From positions 376-64,375 of the forward strand of contig SBBB01000027.1 in assembly GCA_005239895.1 (NCBI GenBank): a stretch of DNA of 64,000 nucleotides. The letters are read 5' to 3'. Shown here one piece after another: positions 1 through 64,000 of the stretch; positions within the stretch are counted from its first letter, which is position 1, and the number at the start of each line of letters is the position of its first letter. The stretch is from a bacterium. Its GTDB lineage: Bacteria; Patescibacteriota; Patescibacteriia; SBBB01. The notes below the pieces were generated by a model. That model saw only the letters and a list, made by a program, of their open reading frames with translations, was not told the DNA's origin and searched no databases. A program made the position numbers and the translations under genes.

Positions 1-774
1 ATTATTTCTAAAGCTATTGAATCTGTTTTAGGTCAATCAGTTGCAGATTGGGAATTAATTATTATTGATGATGATTCTTCAGATGATACTGAGTTGATTA
101 TTTCGCAATATATCAAACAGGATTCCAGAATAGTCTATCTAAAAATGAATAAAAAAAATAATCTGCAATCTCTAATTAATTTTGGACTCCAAGCAGCTAA
201 AGGGCAATATATAGCCAGAATTGACGATGACGATGTTTGGATAAATAAAGACAAACTTAAGAAACAAATCAACTATCTAGACAACAATCCAGAATGTAAA
301 CTAATAGGCTCTTGGGCTGTAGTTATTAATCAAGAAGATAAGGAGCTTTTTTATTACGATCTACCTTCCACTGATCAAGAAATTAGGAAACATATATTAT
401 TAAGAAATTTTTTTATTAACTCTAGTGTTGTTTTTGAAACCGAGGGTGCCCGCTTGGTTAATGGTTTTGACGAACAATTAAGTCTTAGCGGTGATTATGA
501 CATGTGGTTAAAATTAGGGAAATTAGGTAAATTATATATATGGCCAGAATATTTGACAGCCTTAAGATATGATGACAACAACCTTAGAAAGAAAAGAATT
601 ATTAGGACTAATGATTCATTACAAATCATTAGGAAATACCGCGATGCTTATCCTGGTTTTTATGTTTCTTTACTGGCCAACTATTTAAAATTAATTTATC
701 TTTTTGTTATGAGAATTGGTGTTATTGATAAATTTTTATATAGACTTAGAGTGCAGCGCAATTTTAAGTTATAA
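1..774 (+). CDS. glycosyltransferase family 2 (5' end truncated by window edge)
   Basis: Frame is open from nt 1 in the same frame as ORF 94..774. N-terminal GT2 signature (..LIIIDDDSSDDT..) and ARIDDDDVW motif present. Confidence 0.7.
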   Translation: MISKAIESVLGQSVADWELIIIDDDSSDDTELIISQYIKQDSRIVYLKMNKKNNLQSLINFGLQAAKGQYIARIDDDDVWINKDKLKKQINYLDNNPECKLIGSWAVVINQEDKELFYYDLPSTDQEIRKHILLRNFFINSSVVFETEGARLVNGFDEQLSLSGDYDMWLKLGKLGKLYIWPEYLTALRYDDNNLRKKRIIRTNDSLQIIRKYRDAYPGFYVSLLANYLKLIYLFVMRIGVIDKFLYRLRVQRNFKL

Positions 775-811
775 AATACAGGCTATTATTAGGTGTTTTA
801 ATATTGCAATT

Positions 812-2446
812 ATGTCTAAAAAGCAAAGAAAATATATTTTTGTGGTGGGAGGAGTTTTATCAGGCGTTGGTAAGGGAATAACCTCCGCTTCACTGGCCCT
901 TATTTTAAAATCAACCGGACTAAAAGTAACCGTACTTAAAATTGATCCTTATATTAATGTGGATGCTGGAACCATGAATCCTATTGAACATGGCGAGGTT
1001 TTTGTAACGGATGACGGAGATGAGACAGACCAAGATATTGGTAATTATGAGCGTTTTTTAAATACAGATTTAGGAGCTATAAATTATATGACAACCGGGA
1101 GAGTTTATTCTAGTGTCATTAATAATGAGCGATCCATGAAATATGGAGGTAAATGTGTTGAAGTTGTTCCGCATATTCCCGAAGAAGTGATTAAGCGTGT
1201 TCGTTTTGCTGCTGATCATTATGACGCGGATGTAACTATTATAGAAGTGGGTGGTACGGTGGGAGAGTATCAAAATATTTTATTTTTAGAAGCTGTGCGT
1301 ATAATGAAATTTAGTAATCCTTCTAGTGTTGCTACGGTATTAGTAAGTTATTTGCCTGTTCCCGAGCATCTGGGAGAAATGAAAACCAAACCCACTCAGC
1401 AAGCTGCTCGTTTACTGTATTCAGCTGGTATTAGTATGGATATGATTATAGCTAGGGGACACGCGCATTTAGATCAGCCCCGTTGTAATAAATTAGCGAT
1501 TGCAACCGGAGTGCATCCGAATTATATTTTTTCAGCGCCAGATGTTAAATCTATTTATGAATTACCATTAGTTTTAGATGAACAGGGAGTGGTTCCTAAA
1601 TTATTAAAGTTATTAAAATTAAGATTATATCCAAGCAAATTGGATGCTTGGAAATCTTTTGTAAAGCGTATTAAAAATAGTAAAAAAACAGCGCGTATTG
1701 CTGTGATTGGTAAATATTTTAGTACAGGCAATTATACTTTATCAGATTCATATATTTCCGTTATTGAAGCTGTGCGTCATGCTGCGTGGTATTATAACGC
1801 GCAAACAGTTTTAACTTGGTTGGATTCTGAAGTTTATGAAAAAAATCCAAACGCATTGCAAGATTTAAAAAATTACGATGGTATTATTGTTCCGGGCGGC
1901 TTTGGAACCCGTGGTATTGAAGGAATAATTCAAGCTATTAGTTTTGCTCGTAAGAATAAAATTCCATATTTAGGATTATGTTATGGTATGCAATTAGCAG
2001 TGGTAGAATTTTGTCGTAATGAGTTGGGACTAGAAGGTGCTCATACTAAAGAAATTAATAAAAAGACCAAACATCCTGTGATTGATATTAATCCTTATCA
2101 ATCTAAAAATGTAAATGCTGGACGCTATGGTGGCACCATGCGTTTGGGAGCTTATCAGTGTGAATTAAAAAAGGGGAGTTTAACTGCGAAAGCTTATGGT
2201 GCATTACAGATTTCAGAAAGGCATCGTCATCGTTATGAATTTAATAATAAATATCGCGAGCAAATCGAAACGTGTGGCATGAGTATTGTAGGCGTGAACA
2301 CCGAATCCAATTTAGTTGAAATTATTGAAATATCAGATCATCCGTTTTTTGTGGGTACTCAATTTCATCCGGAATTCAAATCGCGGCCTTTAAACCCGCA
2401 CCCTTTATTTAGAGAATTTATTAAAAAAGCCTTAGTGTTGCGTTAA
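812..2446 (+). CDS. pyrG: CTP synthase
   Basis: MSKKQRKYIFVVGGVLSGVGKGI N-terminus, synthetase domain, and C-terminal glutamine amidotransferase (GLCYGMQ, HPEF). ATG at 812 chosen inside the longer track ORF. Confidence 0.95.
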   Translation: MSKKQRKYIFVVGGVLSGVGKGITSASLALILKSTGLKVTVLKIDPYINVDAGTMNPIEHGEVFVTDDGDETDQDIGNYERFLNTDLGAINYMTTGRVYSSVINNERSMKYGGKCVEVVPHIPEEVIKRVRFAADHYDADVTIIEVGGTVGEYQNILFLEAVRIMKFSNPSSVATVLVSYLPVPEHLGEMKTKPTQQAARLLYSAGISMDMIIARGHAHLDQPRCNKLAIATGVHPNYIFSAPDVKSIYELPLVLDEQGVVPKLLKLLKLRLYPSKLDAWKSFVKRIKNSKKTARIAVIGKYFSTGNYTLSDSYISVIEAVRHAAWYYNAQTVLTWLDSEVYEKNPNALQDLKNYDGIIVPGGFGTRGIEGIIQAISFARKNKIPYLGLCYGMQLAVVEFCRNELGLEGAHTKEINKKTKHPVIDINPYQSKNVNAGRYGGTMRLGAYQCELKKGSLTAKAYGALQISERHRHRYEFNNKYREQIETCGMSIVGVNTESNLVEIIEISDHPFFVGTQFHPEFKSRPLNPHPLFREFIKKALVLR

Positions 2447-2457
2447 TTTGTAGTACT

Positions 2458-2496
2458 ACTTAGTCGCCTTGCCACTAAGTCGCCTTGCCACTAAGT
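2458..2496. repeat. REP-like hairpin, two tandem copies of CGCCTTGCCACTAAGT (ACTTAGT-loop-ACTAAGT stem)
   Basis: Directly visible tandem unit immediately 3' of pyrG. The same 23-nt hairpin recurs at 15828, 47707 and 50233. Confidence 0.7.
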
Positions 2497-2593
2497 AGAT
2501 TACACAAGGTGGATATATATTATTGCCCCACCGTCACATTTTATGCTAATATACCAAGTATTAAATCATTAAATCATTGAATCATTATTTAAT

Positions 2594-3973
2594 ATGTTAC
2601 AAAATGCAAAACAGGTTTTAGTAGTTTTATTTATTATAAGTGTGTTAGTTATTGGAATTGCTGGAAGAGAAACATTTGCATCTTCTCATCATCTTAAAGC
2701 ATCCGAAAAAATAGTTCAAAACATGATGGAGAAGTATTCTAAAATTAATTCTTTAGAGTACTCAGGAGAATTAAAAGCGCAAACTAAGGGTCATGATGCG
2801 AGCAATTTTGTGCTTAATTTTAATGGGATGTCGGATGACAAAGATGTAAAAAATATTAAAGGGGTGTTGTCCTTGAATATTGCCGCTGATCAGGCATCTA
2901 GGGGTGAATCTGCTGATGAACCTACTAAGAAGAAATTTAATTTAGGATTAGATATAAGGTTTGTTAACAAAATAGTTTACGTAAGGCTGAATAATATCGA
3001 TATTCCCTCTTTTGGTAAATCTAAAGACAAAGAAATTTCCGAGATTACTAGTCTAAAAAATCAGTGGATTAAAATTGATATTGAAGCTTTAGCAAAATCT
3101 CCAGAACTAAAAGAATTAGGTTTAGATATAAAATTTAAAGAAGCGGAAAAACAAACCGAACTATCACCAGAACGGGTTAAAAAATTAGAGGAGGTTTTTA
3201 AACAGGCAAGAATTTTTAAAGTCGTAAAAAGATTTTCTGATAAAACCATTAATAATATACCAACTTACCATTTTAAATTTGAATTTGATAAAAATGGCAT
3301 AATAGAACTAATAGCTGGTATTTCAGAGGTTATGTTCGATAAAGAATCTGGAGAGGCAAAAATGGAGAGAGGAGAAATGCTTAAAGTGTATAGTAGGAAT
3401 TTTCAAGATATAAAACTTCCTAAGGGAGAGATTTGGATAGGTAAAAAGGATTTATTACCGCATAAAATTTATTTTGGTGTTAGGCCCAAGGTTGCTGTAA
3501 AAAGCGAGTTATCTACTAGGTATGATTTTACTCTTTTATTTAAAAATTTTAATAAACCAGTTCAGGTTGATGTTCCAGCTAATACTAAATCACTAGAAGA
3601 TATTATTGGTCCTAAACTTGCTGACGCCAGGCAAAAATCGCGCGATGCTAAACGCGTAGCTGATATGAAACAATTACAAACAGCTTTAGAGCTTTATTTT
3701 ACTGAAAAAAATGATTATCCACCTACGGCTGTTATAGATGATGGTGATCCAAAAAATACTCCTTTAAAATTATCTACTGGTAATGGTTTTTCTACTGTTG
3801 CTTCAGGTACAACAAATATGGAGTTTGTTCCAGAAAATCCGCAACCCAATGGCATACCGTATGTTTATAACAGACTAAGTCCAACAGATTTCACTATAGA
3901 TTTTAGTCTTGAAAAAGGTTTCGGAAATTTGTCAGCCGGACATCATGTTACCACTTCGGGTGGTATTAGGTAA
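2594..3973 (+). CDS. hypothetical membrane-anchored protein with C-terminal type IV pilin-like globular segment
   Basis: N-terminal TM helix. C-terminal ...ARQKSRDAKRVADMKQLQTALELYFTEKNDYP... matches the conserved post-helix region of type IV pilins/pseudopilins. Confidence 0.5.
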   Translation: MLQNAKQVLVVLFIISVLVIGIAGRETFASSHHLKASEKIVQNMMEKYSKINSLEYSGELKAQTKGHDASNFVLNFNGMSDDKDVKNIKGVLSLNIAADQASRGESADEPTKKKFNLGLDIRFVNKIVYVRLNNIDIPSFGKSKDKEISEITSLKNQWIKIDIEALAKSPELKELGLDIKFKEAEKQTELSPERVKKLEEVFKQARIFKVVKRFSDKTINNIPTYHFKFEFDKNGIIELIAGISEVMFDKESGEAKMERGEMLKVYSRNFQDIKLPKGEIWIGKKDLLPHKIYFGVRPKVAVKSELSTRYDFTLLFKNFNKPVQVDVPANTKSLEDIIGPKLADARQKSRDAKRVADMKQLQTALELYFTEKNDYPPTAVIDDGDPKNTPLKLSTGNGFSTVASGTTNMEFVPENPQPNGIPYVYNRLSPTDFTIDFSLEKGFGNLSAGHHVTTSGGIR

Positions 3974-4005
3974 TATTAGTAGAAAGTCGAAGATTGCTAA
4001 TTTTC

Positions 4006-4156
4006 TTGTCATCCCCGACCTGATCGGGGATCCAGATTATGATTAAGCGTGCACGTTCCTGGATTCCCGTTTTCACGGGAATGACAGAAAAAAACTTGTC
4101 ATTCTCAAGTCCGTTCGGACATGAATGTCCTCAGGATCACGACCAGAGGATGACAA
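4006..4156. repeat. MITE-like GC-rich palindromic element (copy 1)
   Basis: Terminal inverted repeats TTGTCATCC ... GGATGACAA. Internal hairpins ATCCCCGA-N6-CGGGGAT and ATTCCCGT-TTTC-ACGGGAAT (ATTCCC-N8-GGGAAT type). Shares GCGTGCAC and GGATTCCCG modules with the copies at 38757 and 55538. Confidence 0.65.
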
Positions 4157-4174
4157 ATGAGCATTAAATAAAAT

Positions 4175-4199
4175 CACTTAGTAGCGAAACTACTAAGTG
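4175..4199. terminator. hairpin CACTTAGTAG-CGAAA-CTACTAAGTG between convergent genes
   Basis: 10-bp perfect stem between the 3' ends of the 2594..3973 (+) and 4316..4618 (-) genes. Candidate bidirectional terminator. Confidence 0.35.
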
Positions 4200-4315
4200 A
4201 ATGTAATGTTTAATCCCCACGGCATTGAATCGTGGGGATTGTGTTTAATTATAATATTTTGATTGATAGTGTTAATCAATACTGTTGTTTGTTAGGAGTA
4301 GATTTTCTGTATAAT

Positions 4316-4618
4316 TTAGATAGACTTAGATTTGGTCATTTCTTGTTTTGCTTTTTCATAGTCACTGAAGAATCCCCATGGATCTGCCTTAGGTCCTTTA
4401 TGGCCATATCCGCATACTAAAATTACGCGGTCTCCTGCTTTGGGATTATTTTGCAATTTTTCGTCGCAGAATTCTGGTGCAACCTTGCCAGCTTTTATCT
4501 TTCGACCATCATTAAAGTGATAAAAAATATCTTTACCGCTGTCATTAATAGTTATGTATCCAAAACCCCTATCACGAAAGGTTTTAATAGTACCGACTTT
4601 CATTATAGTCTTTTTCAT
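4316..4618 (-). CDS. cold-shock domain-containing protein
   Basis: MKVGTIKTFRDRGFGYI..DSGKDIFYHFND resembles the CspA RNP1/RNP2 region. C-terminal extension unknown. Confidence 0.5.
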   Translation of the reverse strand: MKKTIMKVGTIKTFRDRGFGYITINDSGKDIFYHFNDGRKIKAGKVAPEFCDEKLQNNPKAGDRVILVCGYGHKGPKADPWGFFSDYEKAKQEMTKSKSI

Positions 4619-4990
4619 TGTAATCCTCCTGTTTATTATACTATCTTACTATGAATAATATATGATCTACAAAGATTAATGTCAACTTACATGAGATCTG
4701 TATATGTATGTTTGATATAACATATGCTATGTTGGTTTTAGGATCGATTTAAATCAATGCTCTTGCCAATAAATTCTATCTGTTTTATGATATAAGTAAT
4801 CCTTAAATTTTAGTAAAACAAGTAATATGTTATATATTTGGACGGATTGTGTTTGTGATAGTGCCTAATCTAGGCCTATATTTGGGCTATATTTAGCCTT
4901 TATTTTAGGTTTAGTACATAAAATTAACATTATTTGCTTACAATTTAATTTTTTAATTTTTCATTTGCTAATTTAAGGGTTCATAATCAT

Positions 4991-6523
4991 ATGAACCAAT
5001 TTAGTGTATTTATAATTTTATTAGAAGTTTTAGTGGGTATAGTTTGTTTTTGGGTTGGTTATTTAATACGTAAGTATAAAAATGAAAGGGATATTAATTC
5101 CGCTAGTTTGCGCTCGGAGCAAATTATTTTGGATACTAAACAACAATCACAGACTATGTTGGACGACGCTCACACCAAAGTCGAAAAACTTTTGGGTTCA
5201 GCTAAAAGTGAGTCGGATAAAATTTTGAGCGGAGCTATAAGCAAACAAAGAGAGCTGGAACAGCGCGAAAGATCGTTTAGTGATCAAATGCTTAAATTTC
5301 AAGATAGGCAACAAGAGTTATATAATAAAAATATTGTTTTAGAAAAAGAGTTGTTGGACGTTAAACAGAGCAAACTCAAACAACAAGCAGAATTAGAGAG
5401 AATTAGCGGTTTGAATCAAGAAAGCGCCAAGGCTTTACTTTTAGAAAATGTGGAGCGTCAGTGTCAGGAAGATTTATTAGGTAAGCTAAAGAAAATAGAA
5501 ACTAATGCTGAAAGTGTTTTAGCGGCTAAAGCTCAAAATATTTTAATTAACGCTGTTCAAAGATGCGCCATGTCTAATGTGTCTGAAATTACTTCTACTA
5601 CATTTGTTTTGCCATCGGATGAAATAAAAGGAAAGATTATTGGAAAAGAAGGCCGAAATATTAAAACCATTGAACATTTAACAGGCGTAGATTTAATCAT
5701 AGACGATACTCCGGGAGTTATTATTATTTCCGGATTTAGTCCGGTGCGCAGACATATTGCTAAACGTGCTTTAGAAAAATTAGTTTCCGATGGCAGAATT
5801 CATCCGGCTCGAATTGAAGAAGTTATTGCGGAAGCTAAAAAAACTATTACCAATGAAATTATTAAAGCTGGGGAAGACGCGCTTGCTGAATTAGAAATTA
5901 GTGGCATTGATCCTAAATTAGTGCAGATTTTAGGGCGCTTAAAGTTTCGTACTAGTTATGGACAAAATGTTTTACAGCATTCCATGGAGGTTGCTTATTT
6001 AGCTAAATTGTTAGCTGAGGAATTAAAAATTGATCCTAAGGCTGCTGCCCTAGGCGGATTATTTCATGATATTGGAAAAACCGTTGATCACGATGTGCCG
6101 GGCGCTCACACGGTTTTGGGTTATGAAATTATGAAAAGATATGGTTTCCCTGAAGAGATTGCTTATATGGCCATTGCTCATCACGAAGATAGTCCCAAAA
6201 CTTTATTGGGCATAGTTGTTAAAACCGCTGACTCTATTTCTGGTGGTCGTCCTGGAGCTAGGGGAGATACGCGCGAAAATTACATTCAACGTTTAACAGC
6301 TTTAGAGCAGTTGGCTGGAGAATTTTCAGGCGTGTCGCATACTTACGCTATTCAGGCTGGAAGAGAATTAAGGGTGTTTGTTACTCCGGAAGAAATTAAT
6401 GATTTAGAGGCTTTTAAATTAGCGCAAGATATTGCGCGTAAAATAGAGCGCAGTTTAAAGTATCCTGGTGATATTAAAGTTACCATTATTAGAGAAACTC
6501 GCATTACGGAATACGCTCGTTAA
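4991..6523 (+). CDS. rny: ribonuclease Y
   Basis: N-terminal TM, coiled-coil, KH domain (GKIIGKEGRNIKTIEHLTG), HD domain (LFHDIGK). Confidence 0.95.
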   Translation: MNQFSVFIILLEVLVGIVCFWVGYLIRKYKNERDINSASLRSEQIILDTKQQSQTMLDDAHTKVEKLLGSAKSESDKILSGAISKQRELEQRERSFSDQMLKFQDRQQELYNKNIVLEKELLDVKQSKLKQQAELERISGLNQESAKALLLENVERQCQEDLLGKLKKIETNAESVLAAKAQNILINAVQRCAMSNVSEITSTTFVLPSDEIKGKIIGKEGRNIKTIEHLTGVDLIIDDTPGVIIISGFSPVRRHIAKRALEKLVSDGRIHPARIEEVIAEAKKTITNEIIKAGEDALAELEISGIDPKLVQILGRLKFRTSYGQNVLQHSMEVAYLAKLLAEELKIDPKAAALGGLFHDIGKTVDHDVPGAHTVLGYEIMKRYGFPEEIAYMAIAHHEDSPKTLLGIVVKTADSISGGRPGARGDTRENYIQRLTALEQLAGEFSGVSHTYAIQAGRELRVFVTPEEINDLEAFKLAQDIARKIERSLKYPGDIKVTIIRETRITEYAR

Positions 6524-6527
6524 TTTT

Positions 6528-7331
6528 ATGCTAAAAGTTATTATATTTGGTGATTTGATGGGCAAACCTAGTCGTAAAGCCCTGCGCATGATTTTACCAG
6601 ATATTAAAAAAGAATATCAGCCAAATTTAATTGTTGCTAATGTTGAAAATTTAACGCACGGTTCGGGAGTGAGTCCGGAAGCACTTAAGGAAATATCAGA
6701 ATGTGGTGTGAATTTTTTCACTTCTGGCAATCATGTTTGGAATCGAAAAAAGGATATTTATAATATTTTTCAAGAAAATAAAATTGATATTTTGCGCCCG
6801 GCTAATTATCCTCCTGGCGTGTCCGGAGTCGGATATAAAGTAATAAGTATTGACCAATATACTATATTAATGATAAATTTAATAGGAAGGGTTGGTATGT
6901 ATCAAAGTTTTGATTGCCCTTTTCGTGCTTTAGATGCTATATTAACTGAACATAAAGGTATGAAATTCAATGCTATATTGGTTGATTTTCATGCTGAGGC
7001 TACCTCGGAAAAGGTGGCTTTGGGGCATTACGCTAGTGGAAGAGTAACAGCTGTTTACGGAACTCATACTCATGTGCCTACAGCTGATGCTCATATTTTT
7101 TCTAATGGCACAGCGTATGTTACGGACATTGGAATGGTGGGACTTAAGGATTCGGTTATTGGGGTTGATAAAGTTAATATTATTAAAACCTTTTTAACTC
7201 AAATAAAAGAAGAACATATCATACCCGATAATGGTTTAGTTACTGTTAATGCCATTTATTTAACAGTTGATCCTGCAACTGGTAAAGCTCTAGATATTCA
7301 AAGAATACAGAAAGAAGTTTTAGTGTCTTAG
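6528..7331 (+). CDS. ymdB: YmdB-family 2',3'-cyclic-nucleotide phosphodiesterase (metallophosphoesterase)
   Basis: MLKVIIFGDLMGKPSRKAL ... GNHVWN ... motifs. Directly downstream of rny, as in Bacillus. ATG at 6528. Confidence 0.85.
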   Translation: MLKVIIFGDLMGKPSRKALRMILPDIKKEYQPNLIVANVENLTHGSGVSPEALKEISECGVNFFTSGNHVWNRKKDIYNIFQENKIDILRPANYPPGVSGVGYKVISIDQYTILMINLIGRVGMYQSFDCPFRALDAILTEHKGMKFNAILVDFHAEATSEKVALGHYASGRVTAVYGTHTHVPTADAHIFSNGTAYVTDIGMVGLKDSVIGVDKVNIIKTFLTQIKEEHIIPDNGLVTVNAIYLTVDPATGKALDIQRIQKEVLVS

Positions 7332-7420
7332 TTGAAGATTTTAGTAATACGGTTAAGCTGAATTTGCTTTTAATATTTTATGGGTCGAGTTTTATTTAAT
7401 AAATTGAGAGGGGGTGACAT

Positions 7421-7696
7421 ATGAATAAATTAGAATTAATAGAAACAACCGCCACAGCTACGAATTTACAGAAAAAACAAGTTGAAAATGTTTTAGAAGT
7501 TATTATTGCTACAATTGTGTCAACCTTAAAATCAGGCGGAGATGTGGCTTTAACAGGATTCGGTACGTTTACAACTTCTAAAAGAGCTGCTCGTATGGGA
7601 ATCAATCCCCAAAAGCCTGGAACTAAAATTCACATTGCGGCTCGTACGGTTCCAAAATTCAAGCCTGGCAAGGGTTTAAAAGAAGCTGTTAAGTAA
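7421..7696 (+). CDS. hup: DNA-binding protein HU
   Basis: 91 aa. MNKLELIE ... GFGTF ... RTVPKFKPGK arm. AGAGGGGG RBS 8 nt upstream. Confidence 0.9.
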   Translation: MNKLELIETTATATNLQKKQVENVLEVIIATIVSTLKSGGDVALTGFGTFTTSKRAARMGINPQKPGTKIHIAARTVPKFKPGKGLKEAVK

Positions 7697-7714
7697 ATTC
7701 ATAATTTTCATTTA

Positions 7715-7779
7715 TTGTCCCTCATATTTATCTCGTTGTAATAATTTTATATAGAGATAAACATGAGGGACAATTTTTG
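7715..7779 (+). terminator. rho-independent terminator after hup
   Basis: 20-bp stem TTGTCCCTCATATTTATCTC / GAGATAAACATGAGGGACAA (19/20 paired) followed by TTTTTG. Confidence 0.65.
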
Positions 7780-7922
7780 TAAAAATTTTATCTGAAACAC
7801 ATTTGTCCAGAATTTTTTATCCAGAATGAGGTGACGGATACAAACCCTTGCTTTTATTGGTAGTATAGTATATAATATATTACTGTTGCTAATGTAATTA
7901 TTTTGGGTTATATACTAAATAT

Positions 7923-9077
7923 ATGGATACTTTTAATGATTTATTAAAACAAGGGAAAAACGACTATCTTCAGGTGGGAGATGTTGTGAATGGTCAAGTT
8001 ATTTCTATCAGTAAATCTGAGGTTAAATTAGATTTGGATAGATTTAATATTGGTGTTATTCGCGGCAGAGAATTGTGGGGCGCGGTAGTTGATTTTAAAA
8101 ATGTGCATTGTGGAGATATGCAGAAGGTTGTGGTTTTAGATATTGATAATGAACGCGGAGAAATAGAATTAGGATGCAATGTTGATCAATACTTGCAATC
8201 TTCAGATTCTGCAGGTGCTTCAAATACGAATGGATCTAGCAGACCAGCTAGCAATGAAAAAGTTTTAGTAACCGTTACCGGAGCTAATCGTGGTGGCTTG
8301 TTAATTAAATTAAATAATTTAAGCGGATTTTTACCAGCTTCTCAACTTTCTCAAAAACATTATCCTCGCGTGGAAGCATCTAATAAAGATAAAATTTTAG
8401 AAAAATTAAATGATTTAGTTGGTAAAAAAATATATGTTCAGGTTTTGAATGTTCAAGATGACACTTTAATTGTTTCCGAAAAAAATATTGAAGATATAGA
8501 ATATTTGGAGAAAGTTAAACAATATCAGATCGGTCAAATTGTAGAAGGTGAAATTTGCGCGGTAGCGGAATTTGGCGTGTTTATAAAATTTGATGGAAAT
8601 ATGGAAGGTTTGATTCATATTTCTGAATTAACCTGGCAAAGAGTTGACCGTTTAGAGGACATTTTTAAAGTAGGTGATAAAATTAAAGCTGCGGTTTTGA
8701 ATATTGATGAGTTTAAAATATTTTTATCAGCCAAGGCTTTATTAATCGATCCCTGGGAAAATATAAATACTAAATATAATATTGGGCAGTCTGTACAAGG
8801 CAAAATAGTTAAAATTAATCCCTTTGGGTTGTTTGTTGAATTAGATCCTGAAATTCAGGGGTTGGCACACGTGTCTGAATTAGCCAATAGCAATGATATT
8901 AAGGTTGGAGATGTGCTTGATTTTACAATAATTACTATGAATCCTAAAGAGCACCGTTTAGGGCTTAGCGCTGTGTCTAAAACCAAAAACGAGAAAAAAA
9001 ATGAAGAAAATAAACCCGAACAACCAGTTGAGCAATTAGTTGAGCAATCAGTTGAAGAATTAAAACTTAATAGTTAA
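7923..9077 (+). CDS. S1 RNA-binding domain protein (ribosomal protein S1-like, multiple S1 repeats)
   Basis: Repeated S1 motifs GQIVEGEICAVAEFGVFIKF...GLIHISEL and GQSVQGKIVKINPFGLFVEL..GLAHVSEL. Confidence 0.65.
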   Translation: MDTFNDLLKQGKNDYLQVGDVVNGQVISISKSEVKLDLDRFNIGVIRGRELWGAVVDFKNVHCGDMQKVVVLDIDNERGEIELGCNVDQYLQSSDSAGASNTNGSSRPASNEKVLVTVTGANRGGLLIKLNNLSGFLPASQLSQKHYPRVEASNKDKILEKLNDLVGKKIYVQVLNVQDDTLIVSEKNIEDIEYLEKVKQYQIGQIVEGEICAVAEFGVFIKFDGNMEGLIHISELTWQRVDRLEDIFKVGDKIKAAVLNIDEFKIFLSAKALLIDPWENINTKYNIGQSVQGKIVKINPFGLFVELDPEIQGLAHVSELANSNDIKVGDVLDFTIITMNPKEHRLGLSAVSKTKNEKKNEENKPEQPVEQLVEQSVEELKLNS

Positions 9078-9126
9078 ATATTAGGTTTTTTGATACTTTC
9101 TACTTTCTACTTTTAACTTTATTATT

Positions 9127-10962
9127 ATGTTTAAAAAATTGACTAAAGAAGCCATATTTTATATTTTTATTTTTATAGCTGTAGCTATTATATTTAGTCA
9201 GTTGAGTGCTAAAAATAGACCTGAAACTAAGGTGAGTATTATTGAATTGTTAAATGAATTGAGTGATCAAAACTTAAAAAATAAAGTTGAAAAAATTGTT
9301 ATTGACGAGGATAAAGTTATTTTAGTTCCACTTGATTCTACTAGTCCTTTAAAGATTGCTGAAAAAGAGAGTCTAGACTCTTTTTCAGCTATGTTAAAAA
9401 ATTATAATTTTGATTCTAAATATTTAAAACAGATTAAGGTTGAAGTTAAACGTCCTTCTAGTTTTAGTTTTTGGATGATGAACCTTCTGCCAATTTTAAT
9501 ACCCATTTTATTGATTGGGGCCTTGATTTATATTACGATGAGGCAGGTTCAAGGTGTTAATAGTAAAGCCTTGATGTTTGGACAAAGCGGGGCTAAAGAA
9601 TTTTCTCAGGATAGTAAAAAGAAGAAAACAACTTTTCATGATGTAGCTGGATCCAAAGAAGCTAAAGACGAATTATTAGAAATTGTGGAATTTTTAAAAA
9701 TTCCACAAAAATTTATAGATTTAGGCGCGCGCACACCCAAGGGAGTATTACTAATAGGAGCGCCTGGAACAGGCAAGACCTTGCTAGCCAGAGCTGTGGC
9801 TGGAGAAGCCGGGGTTCCATTTTTTCATATATCTGGTTCGGAGTTTGTAGAAATGTTTGTGGGGGTTGGGGCGAGTAGGGTTAGAGATTTATTTCGCACT
9901 GCCAAGAAAAACTCTCCCTGTATTTTATTTATTGATGAAATTGACGCGGTGGGCAGACAAAGGGGTTCAGGTTTAGGTGGTTCGCATGATGAAAGAGAGC
10001 AAACCCTGAATCAAATTTTAGTGGAAATGGACGGTTTTGATATTAATACCAATATTATTATTATGGCCGCCACTAATCGTCCGGATGTTTTAGATCCAGC
10101 GTTGCTTAGACCAGGTCGTTTTGATCGTAGAGTTACTTTAGAGTTGCCAGATATACGAGAGCGTGAAGAGATTTTAAAAATTCATGCTATTGGTAAGCCT
10201 ATGGATGTGGGTGTAGTTTTAAAGAAAATAGCTGAAAGAACACCCGGATTTTCAGGCGCGGACTTGCATAATGTTTTAAATGAAGCTGCTATTTTAGCCG
10301 CTAGAGCAGATTTGAAACAGATTAACACCGCGCATATTTTACATAGTATAGAAAAAGTTATGTTAGGGGTAGAGCGAAAAAGTCATCTTATTTCCGATGC
10401 GGAAAAAAGAATTACAGCTTACCACGAAGCTGGGCATGCTTTAGTGGCTCATGAATTACCAAACACTGATCCGGTTCGAAAAATTTCTATTATTTCGCGC
10501 GGACGCATTGGTGGTTTTACTTTAAAACTTCCCACGGAAGATAGGCATTATCATAAACGTTCGGAATTATTAAATAATTTAACTGTGTTGTTAGGAGGTT
10601 ATGTGGTTGAAAAAGAAATATTAGGTGAGCTTACGACCGGACCTTGCAATGATTTGAAAGAAGCTACTAAATTAGCCAGGCAAATCGTAACTACTTATGG
10701 TATGTCAGACCAATTAGGCCCCCAAACCTTTAACAATCATTCGGAGTATATATTTTTAGCTCGTGAAATTTCTGAAACCAGAGAGTATAGTGAAAAAGTA
10801 GCTGAAGCTATTGATAAAGAAATTGCCAAGTTTATTAATAATGCTCAAAAAGTAGCTAAAACTATTATTTTGAAACAAAAAAAATATTTAGATAAAATTG
10901 TTGAAGTGTTATTAGAGAAAGAGACCATAGAGCAAGATGAGTTTAACGCGATATTTGTTTAA
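9127..10962 (+). CDS. ftsH: ATP-dependent zinc metalloprotease FtsH
   Basis: TM helices, AAA Walker [18 protein letters not shown] zinc motif. Confidence 0.95.
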
Positions 10963-11007
10963 TAATAGTTAAGCATTATTTGCTTAATAATAGTTAAACA
11001 TTATTTG
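10959..11007. repeat. about 2.5 tandem copies of a 25-bp unit (TTATTTGYTTAATAATAGTTAARCA) overlapping the ftsH stop
   Basis: Direct tandem repeat visible in the sequence. Confidence 0.6.
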
Positions 11008-11066
11008 TTTGGTTAAATTTAAATAAAAGTGTTTGTTTTTAAATTTATAATAAAGCCCCTAAAATT

Positions 11067-11720
11067 ATGAAAAGGGTTTATTTTGTGAGGCACGGTTTAA
11101 GCAGTGGCAATGCGGATGATGTATGGCACTCCTTATATGATCCTGATCCCTTGGTAGATCAAGGCAAAGATCAGTCTTTGTTATTAGCTGAGCGCTGCGT
11201 TAAGTTGCCCATTGATGTTATTATTTCTAGCACCATAGAAAGAGCCAAAACTACAGCTGATATTGTCAGTGGTGTAATTAAAAAACCAGTTGAATTATCA
11301 GATTTATTTATTGAGCGTCGTCGACCAAGCAATCAAATAGGTTTTTTGAAGGATTCTCCGGAGTCTAGATTTATTGGCACAACTATTTTAGAAAATTTTC
11401 ATATTGAAAACTATAGATTTTCCGATGAAGAAAATTTTGAAGATTTAAAAACTAGGGCTCATCAAGCCTTGTTGTTTTTGGAAAAGCGTCCCGAAGCAGA
11501 TATTTTAGTAATTACGCACGATTTTTTTCTTAGAATAATATTAGCTTATGTTACTTTTGGGGACTCATTGAACGGAGATGAGTGCAGACAATTTATAAAA
11601 GTTTTTTGCATGAAAAATACTGGCCTGACAATCATGGTTTTTGACGATATTCAAAAACCAGTGGCTACAAGCGCTTGGCGGGTTTATACCTGGAATGATT
11701 TTTCGCATTTACAAATATGA
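11067..11720 (+). CDS. histidine phosphatase family protein (phosphoglycerate-mutase-like)
   Basis: VYFVRHGLSSGN RHG motif. TGA stop overlaps the next gene's ATG. Confidence 0.6.
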   Translation: MKRVYFVRHGLSSGNADDVWHSLYDPDPLVDQGKDQSLLLAERCVKLPIDVIISSTIERAKTTADIVSGVIKKPVELSDLFIERRRPSNQIGFLKDSPESRFIGTTILENFHIENYRFSDEENFEDLKTRAHQALLFLEKRPEADILVITHDFFLRIILAYVTFGDSLNGDECRQFIKVFCMKNTGLTIMVFDDIQKPVATSAWRVYTWNDFSHLQI

Positions 11721-12736
11721 TTAAGTATCAAAATATAGTAGTGACAGGTGGAGCTGGTTTTATTGGGAGTCATTTTGTCAAATATATGTTGGCAAAATAT
11801 CCTCACACAAAAATTATTAATGTTGACTTGTTAACTTATTGTGGGAATTTAGAAAACATTAAAGATGAATTAAATCATTCCCGTCACATATTTTATAAAG
11901 CTGATATTGGTGATTTCAATGCTATACTTAAAATTTTACAGAAACATAAGGTTGATTGTATTGTGAACCTTGCAGCTGAATCCGATAATAACAAGGCTGT
12001 TAGTACACCTATAGATTTTGTTAAAACCAATGCTTTAGGAACCAATGTTTTATTAGAAGCAGCCCGACAATACGGTAAGTTAAAAAGATTTCATCATATT
12101 TCTACCTGCGAAGTTTTCGGACATTTATTATTAGGCAGCAAGAGTAAATTTTCAGAACAATCTAGTTATAAACCTCGTACACCGTATAATGCGAGTAAGG
12201 CTTCCGGAGATTTAATTGCCAAAAGTTATTATCACACTTTTAATCTACCACTTACGATAAGTTATGCTTGTAATAATTATGGCACGCATCAATTCCCTGA
12301 AAAAATAATTCCGGTTTTTGCCATTAAAGCTTTGCGCCATGAATCTTTGCCAATTTTTAAGTCTTTTAGCAATCAAAGAGAGTGGATACATGTTTCAGAT
12401 CATTGCAGCGCGATTGATACTATTTTACATAATGGAGTAGTTGGGGAGTCTTACAATATTGGCACTGGATTAGAAAAAACAATTATGGAAATCGCGGATC
12501 ATGTTTTATATACTCTTAAGAAACCCAAGCATTTAAAAAAAATCGTCCCGGATCGTTTAAGTCATGATACTCGCTATCTCTTAAACGCGAATAAAATTAG
12601 AAAATTAGGGTGGAAACCAAAAGTAGAATGGTCGCACGGACTGGCTCACACCTTAGAGTGGTATAAAAATAATGAAAAGTGGTGGGGCCCTTTACTCAGT
12701 AAATCCCATGCTTTAAAGACTAAAAGTAGAAAGTAA
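11717..12736 (+). CDS. rfbB: dTDP-glucose 4,6-dehydratase
   Basis: VTGGAGFIGSHF Rossmann motif, YNASKASGD catalytic YxxxK. 339 aa. Confidence 0.8.
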   Translation: MIKYQNIVVTGGAGFIGSHFVKYMLAKYPHTKIINVDLLTYCGNLENIKDELNHSRHIFYKADIGDFNAILKILQKHKVDCIVNLAAESDNNKAVSTPIDFVKTNALGTNVLLEAARQYGKLKRFHHISTCEVFGHLLLGSKSKFSEQSSYKPRTPYNASKASGDLIAKSYYHTFNLPLTISYACNNYGTHQFPEKIIPVFAIKALRHESLPIFKSFSNQREWIHVSDHCSAIDTILHNGVVGESYNIGTGLEKTIMEIADHVLYTLKKPKHLKKIVPDRLSHDTRYLLNANKIRKLGWKPKVEWSHGLAHTLEWYKNNEKWWGPLLSKSHALKTKSRK

Positions 12737-12751
12737 AAAGTAGAAAGTAAT

Positions 12752-13618
12752 ATGCGTAATTTAAAAATTTATATTTTTGGAGCGGCTGGATTTTTAGGAT
12801 CAAAATGCGCTGAGTATTTTCGGTCTTTAGGATATACTGTACTTGATCAAAGAGTTGATATTACAGATCGCAATGCTTTAAGAGTAGCTTTCAATTCAAG
12901 CCGTCCGGATGTGGCGATTAATTTAACCGGACCTCCTGTTTATCCAACTATTGATTGGTGCGAAGATAATCAAGCTCAAAGCGTTGATATGTTAGTATTA
13001 GCACCCATTGCTTTTACACTTACAGCCTTGGAATTCGGAATTTATCCCATTCAAATTACTTCGGGTTGCGTATATACTGGAGGACCAGAACATGAATTTA
13101 CTGAAGAAGACGCTCCTAATTTTTTTGGCAGTTTGTATTCGCGTTTAAGAATAGCCGGACAAATAGCTTTAGCAGATTTGCCTGTGCTGCAAGCTAGAAT
13201 TAGAATGCCTTGTTCAGTTACTTCTCATCCTCGTAATTTTTTTGATAAAATTATTTCTTATAAAAAATTAATTTCCATTCCTAATTCTTTAACTTTAGTT
13301 GAAGACTTGTGGCCAGCGTTAGATAAGTTAATTGCTTTACGACCAACGGGCATACTTAATCTTACTAACGAAGGCTATGTTGAACACTATCAAATTTTAG
13401 AAGCCTACAAAAAATATATTAATCCTGATCATACTTATGAACCTATTAGTTTAGAACAATTGCAAGGCCCAGGTGGTATTACTAAAGCTAAAAGGAGTAA
13501 TTGCGTGCTATCAGTTAAAAAAGCTCAAAATATGGGTATTAATATGCCTGCTATAAACAATGAACGTTTAAAAGAAATAATGGAGAAATATAAGCTTAGT
13601 TTAAAGAATTTTAGTTAA
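12752..13618 (+). CDS. rfbD: dTDP-4-dehydrorhamnose reductase-like (RmlD family)
   Basis: IFGAAGFLGS ... VDITDRNALRVAFNSSRPDVAINLTG pattern typical of RmlD. Adjacent to rfbB. Confidence 0.6.
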   Translation: MRNLKIYIFGAAGFLGSKCAEYFRSLGYTVLDQRVDITDRNALRVAFNSSRPDVAINLTGPPVYPTIDWCEDNQAQSVDMLVLAPIAFTLTALEFGIYPIQITSGCVYTGGPEHEFTEEDAPNFFGSLYSRLRIAGQIALADLPVLQARIRMPCSVTSHPRNFFDKIISYKKLISIPNSLTLVEDLWPALDKLIALRPTGILNLTNEGYVEHYQILEAYKKYINPDHTYEPISLEQLQGPGGITKAKRSNCVLSVKKAQNMGINMPAINNERLKEIMEKYKLSLKNFS

Positions 13619-14221
13619 AGGGCAATTTTGGTGATCATGAGATCGCGCTGGGCAATATTTTCTTCCATAATCAATTAGCCTATAAGTTAATTCAAACCAT
13701 TCTTTTTTAGGCAGTAAAAGCATCAAGTCTTTTTCTATTTTATTAGGATCAGTGTTTTTAGTTAAACCCAATATTTTGGAGAGTCTGGTAACATGGGCGT
13801 CAACTGCAATTCCTTCCACGATTTGATAAGCATTGCCCAAAACCACATTAGCTGTTTTGCGAGCTACGCCTGGTAGGGTTATGATATTTTCCATAGTATT
13901 TGGAATTTTACCTTTAAATTTTTCCTGGACTATTTTAGCGGAGTTTAATATATTTTTAGCTTTATTTTTATAAAAACCAGTTGGTTTTATATCTTGTTCA
14001 AATTCTTTTGGGCTGGCATTTAGGTAATCATTAAATTTGGGATATTTTTTAAAGAGTTTAGCAGTAACTTCATTAACTTTTTTATCTGTGCATTGACTAG
14101 AAAGTATAACCGCGACTAAAAGTTCCCAGTGATTAGAATATTTTAAAGCCATTTTAGCTTCGGGAAATAGTTTTTTTAGTTCTTTGACGATTTTTAAAGC
14201 TTTTAGTTTTTTTTGGTTCAT
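13601..14221 (-). CDS. nth: endonuclease III
   Basis: HhH-GPD (LPGVARKTANVVL) and C-terminal 4Fe-4S Cys cluster (CPARSHDHQNCPL). Confidence 0.85.
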   Translation of the reverse strand: MNQKKLKALKIVKELKKLFPEAKMALKYSNHWELLVAVILSSQCTDKKVNEVTAKLFKKYPKFNDYLNASPKEFEQDIKPTGFYKNKAKNILNSAKIVQEKFKGKIPNTMENIITLPGVARKTANVVLGNAYQIVEGIAVDAHVTRLSKILGLTKNTDPNKIEKDLMLLLPKKEWFELTYRLIDYGRKYCPARSHDHQNCPLTKIL

Positions 14222-14373
14222 ATTAACTAGCGTATTATATTCAGCAGAAATAGTAAATATTAATTTTTTTTTAAAGCTTGTGTTTTTTAGAAAAATGCTT
14301 TAATTTTTAAGGGTACTTTCAGTGTATTTCAGGGTCTATAGTAAAGTGGCATTACATATATTCGCTCCATTAT

Positions 14374-14445
14374 GGGCTGTTAGTTCAGTTAGCAGAACAC
14401 TCGATTCGCATTCGAGAGGTCACCGGTGCAATTCCGGTACAGTCC
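14374..14445 (+). tRNA. tRNA-Ala (anticodon CGC)
   Basis: Cloverleaf with acceptor GGGCTGT / ACAGTCC, G3:U70 Ala identity pair, U8A9. Anticodon loop TTCGCAT. Unusual elbow: A18 and G55, T-loop TGCAATT. CCA not encoded. Confidence 0.7.
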
Positions 14446-14632
14446 ACTAAAATTTTTCACTGCGTTCAAAATTTTAAGTAGTTCGTAGTTTGTAATTAGG
14501 GAAATGGTAAATTATTTGATTATCACATTTCATTACGATCGTGACTAGGTGTGATGTCAATTTTATAATAATTTTATGCGTCTACAACACTCTGCGATAG
14601 CAGAGCAGTGTAGACATAGAAAATTAAGAAAG

Positions 14633-15226
14633 TTATTTGTTGTATATTTTCCTCTTTTTAATAAATTGTAAAACAAGTAATAAAACAGTGGTATCAAAAA
14701 TAAAAAGATATAATGGATACGCGACATCTGTAAAGACAAAACTTTTTATTGTGAGCAATGATAATAATCCAGAAATACTTGCTGTTAGCCATACAAAATA
14801 AGTTTCACTTAGTGGGTCTTTATATGTTTTAATAATTGTTGGAAATCCAAAACAGAAATCTGCAACGATGGCGCAAATCAAGGCAAGTATAGGAAGATCT
14901 AAGGTTTGCCAAAGAACCAAACCAATAACACCAAGTATGAAGAACATGTAATCATAAATACTTACTGACCATACTCCAACTTTCTTTATTATTGAGTATA
15001 CTGCGATTAATAAACAATTTCCTGCATTGGCAAATAGAATAGCTACGGTCCACTCACTACCTTCTGCTAGCATGGCAGAAGCGCCAAGTGTGGTAATAAA
15101 TGTCCAACCAAACCAAGATAAAACATGGGGATGAGCTTTGCCTCTATGAATATCCATTATATAGGGTATTCCACCAATTAGGACAACAATTGATGAGAGT
15201 ATTCCAAATATTGCTTTGATTTCCAT
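14633..15226 (-). CDS. hypothetical polytopic membrane protein
   Basis: About 6 predicted TM helices. No recognisable family. Confidence 0.4.
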   Translation of the reverse strand: MEIKAIFGILSSIVVLIGGIPYIMDIHRGKAHPHVLSWFGWTFITTLGASAMLAEGSEWTVAILFANAGNCLLIAVYSIIKKVGVWSVSIYDYMFFILGVIGLVLWQTLDLPILALICAIVADFCFGFPTIIKTYKDPLSETYFVWLTASISGLLSLLTIKSFVFTDVAYPLYLFIFDTTVLLLVLQFIKKRKIYNK

Positions 15227-15330
15227 AGTAGTACTATTTTATCGTATTTTATTTTTTTAAAAATGATGCCCAGTCAGAACGCGTTTGTTTAAATTGTTCT
15301 GACTGGGATGCGTAGGGGACATTATAACAA

Positions 15331-15702
15331 TCAACATCTTTGATTGCACAGGTTTCTGTATGTACCAAATATAGAATACATCAGACTTAGGGTGGCTATA
15401 ACTCCCGGTAAAATTATTGGCTTGTTATGCAAGTGACAACCATATGCTAGACCTATAAATACTATGGTAATAATATTAGCTAGGGTTACGTTGTAGGCGC
15501 GGTTGTTATTATTTGGCTGAAACACAAGTTCGCTTAATACTATAAATGGTATACCCCAAATTATCACATTTGTCATGTAAAACAGTTTTAGCGATACTTC
15601 ATTTGTTACATCGTATAAAAATCCAAAAATTATTACGTTTATGCCCGCAAGTATGCTAACCCTTTTTTTGATGGTTCTTGTCAACCTGATTGTAGTTTGC
15701 AT
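15331..15702 (-). CDS. hypothetical small membrane protein
   Basis: 4 TM helices. GGGAGG RBS upstream of ATG at 15702. Confidence 0.4.
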   Translation of the reverse strand: MQTTIRLTRTIKKRVSILAGINVIIFGFLYDVTNEVSLKLFYMTNVIIWGIPFIVLSELVFQPNNNNRAYNVTLANIITIVFIGLAYGCHLHNKPIILPGVIATLSLMYSIFGTYRNLCNQRC

Positions 15703-15827
15703 TTTTACCTCCCATTATGCAATCTTTAAGGTAAGGCTCTTTATGATCCTATTATCATAGATAATGCTGCACCTTAAATCATTATATAGTTTAAAATATA
15801 ACTACCCAAAGGTCAATTATTTCATTA

Positions 15828-15850
15828 ACTTAGTCGCCTTGCCACTAAGT
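15828..15850. repeat. REP-like hairpin ACTTAGTCGCCTTGCCACTAAGT
   Basis: Identical to the unit at 2458..2496. Sits 3' of the HD gene (- strand). Confidence 0.65.
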
Positions 15851-15862
15851 GATAAATTCATT

Positions 15863-16522
15863 TTAAATTTTCCCATTCCATTCTTGGAAAAATGTATTTA
15901 GATATTCTTCCATAAATTTATGTCGATTTTTTGCCAATTTTTTAGCAGTTTTAGTATTCATTCTATCTTTCAGAAGTAAAAGTTTTTCGTAAAAATGGTT
16001 TATAGTTGAACTTTTATTTTTAAAATATTCTTTTTTTGTTTTGTGAATAGAGTGTTTTATATTTGGGTCGTACATCGGCCTGTTTTTGTGCCCGCCATAA
16101 GCAAAGGTGCGAGCTATGCCGATGGCGCCTATAGCATCAAGGCGGTCGGAGTCTTGAACAATTTGACCTTCAAGAGTTTTCATCTCGGTTTTTACACCAG
16201 CGCCCTTAAAAGACATATTAAGAATAATATCGCATACATGATCAATGGTTTTAGTTGGTACAGAATATTTTTCTCAAATTTGTTGAGCCATTTTTGGTCC
16301 AACAGTATCGTCGCCATTATAAAATTTCCAGTCAGCAATGTCGTGGAGAAGTGCTGCAAGTTCTACTATAAACATATCAGCGTGTTCTTTAGTGCCTATG
16401 TGTTTGGCCATATTCCATACTCTGACAATATGCCACCAATCGTGACCAGAGCCTTCGCCTTCAAGTATAACTTTTACCTCATCTGCTACTTTTTCAATTA
16501 TTTTTTGTTGTTTGGGATTCAT
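15863..16522 (-). pseudogene. HD-domain phosphohydrolase (YpgQ-like) interrupted by an in-frame TGA at 16274..16276
   Basis: ORFs 16274..16537 and 15863..16216 are in the same frame. Translation reads ...GPKMAQQI-TGA-EKYSVPTKTIDHVCDIILNMSFKGAG.... HD signature HDWWHIVRV...LLHDIAD...DSDRLDAIGAIG spans both pieces. Confidence 0.6.
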
Positions 16523-16540
16523 GGGTTTATTTGTCAAAAT

Positions 16541-16957
16541 TTAGACCCGATAAATACCAAGAATCAAACCAAAAATTATAAACATAACTAATTTGTATCC
16601 ACCTTGAATTAAAATTATAGTCCAAGTTTTTTTAGCAGGATAATTGTTCCATATATGCGCGCCAATAATAGTTGGCATAATAAACCCTATCCAGATCGAT
16701 AAAGCAATTTTTAAACCAGAGACCTCTTTTTCATGAAATCCTATTATATAAGCTAGAATAAAAACTTGAAATAAAGTTAATAAGAAATCTATGACACAAA
16801 GCTTTAAACAACTTTTATCGTAAGCTTCCTTTTGATCTTTTGTAACCCCAATTGTTGCAAGCCATTTTTTACTAAACAGCAATCCATACCAAATATATCC
16901 CATAATAAGAGCTAAAATAGAACACCCTAACACTGCCCAATAATTGATTGTAATCAT
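16541..16957 (-). CDS. hypothetical small membrane protein (DUF1761-like?)
   Basis: 4 TM helices. Confidence 0.35.
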   Translation of the reverse strand: MITINYWAVLGCSILALIMGYIWYGLLFSKKWLATIGVTKDQKEAYDKSCLKLCVIDFLLTLFQVFILAYIIGFHEKEVSGLKIALSIWIGFIMPTIIGAHIWNNYPAKKTWTIILIQGGYKLVMFIIFGLILGIYRV

Positions 16958-17258
16958 ATATTTAATTAAATTAAATTAAGTTAAGAATCAAATGTTGATA
17001 TTGTCATATTACGCCAAAATTAAAAAAGTCAAATTTAAGGCGTATCAATATATTGCTAGTGCATTAGGTAGATGTTATAATTTTTTAATGTTTAGGAGTT
17101 CAACTCCTAAACATATGATAGGGGTGGATCATGGTTATAAAAAACACATTTATGAAAGACAGGAAGAGTTAGCAAAAACAGTAGCGAGTTGGTTGTAGAT
17201 TTTGAAAAAATATAACGATAATACCCGCGCAGTTGAATTTGCGCGGGTTATAGTATAT

Positions 17259-17870
17259 TCAGGATTGATAGATATTTATGTTATATTTTTTATTCAAGCG
17301 ACAGAATAATTCATCCAAAGTCTTTTCCATGTTGTCAACTCTATTGTTTAGAGAGTACACTTGTTCATATGTTTTAAATTGTTGTACAAAATCTTTGCCA
17401 GTGGCAATGATACATGCGGTAATCTTTACATAGAATTGAAACATAATCTCAGCATCTGTGATTGATGGAACATGAAACGCCAAATTATAACCTTCTTCAT
17501 GGTACGGTGATCCATCCATGTAAGTTAGTGCGGGTGGATCGTAGAATGATTTCCAGATTTCGTGCATAGTACCAGTATCCCATAAAGATGGAATACGAGA
17601 TGTTAAAACAGCAAAATGTTTGTTTTGATTGCGTTCGGATGTATGATAGCGAGTATAATTATATCCATCTACTCTTGTAAGTAGTTCTATTTCATAATGT
17701 GGAAATATTGGCACTTTTCCAGTGTGCTTTTCATAGTAAAGTATAGGATCCAGCCAAAGGTCTTGTTGATTTTCAGCTCGATGAAAAACGCATTCAAATG
17801 AAATGTCAAACCGATTTCCTCTTAGACATCTCGCAAAAAGTCGCATATTTGATTCAGTGTTTTTAGCCAT
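17259..17870 (-). CDS. hypothetical protein, locally elevated GC
   Basis: 203 aa, no recognisable motif. GGAGG RBS. GC visibly higher than neighbours. Confidence 0.4.
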   Translation of the reverse strand: MAKNTESNMRLFARCLRGNRFDISFECVFHRAENQQDLWLDPILYYEKHTGKVPIFPHYEIELLTRVDGYNYTRYHTSERNQNKHFAVLTSRIPSLWDTGTMHEIWKSFYDPPALTYMDGSPYHEEGYNLAFHVPSITDAEIMFQFYVKITACIIATGKDFVQQFKTYEQVYSLNNRVDNMEKTLDELFCRLNKKYNINIYQS

Positions 17871-18143
17871 CTTTTTCCTCCATTAGGGTTGAACAACTGT
17901 CAACCACAGGCTATCACTTTATATAGAAAATGTCAATGTATTAATTATACAAAAAAATTTTTACGTAAATATAATTATAAATTTTCTTACTCTAATTACT
18001 AAATACAAATTACTAAAAGTTTTGGATGAAGATGTGGATGAGGGAAAATTTTACTCTACCATATGTCATATGATGCATAGCTTCTTCATCTTCATCTTCA
18101 TCGTGATCTTAATTTTGCGCAGTCGTGGCGAAGCAAAATTTTA

Positions 18144-18225
18144 TGGGCCAGGTGGGACTCGAACCCACAAGCCGTGAGGCACAAGATTTTAAGTCTTGCG
18201 TGTATGCCAATTCCACCACTAGCCC
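18144..18225 (-). tRNA. tRNA-Leu (anticodon TAA)
   Basis: Reverse complement folds as GGGCTAG acceptor, anticodon loop CTTAAAA, long variable arm TGCCTCACGGCTT, T-arm GTGGG-TTCGAGT-CCCAC. Confidence 0.85.
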
Positions 18226-18332
18226 TTAATACAAGATTATATTACTATTTTTTTTATATATCAATAGAGTATAGATATGATTCGAACCCAGGCTTTTAAA
18301 GAGCAACCCGGGTTCATTATAAGTGTGGTTTT

Positions 18333-19313
18333 TTAAGCCACTTGGATTTGTATGTTATGATACATCAATCCTAATTCTTTTATTTGGTTGCGCAGTGATT
18401 CACGCAACGCATTTTGATGCTTGGGGTCAATATTTTCATGCATTTTAATGCGAGCCTTACAAATCATTTGTCCATTTGGTTCGGTAGCTATTTTCATCCA
18501 TAACACTTTAGCCACTTTTTTGGTGCGATTAAGTATGCCCAAAATTTCATCTATTAGATGCGAATCTGGTTTCTGATGAATGGCTGCGGTTTTCATTTCC
18601 AGCAGCCGATTAAGAGTTTGCTTTTCTTTGCGAAGAGCCACCATTTTATAGAGCAATGCGTCATTCTTATTGATCAGATCTTGCTTGGTGCGTTTTAGAT
18701 AAGTAATATCATTCCGAATTTGTTTGGCATTACTTTGAAGCTCTTCAACTTCTTCCATATAAACCAGATAATTTTGATTTAACTTCTCCCAGATTGATTT
18801 CAGAAAGTACATACCACTCCCAACACCTAAAAATATATCTGGGAATGTGCTGTTGAAATAAACAACTAGCGTTGAACTTAGAATGGCTACTAATGAGATC
18901 AAGATGCTGTACTTCAGGTCAGTCTCATGTTCTTTTATCCATTCGCGCGTTGTATACTTTGTTAATAGATACCAGGATATTATGTTCGTACCTAGTCCTA
19001 GTATTGATACTTCTATTATCCAGTTTGTGTGAGGTAATACTGGATTTCTTTGCATTTTGCCAATTCCAGCCAGAATGATATCATTGACAATAAACATTCC
19101 AACAACAGCTGTGGCAATTAACTGAAGACCGTGTATATTTTTTTGGTCTGCATGGTTGTATAAAGCATAAATACCAGGTAATCCAGTTAGCATGTATATT
19201 CCGTTGAGACATAACGCCTTGTTATCGGTGTAAGCTCCAATTGATAACAACGTTATGCTTGTCGCACCTATGAGAATCATGAGGCATAATAACGCTATTT
19301 TTTGGTTTTTCAC
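18333..19313 (-). CDS. hypothetical membrane protein with C-terminal coiled-coil region
   Basis: N-terminal about 6 TM, then Lys/Glu-rich coiled coil. GTG start with AGGAGG RBS. Confidence 0.4.
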   Translation of the reverse strand: MKNQKIALLCLMILIGATSITLLSIGAYTDNKALCLNGIYMLTGLPGIYALYNHADQKNIHGLQLIATAVVGMFIVNDIILAGIGKMQRNPVLPHTNWIIEVSILGLGTNIISWYLLTKYTTREWIKEHETDLKYSILISLVAILSSTLVVYFNSTFPDIFLGVGSGMYFLKSIWEKLNQNYLVYMEEVEELQSNAKQIRNDITYLKRTKQDLINKNDALLYKMVALRKEKQTLNRLLEMKTAAIHQKPDSHLIDEILGILNRTKKVAKVLWMKIATEPNGQMICKARIKMHENIDPKHQNALRESLRNQIKELGLMYHNIQIQVA

Positions 19314-19486
19314 CTTTTGTTCCTCCTGTTAGTTAAATGTTGATTTTCTTGCTGTACATACTAATATACACTAATTTTAATAGCCTGTCAATGATTTGTA
19401 CTGTACACACCATGATATTTACTCTTTAAGGATTAATAGTGTAATATAGTGTAATGTGTGTGAATGAATAAGTTTTAAACTTTTTT

Positions 19487-20803
19487 ATGATTGTATTTGA
19501 TAAATTAGTATCTCTTTGTAAAAGACGAGGGTTTATTTTTTCAGGATCTTCTATTTATGGAGGATTAGCTAATAGTTTTGATTATGGTTTTTTAGGGGTA
19601 GAATTGAAAAACAATATTAAACAAGCGTGGTGGAAAAAGTTTGTGCAAACAAGAGATGATATGATTGGTATAGATGCCGCGATATTTATGAATCCTAAAG
19701 TTTGGGAAGCTTCGGGGCATTTGCAAAATTTTACAGATCCATTGGCGGATTGTAAAAAATGTCACGAACGTTTTAGACAAGATTTAGTACCGATTGAGCA
19801 CTCCACTACTTGTGGTGGTGAATTAACGGATGTGCGTAATTTTAATTTAATGTTTAAAACTACTCTGGGACCTGTGGAAGGCGAAGGTTCGGTGGTTTAT
19901 TTGAGACCGGAATTGGCGCAAGCTATGTTTGTGGACTTTAAGGAGCTATACGAAACTTATCGTTTATCTGTTCCTTTTGGCGTGGCTCAAATTGGCAAGG
20001 CGTTTAGAAATGAAATTACGACAGGTAATTTTATTTTTCGCACGCGCGAATTTGATTTAGCGGAGTTTGAATATTTTGTTGAACCCGATAAATGGGAGCA
20101 TTGGTTTAATTATTGGTTGAAAGAAATGGAAGACTGGATTGCAGAATTAGGTATTAAAAAAGATGAGACGTATTTACACGAAATACCCGATGGTGATCGT
20201 GCTCATTATTCTAAGCGAACCATTGATATTGAATATCAATATCCGTTTGGTATGAAAGAATTATATGGTTTAGCTTGCCGGTCGGACTTTGATTTAAAAA
20301 ATCATGAGAAATATAGTGGCAAAGATTTAAAATATAAAAATTTATCCACGGGAGCTAATTTTCTTCCCTATGTGATAGAGCCAACCTTTGGAATAGATCG
20401 ATCGGTTTTTGCAGTTTTAGCCAGTGCTTACTCCGAAGAAGAAGCGCCAACCACAGAAGAAGGCGAGAGTGATACGCGAGTGGTGTTAAAAATACCTAAA
20501 CATTTAGCTCCTATAAAAGTGGCAATATTACCCTTATCAAAAAAACAACCATTAATAGATAGTGCTAAAGACATAGCGAGTGAATTGCGAAAACATTTCA
20601 CGGTTTTGTACGACGAAACTCAATCTATTGGTCGCAGGTATAGACGTCAAGACGAAATTGGAACGCCTTATTGTATTACCATTGATTTTGAGACATCTAA
20701 TGATGGCTGCATTACGGTTCGTGATAGAGATACTATGCGACAAGAACGCAAAAATATAACAGAATTAAAAGATTATCTTCAATATTTATTAAATCAAGCT
20801 TAA
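19487..20803 (+). CDS. glyQS: glycine--tRNA ligase (alpha2 type)
   Basis: MIVFDKLVSLCKRRGFIFSGSSIYGG N-terminus, class II motifs (FRNEIT, GIDR). Confidence 0.9.
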   Translation: MIVFDKLVSLCKRRGFIFSGSSIYGGLANSFDYGFLGVELKNNIKQAWWKKFVQTRDDMIGIDAAIFMNPKVWEASGHLQNFTDPLADCKKCHERFRQDLVPIEHSTTCGGELTDVRNFNLMFKTTLGPVEGEGSVVYLRPELAQAMFVDFKELYETYRLSVPFGVAQIGKAFRNEITTGNFIFRTREFDLAEFEYFVEPDKWEHWFNYWLKEMEDWIAELGIKKDETYLHEIPDGDRAHYSKRTIDIEYQYPFGMKELYGLACRSDFDLKNHEKYSGKDLKYKNLSTGANFLPYVIEPTFGIDRSVFAVLASAYSEEEAPTTEEGESDTRVVLKIPKHLAPIKVAILPLSKKQPLIDSAKDIASELRKHFTVLYDETQSIGRRYRRQDEIGTPYCITIDFETSNDGCITVRDRDTMRQERKNITELKDYLQYLLNQA

Positions 20804-20864
20804 TTCCCTAGGTTTAAAAGATAAATTGTGTTATAATGTAAAATATATAATATAATTTATCTTT

Positions 20865-21983
20865 ATGATTGGTTTTTCTAAAAATCCCCAAGTTTATTTA
20901 GGAATAGATTTGGGACAAACAGGAATTAAATTAGTAGAATTAAACAAAGTAAATGAAAAACTTGAATTATCAACTTATGCTTTAGCTGAGTTTGATGAAA
21001 ATTTTTTGCAACATACAATTAAAGGTCAAAGTAGTGCCCAGGAAGTTGCGCGAGCTGTTAAATATACATGCGTTAAAGCTAAAACCAGGGGATTAAATGT
21101 CACTTCTTCCGTGCCAGCCTGTTCGGTTTTTACAGCGATACTTACAGTGCCTAATTTAAGTTTTACGGAAATGGATATTATTATTAGAAAAGAGACTAAA
21201 AAATTGATTCATTTTTCTTTAGAGGAAGTTATTGTGAGTTGGAAAATTGTAGGCACTAATCCTAATGTACAAAATATTTTATATAGCACTGTAGAACATT
21301 TAGAGAGAGTAGAAAAACCAAAAGACGAAGCTTTAACCCAAGTAACAGTTGTATTGACCGTAGTTCCTAAAAGTATCGTAACGAGATACAAAGAAATATT
21401 TCAACTGGCAGGATTAAAATTAGTAAGCCTAGAGACTGAAACCGTGGCTTTATCTAGAGCCTTAGTTGGCACAGAACAAGTATCTATACTTATATTAGAC
21501 ATAGGGGCTATTACGAGTAATATTTTTGTAATTGAAAACGGAGAGCCGGTTATAAGTAGAACCATAGAAGTTGGGGGTGTAACTATGACCGAGGCTTTGA
21601 GTAAATCTCTAAATTTAGATTTTAATTATACCGAACAATTAAAATATGATGTGGGTTTAAGTGTAACTAGTGAGGATGGAAAATCAACCATGTCTAGTGT
21701 CGTAGAACCCATTATAACCAAAATTATTGATGAAATTAAATATAGTTTAAATCTATATTACAAAGAAAATGAAAATAATAAAATTGAAAAAATAATTTTA
21801 ACTGGTGGTTCAGCTTTAGTTCCGGGGATTGATCAGTATATATCTCAATTAACTAGTTTATCGGTTTATGTTGGTGACCCTTGGTTTCACGTTGAGTATA
21901 ACAAGGCGTTACAGGGTCTTTTATATCAGATAGCGCCTCGTATGGCCGTAACCGTAGGTTTGGCTTTAAAAAATGTAATTTGA
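20865..21983 (+). CDS. pilM: type IV pilus assembly protein PilM-like (actin-like ATPase)
   Basis: LGIDLGQTGIKLVEL N-terminal actin-fold motif and overall PilM architecture. Confidence 0.65.
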   Translation: MIGFSKNPQVYLGIDLGQTGIKLVELNKVNEKLELSTYALAEFDENFLQHTIKGQSSAQEVARAVKYTCVKAKTRGLNVTSSVPACSVFTAILTVPNLSFTEMDIIIRKETKKLIHFSLEEVIVSWKIVGTNPNVQNILYSTVEHLERVEKPKDEALTQVTVVLTVVPKSIVTRYKEIFQLAGLKLVSLETETVALSRALVGTEQVSILILDIGAITSNIFVIENGEPVISRTIEVGGVTMTEALSKSLNLDFNYTEQLKYDVGLSVTSEDGKSTMSSVVEPIITKIIDEIKYSLNLYYKENENNKIEKIILTGGSALVPGIDQYISQLTSLSVYVGDPWFHVEYNKALQGLLYQIAPRMAVTVGLALKNVI

Positions 21984-21986
21984 TAT

Positions 21987-22868
21987 ATGGAAGACGAAAT
22001 ACTTATTAAAGATACCGATGGCGTATTTAAAATTTTAAAAAACAATATTTTAACTCCCGTAGTTACTTTAGAGGGTGATGATAATAATCTTTTTTCATTA
22101 AGCACCGATGCATTGTTAAAAAAAATAATTGAACTAAAAAACACTAGATTACAGAATACTTTTTCTTATCGGTTATCTTTAATAAAAGTGATATGCGAGA
22201 GGGGCATTTTAGAAAACGTTCTCTTTAATGAAAAAAAGAATTATGGCTTAGTCGAGATAGTTGAATTTGTAAAATCATTTTTAGGAACATCTCAAAAATC
22301 TTTAGAGGGTATTCAGGAGTTATCAGAAATAGGTAAAAGAATATTTCACTACGAAATAACCAATTATGTAGATTACAATCTTGATACTAAAAAGTTTGCG
22401 TTTAATGATATAGATGTTATTGATAAGAAACAAATACAAGCTATCGAAAGTTTACCTAGTTCAGATAGAATTCAAAAAGGACTAAGCGCTAGTTTGATTT
22501 TAAAATCAGCCCTTGGCAAGACTGGTAATTTAGAAGTTTTTTTGGAGTTTATTAATAAGGGGATATTTAAAACTTTATTTAATTTCGCGACTATAAATGA
22601 TTTGCAGAATAACATTAAATTGTCGGATGCTAAATTATTATTTGGATTTAGTCGTACGACTGACATTAGGGTAGATAGCAACGGTTACTTGCGGGTTTCC
22701 AATGATTGGCAAGATATAAATTTAGCCCGACTGAAGCAGTCTGGATTAAATCATGTGGCTTTTGCGAATTTAATAGCTGTGGTCTATAATATATTAGTAG
22801 GGAATAAAAAAATTGTTATGGGAGGTATAAATATTAAAGATGAAAAAGATAGAGTGGTTATTGTTTAA
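21987..22868 (+). CDS. hypothetical protein
   Basis: 293 aa, no TM. Gene 2 of the pilM-to-comF block. Confidence 0.35.
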   Translation: MEDEILIKDTDGVFKILKNNILTPVVTLEGDDNNLFSLSTDALLKKIIELKNTRLQNTFSYRLSLIKVICERGILENVLFNEKKNYGLVEIVEFVKSFLGTSQKSLEGIQELSEIGKRIFHYEITNYVDYNLDTKKFAFNDIDVIDKKQIQAIESLPSSDRIQKGLSASLILKSALGKTGNLEVFLEFINKGIFKTLFNFATINDLQNNIKLSDAKLLFGFSRTTDIRVDSNGYLRVSNDWQDINLARLKQSGLNHVAFANLIAVVYNILVGNKKIVMGGINIKDEKDRVVIV

Positions 22869-22930
22869 TATTAATTTTTTTAGAATAAATGTTTTTGAGT
22901 TTATTTAGTTTTGAAAAATATAATTAAAGT

Positions 22931-24946
22931 ATGAATCTTACTAAACAATCTTTTAATGATTTGACAAGTAGTCAGTTTCAAGATAGAGAGGTTTTTACAG
23001 CCCTGCAAGATGTTGTTTTAGATTGTGAGCGCTGGGCTCATTTAGGAGATATTTACGAGTTTTATATTATTTTAAAGCCTAAAATGAATGCTACTAAGGT
23101 TGATGGTCATTCTTTAGATATTTATTTGGAATATGAAGAATTGCTGATTAGAATGGGTTTTATTACTTTGCCGTTTCAGCCTCTTAGTGAGGTTGTAGAT
23201 TTATTTACCAAACATTTATTAGTAGCTTTAAAATTCAAAATAAACCTATTTGATAAATTTATTTTAAGATTTTTACTAAAAGATATAAAGGCTGTGCGCA
23301 CAGAACTTCAGGTTATTATTAAAGCCTTGGAAAGCAATTTGGAAATTATGGAGCCTGAAAACCCCACAATTCAACCCTACCCCATTAATTCCTGGATAAA
23401 CGACTATAAAAATTATTTAGAGAATAATAAGGGTACAACCAATACAATTGCTCAGTTTATAGATACGTTTATTACAGCCACAGTTGACGCTGATTTTAGA
23501 CAAAGAGTAAGAAGCGTTTTAAATATTTATGATTGGTTAGTAAATTACGAAGAACGTAAGCGCGCCAATACTATATCTACAGAGTTATATGTTAAAGACA
23601 ATGGTGTTTCCACTACTCGTGTTATCTCTAAAGCAGCTAACACTATTGATGTTAAAAAGAGTAATGAGGTTAGTATTCCTAAAGTTGATTATGATGCAAT
23701 TATTGATAAGGTTATTACAGAGTGTAATTTTAGTACGCAAGGAGAAATAATAGTAAAACGAGCTCGTAATATATGTTTAAGTTGTTTAAAAAATTTGCGA
23801 GATGTTGTAGATACTAAATTAATACTTATGCAGCCACAAACTAAAGGTGGTTTAGGTGTAACTGAAAAAATGGCCTATAAAATAATTAGTATGCTTACAG
23901 AGCATATTGATTTTGAATCCCAGATCCAAATTAAAAAGCCACTTCAAATGAAAATTTCTGTCACCCAATCATCTGATGCTGTTTTAGATCAATTAGAGTT
24001 AATGCCACCACCCCTAACTGTTATTTCAGTTGAACCAGAAGTGCCTGTTCCTCCGGTTGGTTCTACAACAACTGAAGAGAATGTGCTGGAAGAGAAACCC
24101 ATATTAAATCAGAATGAGTTGGTTGTTTCTTTAGAACCAGAAATACCCAATCCAATTATTACAGAGCCCACAGAACCAGTTGAGACAAGTCAAACTACTT
24201 TAAATTCTGTTGTAAATTCAGAAGTTTCTTTAGTGCCTGAAGAAGCTGTTACTGATTCTAAACAAACCAATTCACTTTTAGATCAACTAGAATTAATGCC
24301 ACCACCCCTAGCTGTTATTTCAGTTGAACCCGAAGTGCCTGTTCCTCCGGTTATTTCCACAATCACCGAAGTCAACCCACTTGAAGAAAAGCCCGTGTTA
24401 AATGAGTCAGTTATTTTTTCAGAACCAGAAATTCCAAAACAGGCTATTGTTCCAGACCCAGTAATTATTGAGACACCAACACCTGAAGCCCATCCCCTTA
24501 ATGCACAACCAATTACAAATGAAGCTGTTATACCGATTAAAGAAGAAGCTGTATCTAAAGAGATCGCGACTTCAGCAGTACTGGAAACATCCAAGGATTC
24601 GTTCAAAACCAGTCATAAATCACGAGTAATGACCCCCATTGATGAGTTGAGTGTTATGGGGTTGGTTGAATTTAGGCGTTTATCTGAAAATGCTTTTCAG
24701 GCTATGGAAAAACTTTCCAATAAATTAAAGCTTTGGGGACAAGAGTCGTTTTTAAAGCGCTTAGATGGAATAACAGCCTGGAGATCATCTCCCATACATC
24801 AGATGTATCTTGCGGTATGCAAAGAAAGTTTAAATCAGAATAAAAACCCATTTGACGTTATTAAAGCCCATAATAATCCTAAAGAGTATATCACCGTTGA
24901 TGAATATAGTGCTATAATATCTTTTAATATTAGTTTGAGAGTTTAA
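22931..24946 (+). CDS. hypothetical Pro/Glu-rich protein with internal ~98-aa tandem duplication
   Basis: DQLELMPPPL[T/A]VISVEPEVPVPPV... occurs twice. DNA repeats start at 23987 and 24281, near-identical over about 80 nt. Confidence 0.45.
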   Translation: MNLTKQSFNDLTSSQFQDREVFTALQDVVLDCERWAHLGDIYEFYIILKPKMNATKVDGHSLDIYLEYEELLIRMGFITLPFQPLSEVVDLFTKHLLVALKFKINLFDKFILRFLLKDIKAVRTELQVIIKALESNLEIMEPENPTIQPYPINSWINDYKNYLENNKGTTNTIAQFIDTFITATVDADFRQRVRSVLNIYDWLVNYEERKRANTISTELYVKDNGVSTTRVISKAANTIDVKKSNEVSIPKVDYDAIIDKVITECNFSTQGEIIVKRARNICLSCLKNLRDVVDTKLILMQPQTKGGLGVTEKMAYKIISMLTEHIDFESQIQIKKPLQMKISVTQSSDAVLDQLELMPPPLTVISVEPEVPVPPVGSTTTEENVLEEKPILNQNELVVSLEPEIPNPIITEPTEPVETSQTTLNSVVNSEVSLVPEEAVTDSKQTNSLLDQLELMPPPLAVISVEPEVPVPPVISTITEVNPLEEKPVLNESVIFSEPEIPKQAIVPDPVIIETPTPEAHPLNAQPITNEAVIPIKEEAVSKEIATSAVLETSKDSFKTSHKSRVMTPIDELSVMGLVEFRRLSENAFQAMEKLSNKLKLWGQESFLKRLDGITAWRSSPIHQMYLAVCKESLNQNKNPFDVIKAHNNPKEYITVDEYSAIISFNISLRV

Positions 24947-24970
24947 AAGTTATGATTTAAGATTTATGAT

Positions 24971-25107
24971 TTTTTTCATTCGCGTATTAGTGAAGGCTTC
25001 CTCCTACGCTTTTAGTGGAGCTTCCACCGACGCCCCAACTTCGTCAAGACTTCGATGGGTAGGCAAGGCTTTGGTGGACAAGCCGGAGGACAAACTGGAG
25101 GATAAGA
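24971..25107. repeat. GC-rich palindromic intergenic element upstream of the PrgI-like gene
   Basis: TTTTTCATTCGCG start resembles the MITE terminus TTGTCATTCCCGCG. Several nested hairpins (GTGGAGCTTCCAC; CCACC...GGTGG). Confidence 0.35.
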
Positions 25108-25114
25108 TTTAAAT

Positions 25115-25558
25115 ATGCAACAATTTACTATTCCACAATTTATTGATGTAGAATCAAAAATTATAGGCGCCATGACAACGCGTCAATTTCTTATTTGTTT
25201 ATCAGCTGGTGGTTTGTTGTATATTATTTATAAACTAGCTGATTTTACTTTATTTGTTTTTTTGGGTTTGATTATTATCGCGGTTTTTGGGGCCCTGGGT
25301 TTTCTGCCTATTAATGGAAGACCTATGCATTTTTTTCTTTTAAATTTTATGCAAACCCTGAAGAAACCCAAAACTAGAGTCTGGAATAAGCATATTTCTA
25401 AAACGGAACTCAAAAAAATTTTAGAGCGTAATTACCTGGCTCCAGTTGTTAGTCATATTATTCAACCTAAAGGTCAGTTACCGCAGAGTTCTTTGAGAGA
25501 TTTAGCCTTAGTAGTAGATACGGGCGGGGTTTATCATGGAGATAATTTATTGGATTAA
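25115..25558 (+). CDS. PrgI-family small membrane protein (T4SS VirB3-like)
   Basis: IPQFIDVESKIIGAMTTRQF N-terminus characteristic of the PrgI family. 2 TM helices. Confidence 0.6.
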   Translation: MQQFTIPQFIDVESKIIGAMTTRQFLICLSAGGLLYIIYKLADFTLFVFLGLIIIAVFGALGFLPINGRPMHFFLLNFMQTLKKPKTRVWNKHISKTELKKILERNYLAPVVSHIIQPKGQLPQSSLRDLALVVDTGGVYHGDNLLD

Positions 25559-25591
25559 AATTATTTTTAAATTATAAGATTTTTGAAAGAT

Positions 25592-26242
25592 ATGCAATCT
25601 ACACAACGTTTTTTAAATATTTCTGAAATTAGGGATAATTGTGTTATTTTAAAAGATGGTACTTTGTTGAGCGTTGTTATGGTGTCGTCAATTAATTTTG
25701 ATCTAAAGGCTGAAGACGAACAAAACGCAGTGATTTCTGGTTATGTTAATTTTTTAAATAGCATTGAATATCCTTTGCAAATAGTGATACAATCTCGCAA
25801 ATTGAATGTGGATGCGTATTTGCTAAAATTAGATAAGATTGTTAAGGCTCAAACCAATGAGCTTTTAAAGGCGCAAACCATAGATTATATTAAATATATT
25901 CGAAGCTTGCTGGAATTAGGTGAAATTATGACAAAACGTTTTTATGTTGTAGTTTCCTATAATGTTTTTAGTAATAAACAGAAAGGTTTTTGGACTAGAG
26001 TAATGGAAGTTTTTCACGCTGACGTGGTTATAAATTTAAGCGACAAGGTGTTCAAAGAGCGTAGTGAAGCCTTAAGTTTACGTACTAATCAGGTTAAAGC
26101 CGGCTTAACTAGTTTAGGTTTACAGTGTGTGGTTTTAGATACGCAAGGTTTAATAGAATTATATTATTACACTTATAATTTAGAATCATCTGAAATAGGA
26201 CAGACTTTAAAGATTGATAAATTAAATGTAGAGAGTGTTTAA
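25592..26242 (+). CDS. VirB4/TrbE N-terminal-domain-like protein (possibly 5' part of a split VirB4 gene)
   Basis: RFLNISEIRDNCVILKDGTLLSVVMVSSINFDLKAEDEQ resembles N-termini of Gram-positive VirB4 ATPases. Ends 8 nt inside the next ORF, in a different frame. Confidence 0.45.
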   Translation: MQSTQRFLNISEIRDNCVILKDGTLLSVVMVSSINFDLKAEDEQNAVISGYVNFLNSIEYPLQIVIQSRKLNVDAYLLKLDKIVKAQTNELLKAQTIDYIKYIRSLLELGEIMTKRFYVVVSYNVFSNKQKGFWTRVMEVFHADVVINLSDKVFKERSEALSLRTNQVKAGLTSLGLQCVVLDTQGLIELYYYTYNLESSEIGQTLKIDKLNVESV

Positions 26243-26249
26243 TACTATT

Positions 26250-28115
26250 ATGTTTAATTTTTTTAAGAAAAAAGCTAATCCATCTGAGGAATTATCAAAA
26301 ACCAAAGTAGATAAAGCAGATATTAAGTCTAGTGTTATAACCTCCGAAGTATTAGTCGAAGAATTTGTTTATCGTAAGGGTATTACTTCTATTAGAGATT
26401 TAATTTCTCCAGCTGCGATGGAAATAAAACCTAGGTATATTAAGCTGGGCAATAAGTTTGTGACGACTGTGTTTGTTATTACTTATCCACGTTATATTAA
26501 TGTTGGGTGGTTTAGGCCTATTATTAATTTAAATGCTACCATAGATATATCTATGTTTTTTTATCCAGTTGAAGCCGGTATTATTTTAAAACAATTAAGA
26601 GATAAGGTTGGTGTATTAGAAGCTCAACTGTCCTCGGATCATGACAAGGGTGCTCCACGCGACCCGTTGCGCGAAACAGCCTTGAGAGATATTGAAAAAT
26701 TACGAGATGATTTAACCCAAGGTGTTGAAAAATTTTTTCAATTTGGACTTTATGTAACAGTTTATACTAACACGGAAGAGGAGTTGATTAAAATGGTAAA
26801 TCTTTTAGAGTCATTATTTAATTCCAAATTAGTTATTATAAAACAAGGATTATATCAGGCGGAACAAGGTTTTATGTCAACCTTGCCGTTATCTAGCGAT
26901 GAGTTACAACTCTCATCTAACATGAATAGTTCTCCGATTGCGTCTTCTTTTCCTTTTATGTCTTCGGAATTAACATCTGATAATGGGGTGTTGTATGGTA
27001 TAAATCGCCATAATAATAGTTTAATTTTATTTGATCGTTTTTCTTTGCAGAATGCTAATTTTGCGGTTTTTGCGACTAGTGGAGCTGGTAAAAGTTATAC
27101 TATTAAATTAGAAGTTTTAAGACAGTTAATGATGGGTGTGGATGTCATTATTATTGATCCTGAAAAAGAGTATGGTCAATTATCAGCTGCTGTAGGTGGC
27201 ACCTATATTAATATTTCACTAAATTCCGAAAGTAAGATTAACCCATTTGATTTGCCCCGGGGAGCTAAAGACGTAAAAACTAGTGATGTTATACGCAGCG
27301 CGGTTATTACTGTTAAAGGACTACTGCGTTTGATGTTGGGGAGTTTTACAACCGAGGAGGATTCTTTGATGGATCGCGCCATTATTGAAACTTATGCTAA
27401 AAAAGATATTACGCCCGATGCGGACTTGTCACTCGTAGAACCTCCCATCTTGCAAGACTTGCAAAGTATATTAGAAGGTATGGATGGTGGCGCGAATTTA
27501 GTGTTAAGATTAAAAAAGTACACGGAAGGCACTTTTTCGGGATTCTTAAATAATCCCACCAATGTGGAAATTAATAATCAACTAGTGATATTTAGCGTCC
27601 GTGATTTGGAGGACGAATTGAGACCTTTAGCTATTTATACCGTAGTTAATTATATTTGGAATGTTGTGAGATCAAGTTTAAAGAAAAGAATATTAGTAAT
27701 TGACGAAGCGTGGTGGTTGATGCAACACGAAGATAGCGCTAAGTTTGTTTTTGCTTTAGTAAAAAGATGCCGAAAATATTATTTAGGAGTTACGACTATT
27801 ACGCAGGACGTGAATGATTTTTTGACTTCAATTTATGGAAAAGCCATTTTGAATAATTCCGCTATTCAAATGTTATTAAAACAATCGCCATCTTCTATTG
27901 ACTTAATTCAAAAAACTTTTTTATTAACTCAAGGTGAACGATATTTATTGCTTGAATCTGGCGTAGGTGAGGGTATTTTTTTTGCTGGGAATAAACACGC
28001 GGCGATTAAGGTTGTGGCATCTTATGTGGAAGACCAGATTATAACTTCTGATCCGCGTCAATTATTAGAAATAGAAGAAGCCAAGAAAGCCCTGGAAGAG
28101 TCTCAAGAAAAATAG
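26250..28115 (+). CDS. VirB4/TraC-like conjugal-transfer-type ATPase
   Basis: Walker A ATSGAGKS, Walker B VIDEAWWLM (DEAW), TTITQD motif. ATG at 26250 (track ORF opens at GTG 26235). Confidence 0.8.
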   Translation: MFNFFKKKANPSEELSKTKVDKADIKSSVITSEVLVEEFVYRKGITSIRDLISPAAMEIKPRYIKLGNKFVTTVFVITYPRYINVGWFRPIINLNATIDISMFFYPVEAGIILKQLRDKVGVLEAQLSSDHDKGAPRDPLRETALRDIEKLRDDLTQGVEKFFQFGLYVTVYTNTEEELIKMVNLLESLFNSKLVIIKQGLYQAEQGFMSTLPLSSDELQLSSNMNSSPIASSFPFMSSELTSDNGVLYGINRHNNSLILFDRFSLQNANFAVFATSGAGKSYTIKLEVLRQLMMGVDVIIIDPEKEYGQLSAAVGGTYINISLNSESKINPFDLPRGAKDVKTSDVIRSAVITVKGLLRLMLGSFTTEEDSLMDRAIIETYAKKDITPDADLSLVEPPILQDLQSILEGMDGGANLVLRLKKYTEGTFSGFLNNPTNVEINNQLVIFSVRDLEDELRPLAIYTVVNYIWNVVRSSLKKRILVIDEAWWLMQHEDSAKFVFALVKRCRKYYLGVTTITQDVNDFLTSIYGKAILNNSAIQMLLKQSPSSIDLIQKTFLLTQGERYLLLESGVGEGIFFAGNKHAAIKVVASYVEDQIITSDPRQLLEIEEAKKALEESQEK

Positions 28116-28136
28116 TTTATTTAATTAATCGTTATT

Positions 28137-28718
28137 ATGTCTAGTTTCACTAAAAAAATATTGATTTTGGTGGTTGTGATTTTAATAGGAGTTGGTTTAT
28201 GGGCATTCTGGACGTTTTTTTCTGAACCCTCAACATTAGAAATTTCAAATAATACAACCGTAGATCAGCCTATAAAAAAAATTATCAAACCAATCCCAAC
28301 TTCCAAGCCAGAAGCAGTTGTTAAAAAAGAAGTTAAAAAAGTTAGTCCGGAAGAGATTTTACAAACCAACCTAGTTAAAGTAGCTAGTGATTTTGTAGAA
28401 CGATTTGGTAGTTATTCCAATCATAATTCTTATGAAAATATTAAAGATTTGCAATTTGCAATGACTGAAAGTATGTGGAACAACGTTCAACCCAAGCCAA
28501 GTATTAAATCTACTCCCAAATATAGTGGCATGACCACCAAAGTTATTACAAGCAATATAATTAAATCTGATAACACTTTAGCCAAGGTAGATATCGCTAC
28601 CCAGAGGCAAGAATTTAAAGAGGGTTCTGCGCAACCTAGAGTTTTTTATCAAAATGTTTTAGTAACTTTAGTAAAAGATAATACTTCGTGGAAGATTGAT
28701 AATATCGAATGGAAATAA
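28137..28718 (+). CDS. hypothetical membrane-anchored / secreted protein
   Basis: N-terminal TM/signal anchor. No motif. Confidence 0.35.
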   Translation: MSSFTKKILILVVVILIGVGLWAFWTFFSEPSTLEISNNTTVDQPIKKIIKPIPTSKPEAVVKKEVKKVSPEEILQTNLVKVASDFVERFGSYSNHNSYENIKDLQFAMTESMWNNVQPKPSIKSTPKYSGMTTKVITSNIIKSDNTLAKVDIATQRQEFKEGSAQPRVFYQNVLVTLVKDNTSWKIDNIEWK

Positions 28719-29449
28719 TAAAAAATTTAAAATCCTTAATTTGTGCAGGCTCAAAATTAGTTTTAGATTGTTTATTCCCACTCAAATGTTTAAGTTGCTA
28801 TAAAGAAGGTAGTTGGGTGTGTTCAGAGTGCTTGCCAAAATTAAAAATTAATAATTTTCAATATTGTATTATTTGCGAAGGTCGTAATTTAGATGGCAGG
28901 GTTTGCATGGCTTGCGCTGAAAAATCTTATTTAAATGGATTACTAGTGGTATTTGATTATAAACATTATTTGGTTAAAAAGTTGATTACTACTTTTAAAT
29001 ATCAAAAAGCTCACCAATTAAAATATTTTTTAAGTGATTATTTAGTTGATTTATTGCACACAGTTTTTATACTAAACTTAGATTTAGAAAAACAAGATGA
29101 TATGGTCGTAACTTTTGTGCCTTTGCACAAAAAGCGTTTAATTGAAAGGGGATTTGATCAAGCAAATCTACTGTCTGAAATCTTAGCCCAGCAGTTGAAT
29201 TTAAATTTTACTCAATTATTAGTTCGCACGAGATATACCATACCTCAAGTAAAGTTAAGCATAGATGAACGTTTAAACAATTTACAGGGGGCGTTTAAAG
29301 TTCAAGATGCTCGCCAGAGTATTTTTAATAAAAAAGTAATTTTAGTGGATGATGTTGTTACCACTGGATCTACAATGCAAGAATGCGCTCGAGTTTTAAA
29401 ATTAGCTGGAGCGGCTGAAGTGTGGGGAATAGCTATTGCTAAAGGGTAG
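28709..29449 (+). CDS. comFC: ComF family protein (double zinc ribbon + phosphoribosyltransferase domain)
   Basis: CxxC...CxxC ribbons at the N-terminus. PRTase motif VILVDDVVTTGSTM. Confidence 0.8.
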   Translation: MEIIKNLKSLICAGSKLVLDCLFPLKCLSCYKEGSWVCSECLPKLKINNFQYCIICEGRNLDGRVCMACAEKSYLNGLLVVFDYKHYLVKKLITTFKYQKAHQLKYFLSDYLVDLLHTVFILNLDLEKQDDMVVTFVPLHKKRLIERGFDQANLLSEILAQQLNLNFTQLLVRTRYTIPQVKLSIDERLNNLQGAFKVQDARQSIFNKKVILVDDVVTTGSTMQECARVLKLAGAAEVWGIAIAKG

Positions 29450-29504
29450 TATTTTATAAATTAATGTTATGATATTAGTGTAATATAATTGTAAATTTTT
29501 ATTT

Positions 29505-29549
29505 GTAAGAAACCTGCGCGATCGCGACAGTTTCTTACATTTTTTTTAT
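29505..29549 (+). terminator. rho-independent terminator after comFC
   Basis: GTAAGAAAC-CTGCGCGATCGCGACAG-GTTTCTTAC hairpin with inner CGCGATCGCG palindrome, then A-TTTTTTTT. Confidence 0.6.
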
Positions 29550-29654
29550 TTGATTTAGTATTTTTTAAAGAAAGAGAATAAAGAAAGAGAATGTGAGTGT
29601 GGGGGTGACGAGATTTCGTTGGTCGTACCCCCGATCATAATTTGTGTCAATGAC

Positions 29655-30404
29655 TTATTGCCACTTAAGTACTTTCGCTGCCACACGGAAGCTGTAACTA
29701 TGTTGTTGTACACGGGTCTTGCGTAGGGTTATCATGTCCTTGCGTAGAGTTGTTTCTTCTTCTCTTTTTTGGGTTGCGGGGTAGAAGAAATTTACAGGCA
29801 CGGAAATTACGCGATGACCATTGGCTATTGCTATTATAGATGCATAGATTTGAACATGCTTATCGAGCGCGTCAAATTGGGTTGGATTGCAAGCTGCAAA
29901 ATATTGAGCCATTTTACAGCTAAGCGCTACAGCTCCAAAGGGTATATCAAACCCCTTTTTTCCGGTTGCCTGCGAGAAAGCTGCGTTTGTTTCTTTTTCG
30001 GCCGTAACCTGAAAGTCTGGATAACTTGACCAACTTTCCTCAGTTCGTTTTGGCATTACAATATCAGCCTGGCCTTGCTCAATTGGGGCGATTATACTTG
30101 GTATCAGGCGAACCAGATCTACTTTCTCTGGTTCCATGGCAACCAGAACGTCAGACTCATTAAATCTGTCAACGCATATACCAAACAATTCCCGTTTTTG
30201 TTCGCCAAAGGTTTTGGCGGATGAGTTATGAACATCAGCGCCAATTCTTCTAAAAGATCTAGATATTTCAGGATTGGGGGATTTGTCTACTATCAATACA
30301 TCGTATCCGAGAGCAATAGCGTTGCCAATGGTTTGGCACGCTAAATGATATCGAATTGCTTCCTGGCTTTTATACAAGCTCGTCATAACTATCTTTATAC
30401 TCAT
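29655..30404 (-). CDS. hypothetical protein, elevated GC (possibly foreign)
   Basis: 249 aa. Codon usage and GC (about 45% by eye) differ from neighbours. Weak resemblance to a nucleotide-sugar-transferase-like fold only. Confidence 0.35.
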   Translation of the reverse strand: MSIKIVMTSLYKSQEAIRYHLACQTIGNAIALGYDVLIVDKSPNPEISRSFRRIGADVHNSSAKTFGEQKRELFGICVDRFNESDVLVAMEPEKVDLVRLIPSIIAPIEQGQADIVMPKRTEESWSSYPDFQVTAEKETNAAFSQATGKKGFDIPFGAVALSCKMAQYFAACNPTQFDALDKHVQIYASIIAIANGHRVISVPVNFFYPATQKREEETTLRKDMITLRKTRVQQHSYSFRVAAKVLKWQ

Positions 30405-30770
30405 TGTGATCCTCCTGGTTTTTACTTGCGTTTCCTTGACGCGAATAACTGACTCTTATGAGCAGCGCACTAGACATCTATCTGACTATTGGCAGGATTT
30501 AGCCATCCAATGCGCTGCTCACTACAATATCCAAACAATATTTATAAATTTACAAAGAACCTATATAATTAAGCCAAAATAATTTGGATTAAGTAAATTT
30601 TAACTTAATCACCATAGCACAAAATAAGAAAAAAGTCAAGAAGTGGTGGTGTCAACACACATGACAGTTTTTTGCAAGAATAAGCATAACTTAATTCATC
30701 CGCCAAGATTTAATAAGTAAATTGTAGGAGGGTGAATTTAGGAGGATAAATCCACTACAACTAAATACAA

Positions 30771-30856
30771 GTTTAAGCGGGTAAATTAGACAAAATTAGG
30801 TATATATTTTATAATATACTAGTAATTTTTAGTACAATTTTTAGTTAAAATATAAT
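30771..30856 (+). promoter_or_regulatory. 86-bp promoter-containing segment, copy A (-35 TTAGAC 30786-30791, 18-bp spacer, -10 TATAAT 30810-30815)
   Basis: About 93% identical to 31858..31943. Sigma70-like hexamers visible. Confidence 0.4.
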
Positions 30857-30858
30857 TT

Positions 30859-31119
30859 ATGACTCTACATAATTTAGTTAAAAAAAGATCTTACTTATTT
30901 TGGTCCACCAAAAATTATAAGGGGCTTTCTAAAGAAGCGGTTTTAGAAGGAGTTTTAAATTATGGAACCATGAAAGATGTGCAAGAGGTTTTCTCTATTT
31001 TAGGCATGAACAATGCGGCTAATATTTTTTATAAACAAATAAAAAATAAACGTAACAATTATCGCCCCGAAATAAAGAATTATTTTAAATTATATTTTAA
31101 AAAATATACACCCCGTTAG
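30859..31119 (+). CDS. small conserved partner protein of an AbiEii-like nucleotidyltransferase (putative antitoxin-like)
   Basis: 86 aa. Paralogous to 52808..53032 (shared LFW.T...L.K.A..Y...K...G pattern). Immediately upstream of the NTase. Confidence 0.4.
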   Translation: MTLHNLVKKRSYLFWSTKNYKGLSKEAVLEGVLNYGTMKDVQEVFSILGMNNAANIFYKQIKNKRNNYRPEIKNYFKLYFKKYTPR

Positions 31120-31148
31120 AAGCTGTCGTTACATTTTAGAATATCAAC

Positions 31149-31811
31149 ATGCAAATTATACACAAAAAAATTAAACATATTATACCTTCAGCATCTAATG
31201 GGATGCATCCCGAAGTGTTAACTAAAAAACAAATTGAGCTATTGCCGCTGATTAAATTATTTTCTAGTAATTTTGGTTTAGTTGGAGGTACGGCGATTGC
31301 TTTACAAATAGGTCACAGAGGATCATTAGATTTTGATCTTTTTACTAATAAAAGATTTGATAATTTATCAATAAGGGAAAAGATTTTAAAATATGGAAAA
31401 ATAGAAAAAGTTTTGGTTGATCATAAAGACGAGTATACTGTTTTGATAAAAGGAACAAAAATAACATTTCTTTATTATCCTTTTCAGCTGGCATTTTCTA
31501 AAAATTTTAACAATATTATAAAAATGGCTGATCTTTTAACAATAGCAGCTATGAAAGCTTACGCTCTTGGTCGTCGAGCAAAGTGGAAAGATTATGTGGA
31601 TCTTTATTTTATTTTAAGTATTTATAGTATGGATAAAATTATTCAAAAAGCTGATAAAATATTTGGCTCTGAATTTGATCAAAAATTGTTTAAGGTTCAG
31701 TTGAGTTATTTTAAAGATATTGATTATTCCGAAAAAATAATTTATAGGGACAAATTTCAAACTAGTGATAATACCATTAAAAAAGGATTGTTAGATTTTA
31801 TTTTTAAGTAA
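31149..31811 (+). CDS. AbiEii/DUF1814-family nucleotidyltransferase (type IV TA toxin-like)
   Basis: GLVGGTAIALQIGHRGSLDFDLF N-terminal NTase motif. C-terminal R.KWKDYVDLYFIL motif of the AbiEii family. Confidence 0.6.
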   Translation: MQIIHKKIKHIIPSASNGMHPEVLTKKQIELLPLIKLFSSNFGLVGGTAIALQIGHRGSLDFDLFTNKRFDNLSIREKILKYGKIEKVLVDHKDEYTVLIKGTKITFLYYPFQLAFSKNFNNIIKMADLLTIAAMKAYALGRRAKWKDYVDLYFILSIYSMDKIIQKADKIFGSEFDQKLFKVQLSYFKDIDYSEKIIYRDKFQTSDNTIKKGLLDFIFK

Positions 31812-31857
31812 ACCAATAAAATTAATTAATAAAGTTTTAATACAACGAGGTTAATAA

Positions 31858-31943
31858 GTTTAGGTGGGTAAATTAGACAAAAACAGGTATATATTTTATA
31901 ATATACTAGTAATTTTTAGCACAATTTTTAGTTAAAATATAAT
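31858..31943 (+). promoter_or_regulatory. 86-bp promoter-containing segment, copy B (-35 TTAGAC 31874-31879, -10 TATAAT 31897-31902) upstream of aspS
   Basis: Direct repeat of 30771..30856. Confidence 0.4.
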
Positions 31944-31952
31944 GTATTATAC

Positions 31953-33737
31953 ATGCTTAGAACACATACTTGTGGTGAATTAAGGTTAAAAAACGTCAAT
32001 ACGGTTGTTACTTTGTCTGGATGGGTATCCAGTATTCGTAACCACGGAGGTTTAATTTTTATGGATTTGCGCGATCATTATGGTATTACGCAAATAGTTT
32101 TTGATCCTCAAAAAAATACTTCTAATATTAATTCTATAGTTGAAGAAATTGGTTTAGAGTGGGTTGTTAAAATTACAGGTAAAATTATAGCCAGACAATC
32201 CGATGTTGTTAATTCAAAAATATCCACGGGTGAAATTGAAATCTTAGCCCAAGAAATAGAAGTTTTAAGTAAGTCAATAATATTGCCATTTGAAATTAGT
32301 GATAAGACCGATGCTGTAAATGAAAATTTGCGGTTGAAGTATAGATACCTGGATTTGCGACGCTCAAAGTTGCAAAACATTTTAAGTATTCGAGATAAAT
32401 ATATTCAACATATTCGTAATTACTTTCATGCTAATGGTTTTATGGAAGTTCAAACTCCAATTTTAGCTAATTCTTCTCCGGAAGGCGCGCGGGATTTTTT
32501 AGTGCCCTCTCGTTTATATCCTGGAAAATTTTACGCCCTACCTCAAGCTCCGCAACAATTTAAACAACTTTTAATGGTGGGTGGTATAGATAAATATTTT
32601 CAAATTGCGCCATGTTTTCGCGATGAAGATCCTCGCCTGGATCGTCATTATGGAGAGTTTTATCAATTGGACATGGAAATGAGTTTTGTGGAGCAAGAAG
32701 ATGTTTTTGCTATAATGGAACCACTTATGAAAGAATTGATAGAAAAATTTAGTTCTAAAAAAATTTGTAATCTATTGCCCAATGGTAATTTTCAGAGACT
32801 AACTTGGAAAGAAGCCATGGAAAAATATGGTTCTGATAAGCCCGACCTGCGTTTTGGTTTAGAAATTATTAAAATAGATGATTTGGTTGAAAATTCTGGT
32901 TTTGCAGTATTTGATAAGGTTTTAAAAAACAAAGGAGTTGTGCATGCTCTTAAAATAGATGGGGGGGCTAAGTTCACGCGTTCTGAATTGGATAATTTTG
33001 AAGTCTTAGCCAAGAAAAACGGAGCAGGCGGGTTAGCGTATCTTACTTTAAATAATGATGCGTTGGTTTCACCTTTAATTAAATTTTTAGGCGAACAAAA
33101 GTTGCGAGAAATTGCAACTAAGGTTAAGGCCCAAAACGGAGATGTAGTTTTTTTTGCAGCTGATGATTTTGTAAAAGTATGTAGTATTTTAGGCGCAGTG
33201 AGGAGTCAGGCTGCTAATCTTTTGGGATTGAAAGATAATGCTAGGGTGGCCTTGGTGTGGATTGTTGATTTTCCCATGTATAGTTATTCGGAGATTGAAA
33301 CTGACAAAATTGATTTTTCTCATAATCCATTTTGTATGCCCCAGGGAGGACTTAAGGCTCTTCAAGAAAAGTCACCTTTAGAAATTTTGGCTTATCAATA
33401 TGATTTAGTGTTTAATGGTTTTGAAATTTCTAGCGGGGCTATACGCAATCACGATCCCGAAATAATGTACGAAGCTTTTAAAATAGCTGGATACACTCGA
33501 GAGCAGGTTGATAATAAATTTAGATCTATGATTACTGCTTTTACTTACGGAGCTCCACCTCACGGAGGTAATGCGCCAGGCATAGATCGTATTTTAATGT
33601 TATTAAACGATGTCGATTCAATACGCGATATTTATGCGTTTCCTAAAGATGGTCAGGGTAAAGACTTAATGTCTAATGCGCCGAGTTCCGTTGAACCCAA
33701 TCAGTTGAAAGACCTTCATTTGCGTTTGGTAGACTAA
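31953..33737 (+). CDS. aspS: aspartate--tRNA ligase
   Basis: MLRTHTCGELR N-terminus, OB fold, class II motifs (FRDE, GGNAPGIDR). Confidence 0.95.
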   Translation: MLRTHTCGELRLKNVNTVVTLSGWVSSIRNHGGLIFMDLRDHYGITQIVFDPQKNTSNINSIVEEIGLEWVVKITGKIIARQSDVVNSKISTGEIEILAQEIEVLSKSIILPFEISDKTDAVNENLRLKYRYLDLRRSKLQNILSIRDKYIQHIRNYFHANGFMEVQTPILANSSPEGARDFLVPSRLYPGKFYALPQAPQQFKQLLMVGGIDKYFQIAPCFRDEDPRLDRHYGEFYQLDMEMSFVEQEDVFAIMEPLMKELIEKFSSKKICNLLPNGNFQRLTWKEAMEKYGSDKPDLRFGLEIIKIDDLVENSGFAVFDKVLKNKGVVHALKIDGGAKFTRSELDNFEVLAKKNGAGGLAYLTLNNDALVSPLIKFLGEQKLREIATKVKAQNGDVVFFAADDFVKVCSILGAVRSQAANLLGLKDNARVALVWIVDFPMYSYSEIETDKIDFSHNPFCMPQGGLKALQEKSPLEILAYQYDLVFNGFEISSGAIRNHDPEIMYEAFKIAGYTREQVDNKFRSMITAFTYGAPPHGGNAPGIDRILMLLNDVDSIRDIYAFPKDGQGKDLMSNAPSSVEPNQLKDLHLRLVD

Positions 33738-33768
33738 TTTTGGCAATAATCCTAAATTATTTAAAAAA

Positions 33769-34285
33769 TATGCAACTGCTTTCTCAGATTACAAGTTTAC
33801 TGTTTATTAATCCTCAACCCTTAAGTATTAAAGCCCTAGCTAAAATATTAGAAGTTTCTTCGCAGGAGGTAGAGGAGGCTTTAGTTGAGCTTATAAAGAA
33901 ATACAATACTGATAAAACTTTGGGTCTTCAAATTTTAAGACAAGAAGACAAGGTGCAAATGGTCACAGCCGCAGACAACTCCAAAATTATTAGTAAATTT
34001 ATTAATGAAGAGTTAAGCGGTGATTTAACTTTACCGCAACTTGAAACCCTGGCGATTATTGCTTATCGAGGCCCGCTTCCTAAATTAGATATAGACACTA
34101 TTAGAGGCGTTAATTGCAGTATTATCTTAAGAAATTTAATAGTGCGCGGTTTAATTGAAGAAAGTATAAACTCTAAAAAAAATGAAAGTTTCTATACTAT
34201 TACTTTAGATTTTTTAAGGTTATTAGGAATTAGTAGTATTAAAGAACTTCCGGAATATGAAAGATTAAATACTTTAACTATATGA
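33769..34285 (+). CDS. scpB: segregation and condensation protein B
   Basis: Tandem winged helix. LETLAIIAYRGPLPKLDIDTIRGVNCSIILRNLIVRGLIEE. Confidence 0.8.
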
Positions 34286-35544
34286 TTGATACTTTATTAA
34301 ATTATTTAGGCACTACGAGTGAGCACACGATTTATTTCTTGGCATTTGTTGTGGCATTTGTGGAGTCATTGCCAGTTATTGGTATTGTTTTTCCAGGAAT
34401 AATAGTGGTTGTATTTTTAGGGTTTTTAGCTAGTAATGGTAACGATATTAGTTTTTGGATGATTGCTTTTTTTGTAAATTTCGGGTTTATCGTTGGCGAG
34501 TGTATTAGTTATATTATAGGTAGATATAATTTGCATCATATATTATTAAGCCATTTTAGTTTGTTTAATACAGAGCGTTTAGATAGTTGTAGACAGTTTT
34601 TTAAAAAACATGGCGGAAAAAGTATATTGGTTGGACGCTTTGTCGGTGTGGTAAGACCATTTATTTCTTTAACTGCTGGATTAAGTTATATGCCAATTTG
34701 GAGATTTTTATTTTATACCGTTGTTAGTACGTTTTTATGGTCAATATTATATTTGATTATTGGTTATACAGTTGGTATTAATACTTATCTTTTAAATAAT
34801 CTTACAACGGTTTTCTCTGTTATTGCGCTAGTGTGCGTTGTTTCAGGGTTGTTTTGTTATTATGTTATGCGTAGTAAATATTGGTGTGAATATATAGTTA
34901 ATTTACAACGGATCTGTAAGAAATGTTTTGTCAATAAATATTTTTTTATTAGTTTTATTTTGGGGGTGCTGTCTATTTCTTGGACTATGTTAAAAATCAA
35001 TGGTTTGTTAGTTGATGTTGATACTGATTTATTATTTTTAGCACGTTCGTTACATAACGAAACATTGACTTTATTAATTATAATCATTACAGAGTTGGGA
35101 TCATTTAAGATTGGCGTCCTGGTAATGTTAATTTTGTCTGGATATTTATATCTTAAACATAAATCTTTGGTATCCATAATTTATACCAACGTATTTTTTA
35201 TAGTAATGTGCTTGTTAAACTCATTTATTAAGATATTTTTTGATATTTCTCGGCCTCCTCTTGAGAATCGGTTGGTTTCAGCTATTAGTTATTCATTTCC
35301 ATCTGGTCACGCTTTGGTTTCAATGGTTGTATATGGTTTGATGGCTTATTTTTTAATTCATAGTTTAGAAAATGGATATTTAAAAATATTTGTTTTAAGT
35401 ATATTTTCTGTATTAATTTTATTAATTGGTTTTAGTAGAGTATATTTGCAAGTGCATTGGCCATCGGATATTATAGGTGGGTATTTATTAGGCGCTACGG
35501 GTTTATACTTCTTCTGGGGCGTATTACGCAAATTTAGTAATTGA
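34282..35544 (+). CDS. membrane protein, DedA/SNARE-associated domain fused to PAP2 phosphatase
   Basis: VGRFVGVVRPFISLTAGLSYMP (DedA). SFPSGHA and RVYLQVHWPSD (PAP2 motifs). Confidence 0.6.
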   Translation: MIDTLLNYLGTTSEHTIYFLAFVVAFVESLPVIGIVFPGIIVVVFLGFLASNGNDISFWMIAFFVNFGFIVGECISYIIGRYNLHHILLSHFSLFNTERLDSCRQFFKKHGGKSILVGRFVGVVRPFISLTAGLSYMPIWRFLFYTVVSTFLWSILYLIIGYTVGINTYLLNNLTTVFSVIALVCVVSGLFCYYVMRSKYWCEYIVNLQRICKKCFVNKYFFISFILGVLSISWTMLKINGLLVDVDTDLLFLARSLHNETLTLLIIIITELGSFKIGVLVMLILSGYLYLKHKSLVSIIYTNVFFIVMCLLNSFIKIFFDISRPPLENRLVSAISYSFPSGHALVSMVVYGLMAYFLIHSLENGYLKIFVLSIFSVLILLIGFSRVYLQVHWPSDIIGGYLLGATGLYFFWGVLRKFSN

Positions 35545-35551
35545 AGTTTAT

Positions 35552-37456
35552 ATGTCTATTAGCGAAGAAGTTAAATCCAAATTAGATATTATTGAAATAA
35601 TATCTGAATCCATATCTTTAAAAGCCAGTGGAAATAATTGGAAGGGCATTTGTCCTTTTCATGCGGAAAAAACACCTTCTTTTATGGTATCTAAAGACAA
35701 GCAAATTTGGCATTGTTTTGGATGTGGTGAAGGCGGAGATGTTTTTGCGTGGTTGATTAAAAAAGAAAACATTGACTTTCCGGAAGCTTTAAAAATTTTA
35801 AGTCAAAGAGCAGGAGTAAAATTAGTTCACCAGGATCCGCAGGTTCAAAGCCGAAAAAATTTATTAATTGATATTTGCAGTACGGCAGCTGAAATTTGGC
35901 ATAAAGTTTTGTTAACCACCGAGGCTGGTAAGCCAGCTTTAGAGTATTTATCTAGGCGTGGAATTCAATCCGAGGATATAGAGGATTGGAAAATAGGCTT
36001 TGCTCCTAATAGTTATGATTTTTTATTGAAAAATTTATTATTAAAAAAATATCGTTTAAACGATATTTTTGAAGCGGGATTGATAACTTTAAAAACTAAT
36101 AAATCTAGTTCAGACGCTCAGAATTATTATGATTATTTTCGTCGTCGTATAATATATCCTGTTCGTGATTTGCATGGTATGATTGTTGGGTTTGGTGGAA
36201 GATTTTTGGACAATGAAAAAGACAATGTGGACGCAATTGAAAAACTAGGGCCTAAATACGTAAATACAAAAGAAACCGTATTATATCAAAAAAGTAAAGT
36301 GCTTTATGGTATTGATTTTGCTAAAGATGCTATTCGGAAAAATGATTTTGTGATTTTAGTGGAAGGGTATATGGATGTTATCGCGTCTGCTAGATGCGGT
36401 GTTAAAAATGTGGTAGCTTGTAGTGGTACAGCTTTAACCTTGGACCAAATTCAATTATTAAAGCGTTATACTAATAATATCACTCTGGCATTTGATATGG
36501 ATTTAGCGGGTAGAAACGCTAATCAGCGTGGCATAGATTTAGCTTTAAATGCATCTTTAGATATTAAGGTGGTTATATTGCCAAACAAGTTTAAAGATCC
36601 AGACGAATGTGTGGTTTTTGATAATGGTAAGACTTGGCAAGCAGTGATTTCTAATCGTATTAGTGTATTTGATTATTATTTTATTTTAGCGTATCAAAAT
36701 AAGAACTTAAATAATATTGACGATAAACGAGCTATAGCTTCTATACTGTTACCGGTTTTATCCAAGATTAGTGACCCTATTTTATTTGATACTTATTTGC
36801 GTAGATTATCTAAAGATTTAGATATTTCTCAAAATGTTTTAAATGAAACTTTATCAAAATTTAAAACTGTATTAAAAAATCAAGCTGTTCAGGCGGTGCC
36901 TAAATTAAAAACCCAAGATACTAAACCAGCGGTTCTAAAAACTAGACAATTAATGAGCGAAGAGAGGTTATTAGCTATTTTATTGAAATATCCCAAATAC
37001 TTACCTTACACTATTGATAGATTAGAAGTTCAGACTATAGAGCACAACACCTTAAAAGAGCTTTACAGACAATTATTGATTTATTATACTAAGCTAGATA
37101 GTTCGGGGGTTGGCCTAGATGGCCTTACTATAGATAGCTTGATACTTTGGTTAAAAAGTGAGGTTGACGAAAAACTTAGCGCAAGTTTAGAATCTCAAGT
37201 AAATATTTTATTATTATTGTCGGATGAAAAATACAGCGCTTTTACTGATAAAGAAATTCATGGCGAAGTTTTGACGCTTATTACATTTTTAAAGCAAACT
37301 TATATTCGTAAAAGATTAAAAGAAATAGAAAAAGAAATTTCTATTATTGAACGTGATAATAAATTAAATAGTTCGAATCCTCAAAATTGCGAAGCTCTCT
37401 CTGCAGAATATCAAACTTTGAGCAAATCGCTTAATAATTCTAAAACCAACTCTTAA
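35552..37456 (+). CDS. dnaG: DNA primase
   Basis: CPFHAEKTPSF...CFGCG zinc ribbon. TOPRIM EGYMDVIA. Confidence 0.9.
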   Translation: MSISEEVKSKLDIIEIISESISLKASGNNWKGICPFHAEKTPSFMVSKDKQIWHCFGCGEGGDVFAWLIKKENIDFPEALKILSQRAGVKLVHQDPQVQSRKNLLIDICSTAAEIWHKVLLTTEAGKPALEYLSRRGIQSEDIEDWKIGFAPNSYDFLLKNLLLKKYRLNDIFEAGLITLKTNKSSSDAQNYYDYFRRRIIYPVRDLHGMIVGFGGRFLDNEKDNVDAIEKLGPKYVNTKETVLYQKSKVLYGIDFAKDAIRKNDFVILVEGYMDVIASARCGVKNVVACSGTALTLDQIQLLKRYTNNITLAFDMDLAGRNANQRGIDLALNASLDIKVVILPNKFKDPDECVVFDNGKTWQAVISNRISVFDYYFILAYQNKNLNNIDDKRAIASILLPVLSKISDPILFDTYLRRLSKDLDISQNVLNETLSKFKTVLKNQAVQAVPKLKTQDTKPAVLKTRQLMSEERLLAILLKYPKYLPYTIDRLEVQTIEHNTLKELYRQLLIYYTKLDSSGVGLDGLTIDSLILWLKSEVDEKLSASLESQVNILLLLSDEKYSAFTDKEIHGEVLTLITFLKQTYIRKRLKEIEKEISIIERDNKLNSSNPQNCEALSAEYQTLSKSLNNSKTNS

Positions 37457-37471
37457 TATTTTATTATTTGT

Positions 37472-38722
37472 ATGCCAAAAATAAAAAAGAAACTTAAAGT
37501 TAACAAAAAAAAGTTATTGGTTGTTAAAAAGAAACTTAAAGTTAACAAAAAAAAGCTGTTAGTTACTAAAAGCAAGAGCAGTTTTAAAAAACATAAAAAA
37601 CACTACAAGTTCCACAGGCCATTAAAGAATCTTAAAAAACCAGTGGTTGTTTTTGATCAAGCTGTAGCTCAGGCTTTGTTTAGAAAAGGAGAGGTGAGAG
37701 AGTTTATTACTTATCAAGAATTATTGTATGCTTTTACAGATGTCGAAGAGTATTTAGATGATTATTTGCGCTTTTTAGATTCTTTAGAAGCTCGCGGTAT
37801 AGAAATAAGAGAATCAGCTACGGAGTTTTTAAATTCGGAGCCTAAAAAAATAAAATTAAAGAATGAACCAGTTTATATTGGCAAGGGTTTGGATTTAGTT
37901 CAAGACCCTTTACAAATTTATTTAACGGAAATTGGAAATACTTCTTTATTGGATAGTGTCAATGAAACCATATTAGCTAAAGAAAAAGAAAGCGGTTCTA
38001 TGGATGCTAGGGCTAAGTTAATTAAAGCGAACTTACGTTTGGTTGTTTCTATTGCTAAAAAATTTGTGGGTAAGGGTTTGTCGCTTTTAGATTTAATTCA
38101 AGAAGGTAATATTGGAATTTTTAAGGCGGTGGAAAAATTTGAGTATCGCAAGGGTTACAAATTTTCCACTTATGCGACCTGGTGGATACGTCAATCTATT
38201 ACGCGCGCCTTAGCTGATCAGTCTAGGATTATTCGCATTCCAGTTCACATGGTTGAGAATATTAATAAATTGCAGCAAGTTCAAAGGCAGCTGGTGCAAG
38301 ATTTAGGGCGCGAATCATTTTTGGAAGAAATTGCCACGGAAATGAACGAAGATATTGACCGCGTTAGATATATTATTAAGATTTCGCAAGACACACTGTC
38401 GTTGGCTACTATTATTGGCAATGACGACGACGAAAGCACCTTAGAAGATTTTATTGAAGATGTAAAAAATGTTCGTTCGGATACAGCCGCGAGTTTGGAA
38501 ATTTTAAAAACCTACATTCGCGATGTTTTGAGTAGTTTAAAACCCAGAGAGCAGAAAATTTTATCTATGCGGTTTGGTTTAGCCGATGGTATTTCCCATA
38601 CCCTGGAAGAGATTGGTCAAGAGTTTAAAGTAACGCGGGAAAGAATTAGGCAGATTGAAGCTAAGACTATTGAAAAAATTCTTAAACATAGGGACATTAA
38701 AAAATTAGAAGATTTTTATTAA
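37472..38722 (+). CDS. rpoD: RNA polymerase sigma factor RpoD with Lys-rich repetitive N-terminal tail
   Basis: Region 2 [17 protein letters not shown]...TYATWWIRQ, region 4 HTH. N-terminal [27 protein letters not shown] encoded by a ~42-bp tandem repeat at 37487..37554. Confidence 0.9.
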
Positions 38723-38756
38723 TCCGTTGCATGATTTTTTGTCATTGCTGTTTTTT

Positions 38757-38940
38757 TGTCATTCCCGCGAAGGCGGGAATCCAGGAGCGTGCACACTTAT
38801 CATTATTGTTTCGATCGTACGAAATACCAAACTCCAATTGCACTGAGACTCTCAGAGTCGAATACTTGAGGGTCTTCAGACCCGATGGGATTCAAAATTT
38901 TAATAAAAAACCTGGATTCCCGCCTGCGCGGGAATGACAG
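38757..38940. repeat. MITE-like GC-rich palindromic element (copy 2)
   Basis: TGTCATTCCCGCGAAGGCGGGAATCCAGG at the 5' end and CCTGGATTCCCGCCTGCGCGGGAATGACAG at the 3' end (inverted ATTCCC-N8-GGGAAT hairpins). Internal GAGACTCTCAGAGTC palindrome. The 68-aa ORF inside it is spurious. Confidence 0.7.
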
Positions 38941-39042
38941 GGCGGATATTTTAATCAAGCAAGTAAGTTATATAATAATTACTTAGTCTTGATATTTATA
39001 TAATGATTATTGTATGATATTTAATACCAGTTAAGATAATAT

Positions 39043-39117
39043 TCCGGTGTAGCGCAGCGGTAGCGCAGGTGCCTGTTAAGCACTTGGTCGCAGGTTCGAA
39101 TCCTGCCACCGGAGCCA
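39043..39117 (+). tRNA. tRNA-Asn (anticodon GTT), CCA encoded
   Basis: TCCGGTG acceptor, GCGC-AGCGGTA-GCGC D-arm, anticodon loop CTGTTAA, T-arm GCAGG-TTCGAAT-CCTGC, GCCA 3' end. Confidence 0.9.
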
Positions 39118-39120
39118 TCT

Positions 39121-39186
39121 TACGCTAAAGCTACAGAATGGCTGACGCCATCTTACGCTAAAGCTACAGAATGGCTGACGCCATCT
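39121..39186 (+). repeat. two tandem 33-bp units (TACGCTAAAGCTACAGAATGGCTGACGCCATCT), each ending with a copy of the tRNA-Asn 3' end GCCATCT
   Basis: Perfect direct repeat immediately 3' of tRNA-Asn. GCCATCT occurs at 39114, 39147 and 39180. T-run follows. Confidence 0.7.
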
Positions 39187-39331
39187 TTTTGTTAAAATCG
39201 CAGTTTTACTGTAGTAATCAAATTTATTGTTAGTTTAAAATATAGACAAAATCAAAATATTTTGGTAGCCTAAATTTAGTCAAAAAACTAGGAACAAAAC
39301 ATCCAAATCTAAAATTTTAAGGAGGGGCTTG

Positions 39332-39955
39332 ATGAAAAAGGAAATTAAGAAAATTTTTGTATTAGATGAGTTCACAAACGGACACAGAGCTGCAAGGGTT
39401 TTTATGAAACAGTATAGTTGGTTAGAATCAGAATATGAGATTGTTTTTTGTGGTAACCATGCGAATGTTTTGAAACAGCTCCAGAAACGACGCGCTTACG
39501 CTGTAGTTCCTGTTCATAACTCTATTGCGGGGAATATTAAAGAAGTAACTAGAAAACTAGCAATGATGAGAAATAATGGATATATTTTGGAGGAAATAGG
39601 GTGTCTTGATCTTCAGGTTGATCATTGCCTCTTAGCACATCAGAACGTGCAGAGACCTGAGGATTTAGAAGGCGTAATGTCACATAAACAAGTGATTCGG
39701 CAGTGTAGACGATTTCTAGATAAAATCGATATTAAACACGACAAACGAAAAACAAGTGATTCAACAACTGGCAAGGCCATAAAAATTATTACCAAACTAG
39801 GTTGCGAATGCAAAATTGGGATTATTGCTTCCCAGGAAGCTGCGGAAGCATACAATCTTAAAATTTTAGCTAAGAATATCCAAGATGTTCTTAATAATAA
39901 GACCACGTTTCTGCTTCTTGAAAATAAAACACTGATTAAGCGAGTTACGGAATGA
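39332..39955 (+). CDS. prephenate dehydratase-domain protein (no ACT domain)
   Basis: AVVPVHNSIAGNI and NKTTFLLLE match PDT motifs (vPiENS..G.. ; N.TRF). AAGGAGGGG RBS. Confidence 0.5.
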   Translation: MKKEIKKIFVLDEFTNGHRAARVFMKQYSWLESEYEIVFCGNHANVLKQLQKRRAYAVVPVHNSIAGNIKEVTRKLAMMRNNGYILEEIGCLDLQVDHCLLAHQNVQRPEDLEGVMSHKQVIRQCRRFLDKIDIKHDKRKTSDSTTGKAIKIITKLGCECKIGIIASQEAAEAYNLKILAKNIQDVLNNKTTFLLLENKTLIKRVTE

Positions 39956-40221
39956 GGGCCGATGATTTGTTTCGGTCCTCATTTAAGATATTGTTCAGGT
40001 TGTAAATTAATAGTCAGTTAAATTAAGTGCCGAGCAAGTTAATATTTACTTTTTTAAAATTTGTGTTAATTTTTTTTGAAAAAATAAAAAAATAAAAATG
40101 CTTTTAGAGATTATATAAAAATAAAAGTTAATAAAAATGACAAGGCCGAGTTTCGCGATAAAGTTACTGCGAAACCCGGCTTAAGATAATTTAATGTTCC
40201 AGTTTTTAATACTGTTGTTGG

Positions 40222-41553
40222 TTATTCCAGAAACATGGGGATTTTTTCGCCTCGTGTCAAATCCTCGCGTGTCTCTCGTACCCGTATTATATAATACTGC
40301 TCATCGTCAACCAATATTTCCGGCACACGTGGTCTTGCGTTATAGTTAGAGGCCATAGCAAGACCATATGCCCCTGCGCTCATTATAGCTAAAAGCTCAT
40401 CGGGCATCACTTCTGGCATAGTACGATCCTGCGCCAGAAAATCGCCTGACTCACAAATTGGCCCTACAACATCCACCACTTCATGTCGCCTTTCATTTTT
40501 TGCTACTGGTAAAATATGGTGATACGCCTCGTATAGTGAAGGACGGATTAGGTCGTTCATAGCAGCATCAACAATAATGAATTTTTTTGCATCGGTTGTT
40601 TTAGTATAAATCACGCGAGTTACCAAAATACCAGCATTCGCCACAATTGATCGCCCGGGCTCCATAATAATGGAGCAGCCACTGGCTTTCAGAATCGGTA
40701 GAATGTTTTTGGCAAGTTCAGTAGGATTTGGAGGTGTTTCTTGATCATATTGCACCCCTAATCCTCCACCAATATTCCAATAACGGATATCAAACCCATC
40801 TGATTGGATAAGCTCGCTCATTTTTTTAATGGCAGCGATAAACGGTTTGACGGTGGTTAGTTGTGAGCCGATGTGGGAATGAACCCCAGTCACATTGATG
40901 TGGTTCAATCGTCCAGCCAATTTGTACAAAGGTAAGACGCTGGAATGAGCTATGCCGAATTTACTCTTTTTTAAACCTGTGGAAATATAAGGATGTGTTT
41001 TTGGGTCCACATCCGGGTTGACCCGCAAGGCAACGGAGGCTTTTTTACCACACGACTTTGCAGCTGCGTCAAGCGCAATCAATTCCTGTTCTGATTCCAC
41101 GTTAAATAAAAGGATACCGGCTTGTAAAGCCTCACACATCTCTTCCTTTGTTTTTCCAACGCCTGCAATAACAATTTTTTCAGGTGAAATTCCAGCTTTT
41201 AATGCTAGGTAAAGTTCACCGCCGGAGACAATATCCACTCCTGCTCCTTCTTTTCCTAAAAGGTGAAGCACTGTCAGGCTAGAATTAGCCTTCATCGCAT
41301 AAGCAATTATGTGCGGCACAGTTGAGAAAGCTTTTTGGTATGTGATAATTTGTTTCCGTAATGCACCAGCGCTGTAAAGATAAAACGGTGTTCCTATATC
41401 TATTGCTATTTTCTCAACAGGAACATTCTCACAATAGAGTTGACTTGTTTTGTATGGGAAATATTGATTGTACACGATTCTCCTTTCAAAAGAAGTATTC
41501 CACTGTTTAGTGGAAAGTTCTTTTTTTACCAAAATGATTTTTATTTTACGCAC
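40222..41553 (-). CDS. lysA: diaminopimelate decarboxylase
   Basis: Fold-III PLP decarboxylase: YAMKANSS, GGGLGV, CESGD. GTG start. GC clearly above the genome background. Confidence 0.8.
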   Translation of the reverse strand: MRKIKIILVKKELSTKQWNTSFERRIVYNQYFPYKTSQLYCENVPVEKIAIDIGTPFYLYSAGALRKQIITYQKAFSTVPHIIAYAMKANSSLTVLHLLGKEGAGVDIVSGGELYLALKAGISPEKIVIAGVGKTKEEMCEALQAGILLFNVESEQELIALDAAAKSCGKKASVALRVNPDVDPKTHPYISTGLKKSKFGIAHSSVLPLYKLAGRLNHINVTGVHSHIGSQLTTVKPFIAAIKKMSELIQSDGFDIRYWNIGGGLGVQYDQETPPNPTELAKNILPILKASGCSIIMEPGRSIVANAGILVTRVIYTKTTDAKKFIIVDAAMNDLIRPSLYEAYHHILPVAKNERRHEVVDVVGPICESGDFLAQDRTMPEVMPDELLAIMSAGAYGLAMASNYNARPRVPEILVDDEQYYIIRVRETREDLTRGEKIPMFLE

Positions 41554-41754
41554 TTACGTAAAACAAACTAGCTCCTTGGTGAAGAACTAGTTTATATTTA
41601 GTAATTTTTTTTAATTACTACGTATAAACAAAATCTTCACTAATATTTTTAATCGACAATTTTATTCATTTTGTTTGATAAAGTTTTGTGTGGTACAGGG
41701 CTAATTTATGAGCTAGCCCTGTACCTTGAATATAAATGTAAAGGAAGGGTTTTG

Positions 41755-42933
41755 TTACCTTCCTGTAATTCCAGCCTTTTCCATCCGATCAACCGCCTCC
41801 AAAAGACGCGTTGTTGGGGAAGTGAGAGTCATGCGGATAAATCCTTCTCCTGCTTCTCCAAATCCAATACCAGGTGTTGCCACAATTGATGTCTCGGCAA
41901 GGAGTCGGGACGCGAATTCAGCTGATAATGTATGGGAAGGAATTTTAATCCAGACATAAAAACTGGCCTTGGGTGATTCAATTTGAAATCCCAGTTTTTG
42001 AAGACCTGGAACCAAGACGTCACGACGTTCTTGATAAATTCTTCGAATATTGTTTAATATGTGGTCTTCCGTTTTTAAAGCAGTTATTCCTGCCTCTTGT
42101 ATTGCCTGAAAGACCCCCGAATCCAGATTGCTTTTAACCTTCAGGAGCGCTGCCAATGCTTCTTTATTTCCTACAGCAAAACCAATGCGCCATCCAGTCA
42201 TGTTAAACGTCTTAGAAAGGGAGTGAAACTCAATTCCAACTTCTTTAGCTCCGGGAACTTCCAGAAAACTTAAAGGACGGATATCGTTATAGTAAATTTC
42301 CGAATAAGCTGCGTCATGACAGATCAGGATATTGTAGCGGTTAGCAAAAGCAACGACTGATTCAAAAAATTCGCGAGTTGCGACCGCTGTTGTTGGATTA
42401 TTGGGAGAATTGATGAAAAACATTCGGGCTTTCCTGGCCACTGATTCTGGAATGGAGTGCAAATCAGGTAGAAATCCGTTTTCTTCAAGAAGGGGAACAA
42501 AATAAGACTCGCCCCCGGCAAAGAGAGTTCCGGCATGGTAAACTGGATATCCAGGGTCGGTCATTAGGGCTGTATCACCGGGATTGATAAAAGCCAATGG
42601 TGCATGACCAATTCCTTCCTTTGATCCAATTAATGTAACCACTTCGGTATAAGGATCTAACGCGACATTAAATCGCCCTTGATACCATTGCGCCACGGCC
42701 TCACGAAAGGATGGCATACCTTCGTAAGACGGATACTGATGATTTTTAGGAATGGCTGCTGCTCTCTGTAATCGCTCAATAATTGACGTGGGAGTAGGCA
42801 GGTCTGGATCGCCGATGCCTAAGTTGATAACATCTTTTCCTTCGCGGATCGCTTCCTGCTTCATTGCATCAATTGCGGCAAAAAGATAAGGGGGAAGCTT
42901 TTTAATACGGTCGGCTGGAATAACTTTTGTCAT
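41755..42933 (-). CDS. dapL: LL-diaminopimelate aminotransferase-like class I aminotransferase
   Basis: KKLPPYLFAAIDAMKQEAIREGKDVINLGIGDPDLPTP matches the DapL N-terminal signature. AAGGAGG RBS before ATG at 42933. Elevated GC. Confidence 0.6.
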   Translation of the reverse strand: MTKVIPADRIKKLPPYLFAAIDAMKQEAIREGKDVINLGIGDPDLPTPTSIIERLQRAAAIPKNHQYPSYEGMPSFREAVAQWYQGRFNVALDPYTEVVTLIGSKEGIGHAPLAFINPGDTALMTDPGYPVYHAGTLFAGGESYFVPLLEENGFLPDLHSIPESVARKARMFFINSPNNPTTAVATREFFESVVAFANRYNILICHDAAYSEIYYNDIRPLSFLEVPGAKEVGIEFHSLSKTFNMTGWRIGFAVGNKEALAALLKVKSNLDSGVFQAIQEAGITALKTEDHILNNIRRIYQERRDVLVPGLQKLGFQIESPKASFYVWIKIPSHTLSAEFASRLLAETSIVATPGIGFGEAGEGFIRMTLTSPTTRLLEAVDRMEKAGITGR

Positions 42934-43216
42934 GGTATACCTCCTTTGTTTTTCCACACCCAATAAGTGGAGTTTATCTACTCACTGGCTATTTCCAGTG
43001 ATAGTAGGGCTGTGCTGTTTTCAGTAAAGACCTTAAATTATTAATACAGTATTTAATTTTTGTCAACTTTTTGCTAACAATACTTGTTTTTTTAAAAAAT
43101 TGTGTTAATCTGTAATTAATAGGTTTAATTAACAGGAAGGCTGCCAAAATTACTTTTTGGCAGGAAACTGAAACAACATTGGCTGATGTTAAGCCAGCAA
43201 AGAAAAGGAGGAAATA

Positions 43217-43714
43217 ATGATAATTACAATTTCAGCAGACAGGGTTCGAGAGCTTATTCAACTTCTGAAAAGAAATCAAGAGTTAGATACTGGATATGAG
43301 TATTTAGAAGCTGAGACAGGATACGGTTTCATTATAAAAAATATGACGCCACAGTTTGGGGAGATAAACAAGCTGTTAGATAATAGGGAGCACATTGCTT
43401 TCTTAGATCATATGAAATTACGTGTTGAGTTGGTCACAGGAAACCTTGCGGTTTTTTTATTCCAAAACTTCGTGTCACTCACAATAGATTATTCTAAGAT
43501 GATTGAAGGGGCAAAACCGATATTTGAATATCACCCTTCATCAGAATCAGAAAATTATGTATCTATCAGGAGATATCTCACTGTTGACGACTATAGTGAC
43601 AATGATTCATTAATAAAGATGATTCAAAAAATGATTGAGGAGTGCAAACGTGTTTATCAGGAGTATCACAAAGAGCCTGAGCCAGCGATCATACCTTCTG
43701 TCCTTGGTGCTTAA
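43217..43714 (+). CDS. hypothetical protein
   Basis: 165 aa, AAGGAGG RBS, no motif. Confidence 0.35.
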   Translation: MIITISADRVRELIQLLKRNQELDTGYEYLEAETGYGFIIKNMTPQFGEINKLLDNREHIAFLDHMKLRVELVTGNLAVFLFQNFVSLTIDYSKMIEGAKPIFEYHPSSESENYVSIRRYLTVDDYSDNDSLIKMIQKMIEECKRVYQEYHKEPEPAIIPSVLGA

Positions 43715-43817
43715 TAACGGATGGCTGAAATTTCTATTTGTATCATTTATTGAAACGGGGGAGTTTTTCAAAGACTCCCCCAAAATGCAAAAAACATTTT
43801 ATTAGTGAAGATAATTT

Positions 43818-44969
43818 ATGAAATTTTTTTCATTTGCAGACAAACGTGAAATATATCGAATACATGTTTTACATTCACTGCGCGGTTTCGCGTCGTCAAT
43901 AATAAGCGTCTATGTTCCTATCTTTCTTTTAACCTTGGGGTATTCGTTATCAAAAGTCATTATATTTTTTATTGTTTTTCACATTACGGGTTTATTATTT
44001 ACCATTTTTGTTTGTCCGATCCTAATTCGCAAATTGGGTCCAGTGCGACTTATAAAAATTTATTATCCCCTGGAAATTAGTTATCTTATTTTACTTAACT
44101 TTCTCTCAGCTTTTCCGTCTTTGTTTTTTGTTATAGCTATAATGGGAGGTCTGGCAATGTTTTCTTATTGGATTCCGGTTAAGATTCTTTTAATCAAAAA
44201 AGCAGAAAAAGAAAAAATGGGAAGTGACTTGGCAAACTTTTTCGTGCTACCAAAAGTATTTGGGATTATCGGACCGCTTATAAGCGCTGGCCTTATACCA
44301 CTCATTGGATTCTGGCCCGTATTTTTAATAGCTATATCCATATTAGTTTTTTCATACTTGCCACTAATTGGTATTAGTGGTAGGGAGATAATACAAAATT
44401 TTGATATTAGATTATCTCGAGTATGGAGTAAATTACGCGAAAGAAAATCATTATTTATACTGGAACTCTTTGACGATATCGTTGGACAGTCGGAGTGGTT
44501 CTGGGGAATTTTTGTTTTTCTTATTATTGGAACCCTTGAAGCTCCTGGGATTGTGGGAAGCCTCAATACTTTAGGTAGCATTATATTTACGATCATAGTT
44601 GGAAAATATGCCAACAAAAATTCTAAGGTTTTAGTACCAATTGCTTCAGTATGTATAGCCATAGTATGGATCGCGCGCGTATTTATTGAAAAAGCTTTAT
44701 CAGCATATCTTATTACTATTGTTGCTTCGTTTGTTATGACATTCTTTTTGGTGTCTTATTTTAGTACGATTTATCGCACGGTGAAAAATCAGCAAGAGGA
44801 GGAATTTCTTATTTTGCGAGAAATACCAATGGTTTTAGGGCGTCTTATTGTTTTTGGAGCAATTTTAATCACTGCCAACAGTCCGCGCTTGTTTTTTGCA
44901 CTCCCTATTTTTGCCACACTCGTATTCCTGGTAGTATTTATGTCAACTAGAGATAAGTTAGCAGCGTAA
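43818..44969 (+). CDS. MFS-type transporter-like membrane protein
   Basis: About 11-12 TM helices, 383 aa. Confidence 0.45.
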   Translation: MKFFSFADKREIYRIHVLHSLRGFASSIISVYVPIFLLTLGYSLSKVIIFFIVFHITGLLFTIFVCPILIRKLGPVRLIKIYYPLEISYLILLNFLSAFPSLFFVIAIMGGLAMFSYWIPVKILLIKKAEKEKMGSDLANFFVLPKVFGIIGPLISAGLIPLIGFWPVFLIAISILVFSYLPLIGISGREIIQNFDIRLSRVWSKLRERKSLFILELFDDIVGQSEWFWGIFVFLIIGTLEAPGIVGSLNTLGSIIFTIIVGKYANKNSKVLVPIASVCIAIVWIARVFIEKALSAYLITIVASFVMTFFLVSYFSTIYRTVKNQQEEEFLILREIPMVLGRLIVFGAILITANSPRLFFALPIFATLVFLVVFMSTRDKLAA

Positions 44970-44974
44970 ACTAT

Positions 44975-45014
44975 GTCTACACTCACTTCGGCGCGGCCGC
45001 GCTGAGTTGTAGAC
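44975..45014. terminator. GC-rich nested hairpin GTCTACA...CGCGGCCGCG...TTGTAGAC
   Basis: Directly 3' of the MFS gene. Paralogous hairpin at 50191..50222. Confidence 0.5.
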
Positions 45015-45098
45015 GGGACAATGTTTAGTTACTTAACAGTCTGACCACTAAGTAATAGTAGGTTGAAATCTATTAAGAGAAATGGTAGAATTCAAAAT

Positions 45099-45644
45099 AT
45101 GTCTATAAAAATTACTTATTTTGTTCATGGCACTAGTATTGATAATGAAACAGAAATTTCATCTGGGTGGTCTGATGTTGGACTTTCAGAATTAGGTGTA
45201 AAGCAATCAGTTGATTTAAAAGAAAAAATTAAAGATAAAAAATTTGATGTTGTGTTTTGTTCGGACTTGAAACGAGCTGTAGATTCAGCAAAGCTAATAT
45301 TTGAGGGTGAAGTATCGATTATTCCTGACACGCGATTACGAGAGTGCAACTACGGCCTATATACTTCCCAGCCATCGAGTATTGTTGAGCCTATGCACGA
45401 AAAGAGGATAACCGATAAATTTCCAAATGGTGAGAGTTATGAGGATATAAAAGCAAGAATTAACGATTTTCTAAATTTTCTAAAACAAAATTATGATGGC
45501 AAAAGTATTGCTATAGTTGCCCATAAGGCTCCACAACTTGCATTTGATGTTTTACTTAAAGATAAAACTTGGGAAGAAGCGTTTAGGGAAGACTGGCGTA
45601 AAACAAAAGCCTGGAAACCAGGCTGGGAATATATTATGCGTTAA
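45099..45644 (+). CDS. histidine phosphatase family protein with RHG-to-VHG substitution
   Basis: KITYFVHGTS in place of the canonical RHG. Otherwise PGM-family-like (SDLKRA, IVAHKAP). Confidence 0.5.
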   Translation: MSIKITYFVHGTSIDNETEISSGWSDVGLSELGVKQSVDLKEKIKDKKFDVVFCSDLKRAVDSAKLIFEGEVSIIPDTRLRECNYGLYTSQPSSIVEPMHEKRITDKFPNGESYEDIKARINDFLNFLKQNYDGKSIAIVAHKAPQLAFDVLLKDKTWEEAFREDWRKTKAWKPGWEYIMR

Positions 45645-45678
45645 GCTTACTTAATTATAAAAGTATATAATATTCAAA

Positions 45679-47622
45679 ATGTCTGATAAAACAAATTTAA
45701 AACATATTTTAATAGTTGTCATTTTAGCTATTTTATTTAGCGGAGGTTTGGTTTGGCAATTTTTGTTAGTACCCAAAGAGTCTTTTTCAGCTATAGACGA
45801 ATCTAATTTATCTAAATTACCAACCAAAGAAATTACGGAGACTTATGATCCCAAGTGGTTTGGAGAATACGTACCGGTTATGAAAGGTGAAGCTGCAAAT
45901 TATAATTATGCTGATCCGGATGCTTTGACATTGCCATCCGGTTATCGTTTATACGTAGAAGAAATGGGAAAACACCAGATTGTGAGTTTTTTCTCTAAGG
46001 ATGGTATTAATTGGAGTCGTGAGACAGGAGTGCGCGTTCATAATGCAGCTTTTGCAGATGCAATATATTTACCTGATGGTCGCGTAAGGATTTACTTTCA
46101 AGGTTTTAAAGCTATTAATAGCGCAATTTCAAATGACGAAGGTTTGTCATTTACTGCAGAGGACGGGGCGCGTGTTCCAACCGGTTGGCACGGAGAACTT
46201 GATGTTGATAATGTTGCTGCGCCAAGCGTTGTGCGTCTAATAGACGGTCGCTATCGTATGTACTATATTGGTCGAAAAATAGATGTTTCATATTGCAATA
46301 ATGTAAAGCACGTTATACTTTCGGCAATTTCTAATGATGGATTAAATTTTAGTCCTGAAAATGGTGTGCGTGTGGCTCCGGAAGATTGGCCTATTACTGC
46401 TCAAATGAAACATTGTAAATGGAGTTACATTGATGGTCCTGAGGTAGTATTGACATCCGAAGGAAACACCAAGCTTTATTTTTGGGGAGCATGCGATGGA
46501 ATTTGTTTGAGTACTTCAAAAGATGGACTAAAGTTTGAGAGAGTTGGTTCAATATTTTCAAATACTCAATTACCAACTGCTCCTAAAGGAAATGCTGGTG
46601 ATCCAGCTACTTTGCAGCTTAAAGATGCGCAGTTATTATTTTACAATAGTGTGCAGAATAATTATCAGAGTGTGTTTATCGCTAAACAAGTGGCGTCTAC
46701 TATTATACCCTTAAAGACTTCAGTTGAAACACCTCAGAAAACAAAAGAGCCAGAGCAAGAATCAAAGAAAAAAAGTTCATCTATTGAATACAAATTTCCA
46801 CCAGTCGTTAATTTTGTAGACACTGCTAGAGATGGTCCCTGGAGTAGAGATTTATGGGTAACTGAGAGTAGTGACGCCACTAATTTTAAGAAAGCTAAAA
46901 TTTTTGTGGAAAGAGCTGGCGTACCTAGTATTACTAGAGATAATAAAGATAGGCTTGTTGTTGCTTTTCAATGGTTTCCAAAAAATAATAAACAAAGTTT
47001 TGATCAAGTAGCTCTGGTTTTTTCAAAAGATTATGGAAAAACTTGGTCGCAACCTCAGCCTATGAAAATTGCAAACTTTCCTCAAGGCTATATGAGGCCT
47101 TTTGATCCCACCATTATTTCTATACCCAACGGTAAAATTCGTATGTACTTTACATCCAAACCTCAAGCTAGTCAGCCATCAATATTTTCAGCTATTTCTG
47201 AGGATGGTATTAATTATATATTTGAGCCAGGAGAAAGGTTTGGGGTGAGGGGTGAAATGGTGATTGATTCAGCAGTTGGTAGAATTGGCAATACTTGGCA
47301 TTTACTTTCGCCGGTTAATATTAAGGGAACTAGGGGCACTGCTTATCATGCGGTTTCAACTGACGGGCTTAGTTTTTCTACCAAGCCAAATATTAAATTT
47401 CAAAAGGATGTTAATTGGATAGGTAATTTATTACTATTTAACAATGGTTTAAGATTTTATGGTTCTAGTCCTAAGATTTGGTGGACATTTACCCAAAAAG
47501 GCGAGAAGTGGACCGAACCGAAATATACGAACATTGTGGGTGGTGATCCAGCCATAATCAAACTTTCTAATAAAAAATATTTAATGATTTATGTTGGTCA
47601 ATCTAAAAAAAGACTGAATTGA
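45679..47622 (+). CDS. secreted BNR/Asp-box repeat protein (sialidase/glycoside-hydrolase-like beta-propeller)
   Basis: N-terminal TM/signal. About 7 Asp-box-like repeats (SKDGINWS, SNDEGLSF, SNDGLNFS, SKDGLKF, SKDYGKTWS, SEDGINY, STDGLSFS). Confidence 0.5.
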   Translation: MSDKTNLKHILIVVILAILFSGGLVWQFLLVPKESFSAIDESNLSKLPTKEITETYDPKWFGEYVPVMKGEAANYNYADPDALTLPSGYRLYVEEMGKHQIVSFFSKDGINWSRETGVRVHNAAFADAIYLPDGRVRIYFQGFKAINSAISNDEGLSFTAEDGARVPTGWHGELDVDNVAAPSVVRLIDGRYRMYYIGRKIDVSYCNNVKHVILSAISNDGLNFSPENGVRVAPEDWPITAQMKHCKWSYIDGPEVVLTSEGNTKLYFWGACDGICLSTSKDGLKFERVGSIFSNTQLPTAPKGNAGDPATLQLKDAQLLFYNSVQNNYQSVFIAKQVASTIIPLKTSVETPQKTKEPEQESKKKSSSIEYKFPPVVNFVDTARDGPWSRDLWVTESSDATNFKKAKIFVERAGVPSITRDNKDRLVVAFQWFPKNNKQSFDQVALVFSKDYGKTWSQPQPMKIANFPQGYMRPFDPTIISIPNGKIRMYFTSKPQASQPSIFSAISEDGINYIFEPGERFGVRGEMVIDSAVGRIGNTWHLLSPVNIKGTRGTAYHAVSTDGLSFSTKPNIKFQKDVNWIGNLLLFNNGLRFYGSSPKIWWTFTQKGEKWTEPKYTNIVGGDPAIIKLSNKKYLMIYVGQSKKRLN

Positions 47623-47706
47623 TGTTCCCTTGAACTAACAATATGTTTTATAATTTTAGCAGTCAAAAAATTCAGGGACTTTATACTAAGAGAGCATTCA
47701 AAAGTT

Positions 47707-47729
47707 ACTTAGAAGCAAGGCACCTAAGT
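47707..47729. repeat. REP-like hairpin ACTTAGAAGCAAGGCACCTAAGT
   Basis: Inverse-orientation variant of the 2458/15828 unit. Confidence 0.6.
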
Positions 47730-47762
47730 TTTACAAAAATAAATATATTTTAACTTAATATT

Positions 47763-48677
47763 ATGAAAACAATTGTAACTGCCGAAGCTAAGGGAGCAGA
47801 CATAGATGTATTTGCTTGCGCTGTTGCATATGCTGAATTATTGAGCCTTGAAGGTAAAGAATCAATTCCGGTTATTCCTGGAATGTTTACGGCCAGTGTT
47901 ACGCCTTCCATACTTGCTTGGGGCGCAAAATACGAAACCATCTATAGTTCCGATGGTTCTGAAAATTTTGTATTAGTAGATATTTCTGATCCGGATCAAT
48001 TCCCAAGTTTCGTTTTTCATAATCGAATTAGTGAAATATATGATCATAGAAGTGGACACGAAACATATTGGAAGGATAGAATACAAAATAACGCTCATAT
48101 TGAAATGGTTGGCGCGTGTGGAACACTTATTTGGGAACAATTTAAAAAGCGCGCAAAAGAAAAGGATATTAGTATGGTCTCTGCAAAATTATTACTGGCA
48201 TCCATTGTTTCTAATACCCTGGCTTTTAGATCCCTAAATGTTACGGAACGAGATAAAGTTGCGTATGCTGAATTGAGTGCCATCACTGGGCTTTCGGAAG
48301 AGTGGATTCAAAAATATTTTTTAGAGCAAGAAGATATTTTATTAAAAAATTTTGAGCAATATTTGCGGGCTGATACTAAAGTATTTAAAACTGCTTCAGG
48401 TGATTTTGCAATTGGTCAAATTGAAATATGGGATGCGACTGATTTATTGAACACCAGAAAAAATGAACTGGATCACATTATGTCTGAATATGAATCTATG
48501 CCTTGGATTGTTAACATTCCTAATATTTCAAAAGGATTTAATTATGTATATTCAAAAAGTTTGCGGGGCAAAGAAATCATAGAAAAAGTATGTGGTTTAA
48601 AATTTGAGAATGATATTGCTACTACCAAAGGTTTACTTATGCGAAAATATCTCATGAAAGTTTTGAGGGAAGTGTAA
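47763..48677 (+). CDS. DHH-family protein resembling family II inorganic pyrophosphatase with degenerate motifs
   Basis: ...DIDVFACAVAYAEL (DxD kept, upstream His/Asn lost), DHRSG instead of DHH, SNTL instead of SDTL. Length 304 aa as for PpaC. Confidence 0.4.
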   Translation: MKTIVTAEAKGADIDVFACAVAYAELLSLEGKESIPVIPGMFTASVTPSILAWGAKYETIYSSDGSENFVLVDISDPDQFPSFVFHNRISEIYDHRSGHETYWKDRIQNNAHIEMVGACGTLIWEQFKKRAKEKDISMVSAKLLLASIVSNTLAFRSLNVTERDKVAYAELSAITGLSEEWIQKYFLEQEDILLKNFEQYLRADTKVFKTASGDFAIGQIEIWDATDLLNTRKNELDHIMSEYESMPWIVNIPNISKGFNYVYSKSLRGKEIIEKVCGLKFENDIATTKGLLMRKYLMKVLREV

Positions 48678-48752
48678 TTAGAATTTAATTTTTTGCTTTT
48701 TCTTCGGTTTTATATAACATATAGTTTAGAAAGGTTAAAATAATTGTTTTTT

Positions 48753-49424
48753 ATGAAAAAGATTCAACTTCCTACAGATAAAGCACATAGAATTTTGGCT
48801 CCACGGATAGCATATATAGTTACCACTGTTGATAAACTAGGACGAGTAAACGCAGGTTCTTTCTCAAATCTAACTTCAGTTTCGACTGATCCAGAAAGAT
48901 TAGTACTCGCTGTTTATAAAGCATGGGACACAATAAGAAATATTAGAGCAACGCGTGAATTTGTTGTGAATGTTCCATCAAAAAATTTACTTAGAGAAGT
49001 TTGGATTTGTGGAGATAAATACGCAGGTAATCCAATTCCACCTGGTATTGATGAACTGAAGATCGCAGGGCTTACAGAAATATCGAGTAAGAAGGTAAGG
49101 CCGCCACGTGTTGCCGAGTGTCCTATGCATTTGGAATGCAAAGTTGTTTGGATTAAAAATGTAGGAGACCATTATTTGATTTTGGGCGATATAGTTTCAG
49201 CTTCGTATACTCACGGTGTTTTTGATCAAGATTTTATTCAGATTATTTCAAAAACTTTGCCGTTAATGGAAATCTCGCGAGATTTTTTTACTTCTCCTGG
49301 AAAGGTTGTCACTGTGGGTCGAAAAGAAGTGCGAAAAATAGTAAACCAAGAGTTAGAGAAAATGAATATAAAAGTTTCAAAAAAGTTAAAGATTTACAAG
49401 ATGCTTCGTTGGAGTGAAGAGTAG
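48753..49424 (+). CDS. flavin reductase-like FMN-binding domain protein
   Basis: PRIAYIVTTVDKLGRVNAGSFSNLTSVSTDP pattern of the flavin reductase-like domain. Confidence 0.6.
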   Translation: MKKIQLPTDKAHRILAPRIAYIVTTVDKLGRVNAGSFSNLTSVSTDPERLVLAVYKAWDTIRNIRATREFVVNVPSKNLLREVWICGDKYAGNPIPPGIDELKIAGLTEISSKKVRPPRVAECPMHLECKVVWIKNVGDHYLILGDIVSASYTHGVFDQDFIQIISKTLPLMEISRDFFTSPGKVVTVGRKEVRKIVNQELEKMNIKVSKKLKIYKMLRWSEE

Positions 49425-49464
49425 AAATACTAGACATTTTCTAAATTAATTATTAAAACCCATT

Positions 49465-50094
49465 ATGATTAAAGCCATACTTTTTGATATTGACGGTGTT
49501 TTGTTAGATTCTTTTGAGGCAAATTTGAAATTTTTTCAAGATTTGATGCTTAGAGCTGGTTATCGCGCGCCTACACGCGAAGAATTTCCAGTAATTTTTC
49601 ATTTAAGTTTGATGGATGCAGTTAGGACTCTTACTAAGTCTGATTCAGAAGAAGAAATTAAAAGAGTATGGGAAATGGGTTATAAGCGCGAAGTTTCATA
49701 TCCTGTAGAATTATTAAATATGCCAGACGGAGCTGATAAGACCATAGCAATATTGAGTAAAAACTATTTACTTGGAATTGTTACTAGTAGAATTAAAGAA
49801 GCTGTTTATGAATCTTCTAAGCTTGCTCGTCTTGAGAAGTATTTTAAGATTGCTGTTGCGTATCAAGATACTATAAATCATAAGCCTCATCCCGAACCAT
49901 TACTTCTTGCAGCTAAAACATTAGAAGTAAATCCCAAAGAGTGTGTTTATATTGGTGATGTTGAAAACGATATTAAAGCTGCTCGCGCAGCTGGAATGAA
50001 AGTTATTATTTATTCTAAACAACAATTTAGTGAAGCTGATAAGTGTACTTCGGTATTTACCAAATTACCGGAATTAATACTAGCGTTGAAGTAA
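49465..50094 (+). CDS. HAD-IA family hydrolase
   Basis: ILFDIDGVLLDS motif I. GDVENDIKAA motif. Confidence 0.75.
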   Translation: MIKAILFDIDGVLLDSFEANLKFFQDLMLRAGYRAPTREEFPVIFHLSLMDAVRTLTKSDSEEEIKRVWEMGYKREVSYPVELLNMPDGADKTIAILSKNYLLGIVTSRIKEAVYESSKLARLEKYFKIAVAYQDTINHKPHPEPLLLAAKTLEVNPKECVYIGDVENDIKAARAAGMKVIIYSKQQFSEADKCTSVFTKLPELILALK

Positions 50095-50190
50095 AATATA
50101 AGTTTTGGATCAACATAGATGAAAATGTCAATGGAAATTATATTGATACTAGGGCTGAAATAAAAATTATTTAATAATGCAAGCCTCTAT

Positions 50191-50255
50191 CTACAACTAA
50201 ACGCGGTCGCGCCGAGTTGTAGGCAATCAATTACTTAGGAGCAAGGCACCTAAGT
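50191..50255. terminator. compound element: CTACAACT-AAACGCGGTCGCGCCG-AGTTGTAG hairpin followed by REP-like ACTTAGGAGCAAGGCACCTAAGT
   Basis: 3' of the HAD gene. Same two-part arrangement as 44975..45060. Confidence 0.55.
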
Positions 50256-50328
50256 AAACTATTGCGTGTTAATTTTTTAATGAGTAGTATAAATTTACTA
50301 GGTTTGTTTATTATAATTTTAAATAAAT

Positions 50329-50916
50329 ATGAAAACAAGGTTTATTATTGTTGGTGGCTATCCTCATAAAGCCGCGGATGAAGGAAAAGCATTTTGTGAA
50401 GAAGTTGTTAGAGGTTTTCATAATCCAGTTAAGGTTCTTAGTTGTTTATTTGCGCGTCCAATAGAAAATTGGAATATAGCCTTTGCACAAGATAGAGAGT
50501 TTTTTACAAAACATTTATTTAATATAGAAATTGATATCCAGCTAGCTAAACCAAAAACATTTACCGAACAAGTAAGATGGGCAAATTTGATATATATTCG
50601 CGGTGGCACATCAACGCATGCATTGATTGCATTGCTAAAACAGAGCGGTGAATGGCAAAAGGAGTTGATAGGAAAAACAGTTGCTGGTTCGTCTGCAGGA
50701 GCAGAAGCCATGGCGACACATTATTACAATATTGACGATTTAAAACTTGATAGTGGATTAGGGTTAGTTCCAGTTAAAGTAATTGTTCACTGGCGCTCAG
50801 ATTATAACGCACCAAATGTTGATTGGGATAAAGCATACTCAGAGTTACAAAATTATAAAGAAAGTTTGCCAATTCTTACTCTAGCCGAAGGTCAGTTTGA
50901 GGTATATGAAAAATAA
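50329..50916 (+). CDS. peptidase S51 (dipeptidase E / cyanophycinase-like) family protein
   Basis: IRGGTSTHAL and GSSAGAEAM motifs. Confidence 0.6.
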   Translation: MKTRFIIVGGYPHKAADEGKAFCEEVVRGFHNPVKVLSCLFARPIENWNIAFAQDREFFTKHLFNIEIDIQLAKPKTFTEQVRWANLIYIRGGTSTHALIALLKQSGEWQKELIGKTVAGSSAGAEAMATHYYNIDDLKLDSGLGLVPVKVIVHWRSDYNAPNVDWDKAYSELQNYKESLPILTLAEGQFEVYEK

Positions 50917-50918
50917 AT

Positions 50919-51251
50919 ATGCGTCGTAAAATTTACAACAAATTAATAAGAGATAAAATACCTGAGATTATTAAAAAGAATAAGGCTGTTCCTAAAGTTT
51001 TAGTTTTGAACGCTAAGCAATTCAAAATTGCGTTAAAAGAAAAACTAATAGAGGAAGCGAAAGAATTATTAGCAGCCAAAACTAATAAAGAAATTTTAAA
51101 TGAATTAGCAGATATTTTTGAGTTATTAGAGTCAATTGCCTTAAATAATAATATAACCATGAATCAAATTAAAAAACAAAAAGAGAAAAAGAAAAAAGAG
51201 CAAGGTGGTTTTGATAAAAAACTTTTTTTGAAATATGTTGATGAACTATAA
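50919..51251 (+). CDS. MazG-like nucleotide pyrophosphohydrolase (small all-alpha NTP-PPase)
   Basis: YNKLIRDKIPEII ... EE.KEL ... ELADIFELLE ... GGFDKK pattern. Confidence 0.55.
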   Translation: MRRKIYNKLIRDKIPEIIKKNKAVPKVLVLNAKQFKIALKEKLIEEAKELLAAKTNKEILNELADIFELLESIALNNNITMNQIKKQKEKKKKEQGGFDKKLFLKYVDEL

Positions 51252-51370
51252 GGATGCATAATTTTAAGTTTAATTTTTTTTGATTACAAGCATCAACTAC
51301 TCTTGACAAAGTGTCAATTATCCTGTATAATATATACTTGTTAGTTGAAATTTTGATTTAACAGGCTAAG

Positions 51371-51506
51371 GCGACGGTAGCTCAGCGGTAGAGCGCTTGT
51401 TCAGTATAGAGGAGAGTCACCGTCACACTTTTTGGTCGTAATTAATGACCGAAACTCTTTACGTTTTACGACAAGAGGTCGGGGGTTCAAATCCTCCTCG
51501 TCGCTC
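51371..51506 (+). tRNA. tRNA-like gene interrupted by a ~63-65-nt insertion in the anticodon loop (candidate intron; isotype unresolved)
   Basis: Canonical acceptor GCGACGG/TCGTCGC, U8A9, D-arm GCTC-AGCGGTA-GAGC, anticodon stem CTTGT (51396-51400) / ACAAG (51471-51475) separated by 70 nt, variable AGGTC, T-arm GGGGG-TTCAAAT-CCTCC. Confidence 0.5.
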
Positions 51507-51525
51507 CTAGCCTTAAAAAGATTGA

Positions 51526-51603
51526 GGCAATGTAGCTCTATTATGAGCACTTTCTGTTCGCAGAAAGGGGATTACGGGTCAATGATTCGTAATTGCATTG
51601 CCT
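51526..51603 (+). ncRNA. candidate small structured RNA / complex terminator downstream of the interrupted tRNA
   Basis: Closing stem AGGCAATG/CATTGCCT enclosing three hairpins, including CTTTCTG-UUCG-CAGAAAG tetraloop and ATTACG...CGTAAT. U-rich tract follows. Confidence 0.25.
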
Positions 51604-51709
51604 TTTGCCATATTTATTATTTTTGTTTTAAAATTTTAGGGTTTTTATTTATTTTGATCTTGAAAATATCACGGACGCCATAGCACACTGAATTAAATGC
51701 TATGGCGTT

Positions 51710-52591
51710 TTAGTATAGTTCGAATTGTAGTTCAGGTTTACCAAACTCTTTTAAGGTGTGTTTAACCGAAGCTTCAGCTGCCGCACGGAGTTTGTTAGGA
51801 TTTCTGGTTAGTTCGTGTATATCCATATTAGGTGGCCAAAGAATATGTATATTCTCAGCATTATTTGCAAAATCAATTCCTTTAACAAAGTTTTGATGTC
51901 GCAAAAGTGTTTTTGTTTTTATAACACTGGTTAAGTGTGTTAAAAACAAATTTACGAATATACGTTCAGTGAAAGTTGCTATGTGTTTTTTTTCTTGGGG
52001 ACAATTTGGTAACACCAACACATGAGTTGGTGAAAAGTCTCTCATTACTTTTTGAATTGGAAAAGGTAAAGCTATACCTCCATCCATATAAAGACCATTA
52101 TTAACTTTTAAGGGTTTTTTGTATGCTAGGGGTATGGCTGAAGAAGCATATAGTGCTGACCAAGGTGATGGGTTGGCTTTTTTTACATCTAGAAAATGTC
52201 CTGTTCCGTTTATATCTGTTACTCCCACAAAAAAATCAGATGTTGTCCTGTAAACTGCATTGATATCTAATTTTTTAGATCCCATGGAAGTAGTATTTTC
52301 AATTATCGAGGCATTCATCAAGAAAGGAAAGTTTTTAAGGGATATATATTTTGAAGAGGCGAAAGGTTTATAGTAGATTGAATTACCTGTTTTAATTGAT
52401 TCTAGTCCTGCTAAATGATATGCTCCTACCCATGCTCCTGTTGAAATGCCTACGACAATGTCAACGGCATATCCTAGTCCCATAAGGTGCAACGCGTAAC
52501 AAGCTGCCGCGCTATTAACACCCAGATTACCTCCTCCCAAAATGAGGAGAAGTATTTTAATGTTTTTGTGCCGAGGATCATTAGCATCCAT
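51710..52591 (-). CDS. patatin-like phospholipase
   Basis: GGGNLG oxyanion motif, GISTGA (GxSxG) nucleophile elbow, DGG. ATG at 52591 preferred over the track's TTG at 52642. Confidence 0.75.
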   Translation of the reverse strand: MDANDPRHKNIKILLLILGGGNLGVNSAAACYALHLMGLGYAVDIVVGISTGAWVGAYHLAGLESIKTGNSIYYKPFASSKYISLKNFPFLMNASIIENTTSMGSKKLDINAVYRTTSDFFVGVTDINGTGHFLDVKKANPSPWSALYASSAIPLAYKKPLKVNNGLYMDGGIALPFPIQKVMRDFSPTHVLVLPNCPQEKKHIATFTERIFVNLFLTHLTSVIKTKTLLRHQNFVKGIDFANNAENIHILWPPNMDIHELTRNPNKLRAAAEASVKHTLKEFGKPELQFELY

Positions 52592-52770
52592 TAATTGTTT
52601 TTTCTTCCAAATCTGCGTAATTACAGTTTTTTCTGTGTTCAATGCATCCTCCTTTCTGGTCAGTTGTTTTTCTGTTTAGTTGTTAACACCGAAACGATAA
52701 AATTATAGTAGTATGTATTAAGTGACAAGTCAAGATCATAAATTGTGATATGGCATATCTAAATTTGAGA

Positions 52771-52799
52771 TTGACAATTTGAGTAGATTTTGATATAAT
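52771..52799 (+). promoter_or_regulatory. consensus sigma70-type promoter (-35 TTGACA 52771-52776, 17-bp spacer, -10 TATAAT 52794-52799)
   Basis: Perfect hexamers. ATG at 52808 lies about 8-9 nt after the -10, implying a leaderless or near-leaderless mRNA. Confidence 0.5.
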
Positions 52800-52807
52800 T
52801 TAATTAT

Positions 52808-53032
52808 ATGAAATTAAGACCAGAGTTATTTTGGGATACGAATATTAAAAATATTGATTTAAGAAAACATGCTCAGTATATTATTGAAAAAGTAGCTGAT
52901 TTTGGTCACGATAATGAAGTGCGCTGGGTATTAAATTTATATAGTAAAAAATTATTAAGAAAAGTTATTGCTAAATCTAGGTGTTTACGTCCCGAAACAA
53001 AAGCTCTATGGGTTTTACTATTAAAAAAATAA
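52808..53032 (+). CDS. small conserved partner protein of an AbiEii-like nucleotidyltransferase (paralog of 30859..31119)
   Basis: 74 aa. LFWDTN... pattern shared with the first copy. Confidence 0.4.
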   Translation: MKLRPELFWDTNIKNIDLRKHAQYIIEKVADFGHDNEVRWVLNLYSKKLLRKVIAKSRCLRPETKALWVLLLKK

Positions 53033-53046
53033 ACAATAATCAAGAT

Positions 53047-53712
53047 ATGGTTTTGGGTGATGTACATTGGCATTATGAAACATTACCGCGCAGTACAAAA
53101 AAGGCTTTTATTTTTTTGTCTGAACAAAAGTGGTTAAAAAAGTCAAATTGGTATTTAGCTGGTGGTACGGCTTTAGCTCTTTGGTGTGGCAATCGTAAAT
53201 CTTTGGATTTAGATTTTTTTATTAAAGATAAAGATTTTACTGACAATCAGGTCTTGAAATATTTTATAGGAAATAAAAATTGGAAACTTGAATTAAATAA
53301 AGAGAATACAATATTTGCAAAATTATTTAATGCTAAAATAAGTTTTATTAGTTATCCATTTTTTGAACCTAGACAGGATTTAGTGTGGCATGGGTCGGTT
53401 CGTGTATTGCATCCGATTGATATTGCAGTTATGAAAATTATAGCCATATCTCAGCGCGGTAAAAAGAGAGATTTTTTTGATTTATATTGGTGCGCTCATA
53501 ATATTGAACTTTTGACAAGAACAATTAAAAGACTTAAAGTCCAATATCCATTGGTTGTGCATAATTACCATCATATTTTAAAAAGTTTAGTATATTTTGA
53601 TGATGCAGAAAATGATCCTGAGCCAGAAATTTACTTTAATGCCAGTTGGAGTAAAGTAAAAAAGTTTTTTACTAAAGAGATTTCTATTATTGCGGATCGT
53701 ATTTTGCGTTAA
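53047..53712 (+). CDS. AbiEii/DUF1814-family nucleotidyltransferase (second copy)
   Basis: AGGTALALWCGNRKSLDLDFF and RGKKRDFFDLYW motifs. ATG at 53047 chosen (track ORF opens at GTG 52981, overlapping the small ORF). Confidence 0.6.
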   Translation: MVLGDVHWHYETLPRSTKKAFIFLSEQKWLKKSNWYLAGGTALALWCGNRKSLDLDFFIKDKDFTDNQVLKYFIGNKNWKLELNKENTIFAKLFNAKISFISYPFFEPRQDLVWHGSVRVLHPIDIAVMKIIAISQRGKKRDFFDLYWCAHNIELLTRTIKRLKVQYPLVVHNYHHILKSLVYFDDAENDPEPEIYFNASWSKVKKFFTKEISIIADRILR

Positions 53713-53717
53713 AATGA

Positions 53718-54416
53718 TTAATTAGTGAGTAAGACTGTTTTGGATCGCATAATTTTTTCAGCTTTTTTTAAATCTTCAGGATAACCAATAGGAATCCAAA
53801 AATTAGCTTTAACTGCTATAATTTTATACTCTTTAGCCAATTGAGCCAAAGAATCAGTGATATAATATTCTCCATTAGAATGTTGAATCAATGGATATTT
53901 AAAAATTCTATAATCTAAAATTAGAGCGCCGGTTATTATTAAATTAGATTCAGGTTTTTTGGGTTTTTCAGTAATTTCTAAAATTTTGTTATTTTTATCT
54001 ATGGTTACAACCCCGAATTGTTGAGGATTTTTTACAGATTTTACAGATACAGCCAGAGGATATTTTAATAGTTTTTCCAAATCTTTTTTAGAGTGAAGAT
54101 CATCACCATTAAGCATTAAAAATTTTTTCTTCCCTAAAAGTCTTTTACAAAGATGAAGGGCGTGCGCTGTTCCAGTTGCTTCTTTTTGTTCAATATATGT
54201 GATTTTAAATCTTCCAAATTTTTTACCAAAATATTTTTTTATGATTGGATTCAAATAACCAATTACTAAAATAACTTCATCTATTTCGTCTGGCAGGGTA
54301 TTTAAAATATGGCAAAGCAATGGTTTATCTAAAAGTTTAACCATGGCTTTAGGGCAACTATTTGTAAGGGGTCGCATGCGAGTTCCGTTGCCAGCAGCTA
54401 AAATGACGGCGATCAT
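53718..54416 (-). CDS. sugar-phosphate nucleotidyltransferase (NTP_transferase domain)
   Basis: MIAVILAAGNGTRMRPLT...PK.M signature. Confidence 0.75.
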   Translation of the reverse strand: MIAVILAAGNGTRMRPLTNSCPKAMVKLLDKPLLCHILNTLPDEIDEVILVIGYLNPIIKKYFGKKFGRFKITYIEQKEATGTAHALHLCKRLLGKKKFLMLNGDDLHSKKDLEKLLKYPLAVSVKSVKNPQQFGVVTIDKNNKILEITEKPKKPESNLIITGALILDYRIFKYPLIQHSNGEYYITDSLAQLAKEYKIIAVKANFWIPIGYPEDLKKAEKIMRSKTVLLTN

Positions 54417-54688
54417 AAAATATAATATTATTAAAAATTATTTTTTAAACCTTAAATTTGCTGGGCTTGTCCAGCCGTAGATTTATACTTGATATGTGTA
54501 GTTAACAAATAAGCAGTAATAATCTTACTCAGATATAGATAAATTTATTCTGAAATCTACAGCCGGGTTGACTAAAATAACTATAAATAATATATTAACA
54601 CAAAGCTAGCATAACTAGCTAGAAAAAAGTAGAAACCTATACTGCATTGAGTGGTATGGTTAATACTTTATAACCAAGGAGGCATGTC

Positions 54689-55036
54689 GTGAAGAAAAAC
54701 GGAAATAAGTTTGGTGTTTGGAACTGTTTAGTTGTGTCTGTATTAGTGTTAACAATGATTTATCTAGAGAAATCATTGTTAAAAGCAGTGGTTATTGCCA
54801 TTGAACTAAGTGCGATTGTTAATATGGTATTACCATATTTTGTTTTTAAGAGAATATTGTTGGGTCGTTTTTCAATCAGTATTGGTTTTATGAGTGCCAT
54901 GTCTTTTATTCCAATTTGGAGTTTGGCCTATCCTTTTTGGTACGCGCGACCCAATTTGTTTTATGTTATGATGGTTGTGATTGTAACTGCGTATTGCGGA
55001 TGTATTTCCCGTGTGTATCTGCATTACAGTCAATAG
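54689..55036 (+). CDS. hypothetical small membrane protein
   Basis: 3 TM helices. Hairpin CCCCTTCGGC...GCTGAAGGGG at 55059-55098 downstream. Confidence 0.35.
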   Translation: MKKNGNKFGVWNCLVVSVLVLTMIYLEKSLLKAVVIAIELSAIVNMVLPYFVFKRILLGRFSISIGFMSAMSFIPIWSLAYPFWYARPNLFYVMMVVIVTAYCGCISRVYLHYSQ

Positions 55037-55537
55037 TAGTAAATTTAAGGAGATATTAATTTTACCCCTTCGGCTTATTTTATTATGGCTGAAGGGGTAT
55101 CTTGTGTTTAATTTTTAATATTAAAAAAGTCGATATTAAATCGACTGCTTATAACGCAAGACTTCACGCATTTGGCCTGTATTTTTTGGCTTTTATAACC
55201 AGTTTGAGTTATGTTTTGAAAAAATTCAAATAACCTTACTATCAATATTCTTCTTTTAACGACTTATGGTCCTAAAAAGCGTATAATGAAAGCTAACTCA
55301 ATTAGATTTTACCTGCCTTACGTAAACGAACGATAAGACATGACTCAAATCTTGTATACAGTTGTTGTCCCAAAAAATGTACCAAATAGTGAAGCTTGCT
55401 CCAATTACACTAGTAATTGGATATTATTATTATAACACAGGCTATTTAAGGGCGCAATAGCTTGTCAAGACCTGGGGTAGAATTAAGAATTACGAATCAA
55501 GGTTTTAAGCGTTAATTTAAGCTTATTACTGTCTTGT

Positions 55538-55840
55538 TTGTCATTCCCGCGTTCAGCCTTCGTTCAGCCTTCGTAGCCATAGGCTACTATGGCGCGGAGT
55601 AGGCTAGCCGTAGCTACTACGGTCGCTTACGCTCCATAGCTTCAGCGACGGAGCGCGAAGTAGGCCAGGCGGGAATCCAGGAGCGGATTCATTAAAAATA
55701 AACCTGGATCCCCGGGTCAAGCCCCGTTAGAGATTATAAAAACCAATGTTATCTATTTTAGATACAACTATGATTACTAGCTTATTTAATTACAAGTATC
55801 AGGTATAGATCTCTAACGGGGTCAAGCCCGAGGATGACAG
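55538..55840. repeat. MITE-like GC-rich palindromic element (copy 3, about 300 bp, nested)
   Basis: TGTCATTCCCGCG terminus ... GGATGACAG terminus. Internal palindromes GCCATAGGCTACTATGGC and CCGTAGCTACTACGG. GGGAATCCAGGAGCG module. 14-bp inverted repeat GCCCCGTTAGAGAT / ATCTCTAACGGGGTC flanking a 67-bp AT-rich core. Confidence 0.65.
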
Positions 55841-55930
55841 AAAAAATAATAATTTTATTACTTTCTATCCTTCAGGTTTAAAACCCTCAGGCCTTCGGCT
55901 CTGAGGCTCAGGCTTGAAGAGACCTTCGGC

Positions 55931-56698
55931 TTAAATCGTGAGGATTACAGGTCCATTATCTGTAATTACAATAGTGTGTTCAAAGTGAGCTGCTAAACTA
56001 TGATCGGAGGTTGCGTATGTAAATCCATCGTTTAGAAGTTGAACTTCCCAAGACCCCACATTAACCATAGGTTCAATAGCCAAAACCATTCCGGTTTGTA
56101 ATTTAATATCTTGAGAATATTTGCCTATAAAATTAGGAATCATAGGTTCTTCGTGAACGTTTTTTCCAACCCCATGTCCAACTAAAGCCTTTACAACTGA
56201 AAAATTATTTTTTTCAACATAATGCTGGATAACGGTTGAAATATTTTTTATACTATTGCCAGGCTTGGCTTCTTGTATTCCAACCAACATAGCTTCTTGT
56301 GTTACTCTAATTAATTTAGAAGCTTGATTAGAAATATTGCCAACCCCAACAGTTACAGCGTGGTCGGTAAAATATTCTTTATATTTCATTCCAATATCTA
56401 TACTAATAATATCTCCGGGTTTTAAAGTTTTAGCTGGCAGAGCTGGGCAGTGCACAACGTGATCATTGATGGATGCGCAAATTGTGGTGGGATAGGGGGT
56501 TGAGTGTTTTTTAATTTTATATCCCTTAAAAGATGGTACTCCTCCAGTTTTTAAAATTAACTGTTCAGCGTATTCATCTAATTGTTGAGTTGTGACTCCA
56601 GGTTTAACCAACTCCAGTATTTTTCGTAAAATATCAGCCAAAAGTTTGCCACCTTCGCTAATAATTTTAATTTCTTCCGCATTATAAATATTTATCAT
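55931..56698 (-). CDS. map: type I methionine aminopeptidase
   Basis: Pita-bread metal ligands. HGVGKNVHEEP, LAIEPMV. Confidence 0.9.
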   Translation of the reverse strand: MINIYNAEEIKIISEGGKLLADILRKILELVKPGVTTQQLDEYAEQLILKTGGVPSFKGYKIKKHSTPYPTTICASINDHVVHCPALPAKTLKPGDIISIDIGMKYKEYFTDHAVTVGVGNISNQASKLIRVTQEAMLVGIQEAKPGNSIKNISTVIQHYVEKNNFSVVKALVGHGVGKNVHEEPMIPNFIGKYSQDIKLQTGMVLAIEPMVNVGSWEVQLLNDGFTYATSDHSLAAHFEHTIVITDNGPVILTI

Positions 56699-57942
56699 AT
56701 TTTAGTTTGAATATCTGTGGTTTTAGATAGAATTTTTCCTTTATATAATTGAGTTGTAATAATATCTCCGGGTTGAACCTGCGAAATATCTTTAATAATC
56801 AAGTTGTCAAGATAAGTGATGCTATATCCTTTAGAAAGGATAGTCAAGGGGTTTAGGTTGTTTAATAAACTTAATTTATGATCAAGGTCTCGTTGGGCGT
56901 TTTGTAAGTTATGTTGAATCATAGTGATTAATTTTAAATTGAGATTTAATATAGTCTGGGACTTTAATAGTAAAAATTGTGCGTAAGTTTTTACAGTTCT
57001 TTTATAATGTTCGTAAACTAAAATAGCCCGGTGAGAGAATTTAGCAAAAACATATTCGATTTTATCTACATAGTTAGATATGTTATTTGAGTGTTGTTTA
57101 ATAATATAGGATACGTGCGTGTGAGCCATGTGTGTATAATTGTTTATTTTATTTTGTATTTCTAGGCGATCAGGCACAACGATCATCGCGGCATTAGTTG
57201 GGGTTGACGCGCGACAATCCGCTACTAGATCTGCGATGGTAATGTCTCTTTCGTGCCCTATTCCAGTTAGGACTGGTATTTTAGATCCAAAAATAGCGCG
57301 GGCTACACTTTCTAAATTAAACGCTTGTAAGTCAGCTAAAGATCCACCTCCACGAGTTAGAATTATTACATCCACTAAATTTTGTTGATTCAAATATTTT
57401 ATAGCTCTAACTATTTGGGATTCAGCGGATGGTCCTTGGACAGCTACCGGTGCTAAATAAATTTGTAATCCTGTCCATCTATTATTTAAAATTCGTAAAA
57501 TATCAGTGTACGCCGCAGCATCTTTAGAGGTAATTATACCAATTGTATTTGGAAAAGTTGGCAAGGGGCGTTTGCGTTCGAGGTTAAACAAGCCTTCCGT
57601 TGTTAATTTAGCTTGTAAAATTTGAAAAGCCCTGAGGAGCGAACCTTGTCCCAGCAATGTAATACTGGAAACGCGAACATGAAACATTCCTGAAGTTTGA
57701 AATAAAGAAGGGGTTCCTGTAATTTGAACCTCCATACCATTTTCAATTTCAACCTTCAACTCCCAGATCATAGCAAAACACAACACCCTCGATTTTTTGT
57801 CTTTTAATTCAAAATACACGAGACTATCGCGGCTGATTTTAAAATCCGCAACTTCTCCGTACACGTTTATTTCTCCTATTAATTCGCCTAAGGTATTTTT
57901 CACCAATTCATTGAATTGAGAAACACTTAAACCTGTTTGCAT
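56695..57942 (-). CDS. xseA: exodeoxyribonuclease VII large subunit
   Basis: N-terminal OB fold (GEVADFKISRDSLVYFELKD), catalytic core. ATG at 57942 with AAGGA RBS (track ORF extends to 58020). Confidence 0.8.
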   Translation of the reverse strand: MQTGLSVSQFNELVKNTLGELIGEINVYGEVADFKISRDSLVYFELKDKKSRVLCFAMIWELKVEIENGMEVQITGTPSLFQTSGMFHVRVSSITLLGQGSLLRAFQILQAKLTTEGLFNLERKRPLPTFPNTIGIITSKDAAAYTDILRILNNRWTGLQIYLAPVAVQGPSAESQIVRAIKYLNQQNLVDVIILTRGGGSLADLQAFNLESVARAIFGSKIPVLTGIGHERDITIADLVADCRASTPTNAAMIVVPDRLEIQNKINNYTHMAHTHVSYIIKQHSNNISNYVDKIEYVFAKFSHRAILVYEHYKRTVKTYAQFLLLKSQTILNLNLKLITMIQHNLQNAQRDLDHKLSLLNNLNPLTILSKGYSITYLDNLIIKDISQVQPGDIITTQLYKGKILSKTTDIQTKI

Positions 57943-57979
57943 AATTATATTAAAAATCCTTGTAAGGAAAGTGTGATTA

Positions 57980-58231
57980 CTAGTCGGTATTATTTTCGGA
58001 GTCAGAATCTTGGAATACAATATTTATATCATTCTCATCAAATGTTTGTTTAATGGTTTTAACTGTGTTCTCTATTTCATTTAGTCTTTTTTTAAGTTGC
58101 TGCGCCAATTCCATTCCATGTTTAAATTTTTTTAAAGTTTCGTCCAGATCAGTTGGGTTGGTTTCTAGAAATTCCGTGATTTTTTGCAACTCATTCAATG
58201 TTTTTTCAAAGTTAAATTTTTTGTCAGACAT
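57980..58231 (-). CDS. xseB: exodeoxyribonuclease VII small subunit
   Basis: 83 aa. FEKTLNELQKITEFLE helical XseB signature. Confidence 0.75.
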   Translation of the reverse strand: MSDKKFNFEKTLNELQKITEFLETNPTDLDETLKKFKHGMELAQQLKKRLNEIENTVKTIKQTFDENDINIVFQDSDSENNTD

Positions 58232-58354
58232 ACCAAATAAAAATAATTGAAAATAAATGTTACTTATTTAATGATAAATTACTTATTTCACATTGTCAAT
58301 TTTTGTTAGCGATGCTACAATAATAGTGTCGCAATCAATAATTAATAATAAGTT

Positions 58355-58882
58355 ATGTTAGATATAGATGTAATTTTGCAACATTTAGATTTAGAGCATG
58401 GTATCAGTGTGGCGGATTTGGGTTGCGGTGGTTGCGGTCATTTTTTGTTTCCCATTAGCGCTAAAGTAGGTAATAGTGGAAAGGTATATGGCATTGATAT
58501 TCTTAAACCTAACTTAAGTGCTTTACGCGGTAAAATCAACACTCAAAGAGCTTCAAATATTGAATTATTGCACGGAGATATTGAGCAATATAAAACTTTA
58601 TACCTTGAACCTCAAACTATAGATCGCGTTTTATTAGTTAATACCTTGTTTCAAATGAAATCTTTAGGTGATGTTTTGAGAACGATTGCATATTTATTGC
58701 ATCCGTTAGGTAAATTAGTAGTTGTAGATTGGGATACAAATATTAAACATCAGTTAAGTTCTGCGGTTGCTTCTAAACACACCCAAGCCGATCTAAAAAT
58801 GCAAGCTGCTAAACACGGATTAAAAGAATTGCAAGTATTTAATCCTTCTAAATATCATTACGGAACAATAATGGGATACTAA
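58355..58882 (+). CDS. class I SAM-dependent methyltransferase
   Basis: VADLGCGGCGHF motif I. Confidence 0.6.
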   Translation: MLDIDVILQHLDLEHGISVADLGCGGCGHFLFPISAKVGNSGKVYGIDILKPNLSALRGKINTQRASNIELLHGDIEQYKTLYLEPQTIDRVLLVNTLFQMKSLGDVLRTIAYLLHPLGKLVVVDWDTNIKHQLSSAVASKHTQADLKMQAAKHGLKELQVFNPSKYHYGTIMGY

Positions 58883-58930
58883 ACAGAAAACAGGATTTAG
58901 CTTGTAGCTTGTAGGTTAGGATTTAAGATT

Positions 58931-58972
58931 TAAAAGCTAAAAAGCTAAAAAGCTAAAAAGCTAAAAAGCTAA
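58931..58972. repeat. microsatellite (AAAAAGCT)x5
   Basis: Visible tandem 8-mer between the methyltransferase gene and yraN. Confidence 0.8.
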
Positions 58973-58980
58973 TTCCTAAT

Positions 58981-59358
58981 ATGTTAAATAATAATCAGAA
59001 ATTGGGTGCTTATGGTGAATCTTTAGCTGAACAATATCTTGAGCAAAAGGGTTATAAGATTTTAGAAAAAAATTTTAGAAGCAAATTTGGCGAGATTGAT
59101 TTGATTGCCAGGCATTTAAATGTTTTAGTATTTATTGAAGTTAAAACTCGCGTTAATCGATCGTACGGTCTTCCCGAAGAAGCTATTCATAAAAAGAAAC
59201 AATTAAGCTTATTAAAAACTTCTAAATACTATTTGCTAAAAAATAATTTAAAGGATGTTATTTGTCGTATTGATGCTGTGGCGTGTGAATTTATGGACGA
59301 TGACCTGACAAGGTTTACTTTGCGTCATTTTGAAAATATAATAAATGATAATCATTAA
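58981..59358 (+). CDS. yraN: YraN-family (UPF0102) endonuclease
   Basis: GAYGESLAEQYLEQKGYKILEKNFRSKFGEIDLIA...VFIEVKTR. Confidence 0.8.
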   Translation: MLNNNQKLGAYGESLAEQYLEQKGYKILEKNFRSKFGEIDLIARHLNVLVFIEVKTRVNRSYGLPEEAIHKKKQLSLLKTSKYYLLKNNLKDVICRIDAVACEFMDDDLTRFTLRHFENIINDNH

Positions 59359-59362
59359 AAAT

Positions 59363-59824
59363 ATGTTATATATTGGAGCGGATCATAGAGGTTTTGGTTT
59401 AAAAAAGATCATAAAAATCTATTTAACAAAGCTGGGTTATAGTTTTAAAGATTTAGGCAATACTAAGCTTGATAAAACTGATGATTATCCAGATTTTGCC
59501 AAATTAGTTGCCCTGGCAGTTAGTAAGAATCCCGAAAAAAATCGTGGCATTGTTATATGTGGATCAGGAGCGGGTGTTTGTATTACGGCTAATAAAATTA
59601 AAAAAATCAGAGCAGGTTTGGCTACTAATGTTAATATGGCTAAAGCTGAAAAGGCAGACGACAATATTAATGTGTTATGTATTGCGGCTGATAGCACCAC
59701 AGCGGTTATGACTAAAAAAATAATCAAAACATGGTTGTCAACTAAATTTGCTGGCTACAAGCGATATAAAAGAAGAATTAAAAAAATAATTAGGATAGAA
59801 AATCGCAAGGACGTTAGTGTTTAA
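59363..59824 (+). CDS. rpiB: ribose-5-phosphate isomerase B
   Basis: MLYIGADHRGF ... IVICGSGAGVCITANK. ATG at 59363 chosen. Confidence 0.85.
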   Translation: MLYIGADHRGFGLKKIIKIYLTKLGYSFKDLGNTKLDKTDDYPDFAKLVALAVSKNPEKNRGIVICGSGAGVCITANKIKKIRAGLATNVNMAKAEKADDNINVLCIAADSTTAVMTKKIIKTWLSTKFAGYKRYKRRIKKIIRIENRKDVSV

Positions 59825-59892
59825 CAGAAATTTTGCATATTTTTGCGCGCCCCATGATCATTCTTCCCATATTAATGAATAATAAAATAAAT

Positions 59893-60525
59893 ATGATAAT
59901 CATTCCAGCTATTTTAACTAAAGACGAAAATACACTAAAACAAGAATTATTAGCTTTAGAGCAAAACCTATTGATTAAATGGTCCCAAATTGATATTATG
60001 GATAATGCTTTCGTGCCTTATAGTAGTATAAGTTTAGGGTTTTTTAAAAATATTTCAACTCGATTATTTTTAGAAGCTCATTTAATGGTTATTAAACCTG
60101 ACGATTATTTGAATTTATGTTACGAGGGTGGATTTAAGAGAGTAATTTTTCATATTGAATCTCAGGTTGAATCATTGGAATTTATTAAAAGGGTTAAATT
60201 ATTAGGATTAGAAGTTGGAGTGGCTTTGAACCCCGAAACACCATGTTCAAAAATTGAACCCTTGATACCATATGTAGATTTAGTTTTATTTTTAGGAGTG
60301 CATCCTGGTCAGCAAGGGCAAACATTTGTTAAAGATGTGTTGACCAAGATTAAAGAATTTCGGAAGAGTTATCCCCATGTTTTAATATCCGTGGATGGAG
60401 GGGTGCATTTAGATAATGTGCATGATTTTAATCAGAGCGGAGTGAACATGGTTATAATGGGTAGTGCTTTATGGAAAAATAATGAATTAAATTCTAATTT
60501 AATTAAAGCTTACAATAGTTTATAA
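59893..60525 (+). CDS. rpe: ribulose-phosphate 3-epimerase
   Basis: IIPAILTKD ... IDIMDNAFVP ... HLMV ... VDGGV. ATG at 59893 chosen. Confidence 0.85.
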   Translation: MIIIPAILTKDENTLKQELLALEQNLLIKWSQIDIMDNAFVPYSSISLGFFKNISTRLFLEAHLMVIKPDDYLNLCYEGGFKRVIFHIESQVESLEFIKRVKLLGLEVGVALNPETPCSKIEPLIPYVDLVLFLGVHPGQQGQTFVKDVLTKIKEFRKSYPHVLISVDGGVHLDNVHDFNQSGVNMVIMGSALWKNNELNSNLIKAYNSL

Positions 60526-60534
60526 TATTTTTTT

Positions 60535-61164
60535 ATGAAAATACTGAGCAAAGTTACTTGTTTTGGATATTCAGGTAGTAAGGTTACCGATAGTATATAT
60601 CAAGAAGTTTATGATGTGGCTAATTTGATTGCTAAAGAGGGTTTAACTATTGTGAATGGTGGTTTTGAGGGTATTATGGAGGCCGTGAGTCATGGCGCTA
60701 GAGTTGCGGGTGGGCATGTTATTGGAGTTACATTTTATCCCAAAGAAGCTACGCACTTTGAAGGTGGAACCTTAAGTCCCAACCCCTGGATTGATGAAGA
60801 AATTAAAACCCCTCATTATGTTGCTCGAACCTTAAAATTAATTGAATTAGGTGAAATATATATTGTGTTTAATGGTGGAACTGGAACCATTTCGGAGTTT
60901 GGTTTAGCTTGGGGTTTAGCTAGAATTTATTATGGAAGACATAAGCCTTTGATTTTGTACGGCGATTTTTGGCATGATATTATAGAAACGTTTCAAAGAA
61001 ATATGTTTTTGCGCAAAGAAGATCTTAAAGCAATTAAAATTGTCATTACACCCGAAGAAGTTGTAAAAGCTCTTAGGGTTTATGATAAAATTTTAGTGAA
61101 ACGCAGACAAGAATCAGGTGCTAATTTTCGAGGAGTTAGCCCTGAAGATCCATTTAATATATGA
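60535..61164 (+). CDS. LOG-family (TIGR00730) Rossmann-fold nucleotide-binding protein
   Basis: GGFEGIMEAVSHGA (GGGxGxMxA-type) and PGGxGTxxE-like motif. Confidence 0.75.
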   Translation: MKILSKVTCFGYSGSKVTDSIYQEVYDVANLIAKEGLTIVNGGFEGIMEAVSHGARVAGGHVIGVTFYPKEATHFEGGTLSPNPWIDEEIKTPHYVARTLKLIELGEIYIVFNGGTGTISEFGLAWGLARIYYGRHKPLILYGDFWHDIIETFQRNMFLRKEDLKAIKIVITPEEVVKALRVYDKILVKRRQESGANFRGVSPEDPFNI

Positions 61165-61195
61165 CACCTGATACCTGATATTTAACATTATATTT

Positions 61196-63208
61196 ATGAA
61201 TTTTGCTGAATTAGCTCGAAAATTAAATATACTGCCAAATGATTTGCGAGACAAATTACCAGTCTTAGGTTTTGATATTGGTCGCAAGGCTGTTAAAGTA
61301 GACGACCGTATCGCGTTAAGAATATTAAATGAATGGCCGGTTTTAAGTAAGAGGTTTGCGCCAGTTGAAGAAGTTGACCGCAGCCAAATTCAAGAGCAGG
61401 TTCTTAAAAGTATTGTTAAATTACCACTGGTTTTAACTGTTAAAGAATTATCGCAAAAATTACAAATTCCATTATCAAAACTTATGGTAGAGTTGATGAA
61501 TAATAGAATTTTAGCGTCTTTAAATGAGCGCATAGATTTTGAGACTGCTAGTATTATTGCTCAAGATTTTGGTATTAAAGTTGAATTAGAAGAAGAGGTG
61601 GTAGATGATCATTTAGATCAATCTGGGGCCGACTTGGCAAGTAAAATTGATTCTCGTTTGGCTGGTATTAAAAAAGAGCAATTAAAAGTTCGTCCTCCTA
61701 TTGTGGTATTTATGGGTCACGTTGATCACGGTAAAACAACTTTATTGGATGCTATTCGTAGTACAAATATTGTTACTAAAGAAGCTGGGCGTATTACGCA
61801 GCATATTGGAGCGTATCAAGTTAGTAAACAAGGAAGATTAATAACATTTTTAGACACACCTGGTCATGAAGTGTTTATGGCTATGAGATCGCGGGGAGCT
61901 AAAATTGCAGATGTGGCTGTTTTAGTTGTGGCAGCGGATGATGGAATTCAAGAACAAACCAAAGAAGTTGTTAAAATTATTGAGGCTGCGAAAATTCCCG
62001 TATTGGTTGCGATTAATAAAATAGATAAACCCACGGCCAATATTCAATTAGTAAAAAGTGGCTTAGCGGAATTAAATTTAACTCCGGAAGAATTCGGTGG
62101 GCACACTATTTGTGTTCCTGTATCAGCAAAAGCTAAGACTGGAATTGACGAATTGCTGGATATGATTTTATTTGTAGCTGATTCTTTAAAAGATGAATTA
62201 TTGGTAAATTATGACGACAAAGTTTTGGGTACGGTTATTGAATCTTATATTGATCCTCGCGAAGGCGTTTCCACAACTATAATTGTGCAGCATGGCACTT
62301 TGCATGCTAAAGATTCCATTGTTATTGCGGGAAATTTGTATGGCAAAATTAAAGCTTTAAAGAATTTTTTAAATGAACCTGTTAAAAAAGCTGGACCTTC
62401 TATGCCTGTAAAAATTTTAGGATTAAAAGCTTGCCCAGCTGTCGGAGAAATAGTAGAAACTGAAACTGCAAATATAAAATTAGAGACCGTAGCTAAGCAA
62501 AAACTGGCTTCCAAATCCATGGAATTACATAAAACATCTTGGCAAGAAGTTCAATCTGGGAAACCTAGCGCTGTTAAATCTAAGATTAGTGAGTCTGATT
62601 TTAAAATTTTAAATATTGTGCTTAAAGCCGACAAATATGGATCTTTAGAAGCTATTATTACTTCTTTGGATAAATTTAATATTGAAAAACCCAAATTAAA
62701 AATAATTAGCAGTGGTTTAGGTAATATACATGAGAATGATATTTTAAAAGCCAAAGCGTCCAACGCTATTATAGTTGGTTTTCATATTAATATTACTCAA
62801 AATGTTTTAAAAATTATTGATGATCAAAAAGTTGAAGCTAAGACCTACGATGTTATTTACAATCTTTTGGATGATGTTTCTAAAAATTTAGATAAATTAG
62901 CTGGGCAAGTTTTGACAAAAATCGAGGTTGGAAAATTATTGGTTAAAAAAATATTTAGAGATAATGGTAAAGTGTGTTTATTGGGTGGAGTTGTTCAGAG
63001 TGGACAGGTGGAAAACAAATTAAAATTTAATGTTCAAAGAAGTTCAGGCGATATAATCACAGGATCAATTTTAAGTATGCGCTCTGGAGCGGAGGATGTT
63101 TCTTTAGTTGTTACGAATGAAGAATGTGGAATACAAGTAAAAAGTAACAGTCCTTTAAAATCCGGCGATGTATTAGAAATATATAGAGAAGAAATGGTCC
63201 AAGCCTAA
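61196..63208 (+). CDS. infB: translation initiation factor IF-2
   Basis: G domain VVFMGHVDHGKTTLLD, DTPGH, NKID. C-terminal beta-barrels. Confidence 0.95.
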   Translation: MNFAELARKLNILPNDLRDKLPVLGFDIGRKAVKVDDRIALRILNEWPVLSKRFAPVEEVDRSQIQEQVLKSIVKLPLVLTVKELSQKLQIPLSKLMVELMNNRILASLNERIDFETASIIAQDFGIKVELEEEVVDDHLDQSGADLASKIDSRLAGIKKEQLKVRPPIVVFMGHVDHGKTTLLDAIRSTNIVTKEAGRITQHIGAYQVSKQGRLITFLDTPGHEVFMAMRSRGAKIADVAVLVVAADDGIQEQTKEVVKIIEAAKIPVLVAINKIDKPTANIQLVKSGLAELNLTPEEFGGHTICVPVSAKAKTGIDELLDMILFVADSLKDELLVNYDDKVLGTVIESYIDPREGVSTTIIVQHGTLHAKDSIVIAGNLYGKIKALKNFLNEPVKKAGPSMPVKILGLKACPAVGEIVETETANIKLETVAKQKLASKSMELHKTSWQEVQSGKPSAVKSKISESDFKILNIVLKADKYGSLEAIITSLDKFNIEKPKLKIISSGLGNIHENDILKAKASNAIIVGFHINITQNVLKIIDDQKVEAKTYDVIYNLLDDVSKNLDKLAGQVLTKIEVGKLLVKKIFRDNGKVCLLGGVVQSGQVENKLKFNVQRSSGDIITGSILSMRSGAEDVSLVVTNEECGIQVKSNSPLKSGDVLEIYREEMVQA

Positions 63209-63210
63209 TA

Positions 63211-63262
63211 GGATTGCAGGCGGGAATCCAGATTTATGCGTGAATTTCGAATTTCGAATTTT
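63211..63262. repeat. partial MITE-like element (GGATTGCAGGCGGGAATCCAG...) plus GAATTTC microrepeats
   Basis: Shares the GCGGGAATCCAG module with 38757 and 55538. Confidence 0.45.
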
Positions 63263-63267
63263 GAATT

Positions 63268-63846
63268 ATGAATATGGAAAAAAAGTTTACACCACCAGAA
63301 GGCTCTGAAATCTTAATAAGAAATCTTGAAAGAAGGCAAGATTTTTTGGCGCGTGTAAGCCATAAGGAAAAAGAAGAAATACCAGAGATTGTAATTAAAG
63401 ATACTTTTCTGCGTTTTTTAAAGCAAAAATACAAAAATTTAAGTGAAGATGAAATTCATGATTTGAATAATCGAGTTTTTATGATGTTAAACAGAGCTGC
63501 TTCTATTGCTAATAAAAAACAAGATACAGCTCCAGTTACTTCTATGTTTTCCTTTACTAAAAAAGGTGTAGTTGGTATTTTAGAAAAAGAATATCAGGAA
63601 TTCAAAAATCAAATGAAGAGTATCATTGAATTATGCGAACAATACAAAGTGTCTCTAAAATCTATTACTGGTATGCAATATGGTTTGGGTATGCCTGATA
63701 TTGTTGAGCTTACAAAATTAGTTCAATGGTGCAAAGATAAGGGTATAGATTTAAAGTCCATTACTGGCATGCAGAATGGTTTGGGTACGCCTGACGTTGC
63801 AAGACGAATAGAATTATTAAAGTTAATAAAAAGATCTACTGTTTAA
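63268..63846 (+). CDS. hypothetical protein with internal ~20-aa repeat
   Basis: LKSITGMQYGLGMPDIVELTKL / LKSITGMQNGLGTPDVARRIELLKL. Confidence 0.35.
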   Translation: MNMEKKFTPPEGSEILIRNLERRQDFLARVSHKEKEEIPEIVIKDTFLRFLKQKYKNLSEDEIHDLNNRVFMMLNRAASIANKKQDTAPVTSMFSFTKKGVVGILEKEYQEFKNQMKSIIELCEQYKVSLKSITGMQYGLGMPDIVELTKLVQWCKDKGIDLKSITGMQNGLGTPDVARRIELLKLIKRSTV

Positions 63847-64000
63847 CAAAAGAATACTTGTTGTGCATGTATTTTAATCAATAAAATCAATAAAAACTCA
63901 ATATTATTTATTTGGAGAAGGTTTAATTATTGTGTTGGCTTTAAGCTGTAGTGTTGCGTTAAATACTAATTGTAATAGGAATAATAATTGCACACGCTTC

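Follow-up and report, generated by a model that had tools for sequence, protein, structure and literature searches.

The dispersed GC-rich palindromes of the 64-kb window (the whole stretch of DNA analysed here, 64,000 nucleotides) are, as judged from their sequence, Ssn-related motifs (SRM/NTS), also known as CGTC-1 type REP hairpins. It is likely, in our opinion, that they are recognition hairpins of the Ssn nuclease which spread as pairs from a unit-ssn-unit module and on which a putative Ssn, encoded elsewhere in the genome, acts in single-stranded DNA. Published work already covers the unit and its habit of forming dimers, as well as its wide distribution and partner nuclease; the host lineage is new. 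Some further details may be previously undescribed: gene-carrying and gene-less pairs have an identical geometry, the pyrimidine-rich leader is conserved, and an upstream half-site precedes some units.

The repeated entity is a 28-nt hairpin unit, accompanied by ~7 nt upstream and ~14–20 nt downstream. In its sequence, TGTCAT-TCCCGCG-loop-CGCGGGA-ATCCAG, the head TGTC(A) is unpaired; an 8-bp stem that starts with AT (ATTCCCGC/GCGGGAAT) encloses a 4-nt loop, and CCAG(G) forms the tail. Of these units the window has four intact and two split by foreign inserts, besides one half unit and a degenerate pair, at a density of about one unit per 8 kb. Below, "SRM match" refers to the pattern HGTCWY-N0-2-YYVSBRH-N0-5-WNVSBRG-N0-2-RNCYNB.

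4007–4035, plus strand: unit u1, intact; stem variant ATCCCCGA...TCGGGGAT, loop of 5–7 nt: TGTCATCCCCGACCTGATCGGGGATCCAG (SRM match, hairpin in the DNA fold; the variant is also found in L055, L106 and L217)
4036–4058: spacer of pair 1a; includes GCGTGCAC; homology with the pair 2 spacer over the first ~22 nt of the latter
4059–4086, minus strand: unit u2, intact: TGTCATTCCCGTGAAAACGGGAATCCAG (SRM match, three mismatches to the NTS consensus)
4098–4155: degenerate pair, heads outward, both heads intact (TGTCATTCTC / TGTCATCCTC), from direct reading of the sequence
38740–38750, plus strand: half-site TGTCATTGCTG with its own T-run, 17 nt upstream of u3
38757–38785, plus strand (SRM match 38757–38784): unit u3, intact and canonical: TGTCATTCCCGCGAAGGCGGGAATCCAG(G)
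38786–38910: spacer of pair 2; 125 nt, unique, with three small hairpins and no coding remnant
38911–38939, minus strand (SRM match 38912–38939): unit u4, intact: TGTCATTCCCGCGCAGGCGGGAATCCAG(G); 97% complementary to u3
55539–55681, plus strand: unit u5, split; left arm 55539–55551, right arm and tail 55665–55681
55682–55702: spacer of pair 3; 21 nt, both ends homologous to both ends of the pair 2 spacer
55703–55839, minus strand: unit u6, split; stem ATCCTCGGG/CCCGGGGAT, loop CTTGA
63211–63231, plus strand: half unit; loop, right arm and tail (GCAGGCGGGAATCCAG), left arm missing

This anatomy departs from the initial annotation, which took elements of 150–300 nt as the repeat. The interiors of these elements are unique, and what were taken for termini are unpaired heads, each belonging to one of two separate hairpin units. 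Its third copy reached 300 nt owing to two unrelated inserts in hairpin loops, and its first copy, drawn as one element up to 4156, takes in a separate degenerate pair at 4098–4155. In this pair the canonical stems and tails are gone, the interior is unique, the SRM pattern finds no match and the DNA fold yields one long hairpin. The half unit begins 3 nt past the stop codon of infB.

The existence of a dispersed, GC-rich palindromic family was borne out, as the sequences described are present at all four places. Within the window, TGTCATYCCCG (with at most one mismatch) was found six times, always in the named elements, vs 0.77 matches expected, and 0 of 100 shuffles reached six. At the same tolerance CGGGRATCCAG gave eight matches vs 0.41 expected, seven of them inside elements. 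The published SRM pattern recognized the four intact units u1–u4 vs 0.04 expected in random sequence. The claim of shared modules held in part: GCGTGCAC occurs in two copies only (4047–4054 and 38788–38795) and is not significant alone, but it lies within a 49-nt stretch that is 88% alike. Likewise, the elements are richer in GC than their surroundings (46–51%), but the window measures 33.7% GC and not the ~31% given as background. The four intact units are perfect hairpins of 50–64% GC in a genome of ~34% GC. All elements lie between ORFs or beside a tRNA (flanks 3973/4316, 38722/39043, 55036/55931 and 63208/63268), which agrees with the strictly intergenic location claimed for them.

The resemblance to the Neisseria dRS3 repeat, noted from the start, proved stronger than claimed. 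The Neisseria Transformation Sequence (NTS), CGTCATTCCCGCGMAVGCGGGAATCYRG, contains dRS3, and a degenerate SRM has been defined together with it (Chenal et al. 2025, PMC11893778). Both u3 and u4 match the 28-nt NTS consensus at 27 of 28 positions, the one mismatch in each being T for C at base 1, whereas u1 is a different stem variant. The window units share with NTS/SRM the same hairpin, the oriented unpaired head and tail, the intergenic location and the clustering in pairs, and in other genomes they flank a gene for a ~90-aa single-domain GIY-YIG protein. They differ in the head (TGTC vs CGTC of NTS), in the host, a low-GC, CPR-like lineage unmentioned in the text of PMC11893778, and in that no ssn gene lies within the 64-kb window. 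The dRS3 form ATTCCC-N8-GGGAAT is present in u2, u3 and u4, and in u5 after removal of its insert; u1 and u6 have ATCCCC/ATCCTC in its place.

CGTC-1 REPs have been described as hairpins with an 8-bp stem, a 4-nt loop, a head that is often TGTC and a CCA tail, and they include dRS3 and Rickettsia RPE-6 (PMC3733652). CGTC repeats were reported from five phyla, mainly from Alphaproteobacteria, and no dedicated enzyme was found for them (Di Nocera et al. 2013, PMC3733652). The AT-starting 8-bp stem, 4-nt loop, CGTC/TGTC head and CCA tail of CGTC-1 are all found in u2, u3 and u4. The dimer habit is there as well: the units form inverted pairs with heads outward, three clear and one degenerate, all intergenic. 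As in CGTC-1, units occur mostly as inverted dimers whose spacers measure 20–100 nt, lie downstream of genes and can mix stem variants within a dimer (heterodimers such as u1/u2). In contrast, u1 and u6 resemble other CGTC families in their longer stems and loops, so that more than one CGTC family coexists in the window.

Another parallel is provided by the intergenic mosaic elements of Neisseria, in which dRS3 pairs surround repeat segments of 50–150 bp. Pair 2 is built in a similar way, with two ATTCCC-N8-GGGAAT units around a 125-nt segment, but the segments enclosed in the window are unique rather than members of a repeat family, and no Nf prophage or IS110-type recombinase is associated with them. 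In the window, no prophage or recombinase adjoins any unit, whereas a role as dRS3-like integration sites would imply one. The initial suggestion of phage-integration sites fares no better, since no phage or integrase is associated with the units there.

In DNA folds the units form hairpins with oriented unpaired flanks, and the hairpin is also supported by covariation in sequence comparisons. Over 27 distinct units drawn from many genomes, pairing holds in 97% of cells, vs 20–54% in slid controls, and five of the eight base pairs show changes of both partners. That GTC and the C following the stem are invariant across the units is a product of the search pattern and was given no weight as evidence. 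The same can be seen within the window. The stems of u1, u2, u3 and u6 are four differing sequences, each still complementary, and the stem of u2 carries a C-G to T-A change that is compensated.

The spacers of the three clear pairs measure 22–23 nt (u1/u2), 125 nt (u3/u4) and 21 nt (u5/u6). In a multiple alignment of the copies, a check that had been proposed at the outset, removal of the loop inserts allows the three elements to be matched over their full length as inverted pairs, with ~45–50 nt conserved in the left arm and ~30 nt in the right. The arms with u2 and u3 have 49 nt in common at 88%; this stretch starts at the T-run ahead of the head and extends 14 nt beyond the tail. This similarity is longer than the protein site, so intragenomic copying took in more than the 28-nt site. 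Its level suggests a fairly recent duplication. No second copy of the spacers or of the loop inserts was found in the window or in the 258 fetched loci.

The other proposed check, for target-site duplications, was negative for every pair: no direct repeats flank them, and the flanks are inverted pyrimidine/purine runs. On the strand of each unit, a run rich in T or in pyrimidines comes before the head, and such a 5′ leader is present in AT-rich and GC-rich genomes alike. Furthermore, a GTCATTCCYG-like half-site with a pyrimidine-rich linker was observed 17–25 nt upstream of 9 out of 255 units, on the same strand and in several phyla. These loci are the window (38740–38750), L033, L038, L056, L061, L068, L085, L099 and L077; in L061 there are three upstream half-sites in tandem. 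The half-site may be a footprint of unit copying.

Two of the units are interrupted in the loop. The u5 insert (55552–55664) has 113 nt and 58% GC, and the unit fits the SRM pattern once it is removed in silico. Short palindromes (TAGCCATAGGCTA, GGCTAGCC, GTAGCTAC) make up this insert together with a GCGCGRAGTAGGCYAG module that is repeated, and it has no other copy in the data examined. The u6 insert (55725–55818) has 94 nt, 27% GC and 13-bp inverted ends (CCCCGTTAGAGAT), and is flanked by an 11-bp direct repeat, GGGTCAAGCCC (55714–55724 and 55819–55829). In silico deletion of this insert and one repeat copy restores an intact unit that fits the SRM pattern. The insert has the look of a very small transposon that inserted into the hairpin; no second copy exists in the window. 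The inverted ends and the 11-bp repeat also indicate that the hairpins can be insertion targets. Together with the half unit and the degenerate pair, these two interrupted units make decay visible.

To the initial annotation, a dRS3-like motif was unexpected in a CPR-like genome. This is not how the distribution looks. When one genome per species was scanned for exact matches to TGTCATTCCCGC-N4-GCGGGAATCCAGG, the motif was found in at least 120 genome stretches; among the matches listed are Nitrospirota, Planctomycetota, Pseudomonadota, Chloroflexota, Actinomycetes, Omnitrophota, an archaeal MAG and others. At least 17 of the loci with the exact motif are titled as Patescibacteria or candidate-phylum lineages, namely Falkow-, Buchanan-, Morani-, Roizman-, Magasaniki-, Nomura-, Berkel- and Peribacteria as well as Paceibacterota. 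The motif was also found in 51 viral contig stretches and on plasmids or replicons of Azospirillum, Neisseria, Legionella, sphingomonads and Cupriavidus. Of the 43 pairs that neighbouring units form in the 120 matches listed, 31 have their heads outward, with spacers of 1–114 nt, which makes this the dominant arrangement across phyla. A 28-mer that stays near-unchanged across a CPR-like genome, Neisseria, Azospirillum, Nitrospirota and Planctomycetota supports strong constraint imposed by a protein, together with horizontal spread.

As for the archaeal MAG, contig DATKXY010000118.1 has one exact match, and "archaeon" is its label as given.

A partner for such units is known from Neisseria. SsnA, a 94-aa single-domain GIY-YIG protein (cd10448), binds the NTS hairpin and cuts just 5′ of the head, in ssDNA only and not in duplex DNA or RNA, and NTS-flanked DNA transforms more poorly (PMC11893778). 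Binding and cutting by Ssn, confined to ssDNA, is known for the enzymes of Neisseria, N. elongata, N. wadsworthii and Wolbachia; SRMs lie near 71% of ssn homologues, and ssn is encoded in 81% of the genomes that carry over 200 SRMs (PMC11893778).

In our set of loci, a GIY-YIG gene was within reach in only 5–6 of the 120 motif-bearing stretches listed. In an Ignavibacteria and an Alphaproteobacteria locus (L077 and L069), a heads-outward pair brackets an ORF of ~90 aa that matches Pfam GIY-YIG with E values of 2e-15 and 5e-17, respectively. Incomplete versions of this arrangement, with the gene beside units, were seen at contig ends in L020, L006 and the Magasanikiibacteria MAG L073. Since the same kind of pair brackets a ~90-aa GIY-YIG gene elsewhere, the pairs of the window look like gene-less, non-autonomous miniatures of the unit-ssn-unit module. 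A sequence search returned no solved structure for the unit-adjoining GIY-YIG protein.

In the 64-kb window itself, no Ssn or GIY-YIG protein was found by tblastn with three GIY-YIG queries, by an HMM built from the unit-adjoining GIY-YIG ORFs (six frames, E up to 10) or by a relaxed search of the intergenic spacers. A Pfam scan of 40 window ORFs revealed no transposase, Y1 transposase, RAYT, IS110, integrase or GIY-YIG domain. In the 51 viral stretches there was no GIY-YIG gene near the units, and no other gene accompanied them.

Related genomes offered few points of comparison. All six window proteins that were checked are singletons at 90% identity. Support for the assignment to CPR is only indirect: at the DNA level one window gene is similar to a Nomurabacteria MAG and the window tRNA to a Paceibacterota MAG, GC is low, and a tRNA has an insert. 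Contigs of the same organism from two Logan read sets, 99.95–100% identical to the window, showed no insertion polymorphism. One of these contigs ends inside element 3, as expected at a repeat. Metagenome loci carrying relatives of RpoD (50–70% identical) contained no true units in 617 kb; their six matches to the SRM pattern are not hairpins.

The closest RpoD relative found (70% identity, covering the protein in part) belongs to L148. In this locus (725–1378), the gene downstream of rpoD is an 87-aa GIY-YIG ORF that lies between the copies of a ~20-nt direct repeat; the repeat corresponds to the 5′ end of a tRNA-like gene, which ~290 nt apparently interrupt. Neither hairpin units nor a tRNA callable by ARAGORN were present in L148.

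Under the reading that we favour, Ssn hairpins would have been propagated as heads-outward pairs derived from the unit-ssn-unit module. When DNA becomes single-stranded in uptake, replication or repair, a unit would fold into a hairpin, and the Ssn nuclease would bind the folded unit and nick the strand a few bases 5′ of the head, leaving double-stranded DNA and RNA untouched; these steps are modelled on experiments in Neisseria. An Ssn encoded outside the window, or formerly present, would have spread the pairs and/or would still use them, and the units would let it act on incoming or exposed single-stranded DNA. Individual copies would be under no strong selection and would decay. We infer both the cognate nuclease in this genome and its responsibility for the spread. 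Against this reading stand the lack of an Ssn or GIY-YIG gene in the 64-kb window and the small share of listed motif-bearing stretches with such a gene within reach. Moreover, GIY-YIG nucleases are not known to transpose DNA, and we know of no mechanism described for the spreading of SRMs, Neisseria included.

The same hairpins could be orphan relics, which arrived horizontally or were spread by an Ssn-type gene since lost, and which decay with neither partner nor function. The missing Ssn in the window would fit this, as would the half unit, the degenerate pair and the two interrupted units, and 19% of SRM-rich genomes lack ssn (PMC11893778). We nevertheless think it unlikely that the copies are relics: AT-biased mutation would erode four perfect hairpins of 50–64% GC in a 34% GC genome unless they had been copied recently or were constrained, and the two arms that are alike over 49 nt at 88% suggest that a duplication was fairly recent. 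Still less probable is a role as structural elements of host RNA or DNA, that is, as 3′-UTR stabilizers, attenuators or terminators of the flanking genes. Every copy does lie downstream of genes or between convergent genes, element 1 is probably transcribed, given its position between the stop codon of the ORF at 2594–3973 and a terminator-like hairpin at 4211–4241, and REPs have such roles in enterobacteria (PMC3733652). However, T-runs precede the heads instead of following the stems, and only one of seven units, u4, has a T-run after the stem, on a strand with no upstream gene. The terminator function suggested initially does not suit the units either, as independent terminator-like hairpins of another family lie nearby and serve these genes. 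The units matched no Rfam family, whether at the gathering threshold over the window or, beyond weak hits, at a relaxed E-value over two elements, and an identical 28-mer across phyla is hard to square with a local RNA function. As a candidate intrinsic terminator, only u4 scored, and it was rejected on the grounds of its strand and of the other hairpins that fill the role.

Classical mobile miniatures were also considered: MITEs of a DDE transposase, REPINs of a RAYT, or attachment sites of an IS110-type or filamentous-phage recombinase (cf. Neisseria dRS3). The outward heads do give an inverted-repeat outline, the long hairpin folds have z = -4.4 to -8.7, and a small insert, with its inverted ends and an 11-bp direct repeat, has gone into u6 itself. 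We regard this explanation as very improbable, because the pairs lack target-site duplications, their interiors are not conserved, the head, TGTC, differs from the GTAG that marks RAYT REPs, the 40 scanned ORFs include no transposase, Y1 transposase, IS110 or integrase, and in the 51 viral stretches neither GIY-YIG nor any other gene accompanies the units. The initial label "MITE-like" is fair in the sense of a miniature non-autonomous derivative, given the pairs that bracket a GIY-YIG gene elsewhere, but not in the strict sense, for the same want of target-site duplications, conserved interiors and a transposase in the window.

The window units also have points in common with REPINs and RAYTs. 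In both systems an inverted hairpin doublet is the unit copied and no target is duplicated; a gene lying between such hairpins represents the autonomous form, and recognition in ssDNA is presumed. They differ in the head (GTAG vs TGTC) and in the enzyme, an HUH tyrosine transposase (IS200/IS605-like) vs a GIY-YIG nuclease for units of the window type; transposition chemistry is known for relatives of RAYT and none is known for Ssn. A bolder proposal is possible in our view, but one that we lean against: unit-ssn-unit would be a mobile module of a new mechanistic type, with the heads-outward pairs as its non-autonomous form, in which the GIY-YIG ssDNA nuclease instead of a transposase drives copying through single-stranded DNA without target duplication, and which moved between phyla and into CPR. 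Were the mobile-module proposal true, the upstream half-site and the pyrimidine leader would be the footprint of the copying reaction, and the nuclease with its sites would gate which incoming single strands survive in CPR. CPR bacteria live by taking up foreign DNA.

Returning to the favoured reading of Ssn recognition hairpins, the pairing of Ssn with NTS/SRM would here be extended, on sequence grounds, to a small, AT-rich, CPR-like genome. Compact natural examples of gene-less pairs can be set beside gene-carrying ones, a comparison on which the question of mobility of Ssn modules depends. In annotation work, the units explain GC-rich islands and assembly breaks, and they call for caution before such sequences are named terminators, small RNAs or ORFs.

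Several other features were observed in the window. A second, unrelated hairpin family, ACTTAGT-N9-ACTAAGT, lies at gene ends (2458–2496, 4176–4198, 15828–15850 and 45031–45053). Its copy at 4200–4174 scores as terminator-like, and these hairpins are probably the real terminators of the genome. The units within 38731–38823 and 38893–38958 gave weak, sub-threshold Rfam matches to BSnc140 (a Brucella sRNA) and FtrB (Francisella), with E values of 0.2–0.45; these sRNA models may contain the same REP hairpin.

A tRNA gene at 51371–51505 (plus strand; Rfam, 49.7 bits) carries ~63 extra nt in the region of the anticodon loop and was not called by ARAGORN; it is probably an intron-bearing tRNA gene. 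At 39114–39179 there is a perfect 33-nt tandem duplication which starts in the 3′ GCCA of tRNA-Asn and ends in a terminator-like hairpin (39171–39184).

Additionally, a 92-nt direct repeat, 93% identical (30769–30860 and 31856–31947), brackets a small cassette at 30859–31811 that includes an AbiEii-type toxin gene; a second AbiEii-type gene is located at 52981–53712. Finally, the 671-aa ORF at 22931–24946 contains an internal repeat of ~170 nt, 83% identical, at 23982–24150 and 24276–24438.

Follow-up and report, generated by a model that had tools for sequence, protein, structure and literature searches.

The eight co-directional genes at 20865-29449 of a 64-kb stretch of DNA from a CPR bacterium (hereafter, the window) bring together a type IV pilus assembly gene, a VirB4-type ATPase and comF, and they raise the question of whether these genes encode one machine and, if so, of what kind. 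The preliminary description of this DNA had read them as a single reduced, non-conjugative apparatus, a hybrid for DNA uptake or contact between cells, in which three products without recognisable relatives were candidate novel structural components. Here, we examine the gene content, the conservation of the locus among relatives and its relation to known systems.

Gene content and genomic setting

All eight plus-strand ORFs were confirmed at the coordinates originally given to them (Table 1), and profile matches uphold the earlier family calls for PilM, the PrgI/VirB3-like protein, VirB4 and ComF. Codon usage is host-like in 8/8 genes, and the base composition and codon usage of the block are indistinguishable from those of housekeeping genes. 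The block lies in a housekeeping context between GlyRS and AspRS, and neither integrase nor repeats were found at its flanks. SRR6943130 contains this same sequence. Because about three-quarters of all ORFs in the window are on the plus strand, with GlyRS in the same co-directional run, shared orientation is weak evidence for one block.

The window was scanned by reading ORFs of at least 110 aa by eye and by searching 18 ambiguous ORFs of at least 86 aa against Pfam. The block contains no relaxase, coupling protein or T4SS pilin, as had been reported, and none was recognised elsewhere among the window ORFs of at least 110 aa. Integration and replication functions are absent from the eight proteins and were not recognised in the other ORFs of the window. 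A conjugative element (ICE or plasmid) was consequently rejected, given the lack of a relaxase, a type IV coupling protein (T4CP) and integration/replication functions and the flanking aminoacyl-tRNA synthetase genes. VirB6-like, VirB2-like and VirB1-like genes, RadA and RecG are likewise found nowhere in the 64 kb, so that the completeness of the machine in this organism is not demonstrable from the window, and no ComEC- or ComEA-like ORF was recognised there. Our promoter/terminator scan returned 59 promoter-like sites, compared with 49 expected, an uninformative difference in DNA this rich in AT. A structured RNA in the GC-rich intergenic stretch 24975-25110 was considered and discarded (z = -1.08, not significant).

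Table 1. Features of the locus, with window coordinates and the principal evidence for each assignment
Feature	Coordinates	Strand	Evidence
PilM, actin-like type IV pilus assembly protein	20865..21983	+	TIGR01175 3.8e-49, 167.6 bits (cutoff 133)
u293, 293-aa lineage-specific ORFan	21987..22868	+	no Pfam/NCBIfam match
U671-family protein, 671 aa	22931..24946	+	no family match; family directly 5' of PrgI in relatives
Linker duplication within U671	23982..24406	+	direct repeat
PrgI/VirB3-like small membrane protein	25115..25558	+	PF12666 1.5e-8
TrsD/TraD-family protein, equivalent of the VirB4 N-terminal domain	25583..26242	+	NF041427 2.7e-9
VirB4-type ATPase, MPF-FATA/CD1110-like	26235..28115	+	NF045971 1.4e-101
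U193, predicted VirB8-like bitopic membrane protein, 193 aa	28137..28718	+	structure model matches VirB8 fold
ComF(C)-family protein	28709..29449	+	TIGR00201 7.7e-32; PF00156, DZR_2

Conservation across ABY1-type genomes

The locus was compared with those of 80 related Patescibacteria (ABY1-type) genomes and with three independent look-ups. Its VirB4 shares 68-75% identity with those of these 80 MAGs, which are named as Falkow-, Magasanik-, Uhr-, Buchanan- and Kerfeldbacteria. Gene order is conserved across about 80 species: a U671-family gene, PrgI, TrsD, VirB4 and a U193-family gene, followed by ComF, RadA or RecG. In the same order and on the same strand, TrsD is present in 80/80 relatives, PrgI in 77/80, U193 in 75/80, U671 in 73/80 and ComF in 42/80, and the intergenic gaps are short (medians 4.5-24 bp). 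Among the 44 relatives whose downstream sequence extends over 5 kb or more, 41 carry ComF, RadA or RecG there. The look-ups, which started from the U671 homologues P0038 and P0052 and the U193 homologue P0008, reach a matching arrangement with the Pfam labels PrgI, TraC-like, P-loop_TraG, Pribosyltran, RecG and RadA-type, and this order is kept across Patescibacteria without a relaxase.

Six of the genes recur as a unit in this synteny comparison, but PilM and u293 are never found beside VirB4 in the 80 relatives; the claim of one eight-gene block is therefore not borne out, and both genes fall outside the conserved unit. We consider it highly probable that 22931-29449 represents the ordinary, previously described chromosomal T4SS core of ABY1-class CPR bacteria together with its usual neighbour ComF.

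A polytopic protein of ~950 aa (c5) is encoded upstream in 42 of 51 relatives, and no homologue of it occurs in the 64-kb window. The c5, c12 and c10 proteins of the relatives have no Pfam or NCBIfam match; because c5 also lacks a VirB6 family match, its label "VirB6-like" refers to topology only.

The VirB4 pair, the VirB8-like protein and ComF

PrgI, which has a hydrophobic hairpin at residues 32-69, scores 35.4 bits against a PF12666 cutoff of 27 and is thus a VirB3-like protein encoded next to virB4, a position that it keeps in the relatives counted above. TrsD matches VirB4 profiles over their N-terminal parts only: it covers positions 101-235 of an 894-position VirB4 profile and the VirB4 ORF covers 268-893, so that the two together make up a full VirB4. 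Its NF041427 match lies below the 200-bit cutoff of that model, and its homologues carry PF26593 (TraC-like). The TrsD gene overlaps the start of VirB4 by 8 nt and is a separate ORF immediately 5' of virB4 in every relative, with identities to the relatives of ~50% for TrsD and ~70% for VirB4. The "split VirB4" first described here is therefore the normal TrsD and VirB4 pair of this class of T4SS (80/80 relatives; PMC12102498). VirB4 itself scores 341 bits against NF045971 (CD1110 family; cutoff 325), and its translation contains all of the motifs attributed to it, namely Walker A GAGKS, Walker B DEAW and ITQD.

U193 has a single N-terminal TM segment (residues 3-28), a linker and an NTF2-like domain (71-192), and its structure model matches the VirB8 fold, which points to a VirB8-like bitopic protein. 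This protein is a conserved companion of VirB4, directly after it in 75/80 ABY1 loci, but the predicted fold makes it VirB8-like rather than a novel type of component. ComF combines an N-terminal double zinc ribbon (DZR_2) with a PRTase domain (PF00156); its full-length TIGR00201 match falls below the trusted cutoff, and GntX is matched at 6.3e-31. The ComF gene has a 10-nt overlap with the VirB8-like gene. In the relatives it occupies position +2 in 37/80 and directly follows the VirB8-like gene in 36/80, and a median of 4.5 bp separates these 36 adjacent pairs. The proposed link between ComF and the apparatus is hence conserved, a ComF(C)-type protein, albeit one below the trusted cutoff, being genetically coupled to the transporter; judging from the gene spacing, the VirB8-like protein and ComF appear often to be translationally coupled.

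A cytoplasmic family upstream of PrgI

Low-complexity words dominated a homology search with full-length U671, which found U671 alone; the linker was therefore left out of a second search. In 73/80 relatives a family member is encoded immediately 5' of PrgI; the upstream sequence covers 8 kb or more in 51 relatives, of which 31 have at least two family genes there and 20 have one. U671 consists of an "a" module (residues ~40-209) and a "b" module (~250-345) with a C-terminal domain (566-671), joined by a disordered linker rich in Pro and Glu (15% each over residues 346-565). Its N-terminal part aligns to the "a" profile (hhalign 96.9%, E 1.7e-10), and the "b" profile is also matched; U671 is, by these profile alignments, a fusion of two genes that most relatives keep apart. 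The Pro/Glu-rich composition and the internal duplication noted earlier were both confirmed, the latter as a direct repeat of 131 nt in the linker (23982-24112 and 24276-24406, 83% identical, spacing 294 nt). AF2 predicts confident helical domains at residues 250-330 and 565-671, and the repeat region of the linker has pLDDT <50 in the model.

U671 is a cytoplasmic, all-alpha, T4SS-linked member of an uncharacterised family: it has no TM segment, and Pfam, NCBIfam, PDB and fold searches gave no match. The family has invariant Arg, Gly and Trp positions, and its conserved domains are acidic throughout (median pI ~5.5) and show no nucleic-acid-binding fold, which we count against DNA import. Of the earlier suggestion that this protein is a new component, the conserved companionship with VirB4 (73/80) and the lack of a known relative stand.

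PilM and the 293-aa ORFan

PilM is a bona fide member of its family, with a TIGR01175 score above the cutoff. Compared with the type IV pilus platform PilMNOP, PilN, PilO, PilB, PilC, PilT and pilin genes are neither adjacent nor recognised anywhere in the 64-kb window, and the gene after PilM encodes a protein without a TM helix or a PilN-like N-terminus. Type IV pilus machinery at this locus was accordingly rejected, PilM alone being present and the next gene having no homologues, as was u293 as a substitute for PilN, given the missing TM segment and, from a reading of its sequence, the missing PilN-like N-terminus. We also discarded u293 as a diverged paralogue of the U671 "a" module or as a c27 member (hhalign 0.3% and 0.1%, respectively). 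In frame 0, u293 has the codon usage of the host, an ORF as long as this would arise by chance with a probability of ~6e-10, and among 1.84 billion representative proteins its only match is itself.

Neither PilM nor u293 gave a tblastn match within 10 kb of VirB4 in the 80 relatives, neither occurs at the three independently retrieved loci, and no relative of PilM turned up in a metagenome scan. We conclude that PilM and u293 are lineage-specific neighbours and not parts of the T4SS machine. Their place in a hybrid module cannot be maintained on these data, nor can the candidacy of the 293-aa protein as a structural component, as it has no homologue and is not found near VirB4 in relatives.

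Relation to known systems

A chromosomal T4SS of Patescibacteria that lacks a relaxase, together with its comF/recG/radA neighbourhood in ABY1, was published in 2025 (Quinonero-Coronel et al., PMC12102498); that clade has PrgI, TrsD and VirB4 and almost no relaxases, and comF/recG/radA lie near virB4 in ABY1. The locus analysed here shares with it the chromosomal location, an MPF-FATA-related VirB4, a separate TrsD and PrgI/VirB3 beside virB4, the lack of a relaxase and of a nearby T4CP, the nearby comF/recG/radA genes of ABY1 and the occasional VirB8 matches. The apparatus in this CPR bacterium is thus of the T4SS type without relaxase or T4CP, and its non-conjugative character was correctly recognised from the start; the framing of the system as hybrid or novel was not, since the system, like the association with comF in ABY1, had already been described (PMC12102498). 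Only ~50 VirB8 homologues were detected in that study, whereas a VirB8-like gene follows VirB4 in nearly all of the ABY1 loci compared here. The genes for VirB6-like, VirB2-like and secreted proteins that flank the core in most ABY1 relatives do not occur within at least 64 kb here, U671 "a" and "b" are fused, and PilM and an ORFan lie upstream.

The MPF-FATA systems of monoderms (pGO1/pSK41 Trs, pIP501 Tra, pCF10 Prg and CTn2 CD1110) differ in having a relaxase, T4CP, oriT, adhesin and VirB1-type hydrolase, all absent here; the present locus lies in a housekeeping context rather than in a mobile element, and the U671 family has no counterpart in those systems by sequence or fold. Helicobacter pylori ComB and archaeal Ced are, like this system, centred on VirB4 and devoid of a relaxase or coupling protein, and in the ABY1 lineage gene order ties the system to ComF, RadA and RecG, proteins of transformation and recombination. 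ComB, however, is a diderm system with VirB7/9/10 homologues, and ComEC/ComEA are not recognised in this window.

Proposed function and alternative readings

We propose that 22931-29449 encodes the cytoplasmic-membrane and energising core of a chromosomal, non-conjugative ABY1 T4SS, made up of U671, the VirB3-like PrgI, a two-piece VirB4 (TrsD and VirB4), the VirB8-like protein and ComF. By comparison with the conjugation systems of MPF-FATA monoderms, VirB3, TrsD/VirB4 and VirB8 would form an ATPase platform at the inner membrane, on which U671 may dock from the cytoplasmic side. In most relatives the core is flanked by genes for the channel, an extended VirB6-like protein of ~950 aa (c5), and for VirB2-like pilins (c12/c11); in the present genome these would be encoded elsewhere. 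The function would be the transfer of macromolecules between the epibiont and its host cell. Given the lack of both relaxase and coupling protein, and with ComF, RadA and RecG as habitual downstream neighbours, we tentatively favour nucleic-acid import comparable to that by ComB or Ced, at somewhat less than an even chance. The DNA-import reading draws on gene neighbourhood only. It is also conceivable, but unlikely, that U671 is a new ABY1-specific cytoplasmic T4SS subunit that replaces the coupling protein in substrate handling, the T4SS importing nucleic acid and passing it on to ComF/RadA/RecG.

A close alternative, which we regard as possible though short of probable, is that the same T4SS core exports protein effectors or serves as a device for pilus assembly and host contact, ComF being merely a conserved housekeeping neighbour. 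Large Cys-rich secreted proteins are encoded beside the core in relatives, T4SS_pilin-peptidase fusions occur with VanY (cluster c11, at the loci of relatives) and with Peptidase_C39 (one retrieved contig), Saccharibacteria have been proposed to deliver effectors (PMC11665869), and some effector-secreting T4SSs, such as Ptl and Brucella VirB, lack a coupling protein (PMC12102498). In Southlakia epibionticum, a member of a different class, the T4SS is essential (Wang et al. 2023, cited in PMC12857230), while competence and comEC are dispensable (PMC12857230); its essential role there is consequently not ComEC-dependent transformation. For a saccharibacterium, in which epibiotic growth requires the T4SS in a role described as unknown, DNA uptake has also been proposed, with ComB as the precedent (PMC12857230, PMC11665869). 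Export is opposed by the lack of any recognised candidate for an effector/immunity pair in the window, by the association with the DNA-processing genes ComF/RadA/RecG in 41/44 relatives and by the apparent coupling of VirB8-like and ComF genes.

That all eight genes form one hybrid apparatus, with PilM and u293 acting together with the VirB4 machinery and with ComF in competence or host contact, seems to us improbable. The genes are tightly packed on one strand (PilM-u293, 3 bp; u293-u671, 62 bp), the intergenic gaps from PilM to PrgI contain no strong terminator-like site, and work cited in PMC12102498 provides precedents for type IV pili acting jointly with T4SS-like DNA import (Sulfolobales) and with conjugation (R64). 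Nonetheless, PilM and u293 are not near VirB4 in the relatives or the look-up loci, u293 has no homologue at all, the window has no other pilus genes, the strand bias makes co-orientation expected by chance, and a candidate -35/-10 pair at 22895-22924, weak as evidence, lies in the u293-u671 gap. We find it scarcely credible that the locus is what survives of an integrated conjugative element in decay, one stripped of its relaxase, coupling protein, channel and pilins, with a VirB4 split by mutation. The window does lack a relaxase, T4CP, VirB6 and pilin, and VirB4 does occupy two ORFs with an 8-nt overlap; yet this arrangement in 80/80 relatives, at ~50% TrsD and ~70% VirB4 identity, indicates purifying selection over the whole class, the catalytic motifs are intact, composition and codon usage resemble those of housekeeping genes, and the GlyRS/AspRS flanks carry no integrase or repeats.

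Implications for ABY1 bacteria

The function of the Patescibacteria T4SS has been called "completely unknown" (PMC11665869), and the system is essential in the one tractable species. The present locus is no new kind of system but adds a member to a described one, and the supposed PilM/T4SS hybrid is removed as a false lead. The ABY1 parts list is sharpened in three respects: a VirB8-like protein is near-universal directly after VirB4, far above what earlier HMM searches found; a conserved cytoplasmic family without a known relative lies directly before VirB3; and the VirB8-like protein and ComF appear frequently to be translationally coupled. U671 and the VirB8-like/ComF pair are thereby concrete targets for the question of whether this T4SS imports DNA.

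Results

The conserved unit of this locus begins at 22931, not at 20865, because PilM and the 293-aa protein had no match in any of 80 loci collected with VirB4, and look-ups begun from other proteins agreed on the arrangement. The 80 loci, obtained by scanning one genome per species with VirB4 (68-75% identity), all lie in MAGs of Patescibacteria (Falkow-, Magasanik-, Uhr-, Buchanan- or Kerfeldbacteria by name); we take these to be GTDB class ABY1. When the window proteins were searched by tblastn and the ORFs of these loci were clustered all against all, the same order and strand were found for TrsD (80/80), PrgI (77/80), the family of the 193-aa protein (U193; 75/80), that of the 671-aa protein (U671; 73/80) and ComF (42/80), with short gaps within the core unit (medians of 4.5-24 bp). 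ComF, RadA or RecG lay directly downstream in 41 of the 44 relatives with at least 5 kb of downstream sequence, and the VirB8-like and ComF genes often overlapped. Three look-ups begun from the unknown proteins instead of VirB4 (U671 homologues P0038 and P0052; U193 homologue P0008) led to one arrangement: an unannotated protein of ~950-1025 aa, U671, PrgI, a TraC-like protein, VirB4, U193 and ComF. In the contigs of P0038 and P0052, RecG and RadA-type genes come next. The locus is thus a standard T4SS core of the ABY1 kind, preceded by two genes unrelated to it, PilM and the 293-aa gene; that PilM points the same way as the other genes means little, since about three quarters of the window ORFs are on the plus strand and GlyRS lies within the same run.

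The eight plus-strand ORFs and their boundaries were confirmed as the preliminary description had them, and all eight show host-like codon usage in frame 0. VirB4 covers profile positions 268-893 of 894 with its ATPase motifs intact, and the 193-aa protein was shown to have a VirB8 fold. The Pro/Glu-rich linker of the 671-aa protein holds a 131-nt duplication (83% identity). The probability of a chance ORF of 293 codons is ~6e-10. The 293-aa protein is a lineage-specific ORFan: a search of 1.84 billion representative proteins returned only the protein itself, and it has no TM segment and no relationship to the U671a or c27 families.

Features of the window and their assignments
Feature	Position	Strand	Assignment
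459-aa protein	2594-3973		Weak DUF6438 (sole Pfam match)
ORF, ~200-250 aa	17259-17870	-	No Pfam match
PilM	20865-21983	+	TIGR01175, 167.6 bits, above cutoff (profile search)
293-aa protein	21987-22868	+	No family (profile search)
671-aa protein	22931-24946	+	No family (profile search)
GC-rich stretch	24975-25110		~110 nt locally GC-rich; surroundings 30-35% GC
PrgI/VirB3-like	25115-25558	+	PF12666
TrsD/TraD-family protein, 219 aa	25583-26242	+	Matches VirB4 profiles at N-terminal parts only
VirB4, 626 aa	26235-28115	+	CD1110 family, 341 bits, above cutoff
193-aa protein	28137-28718	+	Single N-terminal TM helix
ComF-family protein	28709-29449	+	Zinc ribbon and PRTase
ORF, ~200-250 aa	29655-30404	-	No Pfam match
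86-aa ORF	30859-31119		Possible antitoxin
AbiEii-type nucleotidyltransferase toxin	31149-31811		PF08843, 2e-9
Rfam tRNA call	51371-51505		135 nt, 49.7 bits
AbiEii-type nucleotidyltransferase toxin	52981-53712		PF08843, 2.9e-17

The putative channel and pilin genes of the relatives have no counterpart in the window. Just upstream of U671, 42 of the 51 relatives with at least 8 kb of upstream sequence carry c5 (~950 aa), whose polytopic N-terminal region and long hydrophilic tail resemble the "extended VirB6" proteins (PMC12857230). It is often preceded by c12 (~215 aa), whose C-terminal half reads as two hydrophobic segments, and c10, a large secreted protein rich in Cys (upwards of about 670 aa); the trio is conserved in most ABY1 relatives (L001-L080, L082-L084), and fusions of a T4SS_pilin domain to peptidases are likewise seen near the core. 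The whole 64 kb contains no homologue of any of these, nor of RadA or RecG. The core module is evidently separable from the channel/pilin module, as c5 is missing within 10 kb in 9 of the 51 relatives, the two best VirB4 matches among them. Since c5, c12 and c10 match nothing in Pfam or NCBIfam, the labels VirB6-like (c5) and VirB2-like (c12) are drawn from topology. The trio could supply this T4SS with an adhesin (c10), a pilin (c12) and an extended VirB6 (c5).

In many relatives, genes of ~120 aa are inserted at differing sites within the otherwise fixed U671-PrgI-TrsD-VirB4-U193 operon (L003, L005, L006, L011, L013, L015, L016, L042, L043, L047, L055, L060, L065 and L078), whose intergenic positions they often occupy. 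They form two clusters, c15 (PF05635, 2.9e-34; a 23S rRNA intervening-sequence protein/bAvd-like family) and the unannotated c18, and look like a recurrent insertion phenomenon. The space between the 671-aa gene and PrgI in the window holds the GC-rich stretch, whose predicted fold is not better than that of shuffled sequence (z = -1.08).

Elsewhere, this very small genome carries two AbiEii-type genes that may be modules for abortive infection or of the type IV toxin-antitoxin kind; the small ORF preceding the first could encode its antitoxin. The Rfam tRNA call, which ARAGORN does not report, may be a tRNA gene with a ~60-nt insertion or intron. The 459-aa protein has an N-terminal hydrophobic segment, and its C-terminal region holds RDAKRVADMKQLQTALELYF, which resembles what directly follows the N-terminal helix in type IV pilin-like proteins of CPR bacteria. 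The two unmatched minus-strand ORFs flank the region.

Discussion

The literature describes exactly this system. A VirB4 clade that is specific to Patescibacteria and akin to MPF-FATA has been defined, in which the commonest companions of VirB4 are TrsD (2,272 homologues, mostly adjoining VirB4) and PrgI/VirB3, relaxases are almost absent, T4CP genes lie elsewhere, and class ABY1 has comF, recG and radA in the virB4 neighbourhood (PMC12102498, 2025). The supposedly split VirB4 is therefore a normal TrsD-VirB4 pair, and the proposal of a reduced, non-conjugative apparatus linked to ComF was borne out but is not new.

By analogy with established T4SS architecture, PrgI would tether the TrsD/VirB4 ATPase to the membrane, the membrane platform would include the VirB8-like protein and U671 would work from the cytoplasm. 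Epibiotic growth of Southlakia epibionticum requires the T4SS and comEC is dispensable; the role of the T4SS has been called "completely unknown", with effector delivery, or DNA/nucleotide uptake following the H. pylori ComB precedent, as proposals (PMC12857230, PMC11665869). We tentatively favour nucleic-acid import, the evidence being the gene neighbourhood: a set of VirB2-like, VirB3, VirB4, VirB6-like and VirB8-like components without relaxase or T4CP resembles the ComB/Ced import systems, and ComF, RadA or RecG follows the core in nearly all relatives with enough downstream sequence. Effector export or pilus-mediated contact is a possibility nearly as likely, and nothing about the U671 domains points to nucleic-acid binding, which is set against import.

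The study that defined the VirB4 clade detected only ~50 homologues of VirB8, nearly all from ABY1 (PMC12102498). Two points remain novel: the U671 family, which is uncharacterised, and a VirB8-like subunit that is near-universal in ABY1.

What the first reader, a model, noticed from the sequence alone, without database searches (positions are those of the whole stretch)
30771..31943. AbiEii-like toxin module bracketed by an 86-bp direct repeat carrying a promoter
The small ORF (30859..31119) and DUF1814/AbiEii nucleotidyltransferase (31149..31811) sit exactly between two about 93% identical 86-bp segments (30771..30856 and 31858..31943). Each segment contains -35 TTAGAC / -10 TATAAT. One copy drives the module and the other drives aspS. 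This looks like a cassette insertion that duplicated the aspS promoter region, or recombination between promoter copies. It is a possible mechanism for moving small defense/TA cassettes in a genome lacking obvious transposases.
Basis: seen in the sequence. Interest (0 to 1): 0.6.

Follow-up and report, generated by a model that had tools for sequence, protein, structure and literature searches.

The report
Toxin cassette between duplicated aspS promoters
A 1-kb two-gene toxin–antitoxin-type cassette sits just upstream of the essential aspS gene of an uncultured Patescibacteria bacterium, between two 93%-identical copies of the aspS promoter; the same cassette family lies between locus-specific repeats of neighbouring host sequence in other Patescibacteria, which points to gene-cassette spread by recombination without a transposase.

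Summary
A 92-nt direct repeat (30769-30860 and 31856-31947, 86/92 identical, 1087 nt apart) brackets a small DUF6922-family ORF and an AbiEii-family nucleotidyltransferase. The right copy ends 5 nt before aspS. Each copy carries TAGACA-17-TATAAT. The repeat occurs only twice in the window.

No close relative exists (next-best AspS is 70% identical), so the empty-site test cannot be run. I compared 80 metagenomic loci carrying the same two-gene unit:
- DNA similarity between loci stops at the unit's ends.
- In 12 loci the unit lies between locus-specific direct repeats of adjacent host sequence (34-142 nt, 86-95% identical; a possible thirteenth has 19 nt).
- HicAB and other cassettes show the same pattern, sometimes as arrays of three to five gene-end stubs.
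- Where the repeats are coding, the copies differ mainly at third codon positions (16/5/43; 39 synonymous vs 14 non-synonymous codons; P=3e-8). The stubs therefore come from diverged orthologues, not from in-place copying followed by decay.

Best reading: the cassette arrived by recombination anchored in homologous flanking DNA (homology-facilitated illegitimate recombination, or a single crossover of a circle). This left donor and recipient promoter copies, one driving the cassette and one driving aspS. For the window itself this rests on analogy.

The parts
30769..30860 (+). Left copy of the 92-nt direct repeat (aspS promoter and leader sequence). It ends on the A and T of the small ORF's start codon.
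30787..30815 (+). Promoter-like site TAGACA-17 nt-TATAAT in the left copy. It is the only candidate promoter for the cassette.
   Evidence: 11 of 12 consensus matches. Function is inferred.
30859..31119 (+). Small ORF, 86 aa, DUF6922 family. It is the conserved upstream partner of the nucleotidyltransferase and the presumed antitoxin.
   Evidence: The window protein scores below the Pfam cut-off (16.8 bits vs 27), but it aligns full-length with the partner ORFs of the other loci. 18 of 22 aligned members hit DUF6922, best E=1.3e-10.
31149..31811 (+). AbiEii/DUF1814-family nucleotidyltransferase, the presumed toxin. The ORF starts at 31149, but the start conserved in homologues is the ATG at 31203 (202 aa).
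   Evidence: Pfam AbiEii 38.2 bits, cut-off 22.5. At least 7962 homologues, mostly about 203 aa. Invariant G28, G37, D43 and D45 in alignment A1. The model's fold matches JHP933 (4ok0) and MenT1 (8an5_B) with TM 0.45-0.52.
30861..31855 (+). Inserted segment between the repeat copies (995 nt, GC 0.264 against 0.337 for the window).
31856..31947 (+). Right copy of the 92-nt direct repeat. It ends 5 nt before the aspS start codon.
31874..31902 (+). Promoter-like site TAGACA-17 nt-TATAAT in the right copy, the candidate aspS promoter. A second, weaker site, TTAGCA-16 nt-TATAAT, lies at 31916-31943.
31953..33737 (+). aspS (aspartate-tRNA ligase), the host gene whose upstream region is repeated.

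Best explanation
What it is. The segment 30861-31855 is a horizontally acquired two-gene toxin-antitoxin-type cassette: a DUF6922 small protein plus an AbiEii-family nucleotidyltransferase. It lies between the aspS promoter and aspS.

How it got there (inferred). DNA from a related bacterium was taken up. That DNA already carried the cassette next to its own aspS promoter region. One end recombined through homology in or around the promoter/aspS region. The other end joined illegitimately at the start codon of the small ORF. This is homology-facilitated illegitimate recombination. A single crossover of a circle carrying the cassette plus one promoter copy would give an equivalent product. Either way the recipient's and the donor's promoter segments both stay in the chromosome, as a 93%-identical direct repeat around the cassette.

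Consequences (inferred). The left copy now transcribes the cassette, which has lost its own leader. The right copy keeps aspS under its normal promoter, so insertion next to an essential gene costs nothing. The 35-nt identical core could later allow the cassette to be lost or amplified by repeat-by-repeat recombination.

Shown: the anatomy, the family membership of the two proteins, the discreteness of the cassette, the recurrence of locus-specific flanking repeats, and the orthologue-like divergence of coding repeats in related loci.

Inferred: that the window's non-coding repeat has the same origin, which copy came from the donor, DNA uptake as the route, promoter activity, and toxin/antitoxin function.
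For: (1) Anatomy. The repeat, the promoter-like sites and the cassette abutting the left copy at its ATG are seen.

(2) The cassette is a discrete unit. Pairs of loci share 77-87% DNA identity over about 840-1055 nt covering just the two genes, while their flanks are unrelated (for example L110 vs L119, 86% over 884 nt).

(3) Flanking direct repeats recur. 13 repeat pairs bracket the unit in 12 of 80 loci; about 57 loci have both flanks long enough to test. Examples: L120 142 nt at 94%, L119 86 nt at 88%, L085 82 nt at 88%, L159 60 nt at 92%. In Patescibacteria control sequence (the 64-kb window plus 10 AspS loci) the only such repeat is the one under study.

(4) The repeats differ in sequence from locus to locus and are copies of adjacent host sequence. 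Some are 3' ends of upstream genes (GT11 in L120, L143, SagB in L085 and L177, Nudix in L105). Others are 5' ends or promoter regions of downstream genes (L119, xth in L181), which is the window's geometry.

(5) Other cassettes are bracketed the same way, and arrays occur. L085 has three SagB 3'-end copies separating AbiEii and HicAB cassettes. L181 has five xth 5'-end copies separating four units, including DUF6922+AbiEii and MNT/HEPN.

(6) Codon test. Differences between the gene-attached copy and the stub fall 16/5/43 on codon positions 1/2/3, with 39 synonymous and 14 non-synonymous codons. P=3e-8 against a uniform distribution, and P=1.5e-4 against a model in which the stub decays neutrally.

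(7) The L085 stub is 85.8% identical to the SagB gene of L177 but only 79.2% identical to its own adjacent gene.

(8) Independent hits at one site. The HicAB cassettes after SagB in L085 and L177 are unrelated in DNA. L178-L180 show the empty site.

(9) Precedent. HFIR has been proposed for T6SS effector-immunity arrays and Rhs orphan arrays (PMC5361080). Insertion with long target duplication is documented for RM systems, mostly in naturally competent species (PMC2853133).
Against: - No close relative of this genome exists in any collection searched. Neither an empty site nor a donor can be shown for the window.
- The window's repeat is non-coding, so the codon test cannot be applied to it. 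Transfer of the conclusion is by analogy.
- Only 12 of about 57 testable loci show repeats. The repeats flanking AbiEii cassettes alone give a weak codon signal (5/1/8). Most of the signal comes from repeats around HicAB cassettes.
- The 6 mismatches in 92 nt could also have accumulated after an in-place duplication. That they avoid the two promoter hexamers is not significant (about 0.43 by chance).
- Natural competence of this organism is assumed, not shown.
- The first arrival of a cassette at a new site is not explained by the model.
Confidence: 0.55

Rival explanations
1. Classical 'insertion with long target duplication'. The cassette inserted into a single promoter copy, 92 nt of target were copied on the spot (staggered breaks or replication template switching), and the two copies have since diverged by 6.5%.
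For: The geometry is the same as the RM insertions of Nobusato 2000 and Furuta 2010. The window's repeat is non-coding, so nothing in the window itself contradicts this. The copies are fairly similar, at 93%.
Against: In related loci the repeat copies differ mainly at synonymous third positions, keep their reading frame and stop codon, and are as diverged as orthologues. That is not expected for a non-functional copy decaying in place. No locus with over 95% identity was seen, although assemblies break at perfect repeats, so this absence is biased.
Confidence: 0.2
2. Chance or regulatory duplication. The 92-nt segment is a reusable promoter element of this genome (dispersed or locally duplicated for regulation), and the cassette happens to lie between two copies. 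The repeat says nothing about how the cassette arrived.
For: Both copies carry a near-consensus promoter. Only a 64.6-kb contig of the genome is available, so other copies cannot be excluded.
Against: There are only two copies in 64 kb and no exact core match in the metagenome collection. The repeat ends exactly at the cassette's start codon on the left and 44 nt after its stop codon on the right. The same bracketing recurs at unrelated host sequences in other genomes, including coding gene ends that are not promoters.
Confidence: 0.07
3. Site-specific recombination by an enzyme acting in trans (integron-like attC, Xer/dif-module-like, or an integrase att site). The repeats would be recombination sites.
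For: Arrays of cassettes separated by repeats (L181, L085) look superficially like integron arrays.
Against: The repeats share no sequence between loci. Their length varies from 19 to 142 nt, and they are plainly pieces of the neighbouring host genes. No recombinase gene lies inside the repeat-bounded segment. No terminal inverted repeats lie at the cassette ends.
Confidence: 0.03
4. Assembly artefact. The cassette belongs elsewhere and was joined in through the shared 35-nt core.
For: Short-read graphs break at the core. The Logan cassette contig starts at 30855 for no reason a two-copy repeat explains (note). The left junction is supported in that assembly by only a few bases.
Against: The copies differ at six positions on both sides of the core. 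Independent contigs carry consistent copy-specific bases: L184 has the left-copy variants, L002 the variants in the left part of the right copy, and L001 those in its right part. The 35-nt core is far shorter than a read. The same architecture is seen in many independent assemblies of other organisms.
Confidence: 0.03

Closest known systems
Insertion with long target duplication of restriction-modification gene units (Nobusato et al. 2000, Gene 259:99; Furuta, Abe & Kobayashi 2010, NAR, PMC2853133)
   Same: A small addiction-type gene unit with no mobility gene sits between direct repeats of target sequence longer than 30 bp. The repeats vary in length and sequence from locus to locus, may overlap gene ends, and were found mostly in naturally competent bacteria.
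   Different: Those cases involve RM systems in cultured Proteobacteria and similar groups, and were shown by comparison with empty sites. In several of them the two repeats are more alike than either is to the empty site, which fits in-place duplication. Here the cargo is a TA-type cassette in Patescibacteria, no empty site is available, and in related loci the copies look like diverged orthologues.
Homology-facilitated illegitimate recombination, and the orphan arrays attributed to it: T6SS effector-immunity arrays in Vibrio (Kirchberger et al. 2017, PMC5361080) and Rhs/CDI orphan 3' ends
   Same: A one-sided homologous anchor in a conserved gene plus an illegitimate join at the other end. 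Successive events push older gene ends outward and leave arrays of stubs. L085 and L181 show exactly such arrays.
   Different: In those systems the variable end of the toxin gene itself is displaced. Here the anchor is an unrelated housekeeping gene (aspS, SagB-type dehydrogenase, xth, GT11) and the cargo is a self-contained TA cassette. In the window the retained piece is a promoter, not a gene end. HFIR is inferred in both cases and demonstrated in neither.
AbiE / MenAT nucleotidyltransferase toxin-antitoxin systems (AbiEii, DUF1814; MenT)
   Same: The larger protein passes the Pfam AbiEii cut-off, keeps the invariant glycine and aspartate residues of the family alignment, and its model resembles MenT1 and JHP933. 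It is a two-gene operon with a small upstream partner.
   Different: The partner is an 86-aa DUF6922 protein, not the AbiEi/COG5340 winged-helix antitoxin. There are no NCBIfam hits and only weak PADLOC hits. No solved structure is detectable by sequence. Toxicity, target and phage defence are untested.
Minimal mobile elements of Neisseria (Saunders & Snyder 2002; cited from my own knowledge, with related papers listed)
   Same: Gene cassettes without mobility genes are exchanged between conserved flanking genes by transformation and homologous recombination.
   Different: Minimal mobile elements use homology on both sides and leave no flanking repeat. Here one junction is non-homologous and a repeat is left behind.
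Integron gene cassettes and Acinetobacter pdif modules
   Same: Small promoterless or single-operon cassettes, often TA modules, accumulate in arrays and use an external promoter.
   Different: Those need conserved attC or pdif sites and IntI or XerCD. Here the repeats are host-gene fragments with no sequence shared between loci.

Membership tests
AbiEii / DUF1814 nucleotidyltransferase toxin (Pfam PF08843) | Profile match above the curated cut-off | tested here: met
   38.2 bits against a cut-off of 22.5, E=2e-9, residues 39-178. All 120 listed homologues carry PF08843.
AbiEii / DUF1814 nucleotidyltransferase toxin (Pfam PF08843) | Pol-beta-type nucleotidyltransferase motifs (a glycine-rich motif followed by a D-x-D motif) and fold | tested here: met
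   GGTAIAL...GHRxSxDFD is conserved, with G28, G37, D43 and D45 invariant in alignment A1. The AlphaFold model has pLDDT 78. Its best PDB matches are the H. pylori putative nucleotidyltransferase 4ok0 (E=5.6e-4), MenT1 8an5_B (TM 0.48/0.52) and pol beta palm domains. The structural similarity is moderate.
AbiE type IV TA system (AbiEi + AbiEii) | Cognate AbiEi antitoxin (COG5340, winged-helix N-terminal domain) encoded upstream | tested here: not met
   The upstream gene is an 86-aa DUF6922-family protein. No AbiEi hit in Pfam, NCBIfam or PADLOC.
AbiE type IV TA system (AbiEi + AbiEii) | Toxicity neutralised by the partner; abortive infection | not testable with these tools
   Needs expression experiments.
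DUF6922 (Pfam PF21956) | Profile match above the curated cut-off | tested here: inconclusive
   The window protein scores 16.8 bits against a cut-off of 27. It aligns full-length with partner ORFs, of which 18 of 22 hit DUF6922 at E<=0.01, best 1.3e-10. The partner in L181 has a precomputed PF21956 hit.
Insertion with long target duplication (criteria of Furuta et al. 2010) | Complete selfish gene unit, insert under 20 kb, no mobility gene inside | tested here: met
   The insert is 995 nt and contains only the two cassette genes.
Insertion with long target duplication (criteria of Furuta et al. 2010) | Flanking direct repeat longer than 30 bp that is unique in the genome | tested here: met
   92 nt, two copies only in the 64-kb window. 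The rest of the genome is not available.
Insertion with long target duplication (criteria of Furuta et al. 2010) | A related genome with an empty site holding a single copy of the repeat | not testable with these tools
   The next-best AspS is 70% identical, with a different upstream context. The exact core was not found in metagenome contigs. An empty site was found only for a related hotspot: SagB in L178-L180.
Product of homology-facilitated illegitimate recombination or single-crossover integration of diverged DNA | The two repeat copies have different evolutionary origins (donor and recipient) | tested here: inconclusive
   Met in related loci: codon positions 16/5/43, P=3e-8, and a stub closer to another species' gene than to its own neighbour. 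It cannot be tested on the window's non-coding repeat.
Product of homology-facilitated illegitimate recombination or single-crossover integration of diverged DNA | One junction without homology, at a short microhomology | tested here: inconclusive
   The left junction falls on TAT/ATG, with 3 identical bases after the last mismatch. That is too short to tell from chance.
Integron cassette / site-specific module | Conserved recombination site (attC, dif) at cassette boundaries and a linked recombinase | tested here: not met
   The repeats of different loci share no sequence and are host-gene fragments. No recombinase lies between the repeats.
Transposon / IS / MITE | Terminal inverted repeats, short target duplication, transposase | tested here: not met
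   No inverted repeat pairs the two cassette ends. The flanking repeat is 92 nt. The segment holds only the two cassette genes.

The most novel reading that the evidence does not exclude
Patescibacteria may have a general, recombinase-free way of accreting cassettes. Toxin-antitoxin and defence cassettes would travel between related genomes attached to a homologous 'handle': the end or the promoter of a conserved housekeeping gene. They would integrate by one-sided homologous recombination after DNA uptake. Repeated events would build integron-like arrays of cassettes separated by gene-end or promoter stubs, and the retained promoter stubs would express the newcomers. The aspS locus in this window would be a single-cassette instance with promoter capture.
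Probability: 0.4. Interest if true: 0.7.

Novelty: new variant of a known kind. Interest (0 to 1): 0.55.

Why it matters
Patescibacteria have very small genomes and few recognisable mobile elements, so how they gain and lose defence and addiction modules is poorly understood.

If cassettes spread by riding on homologous gene ends or promoters, several things follow:
- Small accessory cassettes could turn over without transposases or integrases.
- Insertion next to essential genes would be harmless, because the gene end or promoter is kept.
- The incoming cassette would get a ready-made promoter.
- The process would leave a recognisable scar (a gene-end or promoter stub) that can be used to map recent acquisitions and possibly their donors in metagenome-assembled genomes.

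There is also a practical point. Such repeats fragment short-read assemblies: in the Logan assembly of SRR6943130 this cassette sits on its own 1,060-nt contig, and many contigs that carry homologues are only 1-2 kb long, although that is close to the collection's usual contig length. Stubs can also be mis-annotated as pseudogenes or small ORFs.

Tried and rejected
- Close relatives. A GTDB species-representative scan with AspS gave at most 65% identity and no synteny. The 5.8-billion-protein search gave 70% as next best. So there is no empty-site comparison for the window. The context of the two nearest AspS relatives shows no cassette, but the upstream genes differ, so it is uninformative.
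- An exact 34-nt core scan of metagenome contigs gave 0 hits.
- Are short cassette contigs circular or bounded by perfect repeats? None of 24 contigs under 2.4 kb has a terminal overlap.
- The identical NTase protein P0125 in 'different contexts' (L172 vs L163) turned out to share the downstream gene as well. It is not evidence for cassette-level movement.
- Sequence search of PDB with the NTase profile found nothing meaningful.
- Rfam scan of 29400-32100 found nothing above noise.
- The small protein folded as a single sequence (pLDDT 67, four helices) gave no fold match.
- NCBIfam gave no hits for either cassette protein, and PADLOC gave only weak AbiEii hits.
- A diversity-generating-retroelement reading of the imperfect repeats was rejected. 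There is no reverse transcriptase, and the mismatches are not adenine-specific.
- Exact look-up of the small ORF product found it not on record.
Full report
1. THE OBSERVATION

The repeat finder reports a 92-nt direct repeat at 30769-30860 and 31856-31947, 93% identical, 1087 nt apart. The six mismatches lie at 30776, 30778, 30796, 30797, 30833 and 30857. The longest identical blocks are 35 nt and 23 nt. A 34-nt core of the repeat occurs exactly twice in the window even with three mismatches allowed, and never in 100 shuffles. A window-wide scan finds no other intergenic repeat of this kind.

Between the copies lie an 86-aa ORF (30859-31119) and a 220-aa ORF (31149-31811). The larger one passes the Pfam AbiEii cut-off (38.2 bits against 22.5). 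aspS follows at 31953.

The left copy ends on the A and T of the small ORF's ATG. The right copy ends 5 nt before the aspS ATG. The two best promoter-like sites in the region are TAGACA-17 nt-TATAAT at the same position in both copies (11 of 12 matches). No terminator-like site was found.

An independent k=31 assembly of run SRR6943130 breaks at the shared core, as a repeat should make it. Its contigs carry the copy-specific bases in the expected order.

2. WHERE THE WINDOW COMES FROM, AND WHY THE PROPOSED TEST FAILS

The window is nearly all of a 64,648-bp contig of an uncultured Patescibacteria bacterium.

- Its AspS is a singleton in a collection of 15 billion proteins. The next-best hit is 70% identical.
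- GTDB species representatives reach at most 65% identity and share no synteny.
- The two nearest relatives have other genes upstream of aspS.
- The repeat core is absent from the metagenome contig collection.

I therefore asked whether the cassette behaves the same way elsewhere.

3. THE CASSETTE IS A WIDESPREAD, DISCRETE TWO-GENE UNIT

- The nucleotidyltransferase has at least 7962 homologues. Those that carry a source name are all from Patescibacteria. They are about 203 aa long and 55-66% identical.
- They start at the position of the window's second methionine, so the real start here is probably the ATG at 31203.
- In the 80 metagenomic loci retrieved with the family alignment, nearly every copy is preceded by the same ~84-aa ORF, usually overlapping the NTase start by 8 nt.
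- The window's small ORF aligns full-length with these partners. 18 of 22 aligned members hit Pfam DUF6922, best E=1.3e-10. The window's own score of 16.8 bits is below the cut-off.
- The NTase model (pLDDT 78) best matches the H. pylori nucleotidyltransferase 4ok0 and the MenT1 toxin, with TM about 0.45-0.52. The invariant glycines and aspartates of the family alignment are present.
- The partner is not an AbiEi antitoxin. The pair therefore works like an AbiE/MenAT-type module but does not meet that system's definition.
- Between loci from different organisms, DNA similarity (77-87%) covers only the two genes plus some 20-30 nt. The flanks are unrelated. The unit moves as a unit.

4. FLANKING REPEATS RECUR AND ARE HOST SEQUENCE

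I compared the 500 nt upstream of the unit with the 500 nt downstream in every locus that has both flanks (57 loci), and also ran a self-comparison of each locus.

- 13 direct-repeat pairs bracket the unit in 12 loci. They are 34-142 nt long, 86-95% identical, and 936-1721 nt apart. A possible thirteenth locus (L103) has a 19-nt repeat.
- In Patescibacteria control sequence (the window plus ten AspS loci, about 180 kb) the only such repeat is the one under study.
- The repeats share nothing between loci.
- They are pieces of the adjacent host DNA. Examples are the last 94 nt plus terminator of a GT11 gene (L120), the last codons and stop of an upstream gene (L143), the 3' end of a SagB-type dehydrogenase (L085), and the start region of a downstream gene (L119).
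- Other repeat pairs in the same loci bracket other cassettes. These include HicAB (L085, L119, L172, L177), a second AbiEii-type pair (L158) and an unknown pair (L105).
- Two loci hold arrays. L085 has three copies of the SagB 3' end separating an AbiEii cassette and a HicAB cassette. L181 has five copies of the first ~16 codons of xth separating four units, among them DUF6922+AbiEii and MNT/HEPN.
- L181 has the window's geometry. The stub, and presumably its promoter, lies directly upstream of the cassette.
- The SagB 3' end has been hit independently. The HicAB cassettes of L085 and L177 are unrelated in DNA. L178-L180 show the site empty.

5. THE REPEAT COPIES ARE DIVERGED ORTHOLOGUES, NOT DECAYED DUPLICATES

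Where a repeat is coding, I compared the copy attached to the gene with the detached stub, in the gene's reading frame. This covered seven comparisons in six loci.

- The 64 differences fall 16/5/43 on codon positions 1/2/3. 39 changed codons are synonymous and 14 are not.
- P=3e-8 against a uniform distribution. P=1.5e-4 against a model in which the stub decays neutrally while the gene evolves under constraint.
- Stubs keep their frame and stop codon.
- The L085 stub is 85.8% identical to the SagB gene of another organism (L177) but only 79.2% identical to its own neighbour. Stub-to-gene distances equal those between species.

A detached fragment cannot have evolved this way in place. It was part of a working gene for most of the divergence time. 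So one copy came from a different lineage, together with the cassette.

Caveat: repeats flanking AbiEii cassettes alone give only 5/1/8. Most of the signal comes from HicAB-flanking repeats at the SagB hotspot.

6. MECHANISM

The simplest process that gives all of this is recombination anchored in homology on one side only. It would explain:
- locus-specific repeats of variable length;
- gene ends and promoters preserved rather than disrupted;
- no recombinase;
- orthologue-like divergence between the copies;
- arrays in which older stubs lie further from the gene.

Donor DNA carrying 'conserved gene end or promoter + cassette' would pair with the recipient's homologue. The far end would join illegitimately at a point that leaves the recipient's own copy in place. 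This is homology-facilitated illegitimate recombination. It is described for naturally transformable bacteria and has been invoked for T6SS effector-immunity arrays and Rhs orphan arrays. A single crossover of a circular 'cassette + one repeat' molecule would give the same product, and I cannot separate the two.

For the window, this means either the left or the right promoter copy is donor-derived. The non-homologous junction would be either at the small ORF's ATG (30858-30861) or at 31855/31856.

The cassette here has no leader of its own. In other loci 16-130 nt, often with a TGnTAnAAT motif, precede the small ORF. In the window, expression must therefore come from the left promoter copy. 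That is inference from sequence.

The classical alternative, 92 nt copied at insertion as proposed for RM systems, remains possible for this one non-coding repeat.

7. COMPARISON WITH KNOWN SYSTEMS, AND NOVELTY

- The architecture matches 'insertion with long target duplication' (Nobusato 2000; Furuta 2010) on every criterion that can be tested. The criterion that cannot be tested is an empty site in a relative.
- The arrays match the orphan arrays of Rhs/CDI/T6SS loci in logic.
- It is not an integron, a dif module, a transposon or an integrase island. There is no conserved site, no terminal inverted repeats and no recombinase.
- My literature searches found no mention of DUF6922 and no report of TA cassettes with such repeats in Patescibacteria. 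The library is limited to open-access papers.

I rate it a new variant of a known kind. The cargo (a DUF6922/AbiEii-type module), the lineage, the use of housekeeping gene ends and promoters as anchors, and the promoter capture are new. The underlying recombination logic is not.

8. VERDICT

- Observation: confirmed.
- Interpretation: partly supported. It is right about cassette insertion and transposase-free mobility. The 'duplication' is more likely a donor copy plus a recipient copy.
- Confidence in the recombination-with-homologous-anchor model for this locus: about 0.55.
- Interest: 0.55.

Noticed in passing
window 39114-39179 (beside tRNA-Asn 39043-39117): A perfect 33-nt tandem duplication, GCCATCTTACGCTAAAGCTACAGAATGGCTGAC x2, starts in the last bases of tRNA-Asn. 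A third partial unit, GCCATCTTTTTG, follows. Each unit can form a GCCAT...ATGGC hairpin.
   Followed up: partly
window 4058-4087 and 38911-38940: Two copies (87% identical) of a GC-rich hairpin-like 30-mer, CCTGGATTCCCG....CGGGAATGACAG, stand out in an AT-rich genome. It may be a small dispersed element.
   Followed up: no
window 29655-30404 (- strand): A 249-aa ORF just upstream of the left repeat has GC 0.425, against 0.337 for the window. It has no Pfam hit and only a weak AglJ-glycosyltransferase-like NCBIfam hit. It may itself be foreign DNA.
   Followed up: partly
window 31120-31202: In the window the small ORF's stop and the conserved NTase start are 83 nt apart (or the NTase has an 18-aa N-terminal extension from 31149). 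In almost all homologous loci the two genes overlap by 8 nt.
   Followed up: partly
window 30855 (start of Logan contig L002): The independent k=31 contig carrying the cassette begins 4 nt before the small-ORF ATG, although no exact repeat of 31 nt or more ends there. A graph branch at that point would mean a second left-hand context for the cassette in the reads.
   Followed up: partly
L181 1880-4720: Five copies of the first ~16 codons of an exonuclease III (xth) gene separate four small units: a DUF4325-like ORF, DUF6922+AbiEii, a 50-aa ORF, and MNT/HEPN. This is an integron-like array without an integrase.
   Followed up: yes
L085 3560-5390; L177 5577-6380: The 3' end of a SagB/ThcOx-type dehydrogenase gene is a recurrent landing site. 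L085 has three end copies with AbiEii and HicAB cassettes between them. L177 has an unrelated HicAB cassette with an 81%-identical stub that carries an internal deletion. L178-L180 have the site empty.
   Followed up: yes
L126 1263-1877: The NTase of this repeat-flanked cassette is split into two ORFs (85 and 99 aa), so it is apparently a decaying copy. Its flanking repeat is a terminator hairpin.
   Followed up: no
window 37484-37567 and 22931-24946: A 42-nt tandem repeat lies at the start of ORF 37472-38722. 131-nt and 38-nt internal repeats lie in ORF 22931-24946.
   Followed up: no
window 30727-30745: Two GGAGG motifs (taggagggtgaatttaggagg) lie in the intergenic region upstream of the left repeat, with no start codon at Shine-Dalgarno distance. 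Neither the small ORF nor aspS has a recognisable Shine-Dalgarno sequence.
   Followed up: no

Follow-up and report, generated by a model that had tools for sequence, protein, structure and literature searches.

CPR bacteria (Patescibacteria), to which the carrier of this contig belongs, are tiny and host-dependent, and two genes of lysine and diaminopimelate (DAP) metabolism just beyond a tRNA gene raise the question of where such genes came from, how they were inserted and what they may do. A preliminary description of the window (the whole 64-kb stretch of DNA that was analysed) had read the tRNA-adjacent position and a compositional shift as signs of horizontal acquisition. Our results support this reading for lysA and dapL. 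We consider it very probable that the stretch between tRNA-Asn and a conserved histidine-phosphatase gene (39.1-45.0 kb) forms a lineage-specific variable slot of a Buchanan-/Falkow-/Magasanikbacteria-like CPR chromosome, with a core, dapL and lysA, derived from a Nitrospirota-related free-living donor. The island is real and of an ordinary kind; the gene borrowing is clear, not unprecedented.

A variable slot after tRNA-Asn

The conserved left anchor of the slot is a tRNA-Asn (GTT) gene with an encoded CCA (39043..39117, + strand), which ARAGORN and Rfam (72.4 bits) place as previously described. From there, the order is an ACT-less prephenate-dehydratase (PDT)-domain gene, lysA, dapL, an orphan 165-aa gene (ORF165), an MFS-like gene and a GC-rich hairpin. 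This hairpin (44967..45027, +; -23.2 kcal/mol, z = -2.3; local GC 47%), also correctly anticipated, is the slot's right edge. The native right anchor is the histidine-phosphatase gene (45063..45644, +), whose ortholog in the closest relative (L047; 66% identity) is found 3.5 kb beyond tRNA-Asn, with four unrelated genes in between. The Logan call of the window's histidine-phosphatase gene is 181 aa long, with a start near 45099.

The proposed CPR origin of the contig holds, the best RpoD matches being Patescibacteria (Buchanan-, Falkow- and Magasanikbacteria MAGs). Across ~60 related CPR loci the dnaG-rpoD order is kept; of the 23 loci in which tRNAs were sought, 13 have tRNA-Asn after rpoD (L012, L014, L015, L028, L036, L037, L042, L043, L045, L046, L047, L095 and L116). 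Gene order beyond the tRNA is not conserved. The PDT, LysA, DapL, ORF165 and MFS-like genes were found in none of the ~60 loci at E<=1e-6 to 1e-8, an absence that, with the nearest CPR relatives as distant as 57-72% in RpoD, is weaker evidence than an empty site in a sister strain. Different cargo occupies the slot in L047 and L116.

Composition of the slot genes

The GC shift noted earlier is significant but limited to the lysA and dapL coding sequences. GC in the window peaks at the 2.74-kb lysA-dapL block (41.9% versus 33.4±1.4%, z = 6.1), and lysA (42.7%) and dapL (44.2%) stand at z = 2.5-3.1 relative to a per-gene mean of 33.6±3.4%; outside the block, GC is in the normal range, both in the PDT, ORF165 and MFS-like genes (34.6-36.1%) and in all spacers (27-33%). 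By synonymous codon usage, lysA (z = -8.2) and dapL (z = -7.7) deviate more than any other of the 58 genes, although both values are inflated by a tendency of the window's minus-strand genes to atypical codon usage; GC3 (36.6% in lysA, 35.4% in dapL) is unaffected. The top 9 of the 58 include all five slot genes, and the three on the plus strand (PDT, z = -3.8; ORF165, z = -5.3, with a GC3 z of 2.0; MFS-like, z = -5.9) are the three most atypical plus-strand genes. Strong AAGGAGG ribosome-binding sites had been described as rare elsewhere in the window. Their number is not enriched (5 observed, 5.3 expected by chance), but their placement is non-random: all five stand just before start codons, three of them within 39.3-43.2 kb.

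The lysA and dapL genes

Both enzyme assignments made in the preliminary description stand. The lysA gene (40222..41475, -) encodes a diaminopimelate decarboxylase that passes the TIGR01048 equivalog model (505 bits, cutoff 298), matches the structure of Aquifex LysA (2p3e; E=9e-133), is 80% identical to P0122 and has intact YAMKAN (PLP-lysine), EPGR and CESGD motifs. The longest lysA ORF extends up to 41553; most likely, the product is 417 aa long and starts at GTG 41475 after the Shine-Dalgarno (SD) sequence GAAAGGAGA (41487-41479), a weaker one than AAGGAGG. The donor LysA homologs also have 417 aa, and the alignment begins at this GTG codon. A stem-loop downstream of lysA (40145..40180, -; -22.2 kcal/mol, z = -5.2) is presumably its terminator.

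The dapL gene (41755..42933, -) encodes a 392-aa LL-diaminopimelate aminotransferase of the DapL2/'DapC_direct' type, which passes TIGR03540 (613, cutoff 593) and NF006756 (626, cutoff 507) and retains the PLP-lysine motif SLSKT. It starts at ATG 42933, with an AAGGAGG SD at 42940-42946, a position about equal in recipient and donors. The spacer between dapL and lysA (41476..41754) is AT-rich (~27% GC), has no similarity to donor DNA and contains a terminator-like hairpin for dapL (41692-41725; -23.3 kcal/mol, z = -7.4), so that dapL and lysA each come with a separate SD and a separate stem-loop downstream. A candidate sigma-70-like promoter (43037..43066, -; TTGACA-18-AATAAT, 11/12, a consensus match only) is the best match in the region; it lies in AT-rich, native-like sequence ~100 nt upstream of dapL.

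Donor and age of the transfer

The closest matches of LysA and DapL, at 80-85% identity, lie on non-CPR contigs of 47-54% GC. The top DapL matches (80-85%; 85, 83, 81 and 80% for P0002-P0005) are on contigs of 51-54% GC with 2-oxoacid dehydrogenase, H+-PPase, folK, panC and MoCF genes, while the top LysA match (80%) comes from a contig with 47% GC in GCA_005239925.1, a MAG that also encodes an 83% identical DapL. The next matches (70-76%), on which the donor label rests, are named Nitrospirota, and the organism-named matches among the best 120 per search are all Nitrospirota, Nitrospira or Manganitrophaceae. In neighbor-joining trees, both window proteins nest among Nitrospirota sequences, making a non-CPR donor clear.

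Similarity to donor DNA ends at the CDS ends of dapL and lysA; only the coding sequences are donor-like. Against the donors, dN/dS is 0.07-0.10 and dS about 1.2-1.6; neither gene is disrupted, and purifying selection on both is strong. GC3 is ~52-59% in the nearest donors, 36% in lysA/dapL and 26% in the host. Together with the fall of GC3 toward the host value, the dN/dS and dS values point to an old, partly ameliorated and selectively maintained transfer. The two genes probably came from one lineage, jointly or close in time, since one MAG is near-best for both and their dN and dS are nearly equal. Genomes of the donor lineage carry lysA-dapF-dapA-dapB…dapL clusters; the dapL-then-lysA order of the window is the reverse, and hence is not accounted for by a simple internal deletion of a single transferred fragment.

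Possible role of DapL and LysA

DapL would be a working LL-DAP aminotransferase that converts tetrahydrodipicolinate (THDP) and Glu to LL-DAP, and LysA a working decarboxylase of meso-DAP to Lys; together, they would supply the last DAP and lysine steps, for peptidoglycan and protein. As dapF, dapA and dapB were not found in the 64-kb window, the evidence so far does not connect DapL and LysA into one pathway. The two reactions can be linked only through DapF, and they depend on DapA and DapB for substrate; we therefore predict that other parts of the genome encode the missing steps or, failing that, that intermediates come from a host. It is also possible, though less likely, that the foreign genes function without de novo lysine/DAP synthesis, with LysA salvaging meso-DAP from host or neighbour peptidoglycan for lysine and DapL serving as a general or reversible aminotransferase that might act, for instance, on phenylpyruvate from the PDT-like enzyme. 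Such a role sits poorly with the established specificity of DapL enzymes for LL-DAP and THDP and with the dN/dS of dapL (0.07-0.08, versus 0.065 among bona fide donors), which does not point to a relaxation or shift of selection. It would fit the presence of just two non-consecutive pathway steps in the window, the PDT-domain gene adjoining the pair, the DapL score barely above its TIGR03540 cutoff and the known scavenging of CPR bacteria (PMC12455944).

The other slot genes

The PDT-domain protein (39332..39955, +; 207 aa) is, as reported, a match to the PDT family (PF00800, E=1e-33) and lacks an ACT domain; its gene has an AAGGAGG SD at 39319-39325. As in PheA and PDT-ACT proteins, the catalytic domain is matched over its full length, and it aligns with the solved PDTs 2qmx and 4lub. 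Unlike these proteins, it has no ACT domain, has TTF in place of the conserved TRF motif and falls far below the NCBIfam PDT equivalog cutoff (101 versus 219). Its family is very small, with only four word-sharing homologs (TTF in three, STF in P0243; T192 and F193 invariant), and the nearest member (57%) is a fusion with a prephenate-dehydrogenase-like Rossmann domain. ORF165 (43217..43714, +), divergent from dapL, has no match in Pfam or NCBIfam, in keeping with its earlier description as an unknown protein, and a search of 1.84 billion representatives gave only two real homologs; it has an AAGGAGG SD at 43205-43211 and a downstream hairpin (GGGGGAG…CTCCCCC, 43757-43781). The putative MFS transporter (43818..44969, +) is a 383-aa polytopic membrane protein, but its MFS_1 match is below threshold (PF07690, 20.6 bits; gathering score, 33.4), and we call it weakly MFS-like. 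These three genes appear compositionally foreign and were probably acquired separately from dapL and lysA.

The tRNA gene and the mode of integration

The preliminary description had seen a triplicated tRNA 3' end after tRNA-Asn. What is present is a 33-nt tandem repeat (family D2; 39114..39190, +) with two perfect copies (39114-39146 and 39147-39179) and a partial third, only GCCATCTT being present three times; the array ends in a small terminator-like hairpin, ATGGC-TGAC-GCCAT, and a T-run (39171-39190). The repeat overlaps the tRNA in its terminal GCCA only, and on this ground we rejected it as an att site or integration scar. It was not found downstream of tRNA-Asn in relatives, and the last 25 nt of the tRNA have no other copy in the 64-kb window with 3 mismatches allowed. 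The reported lack of an integrase holds, with no integrase or transposase among 39 ORFs scanned (those of at least 110 aa plus one of 68 aa, in 14.6-19.3, 25.1-38.9 and 39.3-58.9 kb).

These results bear on the idea of a single classical tRNA-targeting island that fills all 5.9 kb and was inserted into tRNA-Asn by a tyrosine integrase that was later lost with one att site. We regard this as improbable. The slot does resemble classical tRNA-linked islands in lying immediately 3' of a tRNA, in the atypical composition of all five genes and in the variable cargo of relatives, and SD sites, uncommon in the window, precede four of the five genes. However, it lacks an integrase or recombinase in the ORFs scanned, a duplicated tRNA 3' segment and mobility genes. 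Its composition is a mosaic, with GC ranging widely across the five genes (35-44%), a donor identifiable for two only and host-like spacers, and the mixed orientation, with an SD and hairpin for each gene, suggests piecemeal assembly. The link of the tRNA to the slot is positional only. tRNA-Asn may mark a place where synteny breaks, or a hot spot, and is not a proven attachment site; integration would have left no classical tRNA-att/integrase signature behind. A 21-nt direct repeat (family D15; 40050..40070 and 43089..43109, both +; 19/21 identical) flanks the lysA-dapL block and is only marginally beyond chance.

Assembly and vertical inheritance

Could the block be a Nitrospirota fragment misjoined into a CPR contig during assembly or binning? 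Contigs from a second assembler (Logan, run SRR6943130) match the window at 100% identity over 39158-40452 and 42106-51184, including the PDT-lysA junction as well as the DNA from within dapL out to the right flank; as they derive from the same read set, they test the assembler and not the sample. Window positions 40453-42105, which comprise the spacer with most of lysA and the 3' portion of dapL, were in no retrieved second contig, and the tRNA-to-PDT join rests on one assembly because a Logan contig (L170) breaks inside the 33-nt repeat. These breaks, within lysA, dapL and the repeat, and a dapL-bearing Nitrospirota in the same run (L007) would fit an artefact. Against it, no known sequence is more than 80-85% identical to lysA and dapL, whose GC of 43-44% falls well short of the 51-63% in the homologous dapL and lysA genes on donor contigs, and host-like AT-rich spacers flank and separate the two; we consider an artefact very unlikely. 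Equally hard to credit is vertical inheritance of ancestral CPR genes lost in sampled relatives, with high GC reflecting conserved Ala/Gly-rich proteins: GC1 and GC2 are indeed high in both genes and distant LysA- or aminotransferase-like genes occur on a few CPR-like contigs (L084, 33%; L149, 32%), but GC3 and synonymous codon usage are aberrant too, identity to non-CPR proteins exceeds that of RpoD to the closest CPR, both genes nest inside a Nitrospirota radiation and no ortholog was found in the ~60 related loci.

Comparison with known systems

Acquisition from a Nitrospirota-related donor is best seen against the lysA-dapF-dapA-dapB…dapL-folK-panC clusters of that phylum (L006, L005 and L002), which encode the DapL variant of the lysine/DAP pathway. 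The window proteins are 70-85% identical to those of the clusters, pass the same equivalog models with motifs intact, and dapL is preceded by an SD in donor and recipient. Unlike the clusters, the window has only their first and last genes, adjacent and reversed, lacks dapF, dapA, dapB, folK and panC, has a GC3 of 36% rather than 52-79%, and its lysA starts at GTG in place of the donor ATG.

Horizontal transfer of amino-acid biosynthesis genes into Patescibacteria is real but rare (PMC12455944); in that groundwater survey (mSystems 2025), acquisitions in amino-acid metabolism amounted to 11 HT and 18 GI genes, with no mention of lysine, diaminopimelate or Nitrospirota. The window block is similar to the islands of that study in being a foreign, compositionally deviant block for amino-acid metabolism in a streamlined CPR genome. 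It differs in that a donor phylum can be named and in that the transfer is old and ameliorated, of a kind that escapes the composition-based detection used there.

Results

The window derives from a CPR/Patescibacteria chromosome, as its dnaG-rpoD pair matches those of Patescibacteria, Buchanan-, Falkow- and Magasanikbacteria MAGs (RpoD 57-61% identical), with RpoD identities of ~70% for one Parcubacteria-group MAG and one metagenome contig. The pair is kept in ~60 related CPR loci; tRNAs were sought in 23 loci, and in 13 tRNA-Asn comes after rpoD. In the window, tRNA-Asn(GTT) (39043-39117; ARAGORN and Rfam agree) precedes five genes: one for a 207-aa protein that matches only the catalytic domain of prephenate dehydratase (PDT; 39332-39955, plus strand), lysA (40222-41475, minus strand; NCBIfam equivalog TIGR01048), dapL (41755-42933, minus strand; NCBIfam equivalog TIGR03540), an orphan 165-aa ORF (ORF165; 43217-43714, plus strand) and one for a 383-aa MFS-like membrane protein with a sub-threshold MFS_1 match (43818-44969, plus strand). 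A GC-rich hairpin (44967-45027) lies 3' of the last gene. The tRNA, the PDT-domain, LysA, DapL and 165-aa genes and the terminal hairpin named in a preliminary description of this DNA, made by reading the sequence, were all found. A presence/absence comparison, which that description had proposed, was run, and none of the five slot proteins is encoded in the ~60 related CPR loci within the fetched flanks. The closest genome (locus L047) has rpoD, a small deaminase-like gene, tRNA-Asn, four unrelated genes and an ortholog (66%) of the histidine-phosphatase gene that follows the slot here, and another locus, L116, has still another gene set after tRNA-Asn. Because contents differ among these three loci, the interval from tRNA-Asn to the phosphatase gene is a variable slot.

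In its tRNA-adjacent position, atypical composition and absence from relatives, this slot resembles a tRNA-integrated genomic island. Unlike an integrase-mediated tRNA island, it is without a distal repeat of the tRNA 3' end and, as anticipated, without an integrase; no integrase or transposase was present in the 39 ORFs scanned (those of at least 110 aa at 14.6-19.3, 25.1-38.9 and 39.3-58.9 kb, plus one 68-aa ORF). The supposed triplication of the tRNA 3' end is actually a perfect 33-nt tandem repeat (39114-39179) with a partial third unit (repeat region 39114-39190), which ends in a small hairpin and T-run and of which only the encoded GCCA belongs to tRNA-Asn. The last 25 nt of the tRNA have no other copy in the window with 3 mismatches allowed, and the 33-nt repeat was not found in relatives. 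The GCCA-only overlap, the unique tRNA 3' end and the lack of the repeat in relatives rule out an att-type scar. An integron cassette array, an idea that came from the hairpins behind individual genes, was set aside given the mixed gene orientations and the lack of intI. A 21-nt direct repeat (40050-40070 and 43089-43109; 19/21 identical) exactly flanks the lysA-dapL block and could be its recombination footprint, with a chance probability in AT-rich spacers of roughly 0.05-0.1, marginally beyond chance.

LysA has the Orn/DAP/Arg decarboxylase fold (PF02784, E=1e-60; PF00278, E=6.5e-31), passes the equivalog TIGR01048 (505 bits, cutoff 298) and can be aligned over its full length with the Aquifex structure 2p3e (E=9e-133). 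The PLP-binding lysine, Gly-rich loop, EPGR and CESGD motifs that define LysA are intact in its translation aligned to 2p3e (YAMKAN, NIGGGLG, EPGRS and GPICESGDF). DapL has the class I/II aminotransferase fold (PF00155, E=3e-67) and scores 613 bits against TIGR03540 (cutoff 593, a small margin) and 626 against NF006756 (cutoff 507). DapL converts tetrahydrodipicolinate (THDP) to LL-DAP and LysA converts meso-DAP to L-lysine, with the DapF step in between and DapA and DapB needed upstream. Window DapL would therefore form LL-DAP from THDP and window LysA would form lysine from meso-DAP, two steps that are not consecutive because that of DapF separates them. The two genes adjoin each other, and in donor-lineage loci (L006 and L005) the dapL orthologs are associated with dapA, dapB, dapF and lysA, without dapD, dapC or dapE. 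Neither dapF, dapA nor dapB was found in the window, and the pathway is incomplete within it. As lysA and dapL are equally well conserved, the missing steps are most likely encoded elsewhere in this genome; the main alternative is that the cell salvages host-derived DAP instead of running a de novo pathway. Other GC-rich, SD-led window genes were considered as hidden dap genes and rejected, being patatin-like, coiled-coil or without a family match. Between 38650 and 45150, no significant riboswitch or leader RNA (e.g., a lysine riboswitch) was detected apart from the tRNA (Rfam, E<=1), the sole other match, manA-II (24 bits, E=0.86), lying below its gathering score of 100. The literature yielded nothing usable on DAP or lysine genes in CPR.

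The composition of lysA and dapL is distinct. Their GC contents are 42.7% and 44.2%, whereas genes in the window average 33.6±3.4%, and the 2.74-kb lysA-dapL block is the GC maximum of the window (z=6.1 versus all other windows of the same length). The shift is limited to the two coding sequences; the flanking and intervening spacers have 27-32% GC and the PDT, ORF165 and MFS-like genes 35-36%. Synonymous codon usage was scored against the rest of the window by an analytic test on 58 genes, among which lysA (z=-8.2) and dapL (z=-7.7) deviate most. The MFS-like gene (-5.9), ORF165 (-5.3) and the PDT gene (-3.8) place all five slot genes within the nine most atypical, where it should be borne in mind that minus-strand genes in this window generally tend to score atypical; among plus-strand genes, codon usage deviates most in the three of the slot. 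Hence the GC and codon-usage comparison proposed at the outset found significant differences for lysA and dapL, and the GC-richer island contracts to their coding sequences.

Strong Shine-Dalgarno (SD) sites had been described as rare outside the slot. About 11 of the ~60 genes in the window are SD-led and three of the five AAGGAGG copies lie in the slot, as that description would have it, but the total of five is not above the 5.3 expected by chance. All five copies are 5-7 nt upstream of start codons. The SD of lysA is weaker (GAAAGGAGA) and precedes a GTG at 41475, from which the product is 417 aa; the closest LysA homologs (P0122 and P0123) are also 417 aa, and the N-termini align from this GTG codon. 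Every slot gene except the MFS-like one has its own SD, every one has its own downstream stem-loop, and dapL has a near-consensus sigma-70-like promoter within host-like DNA. On these signals, the slot genes look like independent, expressed units.

Both genes have a non-CPR origin. The closest matches are 85, 83, 81 and 80% identical for DapL and 80 and 78% for LysA, and lie on contigs of 47-54% GC with a gene content that is not CPR-like (2-oxoacid dehydrogenase, H+-pyrophosphatase, folK, panC and molybdopterin genes); one MAG, GCA_005239925.1, has near-best matches to both (DapL 83%, LysA 80%). The next tier (70-76%) belongs to Nitrospirota, Nitrospira or Manganitrophaceae, as do all organism-named proteins in the best 120 of each search. 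In the phylogenies, which the preliminary description had called for in order to look for non-CPR donors, NJ trees nest window LysA and DapL inside the Nitrospirota radiation, beside the 80-85% group. The proposed horizontal acquisition is therefore supported, and the donor can be named as Nitrospirota-related.

The donor genomes share a conserved cluster, lysA-x-dapF-dapA-dapB…dapL-folK-panC. Window and donor DNA are 77-79% identical in nucleotides, with identity ending at the ends of the coding sequences, and the donor neighbours (x116, dapF, dapA, dapB, a 306-aa ORF, folK and panC) have left no remnant in the window spacers; one weak, distant 38-aa match to x116 occurs at 30.9 kb (E=0.002). 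Measured against the nearest donors, dapL has a dN of 0.10 and a dS of 1.2-1.6, and lysA a dN of 0.125 and a dS of 1.2; dN/dS (0.07-0.10) equals that among the donors themselves. These values point to an arrival of dapL and lysA at about the same time, long ago, and to purifying selection that still acts on both. Their GC3 is 36%, that of the nearest donors 52-59% and that of the host 26%, a shift of about two-thirds toward the host value. A single internal deletion is excluded because the order in the window, dapL then lysA, is the reverse of that in the donor cluster; either two insertions or a circularised fragment, integrated and then trimmed, would account for the arrangement.

An assembly artefact at this locus is unlikely, since contigs that a second assembler produced from the reads of the same run (Logan, SRR6943130) match window positions 39158-40452 and 42106-51184 at 100% identity, spanning the junction of the PDT gene with lysA and the DNA from within dapL through the right flank, and since lysA and dapL have no known match above 85% and a composition intermediate between donor and host. 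The join from the tRNA to the PDT gene, through the 33-nt repeat, and positions 40453-42105 come from one assembly.

Of the remaining slot proteins, the PDT-like one matches PF00800 (116.9 bits, residues 14-200 of the 208-aa ORF translation) and ends ~5-8 residues past this match, too early to contain an ACT domain. It scores 101 bits against NF008865 (cutoff 219), failing the equivalog cutoffs, and has TTF, as do three of four homologs, where the solved PDT 2qmx has TRF. It thus resembles prephenate dehydratase (PheA) in its catalytic domain and differs in lacking the ACT domain and the TRF motif, and on its sequence we do not regard it as a true PheA. The family is very small; in the member closest to the window protein (57%), the PDT-like part is joined to a prephenate-dehydrogenase-like Rossmann domain. 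Members of this TTF-motif family, which includes the fusion to a prephenate-dehydrogenase-type NAD-binding domain, occur at loci L089 (113-988) and L088 (2610-3197). The fusion hints at a prephenate-using activity different from that of PheA; the literature held nothing usable on BacA-type prephenate decarboxylases. ORF165 has two real homologs among 1.84 billion representative proteins (exhaustive HMMER) and no functional lead, and its single-sequence AlphaFold2 model is unusable (mean pLDDT 41). The last protein, previously called an MFS transporter, is a membrane protein with similarity to MFS_1 (PF07690, residues 19-319, E=2.4e-4); at 20.6 bits it is under the gathering score of 33.4, and it has no NCBIfam match.

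Discussion

CPR/Patescibacteria are regarded as cells without amino-acid biosynthesis that rely on hosts, most of them unknown. The DapL pathway is already well known. Horizontal gene transfer into Patescibacteria has been described, including that of rare amino-acid-metabolism genes (PMC12455944). The present locus is a clean new example of such transfer, not a new kind of system. Its value lies in its clear boundaries: two lysine/DAP genes from a named phylum have stayed under purifying selection and become adapted to the recipient, with a new start codon, spacers like those of the host and a partly ameliorated composition. It also shows which metabolic gaps such CPR cells find worth filling.

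The locus may also hint at the partner organism of the CPR bacterium. We consider it improbable that the donor lineage is the host or partner itself and that the two steps kept here belong to a lysine/DAP pathway shared between organisms. In that case, a Nitrospirota-related organism of the same groundwater-type community would have supplied dapL and lysA, and only two steps would have been kept because the partner provides THDP, or LL- or meso-DAP from murein turnover. The island would then record both the identity of the host and a pathway split across organisms, and the scattered SD-bearing, codon-atypical genes would mark a wider host-derived gene set.

Additional observations

Run SRR6943130, the source of the window contig, also contains L007, a Nitrospirota-type contig of 60% GC with dapL-folK-panC, whose DapL is 70% identical to that of the window; recipient and members of the donor phylum thus co-occur in the sample.

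SD-led genes outside the slot (4316-4618, 15331-15702, 17259-17870, 18333-19313, 29655-30404 and 51710-52642, all minus strand, and 54689-55036, plus strand) mostly have raised GC3 or atypical codons and are mostly on the minus strand; that at 29655-30404, for instance, is without a family match and has 42.5% GC. These genes may likewise be foreign, and in a genome so poor in SDs the combination of a retained SD site and raised GC3 may serve as a marker of horizontal transfer.

Many TPA records of the GTDB set titled 'uncultured Gammaproteobacteria bacterium' have a CPR-type dnaG-rpoD pair (L014-L016, L020, L023, L024, L026, L027, L033, L039, L041, L043, L044 and others). Their RpoD is 57-61% identical to that of the window, three of the five that were scanned have tRNA-Asn after rpoD (L014, L015 and L043), and the titles appear to be mislabelled.

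Between rpoD and tRNA-Asn lies a GC-rich element of ~190 bp (38745-38950) with 29-nt terminal inverted repeats (97% complementary), each arm of which is itself a hairpin, ATTCCCGC-N4-GCGGGAAT. The element folds at -89.8 kcal/mol (z=-10), has no exact match among 169 fetched loci and no Rfam match, and may represent a MITE or a structured RNA; its hairpin recurs in degenerate form at 4063-4082. An Rfam tRNA call at 51371-51505 (49.7 bits, 135 nt span), not reported by ARAGORN, may be an intron-containing tRNA. Upstream of the slot region, a PrgI-family protein and a TraG/VirB4-like P-loop ATPase (25115-28115) form a putative type IV secretion or conjugation-like module. Two genes for AbiEii-family nucleotidyltransferase toxins (type IV toxin-antitoxin/abortive infection) are located at 31149-31811 and 52981-53712.
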